Assembly (NCBI RefSeq): GCF_004010195.1 | Contig: NC_057754.1 | Coordinates: 10,860,588 to 10,909,615 of the forward strand | Source of the DNA: Chiloscyllium plagiosum | Taxonomy: Eukaryota | DNA length: 49,028 nt | Reading direction: 5' to 3' | Notes under the pieces: generated by a model | What the model was told of the DNA's origin: nothing | Databases searched by the model: none | The model's input: only the letters and a program-made list of their open reading frames with translations | Translations under genes and position numbers: made by a program | Shown here: positions 1-49,028 of the stretch, piece by piece | How the letters are laid out: every line of letters starts with the position of its first letter | Numbering within the stretch: the first letter of the stretch is position 1

Positions 1-148
1 CCCCAAGTCCCTCCTCCCTACCTTTTATCTTAACCTGCTGGACAAACTTTCCTCATTCCTGAAGAAGGGCTCATTCCAGAAACGTCGATTCTCCTGCTCC
101 TTGGATTCTGCCTGACCTGCTGCGCTTTTCCAGCAACGCATTTTCAGC
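1..148 (+). mobile_element. Penelope-like element 3' pLTR fragment with a degenerate hammerhead-like motif (59-87)
   Basis: CTGAAGAAGGGCTCATTCCAGAAACGTCGATTCTCCTGCTCC...GCGCTTTTCCAGCAAC matches the pLTR seen after the GIY-YIG tail at 8560-8676 and 29900-29994. Confidence 0.8.
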
Positions 149-246
149 CTTGGCCCATATCCCTCTAAAACCTTCCTATTCATGTCCCCATCCAAATGCC
201 TTCTAAATGCTGTTATTGTACTAGCCTTTACCACCTCCACCACCAT

Positions 247-1763
247 GTATGAAGGTGGATAAATCTCCTGGTCCTGACCAGATATATCGAAGAACACTGA
301 AATAGGCTAGAGAAGAAATGGCAGGGGCTGGCTGATATTCTTGCATCATTATTAGCCATGGGTGAGGTCCCAGAAGACTGGAAAGAAGGGCTGCAAAGAA
401 AAGCTTGGGAACCATAGAGCAGTAAGCTTAACATCAGATCTGGGTAAGTTACTTGAGAAGATTCTGTGGGATAAAACATACATGCATTTGGAAGGACAGG
501 GTTTGATTACAAATAATATGGCTTTGTGTGTGGGAGATCATGCTGCACAAATTTATCAGAATTCTTTGATAAAGTGACCAGGAAGGTTGATGAGGGCAGG
601 GCAGTAGATGTAGTATATATGGATTTCAAAAAGGCCTTTGAGAAGGTTCCATACGGTAGGCGGCTCTGTAAAGTTAGGTTGCATGGAATCCAGGGGGAAC
701 TGGCAAATTGGATACCCAATTGGCTTGATGGTAGGAAGCAGAGGGTAACAGTGAAAGGATGCTTGTCGGACTGGAGGCCTGAGACTCATGGAGTAACCAG
801 GGGTGGTTGCTCATTGCTATTTGTTATCTATATCAATGATTTGGATGAGAATGTACAAGGCATGATTAGTGAGTTTGCTGATGACACTAAAATAGGCAGT
901 AACGTGAATAGTGGGGGAAGGTTATCTGAAATTGCAGCAGGACCTTGATCAACTGGGGAAATGGGCTGAGAAATGGCAAAAGGAGTTTAATATGGATAAA
1001 TGTGACGTCTTGCATTTTGGAAATTCAATCAAGGTAGGAGTTTCGTGGTGACTGGTAGGGCCTTAAAGAGTGTCATGGAACAAGGGGACCTTGGAGTTCA
1101 GGTGCACGGTTCTCTGAAAGTGGAGTCACAGGTAGACAGGGCAGTGAAGAAGGCTTTTGGCACACTGGCCTTCATCAGTCAGGGCATTGAACATAGAAGT
1201 TGGAAAGTTATGCTGCAGTTATACAGGACACTAGTGAGGCCACACTTGCTGAGTATTGCATCCAGTGTTGGTCACCTTGCTATAGGAAGGATTTTATTAA
1301 ACTGGAAAGAGTACAGAAGAAATTTACAAGGATGTTGCCTGAACTCAATGGTCAGAGGTTAGACAAGCTAGGATTTTTTTTGGAGCTTAGGAGACTGAGG
1401 GGGAACCTTGTCGAGGTATGTTAACTCATGAGAAGCATGGATAGGGTGAATGCACTCAGTTTTTTCCCAGGGTTGGGAATTGAGGACCAGCGGACATCAG
1501 TTTAGGTTAGAGTAGAAAGAATAAAAAGGAACCCGAGGGGCAACCTTTTTATACAGATTGTGGTACACATGTGGAATGAGGTGTCAGTGGAGGGGGCTGA
1601 GGTACATTAACAACATTTAAAAGGCATTTGGACAAATACATGAATAGGAAAGGATTAGAATGATATGGGCCAAATGCAGGGAATGGGTTAGCATGGATGA
1701 ACATTTTGATTGGCATGAATTAGTTTGGGCCAAAGGTCCTGTCTCTGTGCTGTGGACTCTATA
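247..1763 (+). mobile_element. 5'-truncated CR1 (HER1-like) LINE: RT and 3' UTR, frameshifted
   Basis: Fragments VDVVYMDFKKAFEKVP, LFVIYINDLD, FADDTKIG, YCIQCWSP and KLERVQKKFTRMLP, followed by a CR1 3' tail. An inverted 3'-tail piece lies at ~150-246. Confidence 0.92.
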
Positions 1764-1769
1764 ACTTCC

Positions 1770-2830
1770 ACTGGCAGCTTATTCCATACATGCACCCACC
1801 CACTGCATGAAAAAGTTGTTTCTTAGGTTCATTTTAAATATTTTCCCTCTCACTTTAAAATCTATGATCTCTACTTTTGGACTCCTGGAGCAAAGACTTT
1901 GGATATTCACCCTCGTCATGCTCCTCATGGTTTTAGAAACCTCTATATGGTCATCCCTCAGCTTCCAGGAAAATAGCCTATTCAGCCTCTCCTCATTGCT
2001 CAAACACTCCAAACCTGGCAACATCCTTATAAATCTTTTCTGAACACTTTCAAGTTTCACAACATCTTTCCTTTAGCAGAAAGACCAGAATTGAATGCAG
2101 TATTCAAAAAAATGGCCTTATCATTATCCTGTACAGCTGCAACTTGACTTCCCAACTCCTATTCTCAATGCACTGAACAATAAAGACAAGTGTACCAAAC
2201 TTCTTCTTCACTACCCTATCCACCTACAAACTCACTTTCAAAGAATTGTGAACCTTCACTCCAAGGTCTCACTGTTTGGCAACACTCCACAGGACCATAC
2301 CATTAAAAGTATAAGTCTTACCCTGATTTGCCCTAATAAATTGCAGCACCTCACCTTTTTCTAAATTAAACTCCATCTGCCATTGCCCATCTTAGATTAG
2401 ATTAGATTACTTACAGTGTGGAAACAGGCCCTTCGGCCCAACAAGTCCACACCGACCCGCCGAATTGCAACCCACCCATACCCCTACATTTACCCCTTTA
2501 ACCTAACACTACGGGCAATTTAGCATGGCTGATTCACCTGACCTGCACATCTTTGGACTGTGGGAGGAAACCGGAGCACCCGGAGGAAACCCACGCAGAC
2601 ACGGGGAGAATGTGCAAACTCCACACAGTCAGTCGCCTGAGTCGGGAATTGAACCCAGTGCTAACCACTGTGCCACCGTGCCACCCAGTGTGCCACCGTG
2701 CCGCCCATCTGATCAAGGTCCCATTGGACTCGGAAATTGATGTCTTTGCAGTTCACTACACCACCAATTTTGTTGTCAGTGGCAAACTTACGAACCATAC
2801 CTCCTATATTCACATCCAAATTGTTTATAT
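1770..2830 (-). mobile_element. CR1 LINE 3' fragment interrupted by a SINE
   Basis: Minus-strand ORF 1779-2060 KLESVQKRFIRMLPGLE; RT remnant continues to ~2830. Confidence 0.88.
2393..2702 (-). mobile_element. HE1-type tRNA-derived SINE
   Basis: Homologous to the SINE copies at 16103, 30228 and 38359; (TCTAA)n tail; GCCCATCT duplicated on both flanks. Confidence 0.9.
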
Positions 2831-2867
2831 ACTTGACAAAAAAATTTGCTTGGTGTTTAATATTTGC

Positions 2868-2960
2868 CCTTCTGTTCTAATATGCTGCAAAAGAAGTTGA
2901 CAAAAGTCATCACTGCCAGTGCAGGATAGAAATTCAGAAATCAATTCCAGTTTCAAAAAA
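2868..2960 (-). pseudogene. Remnant splice acceptor and leader exon of a ZF-gene cassette; downstream part replaced by CR1
   Basis: The minus-strand TCCTGCACTGGCAGTGATGACTTTTGTCAACTTCTTTTGCAG|CATATTAG resembles the acceptor at 31720-31780 and those preceding the ZF pseudogenes (~6615-6690, ~27180-27260). Confidence 0.55.
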
Positions 2961-3239
2961 ACATTATCCTCTCCTGTTCCCCAAATCTAATTCCACACCT
3001 TCTTCTTTGGACTGAAATCCAAACCCATCTCCCCACCTCTTTCCTCCAATCCTAGTTTTCTCCCTCCCTCTCCTTTCCCTAGAGTCAGTTCTCCTGTCTG
3101 CCGACAGAGAATCAAAACAACAAGTCTGATTCAGGGTTTTGAGTCTCCAGCAGGTGTTGCTGAATAGTCCCTGCCCACCTCCCAGGCTTTCTTTCTCAAT
3201 CAGAGCCTCATTGATTCACCCCTGAAGAAAGACACACCT

Positions 3240-3870
3240 TTCCCTCACCAAGATGGCGGTCAGTTGCCCAGTGACATGGGGCAGCACCGTGGCTCAGTGG
3301 TTGGCACTGCTGCCTTACAGCACAAAGGACCCAGGCTCGATATCATCTCGGGCAACTGTCTGTGTGGAGTTTGTGCATCTCCCAGCGTCTGCTTGGGTTT
3401 CCCCCAGGTCCTCCCACAATCCAAAGATGTGCACATTAGGTTAATTGGCCATAGTGTTCAGGGATGTTCAGGTTAGGTGAATGTAGAGTAATGGGGAATG
3501 GTTAGGGTGAGTTACTCTTCAGAGGGTCGTTGTGGACTTGTTGAGCCGAAGGGCCTGTTTCCATACTGTAGAATTCAATGATTCTATGACAAGCCCTGCC
3601 CTCACCAAGATGGCAATCAGTGATTATTCCCCCATGGCCTCAGGCCCACCCTCGGAGTTGAAAACTCCCCAGATCTGCACGCTCCCCACCCAAGGTTATC
3701 CATCATTCCTACCCAGTCTCACAAACTCCTCGCCCTGGGGTAGCAGTATCTTGTCACTCAGGCCTGGTGATCTGCCCAGGGGGTTTCTGAAGTCTTCCTT
3801 GCCCAGCTGCTAGTTCGTTACCTTTCCGACAGCTCCGATTCATACCTCGCAAGGCGGCCCAGCTTCTTGA
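3240..3870 (-). promoter_or_regulatory. Putative promoter or first-exon region with two YY1-type motifs (AAGATGGC), split by a SINE
   Basis: CCCTCACCAAGATGGC occurs at 3242-3257 and 3599-3614; elevated GC and CpG; lies upstream of the acceptor remnant at 2868-2960. Confidence 0.45.
3277..3590 (+). mobile_element. HE1-type SINE
   Basis: GGGGCAGCACCGTGGCTCAGTGGTTGGCACTGCTGCC A-box head, B-box-like GGCTCGATATC, CR1-like tail ending GATTCTATGA. Confidence 0.9.
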
Positions 3871-3871
3871 G

Positions 3872-4677
3872 GAAGTTACAAATCACACAACACCAGGTTA
3901 TAGTCCAACAGGTTTATTTAGAAGCACTCCTGTTTGGAGCACCACTCCTTCTTCACATGGTAGGAACATAAAACACAAAATTTATAGCAAAACATTAATG
4001 TGATGCAAATAAAGTGATATATTTAACAAACTTCAATTGCTGTTAAGTCTTCCATCTTTTAGAAGGGGTTACAGGTTTCTGTTTATTAATACGTAAATCC
4101 CAAAACTTCTTTTAAGTCACATTCTCAAGGTAAGTTAAGGTTTTACAAAACAAGGTGACATTTCAGCTCAGACAATACCTTAAAGGTGTGAGGTCAGAGT
4201 TTGTCTGTATCCCAATCGTGACTCAGACTGGGTCTACTTCCAAAGTGGAATTTACAAAATATTATATGAATTGACTGTCTGAAATGACTGCCCACAATTT
4301 GTGTACTTTTTGAGCAAAATAGAACAAATCTGTAAGTATAATTTTGAAAATACAAATTCACCACACAGACTTATATGTGTGTGCGCATGCAGGGGAGAGG
4401 GGGAAGAGGGGGAGAGAGAGTGTAGTGGCCGACATGAATCCAAGTTCTCAGTTGCAGCCATTCTCATGGGTACCGAACTTGGCTATCAGCCTCTGCTCAG
4501 CTACTTTCCATTGTTGTCTGTCCTGAAGTCTGTCTTGGAGGATGGTCACCTGAAGATCCGAGGCTGAATATCCCTGACTGCTGAAGTATACCCCAACTGG
4601 TAGGGAATGCCCCTGTCTGGTGATGGTTGTGTGGTGTCCATTCATCTGTTGTCACAGTGTCTGCTTAGTGTTGCCAA
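3872..4677 (-). mobile_element. Penelope-like element (second family): GIY-YIG C-terminus and pLTR
   Basis: ORF 4448-4645 HSLPVGVYFSSQGYSASDLQVTILQ...AEQRLIAKFGTHENGCN is a PLE endonuclease tail; pLTR homologous to 46359-46555 and 47280-47526. Confidence 0.8.
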
Positions 4678-5012
4678 GTGGGATAGAATTGAAAAGCGGG
4701 GAGATGATGTTCAAATTACTTTGAACTGTGGTTAGTTGCCATTGGCAGCACTGTCACCATTTATCATTTCCATTTTGAAAAAGGAAAGAGTCACTGGGGA
4801 CGGTGTCACACAGAAGCACATGAAGAACACCAAAGCTGAGAGCATTTAACTCTCAGGAAAGACCAGAAAGTTTTTCTTTTGAAAAAATGGTTCAAAGGTG
4901 ACCTGACGGATGTCTTCAAGGTGATGAACGGCTTTAAAATCCATTAGTGAATACAAGAGAAACCTCTTCAACTCAATGACAGGTGAGAATGTGGAACTCT
5001 CTCCCACATTGG

Positions 5013-5315
5013 AGAGGCCTAGTGGCATTATCACTGGCCTGTTCATCCCGAGACCCAGATAATGTTCTGGGTACCGAGGCTCGAATCCTGTCATGGTAGA
5101 TGGAGGGATTTGAATTCAATAAAAAGTCCAGTATTGTTGGAAAAACCTATTCAGTTCATGAATGCCCTTTAGGGGAGGAAATTACCATCCTTGTCTGGCC
5201 AACATGTGACTCTAGGCCATAGTAATGTGGTTGACTCTTAACCCCTCTGGACGATTAGGGATAGGTGATAAAGTTGCTTAGCCCGTGTTGTCCTTGTCCT
5301 ATGAATGAATCAAGA
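5013..5315 (+). mobile_element. Second tRNA-derived SINE family
   Basis: A-box-like TAGTGGCATTATC and B-box-like GGCTCGAATCC; the 3' end (AGGGAT...GTCCTATGAATGAAT) resembles the 3' end of the LINE at 23390-25195. Confidence 0.6.
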
Positions 5316-6105
5316 ATAAAGGGACAGCAAGTGGTTGACGTGGACAGCAGGAATATATTTAAGGAGAAGCTGGATACATACATGAGGGAGAAAGGAATAG
5401 AAGGATATGCTGAAGGGGGAGGTGAAGAGAGAATGGTGGAGGCTCACGTGGAGCGTAAATATGGTCAGAGATCAATTGAGTCGATCGATTCTATAGTATA
5501 GGACCAGACCAATGAGGCAGAAACATGTATTCATTGTAGATTTTGTAGTGGAAGGAAATACATTATTTCATTTTTGGCTGTAAATAATTATCCTTCACAG
5601 ATTTTATGGAACATTTCCTTGGGAATATGCACCCGTTGACTTAAAGGGCACCAGCCTCACTGGAAGCAAAGTGGTGAGAGCGGCCAGTCCAGCCGAAAGA
5701 AACCCTCTGACCCACTCACTTCACTCACTGTCCAAATGAAAATGGCTCAGGCTTGGATGAGATATTCCCTCATTTTTAAATTAATTCATGGCACAGTATC
5801 AATGTCCAAGTCAGCACTCATTGCCCATCCCAAATTGTCCTGCTTGAGAAGGTGATGGTGAGCTGCCTTCTGGGACTACAGGGCCCCTTGTAGTACAGGG
5901 GCACTCACACTGCTGTCAGAGAGGAGTTCCTGGATTTTGACGCTGCAACAGTGAAGGAACAGCCAATATAGTTCCAAGGCAGGATGGAGTGCAACACGGA
6001 GGGGAGCTTGTAGATGATGACAATCTCATGTAACTGTTCTTTGACATTTTAGAGATTGAGCATGAATGTTGTTGCTGATTAACAGCTGACCCAACTCCTG
6101 TATTC

Positions 6106-6533
6106 ACTTGTGAATTCACTCATGTTTTCTCAGATTTGATGACTGTGGTAAGCGCTTCCCACAGTCAGGGCAGATGAATGGCTCTCCCCAGTATGAACTC
6201 ACTGGTGTTCATGTAGACCAAATAAATCTCTAAATTGCTTCCCACAGTTGGAGTACTTAAGTGGCCTCTCCCCAATGTGAACTCACTGATGCACCTGCAG
6301 ACTGGATAACAGTGATTATTTTTCCATAGTCCAAACAGGTAGATGGGCTCTCTCCAGTGTGAGCCCGCTGATGTTTTAACACAGTGAAATATTTACTGAA
6401 TTTTTTCCCACACTCAGAGCAGATGAACAGCCTCTCTCCAGCGGCAGCACGCTACTTGGGGTGAGCATCTCACTGCTCTTCCAGTTAAATTGATGTTTAA
6501 AACCTTTGATGCCGACAGAACAGACAAACATTT
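6106..6533 (-). pseudogene. C2H2 zinc-finger pseudogene (about 4 decayed fingers)
   Basis: Minus-strand translation MFVCSVG...[29 protein letters not shown]...HQ*VHIGERP...HQ*VHTGE...FICPDCGKRLPQSSNLRKHE*IHK, with frameshifts and in-frame TGA. Confidence 0.85.
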
Positions 6534-6854
6534 ATCCAGTTACGGTTATTTAAGTCCTGGTTAATTTAGTCATTGTCTGCACATGGTGTTTGAGGTTTCT
6601 GTCTGCAAATCATACCCTTCTAGCATCCTGTAAAAAGAATTATGAAAGGAATAAAATCAGATTAGAAACTCAGAACAGACAAATCTAGTTTCTCTGGAAT
6701 ACCTTTTTGCTCTCTCTTCCCCCAAGTCTGTAAACCTCCACCCCCAACACTCTCTCCCACCATTCTCACTCTGCTGTCCCTAATATACACCCTCCCCATT
6801 CTCCTGAATGTGCTGCTGAACAGATCCATGCTGGACAGACTCTGCCCCATTCCT

Positions 6855-7082
6855 AGATTAGAGTGGTGCTGGAAAAGCACAGCAGGCCAGCAGCATCCGA
6901 GGAGCAGGAAAATCGACATTTCAGGCAAAAGTCCTTCATCACGAAAGCCCTTTCCTGAAGAAGGGCTTTTGCCTGAAACATCAATTTTGCTGCTCCTCGG
7001 ATGCTGCCTGACCTGCTGTGTTTTTCCAGCACCACTCTGTTTAAGACTCTGATTTCCGACATCTGGAGTTCTCACTTTCGCC
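6855..7082. mobile_element. Palindromic Penelope-pLTR-derived mini-insertion
   Basis: Inverted pLTR arms; TSD CTCTG(C/G)CCCATTCCT at 6840-6854 and 7083-7097; hammerhead-like motif at 6955-6982. Confidence 0.85.
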
Positions 7083-7759
7083 CTCTGGCCCATTCCTGAT
7101 GTTCTTCACTTCCTTTCCCATCAGTTGCTAAAGTCAATAATTTAACCCAATATCTTTTTAAAAAAGGAATATTAAAGACAGTATTATGCTCACAGGCGTT
7201 GGACAGAGATAGAAGTTTCAGTCTGGGTGGAGATCAATCTTCACTGAGACAGAGAGAGGGAGAGAAGCAGCAACAGCAGCTTTGCTGGGCAGGAATGCGT
7301 AGCTGCAGAAGGTCAAAAGACCAAAAACAGAAATTGCTGGAAAAACTCAGCAGGTCCAAGACCCTTCTTCAAAAGCTCATTGCTTAATGTCTGCACTCAA
7401 ACAGTAAGAGAGCTCTGATTGGCTGGAGGACCAGAGTGCCTCTGGTCCTCCCACCGTTTCCCATTTGTCGATGCTTTGATGATTGGGAATAAAATCGGAC
7501 CCACATGGGGTTGGAGGCACTTTGACCCAACATCTGAAACTGCCGACTAATACAAAATGCAAGTGCTGTTGTCCTCCAGCCAATCACATCTATTCTGCCT
7601 TCTACAATGCTTTTGTCTTTTGCTGTGGGTACTCCCGCAATGTGTTCCATTTACCCCTTCACTCCTTTTGCTCACAGATTAAAAAGGATGATTTTCTAGC
7701 TCCTTTCAGTTGCAAAGAATCGTACCAGACGAGAAATATTAACTTGTGTTTTCTCTCCA

Positions 7760-8855
7760 CAGATGACACCAAAACTGGAGGTGCAGTGCATAGCCAAGAA
7801 GGTTGTCTCAGAGTACAACAAGACTTTGATCAGACTGGTCACTGAATGGCAGATAACTTTAATTTAGATAAATGTGAGGTGCTGCACTTTGGAAAGGCAA
7901 ATCAGGGCATGTCTTACATATTTAATGCTCAGCTCCTGGGGAGTGTTGCTGAACAAAGAAACCTCGGTTCATAGTTACTTGAAAGTAGAGTCGCAGGTCG
8001 ACAGGATAGTGAAGAAGGTATTTGGTACGCTTGCTTTTAGTAGTCCATGTTGCGCTGTACTGTTAGGCTACTTTTAGAATACTGCATTCAATTCTGGTCT
8101 CCCTGCTATAGGAAGGATGTTGTGAAGATTTGCAAGGATGTTGCCAGGGTTGGAAGGTTTAAGTGATAGGGAGAGGCTGAATAGGCTGAGGTTATTTTCC
8201 CTAGAGCATCAGACACTGAAGCGTGACCTTACTGAAGTTCATAAAATCATAAGGGGCATAAACAGGGTGATAGGTCAAGGTATTTTCTCCAGGGTGGCAG
8301 AATCCAAAACTAGAGAGCATAGGTTTAAGATGAGACCAGGACCAACCAACCCAACCACCCCATGGCTCAACACTTCAACTCCCCCTCCCACTCCACCAAG
8401 GACATGCAGGTCCTTGGATTCCTCCATCGCCAGACCATAGCAACACGACGGTTGGAGGAAGAACACCTCATCGTCTGTCTAGGAACCCTCCAACCACAAG
8501 GGATGAACTCAGATTTCTCCACTTTCCTCATTTCCCCTCCCCCCACCTTGTCTCAGTCAAATCATGCCCGAAACGTCGATTCTCCTGCTCCTTGGATGCT
8601 GCCTGACCTGCTGCACTTTTCCAGCAACACATTTTCAGCTCTGATCTCCAGCATCTGCAGTCCTCACTTTCTCCTCAAAGGAATTGGTGGAGGCTGGTAG
8701 AATTATACAGTTTAAAATGCACCTGGATGGATATATGACTGGAAAAGGTTTAGAGGAATATGGGCCAAATGCTGGTAAATGGGACTAGATTTATTTAGCA
8801 CATAGAGTTGGAATGGATGAGTTGGACCACAGATGCTGCACACCTCTATGACTCC
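7760..8855 (+). mobile_element. CR1 3' fragment with a nested Penelope fragment
   Basis: DDTKTGG, KVESQVDRIVKK and MLPGLEGLSDRERLNRLRLFSLE, then a CR1 3' tail. Confidence 0.85.
8335..8678 (+). mobile_element. Penelope-like element 3' fragment (GIY-YIG tail and pLTR)
   Basis: AQHFNSPSHSTKDMQVLG...RRLEEEHLIVCLGTLQPQGMNSDF, near-identical in kind to the ORF 28980-29693 tail. Confidence 0.85.
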
Positions 8856-8929
8856 TTAATAAAACAGACTCTCCAATTCTGAAGAACCTGGTTGATCAAT
8901 GATAATCCTTTTACTGAAAGACTAGGACC

Positions 8930-9497
8930 CCTGACGATGCCGCTCCTTTAACAATGTTATTCTGTCCTTGGCTTTTCTCAAGAGGGATCGTTAAGGCAGA
9001 GGTTCCCATATGTCTGGAAATATCTGCTTGAAACAGCTTTTAAGTTTTTTTATTAAAACACTTGCACAATAAAAAGGCGAGTGGCCAGTTCTCCGAGTAA
9101 AGCATTTTTTTTCTAGTTTTGGGTTAGTTTTAACTGGTGACCTAAAGAACCAGCTCCATGCTGATCCTGTCTCTCTGTGACATTCCTCTCCTGTAAAACC
9201 CTATGCCTGAATTTACCTTTATGCCAATGGGTGTGTTATGGGATGTTGCAGGAAATCAGAATAGCTCTTTGTTAAGGTGCGTATTCACATCGCTGAGTTT
9301 TCAAATAGATATGGTACTCTAAATTTGGTTTTCTTTTGTTCACGTGTAAATAAATTGTATTTTGTTTAAAACTGGTGATTTGACCAATTGCATTGCTCTT
9401 GGAATATTCACCTGATATCTGCTTAAAATAACTAGAAAAGTTAGGGTCTGGGCTATCTTCTTGAAATGTTTTCAGAGGTCTAGCCTCATCCATAACA
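8930..9497 (+). repeat. 5' LTR of the Gmr1-like element
   Basis: Colinear homology with 19489-19652 plus 23003-23320; contains AATAAA; ends CATAACA. Confidence 0.85.
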
Positions 9498-9500
9498 GAT

Positions 9501-9518
9501 TGGGGGCTCTTTGTGGGT
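9501..9518 (+). promoter_or_regulatory. Primer-binding site, degenerate tRNA-Pro type
   Basis: TGGGGGCTC 3 bp after the LTR end matches the start of the tRNA-Pro PBS (TGGGGGCTCGTCCGGGAT); the distal half has decayed. Confidence 0.7.
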
Positions 9519-9640
9519 TTTGTTCTATCGTTCCGATTTGGGATTAGGGCTGTTGGACTGAAAGACAGCGACTGGCAGGTGTTAGTGATTTCTGTTCCGG
9601 GTGTTGAATTCAATTGGTTTAAACAGTGTTTGGTGTGGTA

Positions 9641-9750
9641 ATGGCTCTTTCAGTTACTCAAAGTTTTCTGGTGATGGAAGACTTACATCAGGTGAACAAG
9701 GCAAAACTGCTGGAATTGGCAGACAAGCTGGAGTTAGAGTTACCTTCGTC
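9641..9750 (+). pseudogene. gag N-terminus, cut by the CR1 insertion
   Basis: ATG at 9641: MALSVTQSFLVMEDLHQVNKAKLLELADKLELELPS; gag-like sequence resumes at ~13818. Confidence 0.65.
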
Positions 9751-12700
9751 CATCCGGGAGTGATGAGCAAGGACTGCTAGGAACCACTTCTTTTAAAAAC
9801 TTATCTCGTGAATAGGTGGAGCGCACGCTGAGCAGGAGAGGACACAAGGCTGCTGAGTAAGTGTAGTAATATAGTTGGATGGTTGTGTTACCTGAAACAC
9901 GACTTAGGCAGTGTATCCCACCCATCCTCATCCTCTAACCACAAGATGAGTTCTGTGCACCAGATTGATAAGGTAACTATTTTTCTTTATTTTTCAACAG
10001 TCTCTTTGGGAATTTAGAATAATGGGAATGGATGTGCAGAATGTGGGAGGTAAGAGTCACCACTAGTGTCTCTGCTAACTTCATCTGTGGGAAGTGCACC
10101 CAATTCTAGCTCATTGAAAACTGCGTTAGGGAGCTGCAGCTGGATGAACTTCGGATCATTTGGGAGGCAGAGGGGTTATCAAGAGGAGTTACGGGGAGAC
10201 AGTCACACCTCAGGTATAAGCAAAAGGCAAATGGATTACAGTCAGGGGATGGAAAGGGAACCGGGAGACAGTGCAGGGAACCCCTGTGGCCATTCCCCTC
10301 AATAATAAGTGTACTGTATTGGGTACTGTTGAGGGGATGACTTACTGGGGTAAGCCATGGGCTACAGGTCTCCAATACAGAACCTGTTCCTGTTGCTCAG
10401 AAAGGAAGGGGGGAAGAGGAGCAGAGCATTAGTCACTGGTGACTCCATAGTTAGGGGGACAGATAGGAGGTTTTGTGTTGCCTCCCAGGTGCCAGGATTC
10501 ATGATGTCTCGGATCATGTTTTTGGGATCCTTGAGGGGGAGGGGGAGCAGTCACAAGTTATGATCCACATGGGTACTAACGACATAGATAAGAAAAGGGA
10601 TGGGTATGTAAGGCAGAAATTCAGGGAGCTAGGGTGGAAGCTTAGAGCTAGAACAAATAGAGTTATCATCTCTGGTTTGTTGCCTGTGCCACATCCTAGT
10701 GAGGCGAGGAGTAGGGAGAGGGAGGAATTGAACTTGTGGCTGTAGAGACGGTGGAGGATGATGGGTTTTGGATAACAATAACTGAGACTCGTTCTGGGGT
10801 AGGTGGCACCTCTACAAACAGATGGTCTACAACTGAACCAGAGGGGCACCAATACCCTGGGGGATTTGCTAATGCTTTTTGGGAGGGTTTAAACTAATTC
10901 AGCAGGGGCATGGAACCTAAATTGTGGTTCCAGAGTCCAGGAGATTGAGTGTAGAGAGGTCAGAAGTAAGGTTTCAAAATCACAAGAGTGCACCAATAAG
11001 TATGAAGGTGGTTTGAAGTGTGTCTACTTCAACACCAGGAGCATCCAGAGTAAGGTGAGTGAGCTTGCAGCATGGGTTGGTACCCAGGACTTCGATGTTG
11101 TTGCCATTTTGGCGACATGGATACAGCAGGGACAAGAATGGTTGTGGCAGGTTCCGGGATTAGATAGTTCAGTAAGAACAGAAAAGATGGTAAAAGAGGG
11201 GGAGGTGTGGCATTGTTCGTCAAGGACAGCATTACGATAGCAGAATGGATGTCTGAGGACTCGTCTACTGAGGTAGTACGAGCTGAGGTTAGAAACTGGA
11301 AAGGACAGGTCACCCTGTTGGGAGTTTTCTAAAGGCCTCTGAATCGTTCCAGAGATTAGAGGAAAGGATAGCAAAAAATGACTCTGGATAGGAGTGAGAG
11401 TAACTGGATATTTGCTATGGAGGATTTGAACTTTCCAAATATTGACTGGAAATAGATAGTTGATTACTTTAGATGAGTCAGTTTTTGTCAAATGTGTGCA
11501 GGAGGGTTTCCTGACACAGTATGGAGACAGGCCAACAAGGGGCGAGACCACATTGGATTTGGTACTGGGTAATGAACCCGGCCAGGTGTTGGATTTGGAG
11601 GTAGGTGAGCACTTTGGTGGTGGTGACCACAACTCGGATATGTTTAGCTTAGTGATGGAAAGGAATAGGTATATACCACAGGCCAGGAATTAGTTGGTGG
11701 AAAGGCAATTATGATGCGATTAGGCAAGGTTTTGGATGCATAGGATGGGGAAGTAAACTGCAGGAAATAGGCACAATTAAAATGTGGAGCTTATTCAAAT
11801 AACAGCTACTGCATGTCCTTGATAAGTATGTACCTGTCAGGCTGGGAAGTAGGGGTCGAGCAAGGGAGCTGTGGTTTACTAAAAATGTTGAATCTCTTGT
11901 GAAGAGGAAGAAGGCGGCTTATGTTAGGATGAAATGTGAAGCCTCAGTTGGAGCACTTGAAAGTTACGAGTTAGCGAGGAAAGACTAAAGAGAGAGCTAA
12001 GAAGAGCCAGGAGGCTACATAAGAAGTCATTGGCAGATAGGGTCAAAGAAAACCCTGAAACTTTCTATCGGTATATCAGGAATATAAGAATGACAAGAGT
12101 AAGATTAGGGCCAATCAAGGATAGTAGTGGTAAGTTGTACGTGAAGTCCGAGGAGATAGGGAAAGTGCTAAAAGAATATTTCCCATTAGCATTCACACTG
12201 GAAAAAGACACTGTTGTTGAGGAGAATACGGAGATACAGGCTACTAGACTAGACGGGATTGAGGCTCACATGGAGGAGGTGTTAGCAACTCCAGGAAGTG
12301 TGAAAATAGATAAGTCCCCTCGGCTGGCTGGGATTTACCCTAGGATTCTCTGGGAAGTCATGGAGAAGATTGCAGAGCCTTTGGCTTTGATCTTTATTGT
12401 CTCCACAAATAGTGCCAGAATACTGCAGGATAGCAAATGTGTCCCCTTGTTCAAGGAGGGGAGTAGTGACAACCCTTGTAAGAATAGACCAGTAAGCCTC
12501 ACTTCGGTTGTGGTTAAAGTGTTTGAAAAGGACTATAAGAGATAGGATTTATGATCATCTAGAGAAAAATAAGTGGATTAGGGATAGACAACATGGTTTT
12601 CTGAAGGGTAGGCCGTGCCTCACAAATCTTATTGAGTTCTTTGAGAAGGTGACCAAACAGGTGGATAAGGCCTTTGACATGGTGTGTATGGATTTCATTA

Positions 12701-13817
12701 AAGCGTTTGATAAGGTTTCCCTTGGTACGCTACTGCACAAAATATGGACTCATGGGATTGAGGGTGATTTACAGGTTTGGATCAAAAGTTGGTGAGCTGA
12801 AAGAAAACAAAGGCTGGTGGTTGATAGGAAATGTTCATCCTGAAGTTCAGTTACAAGTGGTGTACCGCAAGGATCTGTTTTGTGACATTGCTGTTTGTCA
12901 TTTTTATAAATGACCTGGACGAGGATGTAGAAGGATGGGTTAGTAAATTTGTGGATGACACCAAGGTAAGTGGAGTTGTGGATAGTGCTGAAGGATGTTG
13001 CAGGTTTCAGAGGGACATATTAAGCTGCAGAACTGGGCTGAGGGGTGGCAAATGGAATTTAATGTGGAAAAATGAGAGGTGATTCACTTTGGAAAAAACA
13101 ACAGGAATAAAGCGTCTTGGGCTAATGATAAGATTCTTGGTAATGTAGATGAACAGAGAAATCTTGCTGTCCATGTACATAGATCCCTGAAAGTTGCCAC
13201 CCAGCTTGATAGGGTTGTTAAGAAGGCATACTGTGTATTAGCTTTTATTGGCAGAAGGACTGAGTTTCGGAGCCATGAGGTCACGCTGCAGCTGTACAAA
13301 ACTCTGGTGCAGCCGCACTTAGAGTATTGCATACAGTTCTGGTCACCGCATTATAGGAAGGATGTGGAAGCTTTGGCAAGGGTTCAGAGGAAATTTACTT
13401 GGATGTTGCCTGGTACAGAGGGATGGTCTTATGAGAAAAGGTTGAGAGACTTGAGGCTGTTTTCATTAGAGAGGAGAGTTGAGAGGTGACTTCATAGAGA
13501 CATACAAAATGATCAGAGGATTAGGTAGGATGGACAGTGAGAGCCTTTTTCCTCAGATAGTGACAGTTGGCATGAGGCGAGATAACTTTAAATTGAGGGG
13601 TGACAGATATAGGACAAATGTCAGAGGTAGTTTTTTTACTCAGAGTAGTAGCTTGCAGCAGTACCAACCTTGCCAACTTTAAGGGCATTTAAATAGTCAC
13701 TGGATAAACATATGGATGAAAATGGAATAGTGTAGGTTGATGGGCTTCAGATTGGGTCTACAGGTTGACACAACATCGAGGGCCGAAGGGCCTATACTGC
13801 GCTATTCTATTCTATGT
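9751..13817 (+). mobile_element. Near full-length CR1 LINE: ORF1 with SGNH-esterase, ORF2 with APE endonuclease and RT, decayed
   Basis: ORF1 motifs LVTGDSIVRG, CLPGARIHDV and IHMGTND. ORF2 motifs KCVYFNTRSI, RPTRGETTLDLVL, DHN, CMDFIKAFDKV, FVDDTKV and HLEYCIQFWSP. (TTCTA)n tail. Confidence 0.93.
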
Positions 13818-14950
13818 TAGCAAAGGAGAGAATCACAACAATAGCTCAGCACTTAAATTTCCTGGAAATGCCATGGAATCTTTGGAGATGGCTAAAATTC
13901 AATTGAAAATGAAGTATCATGATGTGGAGGCAAAGAAAAAAGAGAGAAATTAAATTTTTTGAATTACGATTAAAAGCAAGAGAAAAAGAATGAAAGACCC
14001 TTGTAGAACAAAAAGGACAGAATTGCTTTAGCAGGACAAAAAGAAAAAGAGAGAAAGAAGAGAGAGAGGAAAGGAAGAAAGAGAGAGAGTTTGAACTTCA
14101 TAAATTGGCACTTGAATAGGAAGATTGGCTTAAGAGGATAGAGATGAAGGCTGAAGGTAAGCTCAGTGAGGATGAGCAAACTCATGGTAGCCAAAGAGCT
14201 GGTGGCGATCTGTTTAAATATTTTCAAGTATTGTCTAAACCTAATGAGAAGGATGTAGAAGCCTTTTTCATCTCATTGGAGTAGGTGGCTAAACAAATGC
14301 AGTGACCAGTGACTACCTGGGTTTTGTTGATCCAAAGAAAACTTGTAGTTAGAGCTAGTGAGGTATTTGCATCACTATCATAAGATGTATCTGGGACTTA
14401 TGAGAAGGTGAAGAAAGCCATTTTAACTGCCTGTGAGCATGTGCCAGAAACCTGCAGTGTTTCAGGAATCTACGAGGGACCCTGGTCAAACCTGCATTGG
14501 GTTTGAAAGGATCAAACAAAGTAATTTTGATAGGTGGATAGGGGCATTAAAAATATAGCAAACCTATGATGCTCATAGATAGACGACTATTTTCGAGGGG
14601 TTCAAAAATTCAGTTCCTGAGGTAATGAGAACTCAATGTGGAAGAGCAGAGTATTAAAGTGGCAAGATTAGTAGCGGAAACCGCTGATGATTATGACTTG
14701 GCCCATAAATCAAAATTTGGCTTCCAACATCAATTTCAATCAGTGAGAGATAGACATTGGGGAAAAGAGAAATCCTCATGTGGAAAGGTAAAGATAAATT
14801 TTGGTGAAGATCATAAGGATAACTTACCACAGGGTAAAAAGGAAACTCATGAAGGAGAAAGAGAAGTTAACAAGCGTTGGTGTTTTCACTGCAATGAAAT
14901 AGGCCACAGTGTTAGTGTGCTAGAAAAAGCACTGGGGAGACAGATGTAGG
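13818..14950 (+). pseudogene. gag: coiled coil, SCAN-related capsid domain and CCHC knuckle
   Basis: EKDVEAFFISLE*VAKQMQ*P..WVLLIQ..LV.RASEVFASLS...YEKVKKAILTA.E.VPE; FKNSVPEVMR; AETADDY; CFHCNEIGH at 14881. Confidence 0.8.
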
Positions 14951-16102
14951 ATAACAGGATGAGCCAGTGAATTTTGTTGGAGTGGTAACGAAAAGCACAG
15001 TGGAGGCTGGAAAGCTGCACCAGAATATTCAACCTGATCGGAGGTTGGTTAAAGAGAAAGAGCCAAATTTTTTTAAACCATATACCTGCGAAGGTAAAGT
15101 TTACTCGTATAGGCCAGCAGCAGCAGGTAAAGAGGTTACAATATTAAGAGATACAAGATCCTCTCAATCTTTGATGTTGACAGATGATGGGATATGTACC
15201 TCTGAAGGACTATTGTCAGAAAAAGTGCTAGTAAGGGAATTCACGGTGAGACATGAAGCACTCAATTACAGAGGGTGAGGTTAACGTGTGCAGTGAAGAA
15301 TGGAGAAGTCGTGGTAGGAGTACTGGACAAACTCTCAGCTCCAGCTAACGATTTAACTGGTTCACAGGTAGGAGTGCTGCCCACTGTGGTTGAAAAGCCA
15401 GTGGAAACTCAGGCAACTGAAGTATGACAGAAAGCATATCCTGACTGTGTGGTAACGAAGTCACAAAGTCACTAGTTGAAACAGGAGAGATCAAAGAGTA
15501 CAGATAAGAAAGTTGACGTGGAACAAGCAGACACCCTGTTCGATCAAATGGTTGAGACAAACCAGGAGCAGGAGGAAGACAAAGCAGACATCTTTAGTTC
15601 AGAGAAATTAACTGAGTTGCAGGAGAAAGAAGGGAAACTACAGCAATTGTATCAAAAAGCATACACGGAAGGAGAATCTAGATATATCTCAGTGTGCTAC
15701 TATCTTAAAAATGATGTCTTAATGAGAAAATGGAGACCATCACGTCTTCACTCAGATGAGAAATGGGTAGACATTCATCAAGTTGTATTGCCAATGGGTT
15801 ATAAAAAGGAGGTGTTGCAGATAGCACACGGACTACCAGTAAGAGGTCATTGGAGGGTAAGAAAAACTCAAACTAAAATATGAAAACATTTTTACTGGCC
15901 TGGACTGCACAAGGATATAGTTGAATTTTGCCACACATCTCATACATGACAGGTAATTGGAAAACCACAGGCAGTAATAAAACCTGCACCTTTAATACCT
16001 ATTCCTGCATTTGGGGGACATTCTACAAAGTCTTAATTGATCGCATAGGACCCCTACCTAAAATAAAACAATAATGGATGTGTCCACTAGATTTCCAAAG
16101 GC

Positions 16103-16452
16103 CAGGGGTGGCATGGTGGCTCAGTGGTTAGCACTACTGCCTCACAGAGCCAGGGACCTAGGTTCGATTCCAGCCTTGGGTGACTGCCTGTGGGGAGTAT
16201 ACACATTCTCTCCGTGTCTGCGTGGGTTTCCTCCGGGTGTTCCGGTTTTCTCCCACAATCCAAAGATAAGCTGGTTAGGTGAATTGGCTATGCTAAATTG
16301 CCCATAGTGTTCAGGGATGTAGGTTAGATGCAATAATCAGGGGTAAACCTAGGATAACAGGGGATTGGGCCTGGGTGGGTTACACTTTGGAGGGTCGGTG
16401 TGGACTTGTTGGGCCGAAGGGCCTGTGTCTACACTGTAGAGATTCTATGACT
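16103..16452 (+). mobile_element. HE1-type SINE inside the integrase
   Basis: GGTGGCTCAGTGGTTAGCACT A box, GGTTCGATTCC B box, tail GATTCTATGA. Confidence 0.92.
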
Positions 16453-18425
16453 CTTCAAGAACCAAAGTAGGGATTCTATTCCATTACACAATATCACAGC
16501 TAAAAGGATTGTAGGGGAGGTACTCAACTTTTTCACGAGATATGGACTTTGCACAGAGATACAAAGAGATCAAGAGTCAATCTTTACGTCAAAATCATGA
16601 AAGGAAGTTATAGACACCTTAGTAATAAATCAATTCAAATCTACCGCATGCCATCCAGAATCACAGTGAGTACTCGAAAGGTGGCATCAGATATTAAAGA
16701 CCATGTTAAGGGCTTATAGTCAAGACTATCCAGATGATTGGGTTAAAGGACTTCAGTTTGTACTTACTGCTATCAGAGAAGCACCAAATGAATCAACCAA
16801 ATTCAGTCCATCAATCCAAATTAGTTTTTGGGCATGAAGCGAGAGGACCGTTAAAATTGATTAGGGAGAAATTGGTAAGTCATAATTCAGAGACCACACA
16901 GTTTTACTGTGTGTTAAACTTTAGGGAACAGTTAAATAAAGTGGGGGAATTGGCTATACAGCATTTAAAAGTATCACAGCATACACTGAAACAGGAAGCT
17001 GACAAGAAATCAAACACTCGCTTAGTTACTTCTAGTGGTAGGTGAACCTTTAAAATCAAGGTTTAGTAGACCTCACCAAGTCAAAAGAAGGTTGAGTGAG
17101 TTGAACTATTTGATAAGGACTCCAGACAGAAATAAATCTCACAGAATGTGTTGTGTGAATATGCTCAAAAAGGTACTTTGACAGGGAAGGAAAGTTAAAG
17201 GAGGTTGTGTTATTGGTTACAACACAGAGGGAAGAACCAAGTTCAGAGTATTCTGAATTTGACATTACTCAAAAGAAATTGGACAATGTGGAAGTTATCA
17301 AAAGTTGGGATAAATTATTGAGCTACCTTCCTGAGGAAAATCAAAATGACCTGAAAGTGTTATTACTATCACATGGCGAGATATGTGGAAATAACCTGGG
17401 AAGTACTAACTTAATTGTGCATGACATAGATATAGGACATGCCAATCTGAATAAGCTACATCATTTTGGGCTTAAACCCCTGAAATTTGCACAGGTTCAA
17501 AAGGAGATTGAACACATGCTCCAAGATGACAGATTTAAAGTCAGCTGCAGTGACTGAAACTCACCAATAATAATGGTGCCAAAACCAGATGGTACCCAAT
17601 GGCAATGTGTGGACTATCACAAAGTTAATGCAGTCACAGATACAGATTCGTATCTGATTCATGTTTGGAAGACTGTGTTGAAAAGGTGGGACAAGCAACT
17701 TGTATTACTGAGTTGGACTTACTCAACGATACTCGCAGGTACCTTTGTCTGAAAGAGCAAAGTCAATTTTGGTTTCGTAACGCCGAATGGACTCTGATCA
17801 GTTTAAAGCCATGCCATTTGATATGAAAAATGTGGCAGTTTCATTTCAAAGTCTAACCAATAAGGTCATTTCTAGTTTACCCAATTTTAAATATTGGTGA
17901 TTTTTAATCACACATGGAAGGAACATTTTTCAGAATTGTTCAATCGACTGCTGAAGAGTGACTTTGCCAAAGCCGAAGTTACCTTCCTGGGTCATGTTGT
18001 TGGACGTGGTTCACGGGATGCAAAAACAAAGGTAATTGGGAGTTTCCTATACCATCGACAAAAAGAGCAGGACTACGATTTCTTGGATTCAATTAATTTT
18101 ATCAAGTGGCTGCTTTGCTCACTGAATTACTGAAGATAGGTAAGATGCTTCAGTGGAGAGTGGTCTACGAAAAGGCATTTGACAGCCTGAAAACTGTTAA
18201 CCACTGCCACAATGTTAGCCCCACCTAATTACGTGAAGCTATTCAAGGTGGCTATTATGCGGCTGTCAGTGCTGTGCTCTTCCATGAGGATGACGTGAAG
18301 ATAGAAAGACCTATCGGGTATCTCTCCAGGAAATTGAACATTCATCAGCAGAAGTATTCAACAGTTGAGAAGGAGACTTTGAGCTTGGTGTTGGCATCAC
18401 AACATTTCAATGTTAATGTTACCAG

Positions 18426-19122
18426 AGAGACCTTGGAGTGCAAGTTCATAGCTCCTTGAAAGTGGAGTCGCAGGTAGATAGGATAGTGAAGAAAGTGTTT
18501 GGTATGCTTTCCTTTATTGGTCAGAGTACTGAGTACAGGAGTTGGAGGTCATGTTGCAGCTGTACAGGTCATTGGTTAGACCACTGTTGGAATATTGTGT
18601 ACAGTTCTGGTCTCCCTCCTATCGGAAAGATGTTGTGAAACTTGAAAGGGTTCAGAAAAGATTTACAAGGATGTTGCCAGGGTTGGAGGATTTGAGCTAT
18701 AGGGAGAGGTTGAATAGGCTGGGGCTGTTTTCTCTGGAGCTGAGGGGTGACTTAATAGAGGTTTATAAAATCATGAGGGGCATGGATTGGATAAATAGAC
18801 AAAGTCTCTTCTCTGGGGTGGTGGAGTCCAGAACGAGAGGTCATGCGTTTAGGGTGAGAGGGGAAAGATATGAAAGAGACCTAAGGGGCAACTTTTTCAC
18901 GCAGAGGGTGGTACGTGTATGGAATGAGCTGCCAGAGGGAATGATGGAGGCTAGTACAATTGCAACATTTAAAAGGCATCTGGATGGATATATGGACAGG
19001 AAGGGTTTGGATAGATATGGGCCCGGAGCTGGCAAGTGGGACTAGATTGGGTTGGCATATCTGGTCGGCATGGATGAGTTGGATCGAAGGGTCTGTTCCA
19101 TGCTGTACATCTCTATGACTAT
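18426..19122 (+). mobile_element. CR1 3' fragment inside RNaseH
   Basis: ORF 18542-19045 LLEYCVQFWSPSYRKDVVKLERVQKRFTRMLPG; ACCAG on both flanks (possible TSD). Confidence 0.92.
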
Positions 19123-19488
19123 GACCAGGAATATCTGAGACAATCGTATACTCTGATCATAACCCATTGAAGTTTGTGTGGAAATTTAAGGACAAAAATA
19201 CCAGACTGTTTTTATGGCACTTGTTATTACAGCCATTCAATTTGAAAATTGTGTATATGGCAGGATGAGAAAATGTGATTGCCGATGCGTTGTCCAAACT
19301 TAGATGCAAACCGGAGGTTTTTGGTGGCAGGATTAAATGGACTGAAATAGAATGTAGTACTGCATGTTTGCATGATTATAGTCAATGTATATGTACTGTG
19401 GTGTACTAACAATGTAAGATTAAGCAATTTTAAAATGAAGCCATCTTTGGATATTGATCAGTCATTCTTTTTTTTAAAAAGGGGGAGA

Positions 19489-19652
19489 TGTGATGATGCT
19501 GCCCCTTTAAAAGAAGTTATTCTGTCCTTGGTTTTTTTTGAGAAGGATCGTAAAGGCACAGGTGCCAATATATCTGGAAATATCTACTTGAAACGGCTAT
19601 TAGTTATTTTTAAAAACACTTGTACAATGAAAGGGGAGTAGCCAGTTCTCTC
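19489..19652 (+). repeat. 3' LTR, first part, after the PPT at 19476-19488
   Basis: TGTGATGATGCTGCCCCTTTAA...GTTATTCTGTCCTTGG aligns to 8930-9095. Confidence 0.85.
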
Positions 19653-19990
19653 AGAGATGTACAGCATGGAAACAGACCCATCGGTCCAACCCGTCCATGC
19701 TGACCAGATATCCCAACCCAATCTAGTCCCACCTGCCAGCACCCAGCCCATATCCCTCCAAACCCTTCCTATTCATATACCCATCCAAATGCCTCTTAAA
19801 TGCTGCAATTGTACCAGCCTCCACCACATTCTCTGGCAGCTCATTTCACACAAGGACCACCTTCTGTGTGAAAACGTTGCCCCGTAGGTGTCTTTTATAT
19901 CTTTCCTCCTCACCGTAAACTTATGGTCCTCTAGTTCTGGACTCCTTGACCCCAGGAAAAAGACTTTGTCTATTTACCTTATCCGTGCCC
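19653..19990 (-). mobile_element. CR1 3'-tail fragment inserted in the 3' LTR
   Basis: Reverse complement of the CR1 tail at 18790-19115. Confidence 0.9.
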
Positions 19991-20170
19991 CACAGAAGAA
20001 AACTGAATTTCAAGTAAATTAACTATTTGAAGACCCAGCCAACACGAAAATGCAACTTAACGAAGAGCTGGTGCAATTTCCTGCAACATCAGACAGAGAA
20101 AGAGAGAGAGAGAGATCCGACAGAGAGAGAGAGAGAGAGATCCGACACAGAGAGAGAGAGAGAGAGATCC

Positions 20171-22821
20171 GATATCACAGAGAGAGAGATATCACAGAGA
20201 GAGAGATATCACAGAGAGAGAGATATCACAGAGAGAGAGATATCACAGAGAGAGAGATATCACAGAGAGAGAGATATCACAGAGAGAGAGATATCACAGA
20301 GAGAGAGATATCACAGAGAGAGAGATATCACAGAGAGAGAGATATCACAGAGAGAGAGATATCACAGAGAGAGAGATATCACAGAGAGAGAGATATCACA
20401 GAGAGAGAGATATCACAGAGAGAGAGATATCACAGAGAGAGAGATATCACAGAGAGAGAGATATCACAGAGAGAGAGATATCACAGAGAGAGAGATATCA
20501 CAGAGAGAGAGATATCACAGAGAGAGAGATATCACAGAGAGAGAGATATCACAGAGAGAGAGATATCACAGAGAGAGAGATATCACAGAGAGAGAGATAT
20601 CACAGAGAGAGAGATATCACAGAGAGAGAGATATCACAGAGAGAGAGATATCACAGAGAGAGAGATATCACAGAGAGAGAGATATCACAGAGAGAGAGAT
20701 ATCACAGAGAGAGAGATATCACAGAGAGAGAGATATCACAGAGAGAGAGATATCACAGAGAGAGAGATATCACAGAGAGAGAGATATCACAGAGAGAGAG
20801 ATATCACAGAGAGAGAGATATCACAGAGAGAGAGATATCACAGAGAGAGAGATATCACAGAGAGAGAGATATCACAGAGAGAGAGATATCACAGAGAGAG
20901 AGATATCACAGAGAGAGAGATATCACAGAGAGAGAGATATCACAGAGAGAGAGATATCACAGAGAGAGAGATATCACAGAGAGAGAGATATCACAGAGAG
21001 AGAGATATCACAGAGAGAGAGATATCACAGAGAGAGAGATATCACAGAGAGAGAGATATCACAGAGAGAGAGATATCACAGAGAGAGAGATATCACAGAG
21101 AGAGAGATATCACAGAGAGAGAGATATCACAGAGAGAGAGATATCACAGAGAGAGAGATATCACAGAGAGAGAGATATCACAGAGAGAGAGATATCACAG
21201 AGAGAGAGATATCACAGAGAGAGAGATATCACAGAGAGAGAGATATCACAGAGAGAGAGATATCACAGAGAGAGAGATATCACAGAGAGAGAGATATCAC
21301 AGAGAGAGAGATATCACAGAGAGAGAGATATCACAGAGAGAGAGATATCACAGAGAGAGAGATATCACAGAGAGAGAGATATCACAGAGAGAGAGATATC
21401 ACAGAGAGAGAGATATCACAGAGAGAGAGATATCACAGAGAGAGAGATATCACAGAGAGAGAGATATCACAGAGAGAGAGATATCACAGAGAGAGAGATA
21501 TCACAGAGAGAGAGATATCACAGAGAGAGAGATATCACAGAGAGAGAGATATCACAGAGAGAGAGATATCACAGAGAGAGAGATATCACAGAGAGAGAGA
21601 TATCACAGAGAGAGAGATATCACAGAGAGAGAGATATCACAGAGAGAGAGATATCACAGAGAGAGAGATATCACAGAGAGAGAGATATCACAGAGAGAGA
21701 GATATCACAGAGAGAGAGATATCACAGAGAGAGAGATATCACAGAGAGAGAGATATCACAGAGAGAGAGATATCACAGAGAGAGAGATATCACAGAGAGA
21801 GAGATATCACAGAGAGAGAGATATCACAGAGAGAGAGATATCACAGAGAGAGAGATATCACAGAGAGAGAGATATCACAGAGAGAGAGATATCACAGAGA
21901 GAGAGATATCACAGAGAGAGAGATATCACAGAGAGAGAGATATCACAGAGAGAGAGATATCACAGAGAGAGAGATATCACAGAGAGAGAGATATCACAGA
22001 GAGAGAGATATCACAGAGAGAGAGATATCACAGAGAGAGAGATATCACAGAGAGAGAGATATCACAGAGAGAGAGATATCACAGAGAGAGAGATATCACA
22101 GAGAGAGAGATATCACAGAGAGAGAGATATCACAGAGAGAGAGATATCACAGAGAGAGAGATATCACAGAGAGAGAGATATCACAGAGAGAGAGATATCA
22201 CAGAGAGAGAGATATCACAGAGAGAGAGATATCACAGAGAGAGAGATATCACAGAGAGAGAGATATCACAGAGAGAGAGATATCACAGAGAGAGAGATAT
22301 CACAGAGAGAGAGATATCACAGAGAGAGAGATATCACAGAGAGAGAGATATCACAGAGAGAGAGATATCACAGAGAGAGAGATATCACAGAGAGAGAGAT
22401 ATCACAGAGAGAGAGATATCACAGAGAGAGAGATATCACAGAGAGAGAGATATCACAGAGAGAGAGATATCACAGAGAGAGAGATATCACAGAGAGAGAG
22501 ATATCACAGAGAGAGAGATATCACAGAGAGAGAGATATCACAGAGAGAGAGATATCACAGAGAGAGAGATATCACAGAGAGAGAGATATCACAGAGAGAG
22601 AGATATCACAGAGAGAGAGATATCACAGAGAGAGAGATATCACAGAGAGAGAGATATCACAGAGAGAGAGATATCACAGAGAGAGAGATATCACAGAGAG
22701 AGAGATATCACAGAGAGAGAGATATCACAGAGAGAGAGATATCACAGAGAGAGAGATATCACAGAGAGAGAGATATCACAGAGAGAGAGATATCACAGAG
22801 AGAGAGATATCACAGAGAGAG
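20171..22821 (+). repeat. Tandem array of the 17-bp unit GATATCACAGAGAGAGA, 156 copies in exact register
   Basis: GATATC runs from 20171 to 22806 = 155 x 17 bp; degenerate units at 20092-20170 and 22822-22970. Confidence 0.97.
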
Positions 22822-23002
22822 CGCGCGAGATAGCGATCAGAGAGCGCAAGATCAGAGAGAGCAATGGAGAGAGAGATCAGAGTGTTCAGAGAGAGCGCGA
22901 GAGAAATCAGAGAGAGAGATCAGAGAGAGAGATCAGTGATCGAGAGAGAGAGATCACAGAGAGAGCGAGAGAAAAAAATCAGCATGGAGCTGTTTCTTTG
23001 AG

Positions 23003-23320
23003 ATAAAAGTTCAGGGTTTTTTCTAGTTTTGCTTAATTTCAGCTAGGGACTCAAAGAAACAGCTCCATGTTAATCTTTTCTCTCTCTCTCTCTGTGAACT
23101 GTGTCCAGTAAGAAACTGTGTTTAATTGAACTTTTTGCCAAGGGGTGTGTTAAGGGATGATGCAGGATATTGCCACAGTTCTTTGTTAAGTTTTTCGTGT
23201 TGGTTGGGTCTTCAAATAGTAAAGTTACTTGAAATTAGATTTTCTTTTGCTCATGTGTAAATAAATTCTTCTGTTTTGGTTAAAACAGAGTGGTTTGACC
23301 AACTGTGTTGCTCCTGGAAT
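23003..23320 (+). repeat. 3' LTR, second part (3'-truncated)
   Basis: Aligns to 5' LTR ~9095-9405 (TTCTAGTTTT...CAGCTCCATG...GTGTAAATAAATT...TTGACCAA). Confidence 0.82.
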
Positions 23321-23389
23321 TTTATTTTTATTCATTCATAGAGTCATAGAGATGTACAGCATGGAAACAGATCCTTTGGTCCAACCCGT

Positions 23390-25195
23390 CCATTCATAGG
23401 ACTTGGGCGTCGCTGGTTGGCCAACATTGATAGACCATCCCTATTCGTGGTGGTGGTGGTGAGTTGCCTTCTTGAATTGCTGCATTCTACTTGCTGTGAG
23501 TTGACCCACCATGCTGGTAGAGAGAGATTTCCAGGATTTTGACCCAAAGACTGAAGAAACGGCAGTATATTTCTAAGTCAAGGTGGTGAGTGGCTTGGAG
23601 GGGAACTTCCAGGTGTTCCCATGTACTTGCTGCCCTTGTCCTTCTAGGTGGAAGCATTTGTGGGTTTGGAAGGTGCCACCTAAGGATCTTTGGTGAATTT
23701 CTGCAGTGCATCTTGTAGATAGTACACACTGTTGCGCCGGATGACGGACTGAATGTTTGTAGTTGTGGTGCCAATCAAGCGGGTTGTTTTGTCCTGGATG
23801 GTATCAAGCGTTTTGAGTGTTGTTGGAACTGCAAACATCCAGGCAAGTGGGGAGAATTCCATCACACTCCTGACTTCTGCCTTGTAGATGGTGGATAGAC
23901 TTTGGGGTGTCAGGAGGTGAGTTACTCACTGCAGTATCCCTCATTTCTGACCTGCTCTTGTACCCACTGTATCCACTATACCAACTGGTGAGTCCAGTTG
24001 AGTTTCCGGTCAATGGTAACCCCAAGGATGTTGACAATGGGGGATTTAATGATGGTAATACTGTTCAACGTCAAGGGTAATGGTTAGAGTGTCAGTGATG
24101 GTCATTGTCTGGCCTTTGTGTGGTGTGAATGTTACTTGTCACCCCAAGCCTGGATATTGTCCAGATCTTGTTGCATTTAACCACGGACTGCTTCAGTATC
24201 TGAGTCGTCGCAAATGGTGCTGAACATTGTGCGATCATCAGCGAACTTACCCACTTCTGACCTTATGACAGAGGAAAGATCATTAATAAAGCAGCTGAAG
24301 ATTGTCGGCCTTGGACACTACCCTAAGGGACTCCTAAAGAGATGTCCTGGAGTTAAGATGACTGACCCTTCACAACCACAACCATCTTCCTTTGCATTAG
24401 GTATGACTTTAACCAGTGAATTTTTGCCCCCGATACCTATTGATTCTAGTTTGGCCAGGGCTCCTTGATGCCACATTCGGTCAAATGTGGACTTGATGCC
24501 ACTCTCACCTCACCTCTGGAATTCAGCGCTCTTGTCCATGTCTAAACCAAGGCTGTAATGAGGTGAGGAGCTGAGTGACGCTGGCAAAACTAAAACTGGG
24601 CATCACTGAGCAGGGTGTTGCTGAGCAGGTGCTGCTTGATAGGACTGTTGATGACCCCTTCCATCACTTTACTGATAATGACAGGAGACTGATTGGTAAG
24701 GTTGGATTTGTCATGTACAGGGCATTCCTGCGCAATTTTCCACATTGTTGGGTTGATGCCAGTGTTGTAACTGTACTGGAAGAGGGGACCGGTAAGTTCT
24801 GGAGCATATATCTTCAGTACCATTGCCAGAATGTTATCAGGGCCGATTGCCTTTGCAGTATCCAATGTTCCAGCCATTTCTCGTCATCACTTGGAGTGAA
24901 TCGAATTGGCTGGAGACTGGTATCTGTGATGCTGGGGACCACTGGAGGAGCCTGAGATGGATCATCCACTCGGCACTTCTGACTGAAGATTGTTGCGAAT
25001 GAATCAGCCTTATCCTTTCTACTGATGTGCTGGGTTCCTCCATCAATGAGGATGGGGATATTTATGGAGCCTTCTCCTCCAGTGAGTTGTTTAAATTGTC
25101 CACCGCCATTCACGACTGGATGTGGAAGGACTGCAGAGCTTAGATCGGATCCGTTGGTTGTGGGATCGCTAAACTCTGTCTATCACTTACTGTTT
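23390..25195 (-). mobile_element. LINE of a second CR1/L2-group family: RT and 3' UTR
   Basis: LDTAKAIGPDNILAMVLKIYAPEL..MWKIAQECPVH, ISKVMEGVIN and MEFSPLAWM..PTTLKTLDTIQDK. Confidence 0.85.
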
Positions 25196-25811
25196 GTAAT
25201 TTGGAAACAACATCAAAAATAACACTCATTTACCAGAGCACAATCTAAATTCATGTAGACAATGGGGTATGCACACAATTACTAAAAATATACCGTATTC
25301 ATACAATGAACTTCTTGAAGAAAAGTCAATCTTTTTCTAATAATAAGATCTATATTGAGCCAGTAACTCTCAGGATTACAATTTTTCTCACCTCTTATCA
25401 GAGAAAAAAAAGTTACTTCCCTTCAAATATTAATTCACCAGAATCCCTCCTGTCTCTATTTTCCTCTACACTGAATGCATTAGAAGGTACAGATTGCACA
25501 TAACTTTACCTTTTGGTATGACTTTCTCTGGAGAAACACCAGCCATTTTCACTGGATTACTTTTTAATTGTCTGACAATTTGCCTTTAAATGTTCATCCC
25601 AAAGATAGGGAAAAGAAACCACTCCTTTGGACGCACTTCCACCTTCTACACTATTTTTTCTTAGCAGCTGAGTGAGAATCTGTTCTTTCACTTATGCTGC
25701 CTTTTCCACAATAATCTGATGCCTGTTCATCCCCACATCACAATGATGTCACATTCCAAATTCTATATGAGTTTGTGACTTGTGGTTTGCTGCCAACAAG
25801 ATGTCGGTGAG

Positions 25812-25945
25812 AACTGAAGAAGGTTCACTGGATCCAAAGTATTAACTCTGCATTCTCTCCACAGATGCTACCAGATTTGCTAACCTTCTCCAGCAATTTC
25901 AGTTTTTGTCTCTGATTTCCAGAAACTACAGTTCTTTGGTTTGTT
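25812..25945 (+). mobile_element. Old Penelope-pLTR-like fragment (third family)
   Basis: CTGAAGAAGGTTCACTGGATCC...CACAGATGCTACCAG...CCAGCAATTTC; related pieces at 7310-7375, 35655-35797 and 37535-37660. Confidence 0.6.
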
Positions 25946-26392
25946 GTTAACTATTCAACTGGCTACTTCCTGTCACAAGGCTCACTGCCTTTCACTGAGG
26001 TCACCTCCTGGGTTTTCTTCCCCGAGAGCAGAGGCAGGCAAATTGCCCTGAATTACTTCCCCTCAAAAGTTCAAACAAGTGAGTTACGCATTACCCAAGA
26101 GCAAATCTGCAACAGCCTTCTGTGAGGAGACCCAAAATATGTTCAGCAAAAGAACCTGGTAAGTCCCACAATCCATCTCTCTGGCAACATATAATGTGCA
26201 GTGTGATTCCAAATAGAATTGCAAATTAAATGCTACATACCTTCAAAGTAGTCACTGAATTGATGATCCATGTGATCACAGATAAAACAACCTTTTGGTA
26301 AAAAGAACTCCAAAAGAATCAGGCCATAGGGTAAAAGTTGTGAAATCCTGTAATGCTTCCCTTTCACCAAGCGTCAGAGGGAATGTGGTTCA

Positions 26393-27130
<738 letters not shown>

Positions 27131-29247
27131 GAACTGTCAAACAATTCACTCTTAGATTCACAGGATCCCAAAGAATCAAGCAGCTCTGCAAAACAAAAAT
27201 TATAAAAGTCATCATCACTTTCAGTCCAGGATAGAGAGTCAGAAAGCACAACTCTAGTTTCAATCAAATATTCCTGCCTCTCTTGTGCCCAAAAATCTCT
27301 CATATTCCAAGCATTGTCTCCATCCTCACTCTGCTTTACCTAATACGCATACTATAAATTCTCCAAAAGGTGATGATTCATGCTGAGTGACAGACTTACG
27401 TTTCCTGTAATTAAATAGGTATTTGGTGAACTGAGTAAAGTATAGAGCTGTATGAGATATATGAGGAATGTGAAAAATAACAATGACCTGCACTACTGCC
27501 TTTTTTTATTCTTATTCACTCAAAGAATGTAGACATCATTGGCTCAGCCAACATTTATTGCCTGTCTCTATTTGCTCCTGACAAGGTTCAAACAAAAACA
27601 ATCAGCGATTTGAAATCAAAATCTGATGGTCACTTAATGGATGCGAATTTGCAGGGCGACAAGCATGCAGAGCAGCAAATGGAACAGACTGGATTGCTTT
27701 GCAGTGTTGGTGTGGAGTCAAGATATGAATGTGTCCTGTATCATAATGACTTTCTGATTGTATATGTATTATGTAGCTACAATATTGTATTACAAGACTA
27801 GAAACAATGATAATGACACTTTGTTTATAGATCTATAAGCAATATGTTGAATATCTATTAAATAACAACACAAGAAATATCTATCATTTATTCCCCTTAA
27901 ATATCAGCTGTTACCTGAGTAAATCATTCTTTTAATTGTGAATACTAAGAAGGAGGCATTATTTTACTCAGACAAGAATATGTGTCAAACTGAGAGAGTA
28001 AAAGATGTCAGCGTCCATAAGACAGAAATAGGAACCAACCTCTCCTAAATCTGCAAACTCCTGGATTCACTTCCTTTCCCTCTAGTTGCTACTACCAGTG
28101 ACCAGTTTCTCACTTCCCTCCTAAGATGGTCTAGAGGAGGTCATTTCATCAGTCTGAATTTTTCCATGCACACAGTGCTATCTGGAGCAGTTAATTATTT
28201 CTCCTCACAGATTTAAAGTTCAATGATACTCCTGTCCAAATGGATCGAGTGACTCGGTCAGATCTTCAGATCAAGCTTGATTTGAGAATTATGTCTGAAA
28301 ATTCTATCCTGCTGATCCTACAGTGTACTTAAGTCATCACCTGAAGTAGAGGTGATACATTATTTCAAAATTTTATTGAATGGGGCACTTGAAGAAAATA
28401 AATTTGCAAGGCTTTAGAGAGTGGATAGAACTTAACTGCCTCTTAAACCCTGACTATCTCTGATTGAAATCCTATATTTAAGAACATTGAGAAAGAGGCC
28501 ACCATATTCGGCAGGCAAATAAACGTATAAAGATAAGAGCAAATACTGACAATAACTTTCAGAGAGAGATATACCCGACTCAAACTTTCCAACATCTGCT
28601 AACTCACTGGATTCACTTCCTCTGCCTTGAATCGCTTGAAGTGAACAATTTCATCCATCTTACTCCCTCCCAGAATGTTACACAGAAGAGGCAATTTCAC
28701 TCTGACTCTCAATGGACAACGTCCGCATTATGATGTTTGCAATCAGCATGGGGCTTGCCTGAGGCAGTCAATAGGCAGGTGTGAGGATTCCTTGAGGTAA
28801 AAACAATGACTGCAGATGCTGGAAACCAGATTCTGGATCAGTGGTGCTGGAAGAGCACAGCAATTCAGGCAGCATCCGAGAGAGAGGAGGAAAACTTCTT
28901 CAAGGCAGGCATCCTTGCAAGAGGATTCGCAGTAGGGTTAAAATCAACGAGGTAAAAACAATGACTCCCACCCTACCTCTTGCAAAAATGCCATCCCGTA
29001 TTCCCAATTCCTCCGCGTATCTGCTCCCAGGAGGAGCAGTTCCACCATAGAACACACCAGATGGCCTCCTTCTTTAGAGACCGCAATTTCCCTTCCCACG
29101 TGGTTAAAGATGCCCTCCAACGCATCTCGTCCACATCCCGCACCTCCGCCCTCAGACCCAACCCCTCCAACCGCAACAAGGACAGAACGCCCCTGGTGCT
29201 CACCTTCCACCCTACCAACCTTCGCATAAACCAAATCATCCGCCGAC

Positions 29248-29491
29248 NNNNNNNNNNNNNNNNNNNNNNNNNNNNNNNNNNNNNNNNNNNNNNNNNNNNN
29301 NNNNNNNNNNNNNNNNNNNNNNNNNNNNNNNNNNNNNNNNNNNNNNNNNNNNNNNNNNNNNNNNNNNNNNNNNNNNNNNNNNNNNNNNNNNNNNNNNNNN
29401 NNNNNNNNNNNNNNNNNNNNNNNNNNNNNNNNNNNNNNNNNNNNNNNNNNNNNNNNNNNNNNNNNNNNNNNNNNNNNNNNNNNNNNNNNNN
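29248..29491. other. Assembly gap (244 N)
   Basis: Run of n. Confidence 1.
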
Positions 29492-29899
29492 NCGCCCCGT
29501 GGCTCAACATTTCAACTCCCCCTCCCACTCTGCCGAGGGTATGGAGGTGCTGGGCCTCCTCCACCGCCGCTCCCTCACCACCAGATGCCTGGAGGAAGAA
29601 CGCCTCATCTTCTGCCTCGGAACACTTCAACCCCAGGGCATCAGTGTGGATTTCAACAGTTTCCTCATTTCCCGTTCCCCCACCTCATCCTAGCTTCTAA
29701 CCTCCAGAAACTCGATCCCCTGACCTGTCCGGACTTGTCCGACCTGCCCAGCTCGTTTTCCACCTATCCACTCCACCCTCTCTTCCCTGACCTATCACCT
29801 TCATCTCCTTCCCCACTGACCTATTGTACTCTATGCCACTCTATCCCCACCCCCGCCCTCCTCTAGCTTATCTCTCCACGCTGCAGTCTCTCTGCCTTT

Positions 29900-29935
29900 A
29901 TTCCTGATGAAGGGCTTTTGCCCGAAACGTCGATT
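29900..29935 (+). ncRNA. Minimal type-I hammerhead ribozyme-like motif in the pLTR
   Basis: AUUC-CUGAUGA-A-GGGC-UUUU-GCCC-GAAAC-GUC-GAUU. Confidence 0.7.
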
Positions 29936-30227
29936 TTGCCTGTCCTCGGATGCTGCCTGAATTGCTGTGCTCTTCCAGCACCACTGATCCAGAAGTGAGG
30001 ATTCCTTGCAGAGTCTCACTTAAGTCCAGAGCTTTGAATGTAACAGGAATGATTCGATACCGAATGATGTGCTAAATTATCAATCAAACTCCATCTCCTG
30101 ACCTCATTCCATCGTTGGCCAACCCATGTGCTAGGCAATTTACTGTCCTGCGTTGTAATTCAAGAGTTGTCAAATTGTGAGCAAATTAATTGTAACAAAG
30201 CTCAGGAAGAATAAAAATTACTAGAAC

Positions 30228-30546
30228 TCAGTGGTTTGCACTGCTGCCTCACTGCGCCAGGGAGCCAGGTTCGATTCCTGCCTCGGGCGACTGTCTGTGT
30301 GGAGTTTGTACATTCTCCCCGTGTCCGCGTGGTTTTCCTCCGGGTGCTCCGGTTTCCTCCCACAGTCCAAAGATGTGCAGGTTAGGTAATTTGGCCGTGC
30401 TAAATTGTCCCATAGTGTTAGGTGCATTAGTCGGGGTAAATATGGGATAGGGGAATGGGTCTGGGTGGGTTACTCTTCGGAGGGTCGGTGTGGACTTGTT
30501 GGGCCGAAGGGCCTGTTTCCACACTGTAGGGAATCTAATCTAATCT
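30228..30546 (+). mobile_element. HE1-type SINE, slightly 5'-truncated
   Basis: CTCAGTGGTTTGCACTGCTGCC, GGTTCGATTCC and an (AATCT)n tail. Confidence 0.92.
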
Positions 30547-30554
30547 AAAAATAG

Positions 30555-31150
30555 AAAACGCTGTGCTCGGCGGAGATGTCCCCACGTTCCAGGCTACCGA
30601 CCAAGCGCGCAGATACAGGCGCCCGTACCCCCACATCCTTCTCCCTCTCGTCGAGCCTGGGTTTCCAGAGCAACCGTCTGCCGCCTCGGGCCAGAGCGGG
30701 ACGCCTCTTGATGATCTCATCCTCAACCTCACAGGCAGCACAGGGACCAATAAACGGGGAGAGGGCGTGGCTGGCGGACCAAACCGCAGCGTCTGGTCCT
30801 CCAACCAATGGGAGTGAATGGGGGGGGGAGAGCGAGCAGGACCACACGTGACCATTAACGCTACTGGCACAGACCCCCTGTGGCTAGTGCTTGAGTGGCG
30901 AAGGGAAAGCAGAAGAAGCAGTAGACATCGGGAGAAAAATACAGTCAGTCTGGTTTGGTGCGTTTCACGAGCATTCGGTGTAGGTTGTTAGACTCGAATT
31001 AGAAATTCGCGGACCCGCGTTAGCAGCAAATGGAAAACCGGCTGCAGGACTTAGGCGGTGATAGGCCTCGTATTAACAGCGCCATCTTTATTGGGGGCAA
31101 GGTGCAGCAGCGCATATGGACTTCCTATTTCCTGGGTCGGGGCGGAGCAA
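30555..31150. promoter_or_regulatory. CpG-island promoter, likely serving the ZF gene and possibly bidirectional
   Basis: High CpG density in non-repeat sequence; CCAAT 30805, E-box CACGTG 30845, YY1 motif CGCCATCTT 31080-31088, GC box GGGGCGGAG 31139-31147. Confidence 0.75.
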
Positions 31151-31187
31151 TTTGAAGTGGAGCATTTGTATACAGCAAGCTGAAACC

Positions 31188-31690
31188 TAGAGATGTATGC
31201 ATGGATACAGACCTTTAGGTCCTACTCGCCAATGCCTACCGCCAACCAGATATCCTAAACTAATCTAATCCACTTGTTAGCACTTGGTCCATTTCCCTCT
31301 AAACGTTTCTATTCATATATCCATCCAGATGCTTTTTAAATGTTACAATTGTACCAGCCTCCACCACTGGCAGCTCATTCCATACACGTACCACCCTATG
31401 CATGAAAAAGTTCCCTGTTAGGTCCCTTTCAAATTTTTCTCCTCTCACCATAAATCTATGCTGTTTAGTTCTGCTTTCCCCCAATCCAGGGAAGACACCT
31501 AATCTATTTACCCCATTCATGACCCTCATTTCATAAGGTCACCCTTCAGCCTCTGACACTCCAGGAAAAACAGACTCAGCCTATTTAGCCTCTCCCTTTA
31601 GTTCAAACCCTCCAACTTTGCACATTCTTGTAAATCTTTTCTGAACCCTTTCAAGTTTCACAACATCCTTCCAATTGAAGGGAGACCAGC
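31188..31690 (-). mobile_element. CR1 3' fragment
   Basis: ORF 31299-31529 NFFMHRVVRVWNELP..FKKHLDGYM. Confidence 0.9.
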
Positions 31691-31768
31691 ATTAGAAATG
31701 TTTGTCTCTTCTAGATTTCTATCTTGGACTGACAATGATTTTTTTTCTTTTGTGAATTCAGTTTACAG

Positions 31769-31910
31769 GATATTAGTTGAGAAAAAAATTGAAGACTGGG
31801 ATCTCCAAACAAGTTGTGACAGTCAGCAGAGTCATCAGGATCTGAATATCATTGGCATTTAACTGTGTAAGGAAAACGGTTTGTCTGTGGGGAAATATTT
31901 ATAATATGTT
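31769..31910 (+). other. Probable non-coding leader exon of the ZF gene (3' boundary uncertain)
   Basis: Pyrimidine tract and TTTACAG|GATATTAG acceptor shared with the other ZF cassettes in the window. Confidence 0.5.
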
Positions 31911-32671
31911 TGTAACTCAAAAAGCAGCAAGATATTCAAATATGTGGTGAGATCACCTCTGGGGTATGTGCTCAGTTCTGGGCCATGCTGCCGAGGAAGG
32001 AGATATTGGCCTGAGAAGGGCACAGATTTATCCAAATGACACTTTGTCTCTTTAAAAGAACTGTCATATTTATTCCCAATCAACCACTTTATGCTTTTAA
32101 TGTATCAGCTCCTTATTCTGAAATACCTACAAACTTACCTTTTAAAATTCCATGTGGACTCGAGTTCCAGTACCTTTTCAGATGGAGTGATCTAGATCCT
32201 GATAACTCTTTGTTAATCTTGAAATTTGAAAGATGAGATGCTGTTCCCTGAGCTATCATTGAGCTACTTTGGAACAGTACAGGAGGCTGAGATCTGTAGG
32301 TGTGAGTAGACAATTAATATGGCAAGGCTGAACTGTGAGTTCTGCTTGGCTCGATGACAGTGCTTTGGAGTTGGATGAAAACAGAGAGTGAGATGAGATA
32401 GGGAGAAGGTGATGCTGAAAAATTGAGTACGATGCTCAGTTTCAGTTTAAACAGTTCAGAAAGTGACACTGTCCCAATGGGAACAACCAATTGTGTAGAG
32501 TATTTTCTCACAGTTTTTAAAGTATAGTATATCACCTCAAGTAAACACTTTTTTGATTATAATAGAAGTGTCTGAAATGAGGGATTTTCCTGCTTTTTAG
32601 CTTCCAACCCAACTCCTTGAAATCACATTTTAGATCCTCATTACTTTTCGTGGCTATGTCAACCTTCTTTA

Positions 32672-32882
32672 CTGGAGAAAGTGAGGACTGCAGATGCTGG
32701 AGATCAGAGCTGAAAATGTGTTGCTGGAAAAGCGCAGCAGGTCAGGCAGCATCCAGCGAACAGGAGAATCGACGTTTCGGGCATAAGCCATTCCTGAAGA
32801 AGGGCTTATGCCCGAAACGTCGATTCTCCTGTTCCCTGGATGCTGCCTGACCTGCTGCGCTTTTCCAGCAACACATTTTCAG
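32672..32882. mobile_element. Palindromic Penelope-pLTR-derived mini-insertion with an intact hammerhead-like motif (32794-32821)
   Basis: Near-perfect inverted arms; 12-bp TSD CAACCTTCTTTA at 32660-32671 and 32883-32894. Confidence 0.9.
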
Positions 32883-33853
32883 CAACCTTCTTTAGTCTCT
32901 AACAACAGCCAAGGCATCCTTCCTTTGAAAAGGAGAACAAAACTGCACACACTACTCCATTTGTAGTCTTACCAAGGCCTGAACAGAAAGACACCCCTGC
33001 TCCTGTACTCCAGTCCTCTCAATATGAAGGTCCATATATCATTTGCATTCTTTTTAAAAGATCTAAACCCAGAAAATATCCCAAAACAATTCCTTCCCTA
33101 TGAAATTCATTAGGAAAAAGCTTGCCACTCCTGCCTGCTTACTAATAGAGAGGTTCACACTGAAACACAGAGCAAAATAGGGTCATAGACTCTGATATAG
33201 AATTGTTGATCACAATGTCCCCATTGTATCCATGCTGGTCATGAAGCATGTATTTACACTTATCCCATTTTCTGGCACTCAACATGTAAACTATATTGTT
33301 AAGGCTTTTATGATCATCTAAACATTTCTTCAATGGTTCCTGCATCTGTTACCATTTCAGGTGTTACCAGATCTGCTGAGTATCTCTAGAATTATCATTT
33401 CAGATTTTCACTATTTTGCTTCTGCAATTGTTCTTAGTCTTTCAGAGGGATCGAAGAAAACAGGAACAGGATTGATATGCAGATCTATAAAATGCCTCTC
33501 CTCCTCCCCGCCACTGGCTCTCCCACCTTTGCACAGGCACTGACTGGTCTCAGACCCTGAAGGAGATATATAAACCAGTCCAGTTTTAATGATGTGTGGG
33601 CTCCACAAAGGACCAGATTAATTTCTCTCAGACTCAACCTGTTTTCTTCTGGTTTTCCCTCTCTCCTTACTTCAGTTTTCTGTTTGAAAGGTTGATTTGC
33701 AGAGGAAATCAAATTCAGATCTGATATTCAGTCTGTTTATTATAACCTATTTATCTCAGGATTTTGAACATTGAGGGGGGGAAAAGTACCATTTACTCCG
33801 GAGAAAAACACAAATAATCAACATGTGGGAGAGTCTGTGAAGATTTTTCGGAA

Positions 33854-34903
33854 ATGTCCAAACACCAGCGCAGTCACACTGTGGAGAGACTGTGGAAATG
33901 TGGGGATTGTGGGAAGGGATTTTTTTACCCATGCCAGCTGGAAATTCACCAACGCAGTCACACTGGGGAGAAGCCTTTCACCTGCTCTGATTGTGGGAAA
34001 AGATTCACTCGGTCATCTGACATGTTCAAACATCAGCGAGTTCACACAGGGGAAAGACCATTCACCTGCTCTGATTGTGGAAAAGGATTCAGTCAGTCAT
34101 CCGAACTGCTGAGACATCAACGAGTTCACACTGGGGAGAAACCATTCACCTGTTCTGAATGTGGAAAAGGATTCAGTCAGTCATCCAGTCTACTAGAACA
34201 CAAGCGATTTCACACTGGGGAGAGACCATTCACCTGTTCTGAATGTGGGAAAGGATTCACTCACTCATCTAACCTACTGATACACCAGCGAGTTCACACC
34301 GGGGAGAAACCGTTTATCTGTTCTGAGTGTGGGAAGGGATTCACTCGGTCATCAAGTCTGCTGATACATCAGCGAGTTCACACTGGGCAGAGCCCATTCA
34401 TATGTTCCGAATGTGGGAAAGTATTCACTTGCTCATCAAAACTGTTGACACACCAACGAATTCACACTGGAGAGAAACCATTTACCTGTTCTGACTGTGG
34501 GAAGGGATTTACTAGATCGTCCAGCCTGCTGATACATCAGCGAGTTCATACTGGAGAGCGACCATTCACTTGTTCTGAGTGTGGGAAAGCATTCACTCAG
34601 ACAACTCACCTGCTGATTCACCAGCGCGTTCACACTGGAGAAAAACCATTCATCTGCTGTGACTGTGGGAAGGGATTTGCTCGGTCATCTAACCTGCTGA
34701 TACATCAGCGAGTTCACTCTGGGGAGAGACCGTTCACCTGCTCTGATTGTGGGAAGCGATTCACTCATTCATCTAACCTGCTGATACACCAGCGAGTTCA
34801 TACTGGGGAGAAACCATTCACCTGTTCTGAGTGTGGAAAGAGATTCACTCGATCATCGAACCTGTTAACACACCAGCAAATTCACAAAGAACCACTGGCT
34901 TGA
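33854..34903 (+). CDS. Tandem C2H2 zinc-finger protein, 349 aa, 12 fingers, no recognisable effector domain
   Basis: Uninterrupted ORF with 12 CxxC-x12-HxxxH fingers and TGE(K/R)P linkers; acceptor TCTCAG|G at 33759/33760; ATTAAA at 34983. Confidence 0.92.
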
Positions 34904-35051
34904 AAGATTTTGCTCTGACTCACACCGAAGAACGAACTCTGGTCTTTAGGACATTTGTACTGATGTTATTAATCCTTGCTCAATTAAAGATGCTGAAAGT
35001 ACAGATAAATGTTCATAACAATTAGTGTAATGTAGGCTATGTGTCGGAAAA

Positions 35052-35255
35052 TGTGTTGTTGGAAAAACATAGCAGGTCAGGCATCATCCGAGGAGCAGGA
35101 GAATCGACGTTTCAGGCCAGAGCCCTTCATCAGGAATGATGCATGGCCCGAAATATCGATTCTCCTGCTCCTCAGATGCTGCTTGACTGCTGTGCTTTTC
35201 CAGCAACACATTCTCGACTCTGATCTCCAGCATCTGCAGACCTCGTTTTCTCCTG
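35052..35255. mobile_element. Palindromic Penelope-pLTR-derived mini-insertion
   Basis: Inverted arms; TSD TGTGTCGGAAAA at 35040-35051 and 35256-35267; hammerhead-like motif on the - strand at 35106-35133. Confidence 0.88.
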
Positions 35256-35869
35256 TGTGTCGGAAAAGACCACCATGCTGCTGTGTGTCAACGTGTGCAG
35301 ACTGGGTAAAGTGTATGAAAAAGGATTTCCTGGTTCATCAGGACTGGGTAATCACCTATGAGTTCCCAATTAACTGTAGGGATTGGTTCTTTGATGCTAC
35401 TGTTACCTATATCCTAACCAAGTTTTCTGTGCCTGCTTCTGATGATGTTTGTAAATATATGTCTGGTTACCTGTGTGCTAGAAAAGTGATATAAATCAGC
35501 TTTTTGTAAAAACTTGTGCATCGAGTCTTTATCTTATCTGTAAAGCAGACTCATTTATTTTGACAGGATCTCCATCTCTTCCATTGTCACCTGGAGTTTG
35601 AGTCACTCAGAGTGACTCAATCAGTCTGCTTTACATGAACGCATGCTGGAAATTAGAAACAAAAACAGAAATTGCTGGAAAAGCTCAATGGGTCAGGCAG
35701 CATCTGTGGTGAGAAATCAGAATTAACATATCAAGTCCAATGACCCCTTTCTGTGAGGGACCTGCTAAGCTTTCCTAGCAATTTCTGTTTTTGCTTCCTA
35801 TGAGAAGTTGGGAGATGGCACATCCAGAGTGAGGGAGAGCCCATAATGCTCCACCGCGCCTAAGGCCTA

Positions 35870-36190
35870 CAGTTCATAGAATCCCGACAGCATGGAACCC
35901 GGCCATTATGGTCCACATCGACTCTCCGGAGAGCAACTGAACCAGACCTCGTCCCCACCCTATTAGTCTACATTAACATTTAACTAATGCACCTAACCCA
36001 TATAGTCCTGGACATTACGGGCAAATTAGCATGGCCAATTCACCTAACCTGCTCATCTTTGGATTGTGGGAGAAAACTTGTGCACCTGGAGGAAACCCAC
36101 GCAGACATGGGAGAATGTCCAAACTCTCACATTGAACCTGGGTCCCTGGCACTCTGAGGCAACAGTGCTAACCACCGAGTCACCTGTGCT
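35870..36190 (-). mobile_element. Older HE1-type SINE
   Basis: Diverged reverse-complement match to the other SINE copies. Confidence 0.8.
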
Positions 36191-36289
36191 ACTGTTTTCC
36201 CATTTGTTGCAAACATAGGACTGGGAGTTTCTAATTTGCATCTAGCAGCCCACACTGGGTGTTTATAAAACCTCCCCGTCTAGACTGAC

Positions 36290-36470
36290 TCCTCTTCACT
36301 CTTAGACACTTGCTTTATATCTCTGCACAAATGGTCACGTGTCATTCCACTAGCCCTGCCCCTCATTCACTCCTATTTGTTGGAGGACCGGTTGCTCAGA
36401 CTTGGTCTGCCACCTGTGTCCACTCTCCTATTGCTCCATGAGCTGCCGGATCCCTTTGTGAGGTGAGTGA
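36290..36470. promoter_or_regulatory. CpG-decayed inverted paralog of the 30720-30900 promoter module
   Basis: GGTCACGTGT...CATTCACTCCTATTTGTTGGAGGACCGG...TTGGTCTGCCA aligns with the reverse complement of 30770-30852. Confidence 0.65.
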
Positions 36471-36616
36471 TGGGGTTCTTCCTCTCTCTGTCCTGGGATG
36501 ATCTGCTTCATTCACAATGAATGGTGCAGAATCATAGAGCAGAGGCTATTCCACCCATCGGGGGTGTACTCTTTCATTTGAGAAATGCTGCATATCTATC
36601 CCAACTTCACTGCTAT

Positions 36617-37428
36617 TGTTATGTCACAGTGTAAACCCCTCTGCTAGTTTAAACATGACACACAGGAGCTCACCTCGTGCCATAATCTGTTAAATTTTGA
36701 GAGGCAAAGAACTATCCCAGAGGTCACTATTTAAAATAAAAATTAACAATTTTATTCTTTACGTCCAACAGAGAACATTAAAACAATGGCTATTTACAAC
36801 TCCTTTCTCTTAAACCTATCTTTTACCTCCCACTCTACAATACTGGTCTGATAAATTCCCTCTTAAATTTACAGCACAATCAACTTCAAACCCAAGGATA
36901 GTCTTTGGATGTCGAACGTTCTCTGTAGATTCCTCTAGGTCGACTTCGGCGTTCTGCTGCACAAATTTCTTGTACACAGGTACCTTAGTGAGTTTTGAGA
37001 AGGTTTGTAGCTCAGGTTGAGGTTCTGAATGTAGGTTTGCTTGCTGAGCTGGAAGGTGCTGAGCAAATCTACAGGTACCTTTCCAAGAGCTATTCGACTA
37101 GCAGTCTGTTTGTTGGTGCTCGTTGCTGTTCTCCTCCAACTGTTCAGTGTGCAATTTTATATCCCAAAACATTGGATCATTTCATTGGTTTGATGTCATC
37201 CCAAACAGTAAAATTCAAATTTGATTGGATTTTGGTATCTGGGGCAAAATTTAAACTGATTTGAATTTGAATGTGAATGTTTCGTTTCATGGCAATTCAG
37301 GTGCACTATTGGTTTCACAGTTAAATGTTACATTTTAAATTCTTCAGCACTCCCTGTCAGTATGCAGTCTGTCCTTGCCAGCTTATCAACTCTCTTAAAG
37401 ATACAGTACACACCTACACTTCATAACA
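36617..37428. mobile_element. Probable solo LTR
   Basis: Perfect 7-bp terminal inverted repeat TGTTATG...CATAACA, the same end as the Gmr1-like 5' LTR; TSD not clean. Confidence 0.55.
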
Positions 37429-38176
37429 TATTTGCCCAGAGCCCTCCAAATCTGTGTCCCTTTTTCTAGTTCCCTGGGCTTCTTCCTTCATTGGTTCCCC
37501 ACTCATTAATCAGCTCATTTCTGAACTGCTTTCAGATCTGACAAAGGGTCACTGGACTGGACACTTTCTCTGTTTTTACATCACAGATGCTACCAGACCT
37601 GCAAGGTTTCTCCACTAATTTGTTTGTATTCGATCTCCAGCATCTGCAGTTCTTTGTATAACTTGACCCTGAAATCTTTCCTTAGTAAATTAAGTTCGAA
37701 ATCAGTATTAATACTGACAGCTTAATCTGTTTCTTTATCATTCAGTCTGTTCGTGATCCCCAGAACCCATTGAGTAAAATAATCTCCACATCTTCACCCT
37801 ACAATTATCTGAAAGCTAAATTCTGTGGTTACCAAACATTCTGCCAATGTAAATCATTTCTCCATTTCTGCAGGTGAAACCTTTGCTGCAGATTCACACT
37901 AAGTCTTGTACACCCATCACCATTCTATAATTTGAATGGAATAACAAGCTATCCAGTGAAACTAAACATAGAAAATAGAGTATAGAACAGTACAACACAA
38001 TGCAAGCTCTTCAGCCCTCAATGTTGTGCTGACCTTTTAACCTACTCGAATATCAAACTAATGTATGTACCTTCATTTTTACTTAAGTAAAATGTTCCTT
38101 AAGTTGGAAAGAATAAAGAAGTCACAAAGGGTAAGTCCCAGAGGAACCAAACAGTAATGATTCTAGCTAATACCTT

Positions 38177-38667
38177 GTTTAGATTAGATTACAGTGTGGA
38201 AACAGGTCCTTCGGCCCAACAAGTCCACACCGACCCGCTGAAGCGCAACCCACCCATACCCCTATATTTACCCCTTACCTAACACTATGGGCAATTTAAT
38301 ATGGCCAATTCACCTGACCTGCACATCTTTGGACTGTGGGAGGAAACCGGAGCACCCGGTTAGATTAGATTACATTACAGTGTGGAAACAGGCCCTTCGG
38401 CCCAACAAGTCCACACCGACCCGCAACCCACCCATACCCCTACATTTACCCCTTACCTAACACTATGGGCAATTTAATATGGCCAATTCACCTGACCTGC
38501 ACATCTTTGGACTGTGGGAGGAAACCGGAGCACCCGGAGGAAACCCATGCAGACACGGGGAGAACGTGCAAACTCCACACAGTCAGTCGCCTTGAGGTGG
38601 GAATTGAACCCGGGTCTCTGGCGCTGTGAGGCAGCAGTGCTAACCACTGGGCCACCGTGCCGCCCCC
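38177..38667 (-). mobile_element. HE1-type SINE with a tandem duplicate of its 3' half
   Basis: 38177-38358 repeats 38359-38537 nearly identically; the tRNA head is present only in the second copy. Confidence 0.92.
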
Positions 38668-39539
38668 ACCTGTTACTCACCTGTTTTGAAAACCCAGGAT
38701 CCAATTGCCCAGCTTTTGTCCTTTCCACAGGTTTTGCCTGACCCATTGCTGTTTCTCATGTTTGTGGTTTTTTTTGTGAATAAAAGTGGCAAAGAGTCAG
38801 AAATTATTCTGTCAAAGATTACATTAATTTTAATTACTATTAATTGCAATTTAGAGTGTGGAAAATCAGCAGCAGGTGTACACTTGGATTCCAATCCAAT
38901 TTTGAAGCCCGAGAGTTAATTTTGTTCATTCGTGTGATGTGGATGGTGCTGGTGACTCTCTGTTCAATTGCTTGTTCCATTGTTAGTTCCCCTGGAAAAT
39001 GTGATGGTGGGCTGCTTCCTAGACTGCGACAATTGTGGGGGAGTAGGGGTCAGCTGTGACCAGTTGAGCTCCACGGCTTTGCACACTGCTGCACATTGCC
39101 CTCGATAAAAATGGTGGCTGTGCAGTAGTCTCACAGAAAGCTGCTCCTATTAAAGATGGTGGCAATAATTGAGGCCTGTCAACTTTTCAAGGCCTGTAGT
39201 TGTGTTCCTGTTGTCGACAAATGTGGAACCAGAAGTTTATAATTTGTCTAGTGGCCTAAACTATTCAGCATATACTCTCTTGCTTTGTGAATCATCTTAA
39301 ATTGCATCACCTAAAACTTTTCAGAATTAAATTCCATTTGCCACTGTTCAGGTCATCACACCAGCTCAGCTATACCATCCTGTATTCTCCAGCTTTCCTA
39401 GCAGAACCCAGCTTACTGTTGTGTAAGTGCAACTTGACAGCACTATCTATGACATTTGATCAATGGGGCAGCAATTGGTCAGATTGGATTTGCCCTGTTT
39501 TCTGTTAGTTTTCCATTTGTTTGGGAAGATGTCATTGTT

Positions 39540-40140
39540 GTGACTGTACGAGATTACCACACTCCGTGAGTCAGGTTTACATTTTTGATTTGAAGATGAT
39601 GAGGATTTTGAGAAGACAAGGGGGTTTGAAACAGTGGCACGGACATAAATCTGATCAGAGAAACTCAAACATGGAGTTCTAGGAATGACAAGCAGGGATT
39701 CAGGAGGTGACCACACATTCAAGGACATTGGATGAAAAGGGTCATTGGAAATAGGGCAATCGTTTGCCGTAGAGGCATTGATATGGTTTTGAGAAAGAAT
39801 TGTTAATGGCACAGTTGAGGGGGAGAGAGGGAGAGAAAGGATTTGATGAGACACATCTATAATATCAGCAAACATGTGGAGGTGATGTGACTACTTACTG
39901 GGAATAGGTTGAGCAACAATTTAAAATATGGGGAGAAGAGAGAGAAGCTGAATAAACAGGTTTGGGACTCAAGAAAGGGGAGCTTTAGAAGCTTGTGAGC
40001 TAGTGGGAGAGAGGGAAGCAACAGAGATAGCTGATTAGATTGTCTCAATGTTAGTGACGAGGAAGCTACATGAGATCCTGCACTTCTTGCTGGAGGTGAT
40101 GGTGGAGGAGGCTGGGAGAAGAAGAGCATTTTGAAACACC
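39540..40140 (-). mobile_element. Ancient L2-like RT fragment
   Basis: NDCPISNDPFHPMSL resembles the NYRPISNLPFLSK motif; heavily decayed. Confidence 0.45.
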
Positions 40141-40776
40141 AGAAGCATTCGGAATAAGGTGGCTGAACTTGCAGCATAGGTTGGTACTTAAGATTTCGAT
40201 GTTGTGGCTATTTCGGAGACATGGGTAGAGCAGGGACTTGAATGGTTGTTGCAGGTTCTGGGATTTGAATATTTCAGTAAGAACAGGGAAGATGGTAAAA
40301 GAGGTGGCGGTGTGGCATTGTTAGTCAAGGACAGTATTACAGTTGCAGAAAGGACTTTAGAGAACTCGTCTACTGAGGTAGTATGGGCTGAGGTTAGAAA
40401 CAGGAAAGGACAGGTCACCCTGCTCGGAGTTTTCTATAGGCCTCCAAATAGTTCCAGAGATGTAAAGGAAAGGATAGCAAAGATGATTCCTGATAGGAGC
40501 GAGAGTGATAAGGTAGATGGAAAGGGGGATTTTAACTTTTCAAATGTTAACTGCGAATACTATAGTTCAAGTACTTTAGATGGTCCGTATTTGTCCAATG
40601 TGTGCAGGAGGGTTTCCTGACACAGTATGTAGATAGGCCAACAAGGGGCGAGGCCACATTCGATTTGGAATGGGGTAATGAACCCAGCCAGGTGTTAGAT
40701 GTAGAGGTAGGTGAGCACTTTGGTGATAGTGACCACAATTCTGTTATGTTTACTTTAGTTATGGAAAGGGATCGAT

Positions 40777-41125
40777 ATAGAACATAGAACATAGAACAAT
40801 ACAGCACAGAACAGGCCCTTCGGCCCACGATGTTGTGCCGAACTTCTAACCTAGATTAAGTACCCATCCATGTACCTATCCAAATGCCGCTTAAAGGTCG
40901 CCAATGATTCCGACTCTACCACTCCCACGGGCAGCGCATTCCATGCCCCCACCACTCTCTGGGTAAAGAACCCACCCCTGGCATCTCCCCTATACCTTCC
41001 ACCCTTCACCTTAAATTTATGTCCCCTTGTAACACTCTGTTGTACCCGGGGAAAAAGTTTCTGACTGTCTACTCTATCTATTCCTCTGATCATCTTATAA
41101 ACATCTTATGATCATCTTCCTCTCC
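40777..41125 (-). mobile_element. CR1 3' fragment of a different subfamily, nested
   Basis: (ATAGAAC)n tail; ORF 40851-41093 FFTQRVVGAWNALP. Confidence 0.88.
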
Positions 41126-41748
41126 AGATATACTGCAGAGGAAGAGTTATAGCTGGGGAAAAGGCAATTATGATGCGATTAGGCAAGATTTAGGATGCAT
41201 CGATTGGGGAAGGAAACTGCAGGGGATGGGCAGAACTGAAATGTGGAGCTTATTGAAGGAACAGCTACTGCAGGTACTTGATAAGTATGTACCTGTCAGG
41301 CAGGGGGGAAGTTGGTGAGCGTGGGAGCCATGGTTTACTAAGGAAGTTGAATCTCTTGTCAAGAGGAAGAAGAAGGCTTATGTTGGGATGAGACATGATC
41401 TCTCAGTTAGGGCGCTCGAGAGTTACGAGTTAGCCAGGAAAGACTTAAAGAGAAAGCTAAGAAGAGCCAGGCGGGGTTATGAGAAGTCATTGGCCGATAG
41501 GATCAAGAAAAATCCAAAGGCATTCTGTAGGAATATCAAGAATAAAAAAATGACTAGAATACGATTAGGGCCAATCAAGGATACTAGTGGGAAGTTGTGC
41601 GTGGCGTCAGAGGAGATGGGAAAGTGCTAAATTAATATTTTTTGTCGGTATTTACACTAGAAAAAGACAATGTTGTCGAGGAGAATACTGAGAGAGAGGC
41701 TACGAGACTAGATGGGATTGAGGTTCACAAGTAGGAGGGGTTAGCAAT

Positions 41749-42817
41749 TAGAGTCATAGAGATGTACAGCACGGAAAAAGACACTTCGGTCTAACCCATC
41801 CATGCCGACCAGATATCCCAATCCAATCTACTCCTACATGCCAGTACCTGGTCCATATCCATCCAAACCCTTCCTATTCATCCATGCCTTTTAAATGTTG
41901 CAAATATACTGGCCTCCACCACTTCCTCTGGCAGCCCATTCCACACATGCCCCACCCTCTGAGTGAAAAGGTTGCCTCTTAGGTCTCTTTTATATCTTTC
42001 CCCTCTCACCCTAAACGTATAGTTATGGACTCCCCCATCTCAGGGAAAAGACCTTGTCTATTTATCTTATCCATGCCCCTCATGATTTTATAAACCTCTA
42101 TAAGGTCACCCCTCAACCTCCAACGCTTCAGGGATAACAGCCCTAACCTATTCAACCTCTCCCTATAGTTCAAATCCTCCAACTCTGGAAACATCCTTGG
42201 AAATCTTTTCTGGACACTTTCAAGTTTCACAACATCGTTCCGATAGGAAGGAGACCAGAATTGCATGTGATATTCCAAAAGTGGCCTAACCAATGTCCTG
42301 CACAGCTGCAACATGACCTCCCAACTCCTGTACTCAATACTCTGACCAATTAAGGAGTGCATACCAAACGCTTTCTTAACTATCCACCTACCTGTGACTC
42401 TACTTTCAAGGAGCTAGGAACCTGCACTGCAAGGTCTCTTTGTTCAGCAACACTCCCTAGGACCTTACCATTAAGTGTATAAGTCCTGCTAAGGTTTGCT
42501 TTCCCAAAATGCAGCACCTCGCATTTATCTAAATTAAACTGCATCTGCCATTCCTCAGCCTATTGGCTCATCTGATCAAGATCCCGTTGAATCTGAGGTA
42601 ACCTTCTTCGCTATCCATTACACCTCCAATTTTGGTGTCATCTGCAAACATACGAACTGTACCTCTTAAGCTCACATCCAAATCATTTACATAAATGATG
42701 AAAAGTAATGGACCCAGCATGATCCTCCAATCTGAAAAACAACTCTCCACGATCATCCCCTGTCTTCTACCTTTGAGCTATTCTGTATCCAAATGGCTAG
42801 TTCTCCCTGTATTCCTT
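41749..42817 (-). mobile_element. CR1 3' fragment, nested
   Basis: LGPLLFIIYVNDLD, MFADDTKIGG and LLEYHMQFWSP. Confidence 0.9.
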
Positions 42818-43286
42818 AAGTTTGGAAAGTGTGAAAATCGATAAGTACCCTGGGCTGGATGGGATTTATCCTAGAATTCTCTGTGAAGCCCAGGAGGAGA
42901 TTACAGAGCCTTTGGCTTCGATCTCAATGTTGTTATTGTCTATAGGAATATTGCCAGAAGGATAGCAAATGTTGTTTCCTTGTTCAAGAAGGGGAGTTGA
43001 GACAACCCTGGCAATTATAGACCAGTGAGCCTTACGTTGGTTGTGGGTAAAGTGTTGGAAAAGTTATAAGAGAAAGGATTTTTAATCATCTGGAAAGGAA
43101 TAAATTGATTAGGGATAGTCAACACGGTTTTGTGAAGGGTAGGTCGTGCCTCACAAACCTTACTGAGTTCTTTGAGAAGGTGACCAAACAGGTGGATGAG
43201 GGTAAAGCGATTGATGTGGTGTATATGGATTTCAGGAAGGCATTTGATAAGGTTCCCCACAAAAATGGAAGCATGAATTTTTTTTA

Positions 43287-43580
43287 AGATTCGCTATTAT
43301 ATGGAAACAGGCCCTTCGGCCCAACAAATCCACACCAACCCTCCGAAGAGTAACCCACCCAGACCCTATATTCACCCCTGACTAATGGCCCGAACACTAT
43401 GGGCAATTTTGCATTGCCAATTCACCTGACCTGCACATCTTTGGATCATGGGAGGAAACCACCACACACACAGGGAGAATGTGCAAACTCCACACGGACA
43501 TTCGCCTGAGGCAGGAATCGAACCCTGGTCCCTAGTGCTGTGAGGCAGCAGTGCTAACCACTGAGCCACCATGCTGCCCC
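43287..43580 (-). mobile_element. HE1-type SINE, nested
   Basis: Reverse complement of GGGGCAGCATGGTGGCTCAGTGGTTAGCACTGCTGCC; B box GGTTCGATTCC. Confidence 0.9.
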
Positions 43581-44373
43581 AAAGTTGAAGGTGATTTAGA
43601 GATTTGGATCAGAAATTGGCTAGCTGAAAGAAGACAGAGGGTGGTGGTTTTTGGGAAATGTTCATCCTGGAGTTTAGTTATTAGTAGTGTACCGTAAGGA
43701 TCTGTTTTGGGTCCACTGCTGTTTGTCATTTTTATAAATGACCTGGATGAGGGCATAAAAGGATGGATTGCTAAGGTCGGTGGAGTTGTGGATAGTGCTG
43801 AAGGATGTTGTAGGTTACAGAGGGACATAGATAAGCTGCAGAGCTGGGCAGAGAGATGGCAAATGTAGTTTAATGTCGAAAAGTGTCAGGTTTTGGAAGG
43901 AGTAACAGGAACACAGAGTACTGGGCTAATGGTAAGATTCTTGGTAGTGTAGATGAGCAGAGAGATCTCGGTGTCCATGTATATAGATCCCTCAAAATTG
44001 CCACCCAGATTGATAAGGTTGTTAAGAAGGCATGCGGTGTGTTAACTTTTATTGGTCGAGGGATTGAGTTTTGGAACCATGAGGTCATGCTGCAGCTGTA
44101 CAAAACTCTGGTGCAGCCACATTTGGAGTATTGCGTATAGATCTAGTCATACTGCATTATAGGAAGGATGTGGAAGCTTTGGAAAGGGCTCAGAGGAGAT
44201 TTGCTAGGATGTTGCTTGGTATGGAAGGAAGGTCTTACGAGGAAAGGCTGAGGGACTTAAGGCTGTTTTTGTTTGACAGAAGAAGGTTGAGAGGTGATTT
44301 AATTGACACATATAAAATAATCAGAGGGTTAGATAGGGTGGACAGTGAGAGCCTTTTTCCTCGGATAGGGATG

Positions 44374-44509
44374 AAAATGTGTTGCTGGAAAAGCGCAACA
44401 GGTCAGGCAGCATCCAAGGAACAGGAGAATCGACGTTTCGGGCATGCTGCGCTTTTCCAGCAACACATTTTCAGCTCTGATCTCCAGCATCTGTAGCCCT
44501 CACTTTCTC
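44374..44509. mobile_element. Short palindromic Penelope-pLTR-derived insertion
   Basis: 16-bp TSD TCCTCGGATAGGGATG at 44358-44373 and 44510-44525. Confidence 0.88.
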
Positions 44510-45199
44510 TCCTCGGATAGGGATGGCTAGCATGAGGATGCATAGCTTTAAATTGAGGGGTGATAAATATAGGACAAATGTCAGAGGTAGATTCTTTACT
44601 CAGGGAGTATTAGTGGCATGGAACACACTGCCTGCAACAGTAATAGACTCACCAACTTTAAAGGCATTTAAAAGGTCGTTGGATATACTTGTGAACGGAA
44701 ATGGAATAGTATAGTTTAGATAGGCTTCAGATTGGTTTCACAGGCAAATCATCAAGGGCTGAAGGGCCAGTACTGCGCTGTAATGTTCTATGTTCTATGA
44801 AAGGAATTACCTTGTATTCGAAACATGAAAGACTTGACACGCTGTGTGTTTAACATCAGACTGACTTGCTTGATTTCTATCTCACAAATTAATAGGATAT
44901 AAAACTTGGCTGATGCTCATCAGAATTATTTGAAACAGTCGCCACTGAACACTGTTAACTGCTGGCCGTGATCAACAACAAAATCTAATCACGATCATTC
45001 CTGCTGAACTCTCTGATGTTTCTGCAGGCTAGATGACTAAGTAAATCCCTTCCCACTACAAACACACTGGATAAACGAACAACAATGATAAGAGGGACAG
45101 TGAATACAAGACTGAAGGTGTATGGAAAATAAGAACTTGAAAGCATGGGAAGAGTTAAAGCATGAAGACTACTGGCAATCTGTGGTCTGTGGAAGGCAG

Positions 45200-45791
45200 G
45201 ATGGGATAAGAATAGTGGAATGCTCTTACACCAATTAGCAGAGTAAGGTTAAGGCTGAAAGGTCACTATGGCGAGATGAGATAACACAAGTAATAAAGCA
45301 AGATTCTCTGTTAAGTGCTATTATGACAGGATTGGGACAATAAATATTTGGGACATGACATTAAAATATCTAATTAATAGTTAGTAGAGTCAGCTTGAGA
45401 CAGGAGACTATTGTAATAGATGGAATAGCTAAATATCTCTCATGACAGGTTAGTCTGAAATTGAAGATCACTGTAGCAGAGTTAGCAATAAATATCTAAC
45501 CATGACATTAGAATAAATTAAGTAGAATGTACAACTAAAGAGATAATGGAAACTAACATCACTGGTTTATTGTGTAGCTAGAGTGAGGTACTTTGATTAA
45601 TATAGTTGGACATGCTGATAACCTAACAGAAACATGATAAAACAAAGATATAAAAATCCACGTACCCTGAGGTTTGTGGGCATTCGAGAATCTGCTTTCT
45701 CAGTGTCACGGTTTTTTGTTTGCAAATAAAAGACCTTCTTCTTGAAGAACTCTCTGCGTCTCCTGGTGATTCTCTATATTTTCTCCACAAC
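45200..45791 (+). mobile_element. Possible LTR remnant (5' boundary unresolved)
   Basis: TATAAAAA at ~45648, AATAAA at ~45725, ends CCACAACA just before a CR1 endonuclease fragment. Confidence 0.35.
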
Positions 45792-47680
45792 AGGTGTTGT
45801 GTGTGAATGCACACAGTATACACCACAAGGTAAATGAGCTTGTTGTAGTGGGTATCACAGAGACATGGCTGCAAGGGTATCAGAACAGCTAAATATCCAA
45901 GGATATCCACCCTATTGAAAAGACAGGCAGGTGGGCAGAGGGGGTGACATTGTCTTGTTAGTAAAAAAAAAGAAATTAAATCAACAGCAATAAACAAAGT
46001 AGGGTCAGATATTGTTTCTGTTTTGGTCAAGTTGAGGAACTGCAAAGGTAAGAAAGCCATAATGGGAGTTATTAACAGGCCTCCAAACAGTAGTCAGGAT
46101 TTGGGGCATAAGATACACCAAGAGATAGAAGAGGTGTGTAAGAAAAGCAAGGTTACAGTGATCATTAGAGATTTCAAAATGCAGGTGAACTGGCAAAACC
46201 AGGTTGGTAGTGGATCACAAGAAAAGGAATTTGTGGAATGTCTATGAGATGGCTTTTTGGAGCAGCATGTGCTGGAGTCCACGAGGATAATACTGGATTT
46301 AGTGTTGTGCAATGAGGCAGACTTGATAAGGGAGCTTAAGGTGAAGGAATCCTTTGGAGTTAAAAATCACACAACACCAGGTTTATGTGGAAACACTAGC
46401 TTTAGGAGTGCTGCTCCTTCATCAGGTGGTTGTGGAGTATAAGATCATAAGACACAGAGTTGATATCAAAGGTTTACAGTGTGATGCAACTGAAATGATG
46501 TATTGAAAAAGACCTGGATTGTTTGTTATGTCTCCCATCTTTTAGAATGATCAATTTTAATTCGAATGACACAATAGAGTCATAGAGTTGTATAGCACGG
46601 AAACAGACCCTTTGGTCCAACTCGTTCATGTCGACCAGATATCCCAACCTAATTTAGTCCCATTTGCCAGCATTTGGCCCATACACCTCTAAATCCTTCC
46701 TATTCATATACCCATCCAGAAGCCTTTTAAATGTTGCAATTGTACCAGCCTCCACCACTTCCTCTGGCTGCTCATTCCATATACTCACCACCACTGCGTG
46801 AAAATGTTGCCCCTTAAGTCCCTTTTATATCTTTCCCCCTCACCCTGAACCTATGCCTCTAGTTCTGGACTCCCTCATCCCAGGGAAAAGACTTTGTCTA
46901 TTTCCCCTATCCATACCCCTCATGATTTTATAAACCTTTTCAGGTCACGCCCTCAGCCTCCGATGCTTTAGGGGAAATAGCCCCAGTCTATTCAGCCTCT
47001 CCTGATAGCTCAAATCCACCAACCGTGGCAACAACCTTGTAAATGATTTCTGAACCCTTTCAAGTTTCACAACATCCTTCTGATAGGAAGGAGACCAGAA
47101 TTGCACGTAATATTCTAAAAGTGGCCTAACCAACATTCTGTGAAGCCGCAACATAACCTCCCAACACCTTTAGTCAATACTCTGACCGATAAAGGAAAGC
47201 ATACTAAATGCCTTATTCACTATCCATCCAATATGCCTGTGACTGTACTTTCAAGGAGCTATGAGCCTGCACTCCAAGTGGTCATTCTAAAAGATGAGAA
47301 ACTTAAACAATCCAGGTCTTTATCAATATATCATTTCAATTGCATCACACTACAAACTTTTTCTATAAACTCTATGCCTTACAATATTATACTCCATAAC
47401 CACCTGATGAAGGTGCAGAGCTCTGAAAGCTCGTGTTTCCAAATGAACCTGTTGGACTATAACCTGGTGTTGTGTAATTTTTAACTTTGTACACCCCAGT
47501 CCAACAACGTCACCTCCAAATCATGGATCCTTTGGAAACAGTGCCCATAATATGATAGAATTTACTTTGCAGTTTGTGAGAGGGAGAACATGGACTCACA
47601 TTTAATGGAAATACAGTTGAACAAAGGCAACTACAGATGTATGATGGGGAAGCTGACCAGAACTGACTGTGAGTTAATTA
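45792..47680 (+). mobile_element. Old CR1 endonuclease fragment split by a Penelope insertion
   Basis: GVINRPPNS, IIRDF, FLEQHV and ILDLVLCNEADLIRELKVKE, resuming after 47536. Confidence 0.78.
46359..47526. mobile_element. Inverted pair of family-2 Penelope pLTRs with a CR1 fragment (46575-47278, -) between them
   Basis: 46359-46555 is inverted relative to 47280-47485; TSD ATCCTTTGGA at 46349-46358 and 47527-47536; hammerhead-like motifs at 46397-46425 (-) and 47404-47432 (+). Confidence 0.85.
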
Positions 47681-48004
47681 AAAAAGAAAAGTGTAGGACT
47701 GTCTGCAGTCCCAATACACTGTCAAATTTAATAAACTTATATGAACAGTTGAACACAAGTTTTTTTGTGTATTTGCTTTCAAATTGGGAAAACATCTAGA
47801 GTAATGTTTATTCTGGTCAATTATGACCTCATTTACGCAATCCAATTCCCCTTACTGTACAACCTGTTCAAGAAGTTATTGGAAAAGAAGGAATGTACAG
47901 CTGTACAAAGCCTTCATTAGTTTAGGCTTGGAGGATTGTGTGTGTCATTTGATACATGATTCAGTGTTTGAAACAGGGCACTGTTGATCCAATTGAATTT
48001 CTGT

Positions 48005-49028
48005 TCATAGAGTCATAGAGATGTACAGCATGGAAACAGACCCTTCGGTCCAACCCTCCATGCCCACCAGATATCCCAACCCAATTTCGTTCCACCTGCC
48101 AGCACCCGGCCCATATCCCTCCAAACCCTTCCTATTCATATACCCATCTAAATGCGTCTTAAATGTTGCAATTGTACCAGCTCCACCACATCCTCTGGCA
48201 GCTCATTCCATACACGTACCACCCTCTGCGTGAAAAAGTTGCCCCTTAGGTCTCTTTCCCCTCTCTAAACTTATGCCCTCTAGTTCTGGACTCCCTGATC
48301 CTAGGAAAAAGACTTTGCCTATTTATCCTATCCATGCCCCTCATAATTTTGTAAACCTCCGGAAGGTCACCCCTCAGCCTTCAACACTCCAGGGAAAACA
48401 GCCCCAGCCTTTTCAGCCTCTCCCTGTAGCTCAGATCCTCCAACCCTGGCAACATCCTTGTAAATCTTTTCTGAACCCTTTCAAATTTCACAACATCTTT
48501 CCAATAAGAAGGAGACGACAATTGCACGCAATATTCCAACCGTGGCCTAACTAATGTCCTGTACAGCCGCAACATGACCTCCCAACTCCTGTACTGAATG
48601 CACTGACCAAGAAATGAAAGCATACCAAACGCCTTCTTCACTATCTTATCTACCTGCGACTCCACTTTCAAGGGGCTATGAACCTGCAGTCCAAGGGCTC
48701 TTTGTTCAGCAACACTCCCTAGAACCTTACCATTAAGTGGCTAAGTCCTGCTAAGATTTGCTTTCTCAAAATGCAGCACCCTCACATTTATCTGAATTAA
48801 ACTCCACCTGCCACTTCTCAGCCCATTGGCCCATCTGGTCCAGATCCTGTTGTAATCTGAGGTAACCCTCTTCACTGTCGACTACACTTCCAATATTGGT
48901 GTCATCTGCAAACTTACTAACTGTACCTCTTATGCTCGCATCCAAATCATTTATGTAAATGACAAAAAGTAGAGGGCCCAGCACCGATCCTTGTGGCACT
49001 CCACTGGCCACAGGCCTCCAGTCTGAAA
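48005..49028 (-). mobile_element. CR1 RT and 3' UTR, running off the window end
   Basis: SGVPQGSVLGPLLFVIYINDLD..KFADDT; LEYCVQ. Confidence 0.94.

Follow-up and report, generated by a model that had tools for sequence, protein, structure and literature searches.

What does a hammerhead ribozyme contribute to the Penelope-like element (PLE) that carries it? For endonuclease-bearing (EN+) PLEs, the function of the hammerhead has been called 'still unclear' (PMC8557442). The question is raised by the window analysed here, a stretch of 49,028 nucleotides from the shark Chiloscyllium plagiosum, in which a sequence at 29900-29935 had been described as a minimal hammerhead within a PLE pseudo-LTR (pLTR).

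A minimal hammerhead motif

Re-reading of the sequence matched this motif base for base, with the following parts:

29900-29935, + strand: minimal type-I hammerhead motif, with a predicted cut between 29931 and 29932
29900-29903, + strand: 5' strand of stem I
29904-29910, + strand: CUGAUGA core
29911, + strand: extra A after A9
29912-29915 paired with 29920-29923, + strand: stem II
29924-29927, + strand: GAAA core, followed by C at 29928
29929-29931, + strand: GUC, followed by the 3' strand of stem I at 29932-29935

All the core parts of a minimal type-I hammerhead are present (CUGANGA, GAAA and NUH). Stem I forms three of its four pairs, with a U-U mismatch at the remaining position, and stem II is a predicted hairpin with pairing probabilities of 0.61-0.97 in 400 bases of context. 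The identity first proposed is supported by the extra base after A9 and by the palindromic 15.2/16.2 pair, both of which are features of published PLE hammerheads (PMC4209133). Does the motif fold as a ribozyme? The isolated monomer favours an alternative fold (-11.4 against -5.2 kcal/mol for the hammerhead) and, when two copies were co-folded, the dimer ribozyme was not the predicted minimum-energy structure. Both results fit what has been published: minimal PLE hammerheads show no activity as monomers and low activity as dimers (PMC4209133), and the hammerhead of the anole Poseidon element cuts only with protein and is dispensable for insertion in vitro (PMC11167929).

A scan of the whole window with Rfam covariance models returned no hammerhead match at E<=1, and as far as Rfam is concerned the motif is indeed unannotated. 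The Rfam matches to the palindromes were weak miRNA and snoRNA ones, all under the gathering score, and were rejected. Judged by its sequence, the focal site is a real minimal hammerhead motif in a Penelope-like pLTR, for which self-cleavage is predicted. By itself the locus is ordinary, the minimal PLE hammerhead being already known (Cervera and de la Pena 2014).

The element that carries the motif

The host element is a truncated Penelope-like insertion of 1.2 kb (28795-29994) between 14-bp target duplications. It opens with the end of a pLTR in inverted orientation, tail included, and a short piece of the leader, also inverted; the 3' part of the ORF and a pLTR follow:

28781-28794, + strand: left target-site duplication, 14 bp
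28795-28966, - strand: inverted 5' part, made up of the pLTR end with tail (28795-28880) and a leader/ORF-start piece
28965-29693, + strand: 3' part of the PLE ORF, from the end of the reverse transcriptase (RT) region to the end of the GIY-YIG endonuclease, with a run of N inside
29694-29994, + strand: 3' pseudo-LTR, ending without a tail at the shorter of two 3' end points
29995-30008, + strand: right target-site duplication, 14 bp

The segment 28831-28880 is 100% identical to 29945-29994. The domains of the ORF were assigned from other copies of the family, which are 95-98% identical to the window element over the pLTR side; none of the three ORF pieces in the window had a Pfam match, and a PDB search with the endonuclease piece gave 0 matches. 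Those other copies encode an RT with the YIDD motif and, C-terminal to it, a GIY-YIG endonuclease with CxxC and CCHH, as in EN+ PLEs; a C-x4-C-x2-C motif lies in the linker between the two domains (copies L013, L021 and L088). Pfam matched two of four ORF pieces from the family, GIY-YIG above the cut-off and RVT_1 below it at E 1.8e-4. The insertion traits of EN+ PLEs are also present, namely a direct or inverted pLTR, a one-sided tail and a target duplication. A cysteine motif of this Zn-finger-like kind in the RT-EN linker is a mark of Neptune and Nematis (PMC8557442), and the family is likely to be of Neptune type, the choice between Neptune and Nematis resting on the linker and on the host range given in the literature.

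No full-length element could be assembled from the four inverted pairs retrieved, all of which are truncated or partly N. The 40 scored genome matches to the element's last 115 bases are 99-100% identical to it, which indicates that the family is young. Its ORF frame is open through the hammerhead motif, and the first in-frame ATG of the main family lies well downstream of the motif; an older subfamily has a stop codon in the corresponding frame, as judged by eye. An expansion of Penelope-like elements has been described in a whale shark preprint (10.1101/443036).

Other copies and the surroundings of the locus

Further copies of the motif had been reported at four sites, with partial ones near 8565 and 44432. 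All are present; those at 32794-32821 and 35106-35133 (- strand) are intact, and those at 59-87 and 6955-6982 turn out to be degenerate. They belong to the following insertions:

1-150, + strand: pLTR of an older subfamily, motif at 55-90 with stem II broken
6855-7088: fold-back mini-insertion with a 9-bp duplication, both motifs degenerate (6955, + strand, ACAU; 6943, - strand, C3 to G)
8329-8672, + strand: fragment of a PLE endonuclease, fused to part of a pLTR whose first base (8564) falls in loop II
32676-32883: fold-back mini-insertion of the older subfamily, with a 12-bp duplication nearby
35052-35255: fold-back mini-insertion with a 12-bp duplication, motif at 35102-35137 (- strand)
44367-44509: fold-back mini-insertion with a 16-bp duplication and no complete core

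Stem II of the copy at 59-87 reads GGGC/UCCA, the copy at 6955-6982 has lost the ACGU palindrome, and the intact copy at 35106-35133 has a G-U closing pair and a partner arm without CUGANGA. Neither partial copy has CUGANGA. The sites at 6955, 32794, 35106 and 44432 are all arms of inverted repeats flanked by duplications of 9-16 bp, and the intact motif at 32790-32825 (+ strand) is buried in a hairpin of 85 bp and 98% identity (-179 kcal/mol). In context, the pairing probability of stem II is 0.000 for the copies at 32794, 6955 and 35133. A further fold-back insertion, from an older F-type PLE family and without a complete hammerhead core, was noted at 35656-35797.

Is the window unusually rich in hammerheads, as the preliminary description had it? 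The window was found to contain 13 arms, and only those at 29904 and 32794 match the strict descriptor used here (CUGANGA-N-G..C-GAAAC-GUC, stem pairing not demanded), where 1.5 matches are expected at the genome rate. The local density equals the genome average, and local enrichment was rejected. A looser core pattern gave four matches against 2.0 expected, a number reached in 13 of 100 shuffles; it was discarded as evidence, being not above chance in the window.

The supposed zinc-finger cluster amounts to one intact ORF of 12 fingers at 33818-34903 (+ strand), the rest of the window holding only small relics. Isolated C2H2 finger relics were seen at 6172-6421 (- strand), 26646 (- strand) and 37355 (+ strand). 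A CpG-rich, promoter-like stretch at about 30.5-31.2 kb (30540-31180), with what we take to be GC-box and Ets-like motifs, is a likely promoter of the zinc-finger gene. A promoter there would place the copy at 32790 in an intron or leader.

Other sequences in the window include a purine-rich tandem array of about 2.8 kb (20060-22900, + strand), with a unit of apparently 16 bases and open in each of the three forward frames. ORF fragments of LINE-type RT and endonuclease, presumably CR1-like, lie at 517-948, 11961-13489, 18533-19045, 40192-42413 and 44083-44360; two of these pieces are matched by Pfam RVT_1 and Exo_endo_phos. The broken ORF pieces at 15476-17557 gave no meaningful Pfam match, and we assume that they resemble the pol region of an LTR retroelement.

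Abundance in the genome

How common is the motif in the whole genome? The descriptor search proposed in the preliminary description gave 112,341 matches with the strict pattern (56,186 and 56,155), against 25 (12 and 13) for the reversed control. A second pattern, designed for other stems, gave 1,372 matches against 7. The PLE hammerhead counts published for coelacanth and Xenopus, obtained with another descriptor, are about 4,000 and about 9,000 (PMC4209133). With the reservation that the descriptors differ and that the one used here ignores pairing, the copy number in this shark is about ten times the largest figure of the founding paper. Working ribozymes are far fewer than such motif counts suggest, since hairpins lock up about half of the arms.

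Conservation of the ribozyme fold

An alignment was made of 16 variants, picked by hand from 79 distinct forms and belonging to several subfamilies. In it, 87.5% of the cells that should pair do so, two-sided changes occur in six of the eight pairs, and the score is 0.634, compared with at most 0.135 when the alignment is slid. The pair-count measures were reached by 127 and 166 of 500 shuffles, and are not significant alone. Stem I, which was never part of a search pattern, shows two-sided changes in three of four pairs and is 81.3% paired. Stem II is 93.8% paired; it has G10.1-C11.1, a G-C that the search pattern itself demanded, and is preceded by the extra base that follows A9. Its length varies by 0, 2, 3 and 6 bases among variants. 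The palindromic ACGU (15.1-16.1), which would form stem III of a dimer, is invariant in all 16 rows; this invariance, like that of the core, was forced by the patterns.

Is the core conserved when it has not been searched for? In families assigned by their downstream flank alone, the complete core is found in the majority sequences of A (22 arms), B (52), C (11), D (76) and F (19); family E was partly covered in this way and family G had no such arms. ACGU is also kept in the majorities of families picked by flank. By contrast, the upstream flank of the window copy (family A) and that of a family-F copy match at only 14 of 45 bases. The proposal has thus survived the test named in the preliminary description, that the core might be no more conserved between families than the flanking pLTR sequence.

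Some subfamilies depart from the focal copy. A copy at L037:1497-1532 and family C have a perfect 4-bp stem I, and the minimum-energy fold of the isolated motif has the hammerhead stems; for assays of cleavage, this subfamily is the most promising. A second group, which is Poseidon-like (L059:1497-1538, L115:2943-2984, L154:6718-6759 and L058:1497-1538), has a longer stem II. In these motifs A9, the extra base and G10.1 together spell ATG, as in the anole element, and there is no Initiator at stem I.

Where copies begin and end

If the ribozyme cuts its RNA before reverse transcription, do genomic copies begin at the cut? The ends of copies were mapped in seven unselected 200-kb blocks (1,353,002 non-N bases) and the window, with C3 numbered +1. 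From 203 aligned arms, 125 were kept; the 78 dropped were below 85% identity (38), from another family (14), in the window (13), next to N (9) or references (4). The 5' ends of 34 of the 125 arms fall at -5 to -1 (p 2e-12 against a flat distribution), 13 of them exactly at the A that opens stem I, and those of three fall within one base of the cut (p 0.5). Almost four-fifths of the arms (99/125) span the cut, and only 17 to 18 extend beyond -10. F-type 5' ends gather similarly at -5 to +2 (12 of 39 rows, several D-type rows included). An opposite-strand partner lies within 130 bases of 64 of the 125 arms, and a same-strand neighbour within 1 kb of 11.

The same pattern is seen across the genome. 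Copies of the older family start 17,743 times at the stem I A and 17,497 times one base further in, as against 575 times at the cut, 128 times two bases upstream of it and 679 times two bases downstream. Corrected for the letters in each pattern, these become about 22,600, 24,500, 1,600, 510 and 1,900; the counts include point mutations in longer copies and come from patterns of unequal length. Neither the sample nor the genome-wide counts show a peak at the cut site. Starts at the cut are about three times those two bases upstream, so that some cleavage may occur, although the cut is no higher than the position two bases downstream.

At the other end, copies fall into two classes, ending about 91-95 and 126-131 bases from the stem I A. 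These were defined from non-inverted loci with duplications of at least 7 bases (13 of 26, two being near-duplicates), which start exactly at the A with clean duplications and had been selected for that start. The two classes match the two internal RT starts and optional tail of the anole element. Head-to-head junctions recur, either with both arms complete to the first A and one base between them (L255, L269, L293) or with a 3-base loop (L259, L263, L276); priming of the latter could come from one additional C at the end of the cDNA. At L027, L075 and L084 there are incomplete tandems in which intact motifs on the same strand lie 273-529 bases apart, and these are natural substrates for dimer cleavage.

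Possible promoter signals at the start of stem I

Which feature of the element places so many ends at one base? PLE pLTRs hold internal promoters (PMC2377424, PMC3846280), and TATA- and Inr-like motifs have been noted in a rotifer pLTR (PMC3846280, PMC8557442). The focal pLTR has two candidate signals:

29868-29873, + strand: AT-rich element at -32 relative to the inferred start
29898-29904, + strand: Initiator-like YYANWYY, in which the A at 29900, the first base of stem I, is the inferred start

The Initiator (Inr) consensus is YYANWYY. Families A-C have the AT-rich hexamer at -32 and mostly fit this consensus, and family F has TATAAA at -29, with TCAGTT across the A, in two of three copies and in the majority sequence. 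In family G, ATAAA lies at -30 in two of four copies. No fit to Inr is seen in families E and G, nor in the Poseidon-type family P, and one of three A-type copies also departs from it. Together with the copy ends, these signals make it likely that transcription starts at the first base of stem I, and that capped RNA which had not been cut was the template for most of the short genomic stubs. A reading of the 5' ends as splice acceptors was rejected: family A has a pyrimidine tract and CAG about 14 bases upstream, but the ends pile up at the A and not after AG, and the tract is not common to family B.

Are there traces of the cap itself? An extra G is a sign of cap copying in full-length L1 insertions (PMC11702581). 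Among the first 100 matches listed in each class and counted by eye, the base before the stem I A is G in 57, compared with 17 for copies that start one base further in (Fisher p 6e-9). However, inverted junctions, at which the other arm may supply the G, account for 12 of the 26 G cases among the 40 loci examined. In direct insertions of the G class with a clear duplication, the target shares the G in seven of eight and the G is plainly untemplated in one; the excess could therefore reflect target preference or microhomology. Copies starting one base in are as numerous as those of the A class and seem to owe their ends to microhomology.

A proposed mechanism and its alternatives

The explanation that we consider probable is that the hammerhead of this likely Neptune element begins at the element's transcription start, and that most of its more than 100,000 copies are short cDNAs made from the capped 5' end of RNA that had not been cut. 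An internal pol II promoter in the pLTR would start the RNA at the A of stem I. The element's RT would then start internally, about 95 or about 130 bases downstream, by a mechanism suggested by analogy to the anole element and supported by the two classes of 3' ends. It would read past the uncut GUC and go on to the cap, opposite which it would often add a base; that the site is read through is observed, and copying of the cap is a reading of the extra G. The short cDNA would be inserted alone or as a head-to-head pair, with target duplication, both being forms of insertion found in the genome. To judge from published relatives, the ribozyme would probably cut slowly, and would need either to form a dimer or to have the protein of the element bound to it.

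An extension of this model is put forward more tentatively, as a possibility that we rate below even. The hammerhead may have been built onto the promoter, with the first strand of stem I serving as the initiator, in which case a cut, lying 32 bases from the cap, would remove the cap from the RNA of the element itself. As a switch, gated by protein or by dimer formation, the ribozyme would determine whether the RNA stays capped and translatable or becomes a template in processed or circular form; the stubs would be cDNAs made before the switch, similar to strong-stop products.

Could the ribozyme instead be active in vivo, with tandem transcripts cut at both pLTRs and re-ligated into circles, so that the RT crosses a ligated site (the model of Cervera and de la Pena)? 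The retention of core and stems across families means that the ribozyme is under selection, same-strand tandem motifs exist at spacings of 273-1201 bases, and long copies that run upstream of the motif require uncut tandem RNA or circles; the threefold step at the cut points in the same direction. A circle, however, has no end at the stem I A, which is the commonest end. Furthermore, at least 20 of 30 copies that start at the cut are inverted junctions, seven of them sharing one junction type that complementarity of stem I can generate; none of the reads in anole RNA-seq ended at the cut (PMC11167929), and same-strand neighbours are as scarce as noted above. We regard this model as unlikely, and a cut-and-circularise route may apply to the long copies. 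Somewhat more doubtful is the suggestion that no transcription start is involved and that copies pile up at this 5' position artefactually, either because the RT stalls or because microhomology promotes joining at a preferred sequence. Microhomology of TTC with the inverted arm does predict the equally numerous, one-base-in class, which is C-rich at the junction (46 of 100), and the G is often common to the target. Against this, clean direct insertions also begin exactly at the A (within the limits of how they were selected), the TATA/Inr spacing of family F indicates the same base, and few arms extend beyond -10.

Do the dispersed motifs perhaps work as self-cleaving RNAs and thereby cut transcripts of the host, the zinc-finger pre-mRNA among them? 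The genome-wide number of motifs and the position of the intact, sense-strand copy at 32790-32825, between the CpG-rich stretch and the zinc-finger ORF, favour such a role. That copy, by contrast, sits in its 85-bp hairpin with a stem II probability of 0.000, which makes host RNA cleavage, and the effect on the zinc-finger gene implied at the outset, unlikely; the inverted arm at 32709 is transcribed before the motif, and the copies at 6955 and 35133 are equally unpaired at stem II. In addition, the focal monomer prefers another fold and its two-copy co-fold lacks the dimer ribozyme, published minimal motifs are inactive as monomers (PMC4209133), and the density in the window is average. The idea is very improbable. 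Hardly credible, in our view, is conservation as promoter DNA or protein code rather than as ribozyme. The motif does lie at +1 to +36 of the inferred promoter, and the ORF frame of the young family is open through it. Nevertheless, both stems carry two-sided changes, the length shifts in stem II break the frame, the older subfamily has its stop in frame, and every catalytic position is kept in families picked by flank alone.

Relation to known elements

Neither this class of motif, with its features, nor the architecture with an inverted pLTR is new to the literature. Minimal hammerheads are found in Xena, Poseidon and Neptune elements of fish, and the published PLE hammerheads share with those described here the type I topology without a real stem III, the extra base between 9 and 10.1, G10.1-C11.1, the palindromic 15.2-16.2 and a mostly single, dispersed distribution with some opposite-strand pairs (PMC4209133). 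They differ from the main families here in that stem II of the latter is 4 bp. The text and the parts of the supplement available for that paper name no shark and do not discuss the position of the motif with respect to the transcription start.

The anole Poseidon element PAc (Frangieh et al. 2024, PMC11167929) also has a hammerhead in its pLTR, two internal RT starts that yield an optional tail, and uncut RNA as its main template. Its ORF starts inside the hammerhead, which in the shark is true only of the minor P family, the first ATG of the main family being downstream; the evidence for PAc comes from in vitro work, whereas the evidence here is genomic. Insertions of other EN+ PLEs likewise have an inverted 5' pLTR, a one-sided tail of 30-40 bp and a target duplication, with the Zn-finger-like linker motif in Neptune and Nematis (PMC3846280, PMC8557442), but most insertions here are stubs of 95-250 bp. 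In Drosophila Penelope, a 75-bp intron lies 46 bp after the start (PMC2377424), whereas here the start appears to be the first base of the ribozyme. Non-LTR retrozymes, reported in the single chondrichthyan sampled, also contain PLE-derived type I hammerhead sequences but form head-to-tail tandem arrays (bioRxiv 10.64898/2026.07.22.740005), in contrast to the dispersed single or head-to-head copies described here; retrozyme identity was rejected on the counts of same-strand and opposite-strand neighbours. A literature search gave no report of shark PLE hammerheads or of a start at stem I, either of which subscription papers or preprint supplements may hold.

The ends of the shark copies bear on the open question of hammerhead function, as most dispersed copies cross the cut and stop at an apparent capped start. 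The value of the finding lies in the copy number and in a connection, open to testing, of the ribozyme with the start site and with uncut templates. If the promoter and the ribozyme do form a switch, the genome would provide a direct read-out of what PLE hammerheads do.

What the first reader, a model, noticed from the sequence alone, without database searches (positions are those of the whole stretch)
46359..47526. Second Penelope family shows compensatory changes around the same hammerhead core
Seen: CAC-CUGAUGA-A-GGUGCAGAGCUCU-GAAAG-CUC-GUG at 47401-47435, and CAC-CUGAUGA-A-GGAGCAGCACUCC-UAAAG-CUA-GUG on the - strand at 46394-46428. Relative to family 1, stem I changes from UC/GA to CAC/GUG, stem II from GGGC/GCCC to GGAG/CUCC, and the palindrome from ACGU to AGCU, while the core and the extra A are kept. 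A third decayed family (25814, 37538) has CUGA.GAAGGGUC..GAYY. Otherwise unrelated pLTRs that conserve both pairing and core give in-window covariation evidence for a functional RNA structure. These two copies each carry decay mutations.
Basis: partly seen in the sequence, partly recalled or inferred. Interest (0 to 1): 0.72.

Follow-up and report, generated by a model that had tools for sequence, protein, structure and literature searches.

The report
Decayed Penelope insertion with two hammerheads
The two ribozyme-like motifs are real, but they are the mirror-image ends of one old, decaying insertion of a Penelope-type jumping gene, they follow a tiny self-cutting RNA design already described in many animals, and both copies here are predicted to be inactive.

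Summary
Both motifs are present exactly as written and exceed chance. They are not independent copies: 46359-47524 is one head-to-head Penelope-like (PLE) insertion with a 10-bp target duplication, a 38-39-nt tail on the right arm only, and a 700-bp LINE 3' end between the arms. A third copy follows a GIY-YIG-like endonuclease remnant. Against family 1, four pairs change on both sides, but two or three lineages give no statistical covariation, and such family-level changes, the extra A and the AGCU palindrome were published in 2014. Between the arms the motif diverges like its flanks (6/35 vs 22/157, p=0.6). The left arm lacks G12; the right is predicted to misfold. Public runs mostly read letters that restore the pairs, and 861 of 2467 RNA reads, nearly all from other copies, carry poly(A) about 28 nt after the predicted cut. 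The scan noted these hammerheads and that poly(A) signal before on other DNA of this genome. Verdict: new member of a known kind.

The parts
46349..46358 (+). Left target-site duplication ATCCTTTGGA, in a LINE endonuclease-region remnant
   Evidence: longest exact match across the two junctions, 10 bp; left flank maps to 40366-40723 and right flank to 40718-40804 of one LINE remnant, so the flanks are colinear and overlap by about the duplication
46359..46556 (-). Left arm: inverted family-2 pseudo-LTR without the tail; 15-nt deletion just 3' of the hammerhead
   Evidence: 14.6% different from the right arm over 192 aligned bases
46394..46428 (-). Minimal type I hammerhead motif, left arm; G12 is U (46404), fifth pair of stem II broken; predicted cut after 46397
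   Evidence: G12 as general base from PMC6155905 passage
46557..46573 (.). Short spacer; together with the last bases of the arm it holds GAATGAC (46564-46570), an inverted copy of the first bases of the right arm (GTCATTC, 47281-47287)
   Evidence: Sequence shown
46574..47278 (-). 5'-truncated LINE 3' end (CR1-like; label recalled from its short tandem tail and RT C-terminus, no library hit) lying at the apex between the arms, tail abutting the left arm
   Evidence: 81-83% identical to copies at 18432-19120, 41749-42433, 48007-48703; tail comparison
47279..47524 (+). Right arm: family-2 pseudo-LTR with tail
   Evidence: family 3' end at 47523-47525 from loose ends of contigs in three runs
47401..47435 (+). 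Minimal type I hammerhead motif, right arm; core intact, G10.1-U11.1 wobble and U-U mismatch in stem II, C at position 17; predicted cut after 47432
   Evidence: predicted alternative hairpins
47442..47447 (+). Poly(A) hexamer position: AATGAA in this copy, AATAAA in 92-96% of laid depth and in the 3873 copy
   Evidence: (47445 G>A)
47459..47462 (+). Family-level poly(A) addition site in RNA reads from other copies
   Evidence: A-run loose ends in 382 + 479 of 2467 laid reads of run X21; depth on the main orientation falls from 1517 to 672
47487..47524 (+). 38-39-nt PLE 'tail', present on the right arm only
   Evidence: tail described in PMC8557442, PMC3846280, PMC11167929
47527..47536 (+). 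Right target-site duplication ATCCTTTGGA (may extend to 47525 with a one-base indel)
3873..4678 (-). Third family-2 copy: decayed pseudo-LTR (3873-4064) preceded by the C-terminal end of a GIY-YIG-like endonuclease (4430-4678); its hammerhead keeps stem II (5 of 5 pairs, one wobble) but has lost C3, G12 and the palindrome

Best explanation
The stretch 46359-47524 is one head-to-head insertion of two end pieces (pseudo-LTRs) of a Penelope-like retrotransposon family, each with a minimal hammerhead motif that likely cut RNA as a dimer in the active parent element and is predicted to be inactive here. Shown: two arms in opposite orientation, a 10-bp target duplication, a tail on one arm, colinear flanks, a LINE 3' end in the middle, a family link to a GIY-YIG-like endonuclease end, and equal divergence of motif and flanks. 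Inferred from the literature: the element's endonuclease nicked both strands, reverse transcription started at the two ends of the tail, and the two short cDNAs were joined head to head. In the parent RNA two same-strand motifs would pair through AGCU (4 bp stem III) and swap stem I strands, then cut after CUA. The double-sided differences from family 1 record long separate descent of two PLE lineages under selection on the parent elements, not selection at this locus. Here the arms lie on opposite strands, so one transcript carries only one sense motif and would more likely anneal its arms into a long duplex.
For: Architecture. Non-randomness. Family letters in public runs (21,195, 46,971 and 46,368 contigs from three organisms and 2467 RNA reads): A at 47414 in 92-98% (restores the A-U pair), A at 47432 in 60-68%, C at 47424 in 43-55% (restores G10.1-C11.1), no row for a core position among the 40 rows shown. 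PLE identity: 67-aa remnant 4451-4651(-) hits three longer proteins at 69-72% (3 of 13 candidates) that carry a CX4CX2C linker and VY..C...YVGET motif, a Neptune/Nematis trait; ESM features place that part with GIY-YIG clusters at 0.95-0.97 (family on 18-34% of members). Neutral decay: 6 of 35 motif positions vs 22 of 157 others differ between arms, Fisher p=0.60. Predicted inactivity: left arm G12U; right-arm core trapped in a CACCU/AGGUG hairpin (monomer -11.8 kcal/mol; double-hammerhead fold -1.9 vs best dimer -31.1; same hairpins in 91-nt context). Arm-arm duplex -232 kcal/mol. Precedent: PMC4209133, PMC8557442, PMC3846280, PMC11167929.
Against: No cleavage was measured. No HMM library confirmed the endonuclease: Pfam 0 of 4 proteins, NCBIfam one sub-threshold hit, PDB 0; no RT is attached to family 2 in the window. 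C at 47424 reaches only about half the depth and 54 rows were not shown, so the family-wide share of G12 is not known; there are no read data for the left arm. The right arm keeps every core nucleotide, so weak trans cleavage is not excluded. The test of equal divergence has low power (35 positions). The 10-bp duplication was read from one locus without an empty site. PMC11167929 found hammerhead cleavage dispensable for insertion in vitro and no RNA-seq ends at the cut, so the role of cleavage in the parent element is itself unsettled.
Confidence: 0.88

Rival explanations
1. The central LINE piece was not inserted later but was co-inserted: the PLE reverse transcriptase finished copying one pseudo-LTR, switched template to a LINE RNA 3' end (or LINE-bearing DNA), and the product was joined to the second arm. 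This changes how the middle arose, not what the hammerheads are.
For: The LINE sits within about 17 nt of the apex of a 430-bp element, tail abutting the left arm in the same sense. It is 12.6% (86 of 683) from the majority of three other window copies, more than the ~7% per arm implied by 14.6% between arms, so it does not look younger. Capture between pLTRs is published for rotifer PLEs and was noted by the scan elsewhere in this genome (e1-9835470, unchecked).
Against: Any LINE inserted at the apex of an inverted pair is sense to one arm, so orientation does not discriminate. The 7-bp inverted repeat on both sides of the LINE looks like an ordinary palindromic junction that was split later. 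Subfamily differences can inflate the LINE's divergence; only four copies were compared. Nine other LINE 3' ends of this kind match in the window, so nested insertion is common.
Confidence: 0.45
2. The right arm has been kept as a working host element (a regulated self-cleaving or poly(A) module in a host transcript).
For: All core nucleotides are intact; a near-identical piece occurs in organism B (132 letters, 3 differences, across a stretch where 14 listed sites differ from that run's majority, record 11), so the copy is likely old and shared.
Against: Motif diverges as fast as the rest of the arm; two stem II pairs weakened, misfolding predicted; its hexamer is mutated to AATGAA; only 2 of 2467 RNA reads are 99% or more alike.
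Confidence: 0.04
3. The motifs are chance look-alikes or a non-PLE repeat such as a MITE with terminal inverted repeats.
For: Inverted ends plus a target duplication resemble a DNA transposon; Rfam gave no hammerhead hit even at E<=5.
Against: 0 hits in 100 simulations; tail on one arm only; a third copy is attached to an endonuclease end; the motif fits the published PLE consensus. Rfam also missed the three perfect family-1 motifs, so its blank is uninformative.
Confidence: 0.02

Closest known systems
Minimal hammerheads (min-HHR) in pLTRs of metazoan Penelope-like elements (Cervera and De la Pena 2014, PMC4209133; read parts 1-3 of 4 of the text and part 2 of 3 of the supplementary PDF)
   Same: Type I topology, CUGANGA + one extra nucleotide, G10.1-C11.1, GAAA, palindromic 15.2-16.2 with no loop 3, short stem I, several families per genome with compensatory changes, opposite-strand pairs. 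Fig. S3 lists Chrysemys picta with the AGCU palindrome and Marsupenaeus japonicus with CAC/GUG stem I and a CUA site.
   Different: No shark is named in the main text parts read or in the 2 searched supplementary files ('shark' 0, 'Callorhinchus' 0; one supplementary file could not be searched). This exact combination of stems is not in the part of Fig. S3 read. A used poly(A) site just 3' of the cut is not described in the parts read.
Inverted pLTR insertions with a 30-40-bp tail and short TSD (Arkhipova et al. 2013, PMC3846280, passages; Craig et al. 2021, PMC8557442, passages)
   Same: Head-to-head pLTRs, tail on one end only, 8-10-bp TSD, palindrome at the inverted junction, capture of unrelated DNA between pLTRs.
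   Different: No ORF between the arms here; a LINE 3' end occupies the apex.
Poseidon element PAc of Anolis (Frangieh et al. 2024, PMC11167929; parts 1-2 of 4 read)
   Same: HHR in the pLTR; two RT start sites bracketing the tail and cleavage of both strands would explain the two arm ends seen here.
   Different: Different clade (homologues of family 2 carry the CX2-5CxxC linker that Penelope/Poseidon lack); no biochemistry for family 2.
Neptune/Nematis clades of EN+ PLEs (PMC8557442, passages)
   Same: CX4CX2C linker before a C-terminal GIY-YIG-like domain in the closest full homologues P0001-P0003.
   Different: No RT tree was built, so Neptune versus Nematis is not decided.
Non-LTR retrozymes (bioRxiv 10.64898/2026.07.22.740005, passages)
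   Same: HHR-bearing non-coding PLE derivatives, found in one chondrichthyan.
   Different: Retrozymes are direct tandem repeats; this is an inverted pair.

Membership tests
PLE minimal hammerhead (type I min-HHR) | Core CUGANGA ... GAAA ... UH | tested here: met
   Intact in the right arm; left arm has G12U; 3873 copy decayed. No core position among the 40 variant rows shown, but 54 rows were hidden.
PLE minimal hammerhead (type I min-HHR) | [quoted passage not shown] | tested here: met
   A in all three family-2 copies
PLE minimal hammerhead (type I min-HHR) | Helix II with G10.1-C11.1 closing pair | tested here: met
   G-C in left arm and 3873 copy, G-U in right arm; C in 43-55% of depth at this CpG position
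PLE minimal hammerhead (type I min-HHR) | Self-complementary 15.1-16.1 tetramer without loop 3 | tested here: met
   AGCU in both arms
PLE minimal hammerhead (type I min-HHR) | Self-cleavage as a dimer | not testable with these tools
   Energy model only; the poly(A)-primed RNA run cannot capture cleavage products and listed no pile-up of ends
EN+ Penelope-like element | Direct or inverted pLTRs with a 30-40-bp tail at one end and a short TSD | tested here: met
EN+ Penelope-like element | C-terminal GIY-YIG endonuclease upstream of the pLTR | tested here: met
   For the family, via the 3873 copy. Motif- and embedding-based; Pfam, NCBIfam and PDB scans gave no supporting hit.
EN+ Penelope-like element | Telomerase-related RT domain in the same ORF | not tested
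   No family-2 RT in the window; homologues are 204-322-aa fragments; no whole genome held
Neptune/Nematis clades | CX2-5CxxC linker before GIY-YIG | tested here: met
   Present in P0001, P0002 and P0003, which are 69-72% identical to the window remnant; the remnant itself does not reach the linker
Neptune/Nematis clades | RT phylogeny | not tested
   No RT sequence
Non-LTR retrozyme | Direct tandem units each with one HHR | tested here: not met
   Arms are inverted; three dispersed copies in the window

The most novel reading that the evidence does not exclude
Family 2 has a retrovirus-like R-U5 layout: its mRNA starts near 47279, ends by polyadenylation at about 47460, and so carries the same ~180-nt stretch, with one hammerhead, at both ends. 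The two hammerheads of one mRNA could then pair in cis, and cutting would strip the poly(A) signal and tail. Reverse transcription starting in the tail, which lies beyond the poly(A) site and so exists only at the 5' end, would give a short strong-stop cDNA that either jumps to the 3' repeat to copy the full element, or is inserted as such, as the two arms here, at times after jumping onto a foreign RNA such as the LINE 3' end.
Probability: 0.3. Interest if true: 0.6.

Novelty: new member of a known kind. Interest (0 to 1): 0.17.

Why it matters
As given, little: it adds a shark family to a class of retroelement ribozymes described in 2014, and the two copies are fossils of one insertion. The useful residue is the family-level poly(A) site 10 nt (signal) and about 28 nt (addition site) after the predicted cut and upstream of the tail. 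If it belongs to the element's own mRNA, it fixes the 3' end of a PLE transcript, implies that full-length copies need a strand transfer or read-through, and gives the hammerhead a testable role (removing the poly(A) tail). How PLEs replicate and why they keep weak ribozymes is stated as open in PMC8557442 and PMC11167929.

Tried and rejected
Rfam at E<=5 over the whole window: 9 matches, all below gathering score, none a hammerhead; the mir-680/mir-3127 hits are the family-1 palindrome at 32747-32845. The repeat finder was swamped by the 17-bp array and useful only for inverted arms. The loose scan's shuffle control crashed and was replaced. MAFFT of 10 motifs put families out of register by one base, so no pair count was run on it; pairs were tabulated by anchor instead (the 3873 row there was off by one and corrected; the 35749 row is out of register and unused). 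R-scape is not available, and with two or three lineages would have no power. Pfam did not confirm the endonuclease remnant, its homologues, or the left flank as an APE domain; the flank's identity rests on alignment to the 40192-40804 remnant, which has a Pfam Exo_endo_phos hit. No RNA holder of this exact stretch was listed, which is no evidence on expression. No pile-up of read ends at the predicted cut is uninformative in a poly(A)-primed library. Left-arm variants in public runs remain unexamined. Lunse et al. 2017 (PMC5785218) is not held, so whether it lists shark variants is unchecked; it is cited only through PMC6765202. Paper searches: hammerhead+Penelope+shark gave 4 papers, none on shark PLEs; Penelope+pLTR+polyadenylation gave 2, neither opened for that term; 'polyadenyl' occurs 0 times in PMC3846280, PMC2377424 and the 2026 preprint. 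Most subscription papers and Repbase/Dfam are not searchable here, so absence from print is not established.

Full report
Observation. Both motifs are in the window exactly as written, at 47401-47435 (+) and 46394-46428 (-). A minimal-hammerhead descriptor finds five sites at one mismatch or fewer (29904, 32794, 35133, 47404, 46425) and none in any of 100 order-3 Markov simulations of the window without its 17-bp array; at two mismatches it finds seven against a mean of 0.09. The descriptor was written after seeing the motifs, but follows the published consensus. Rfam returned no hammerhead match at E<=5, not even for the three perfect family-1 motifs, so that blank carries no weight.

The differences between families. 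Anchored on the core, family 1 has stem I C-G, U-A; stem II G-C, G-C, G-C, C-G; palindrome ACGU. Family 2 has stem I C-G, A-U, C-G; stem II G-C, G-C, A-U, G-C, C-G; palindrome AGCU. Four pairs change on both sides (one in stem I, two in stem II, one in the palindrome). Outside the motif families 1 and 2 share nothing detectable; their best local match is the motif itself (71% over 38 nt, E 0.007), and homologues of the family-2 endonuclease are only 33-36% identical to the family-1 remnants at 8359-8520 and 29496-29657. The third family is weaker: the quoted pattern is a composite, neither 25814 nor 37538 keeps GAAA or the palindrome, each keeps four of five stem II pairs, and the family is related to family 1 downstream of the motif (72% over 75 nt, E 1e-8). 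Two clean lineages cannot give statistical covariation; what they show is that each family is self-consistent around a shared core.

One insertion, not two copies. The arms 46359-46556 (-) and 47279-47524 (+) are head to head and 14.6% different over 192 bases. ATCCTTTGGA stands at 46349-46358 and 47527-47536. The left flank aligns to 40366-40723 and the right flank to 40718-40804 of another LINE remnant, whose upstream part has a Pfam Exo_endo_phos hit, so the flanks are the two halves of one interrupted target. The left arm stops at the equivalent of 47485-47486, as does the third copy (47487), while the right arm runs on for 38-39 nt; contigs of three runs break off at 47523-47525. Inverted pLTRs with a 30-40-bp tail at one end and an 8-10-bp duplication are the described form of PLE insertions (PMC8557442 and PMC3846280, passages), and the two ends match the two reverse-transcription start sites that bracket the tail in the anole element (PMC11167929, parts 1-2). 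Between the arms lies a 705-bp LINE 3' end (46574-47278, minus strand), 81-83% like three other window copies. The CR1-like label is recalled. Whether it came later or was co-inserted by template switching is open: it sits at the apex and does not look younger than the arms (12.6% from the majority of three other copies), but a split 7-bp inverted repeat flanks it and such LINE ends are dense here.

Is family 2 a PLE? A third copy at 3873-4064 (-) (about 26% from each arm) is preceded by a reading-frame remnant at 4430-4678. Its 67 stop-free residues hit three longer proteins at 69-72% identity (3 of 13 candidates; one named by its source as from Chiloscyllium punctatum, which points to a shark). 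These carry a CX4CX2C linker, a VY..C...YVGET motif and the later H, E and N-type residues, the layout given for Neptune and Nematis endonucleases. ESM features place that part with GIY-YIG clusters at 0.95-0.97, the family being on 18-34% of members. Against this, Pfam, NCBIfam and PDB scans gave no supporting hit, and no RT was examined.

What the family looks like. Laid on the right arm at 80% likeness, three runs of contigs from three organisms gave 21,195, 46,971 and 46,368 records and one single-cell RNA run 2467 reads. Where the right arm breaks the structure, most depth reads the letter of the left arm: A at 47414 (92-98%), A at 47432 (60-68%, with U in 17-25%), C at 47424 (43-55%; this is the C of the CpG formed with G12, and reads like this copy are favoured). 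The loop position 47419 is C or U. No core position is among the 40 rows shown; 54 rows were hidden, so the share of copies that keep G12 is not known, and some loose-end consensus lines show A there. There are no such data for the left arm.

State of these two motifs. Since insertion the arms differ at 6 of 35 motif positions and 22 of 157 other positions (Fisher p=0.60): no sign of constraint, with low power. The left arm has U for G12, the general base (PMC6155905 passage). The right arm keeps the core, but U at 47414 creates a CACCU/AGGUG hairpin over it: the double-hammerhead fold scores -1.9 kcal/mol against -31.1 for the best dimer, while left-arm and family-1 double hammerheads score -10.3 and -11.7 against -18.1 and -19.3 (in none is the active fold the minimum, as expected for these weak ribozymes). 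A transcript through the locus would carry one sense motif and one antisense, and the arms could pair at about -232 kcal/mol. One contig piece from organism B matches 132 letters of the right arm with three differences, across 14 listed sites where that run's majority differs, which suggests that the insertion predates the split of those species.

RNA. Of 2467 reads, 1921 are under 90% alike and 2 are 99% or more alike, so they come from other copies. 382 and 479 reads leave the stretch at 47459 and 47462 into an A-run on the + strand; the first group begins with C, so both probably mark one site after 47460 in two sequence variants. Depth in the main orientation drops from 1517 to 672 there while the other orientation does not drop. 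At 47445, 92-96% of depth reads A, giving AATAAA at 47442-47447, ten bases after the predicted cut; the 3873 copy keeps it, the right arm has AATGAA and the left arm CATAAA followed by a 15-nt deletion. This is one run of one sample, about 2 in 100 of it read; whether the RNAs are element mRNAs, host transcripts ending in a pLTR, or primed on genomic A-runs beside truncated copies is not resolved. I saw this before reading the scan's notes; two of them (e1-9317248, e1-9147289) report the same signal on other DNA of this genome. They are unchecked notes and likely rest on the same runs, so they are not independent support.

Comparison with what is known. [quoted passage not shown] Their Fig. 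S3 has the AGCU palindrome in the painted turtle and a CAC/GUG stem with a CUA site in a shrimp. Sharks are not named in what I searched. In the anole element the ribozyme cut only with protein present and was not needed for insertion in vitro. The finding is thus a new member of a known kind, and the scan has reported shark PLE hammerhead families many times (1126 notes fit the words in this genome).

Verdict. Observation confirmed; interpretation partly supported; novelty low. The most novel reading left open is the R-U5 layout, built from my poly(A) result and the strong-stop reading taken from earlier notes (e1-9947963, e1-8159683, e1-8160032), which I tested only to the extent that both arms begin within a few bases of the same family position while the ORF-linked copy extends further upstream. 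Probability about 0.3.

Noticed in passing
window 47442-47462 (family level, run X21): AATAAA ten bases after the predicted cut and a used poly(A) site at about 47460, upstream of the tail; 861 of 2467 laid RNA reads, from other copies.
   Followed up: partly
window 46557-46573 and 47279-47287: GAATGAC and GTCATTC form a 7-bp inverted repeat on the two sides of the LINE piece; the left arm also has a short partial duplication of its first bases. Both arms begin on an initiator-like TCATTC (consensus recalled).
   Followed up: partly
window 47521-47526: The tail ends at ATCATG; the ATG could be the start codon of the family-2 ORF, as pLTR plus tail cover the first codons in rotifer PLEs. Not tested.
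   Followed up: no
window 46376-46383: 15-nt deletion in the left arm between short direct repeats (ATAAACC / ATAACC), removing the poly(A) addition site.
   Followed up: no
window 32709-32883, 35047-35256, 6863-7082, 44372-44509: Family-1 PLE ends also occur as inverted pairs; the 32709-32883 pair is 96% self-complementary and gives false microRNA hits in Rfam.
   Followed up: partly
window 8329-8700 and 28965-29984: Family-1 PLE endonuclease ends followed by pLTRs; the second is interrupted by the 245-N gap and has a perfect hammerhead at 29904.
   Followed up: partly
window 20001-23000: Near-perfect tandem array of a 17-bp unit, about 170 copies, open in all three + frames.
   Followed up: no
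window 33818-34903 (+), 6100-6450 (-), 26700-26903: An intact-looking C2H2 zinc-finger array of 12 fingers (Pfam) and decayed zinc-finger remnants elsewhere.
   Followed up: partly
window 14600-17560 (+): Broken reading frames that resemble a Gypsy-type LTR retrotransposon gag-pol (resemblance recalled, not tested).
   Followed up: no
window 4400-4430 (-): A short (CT)/(CA) microsatellite-like run lies between the family-2 endonuclease end and its 3' untranslated region.
   Followed up: no
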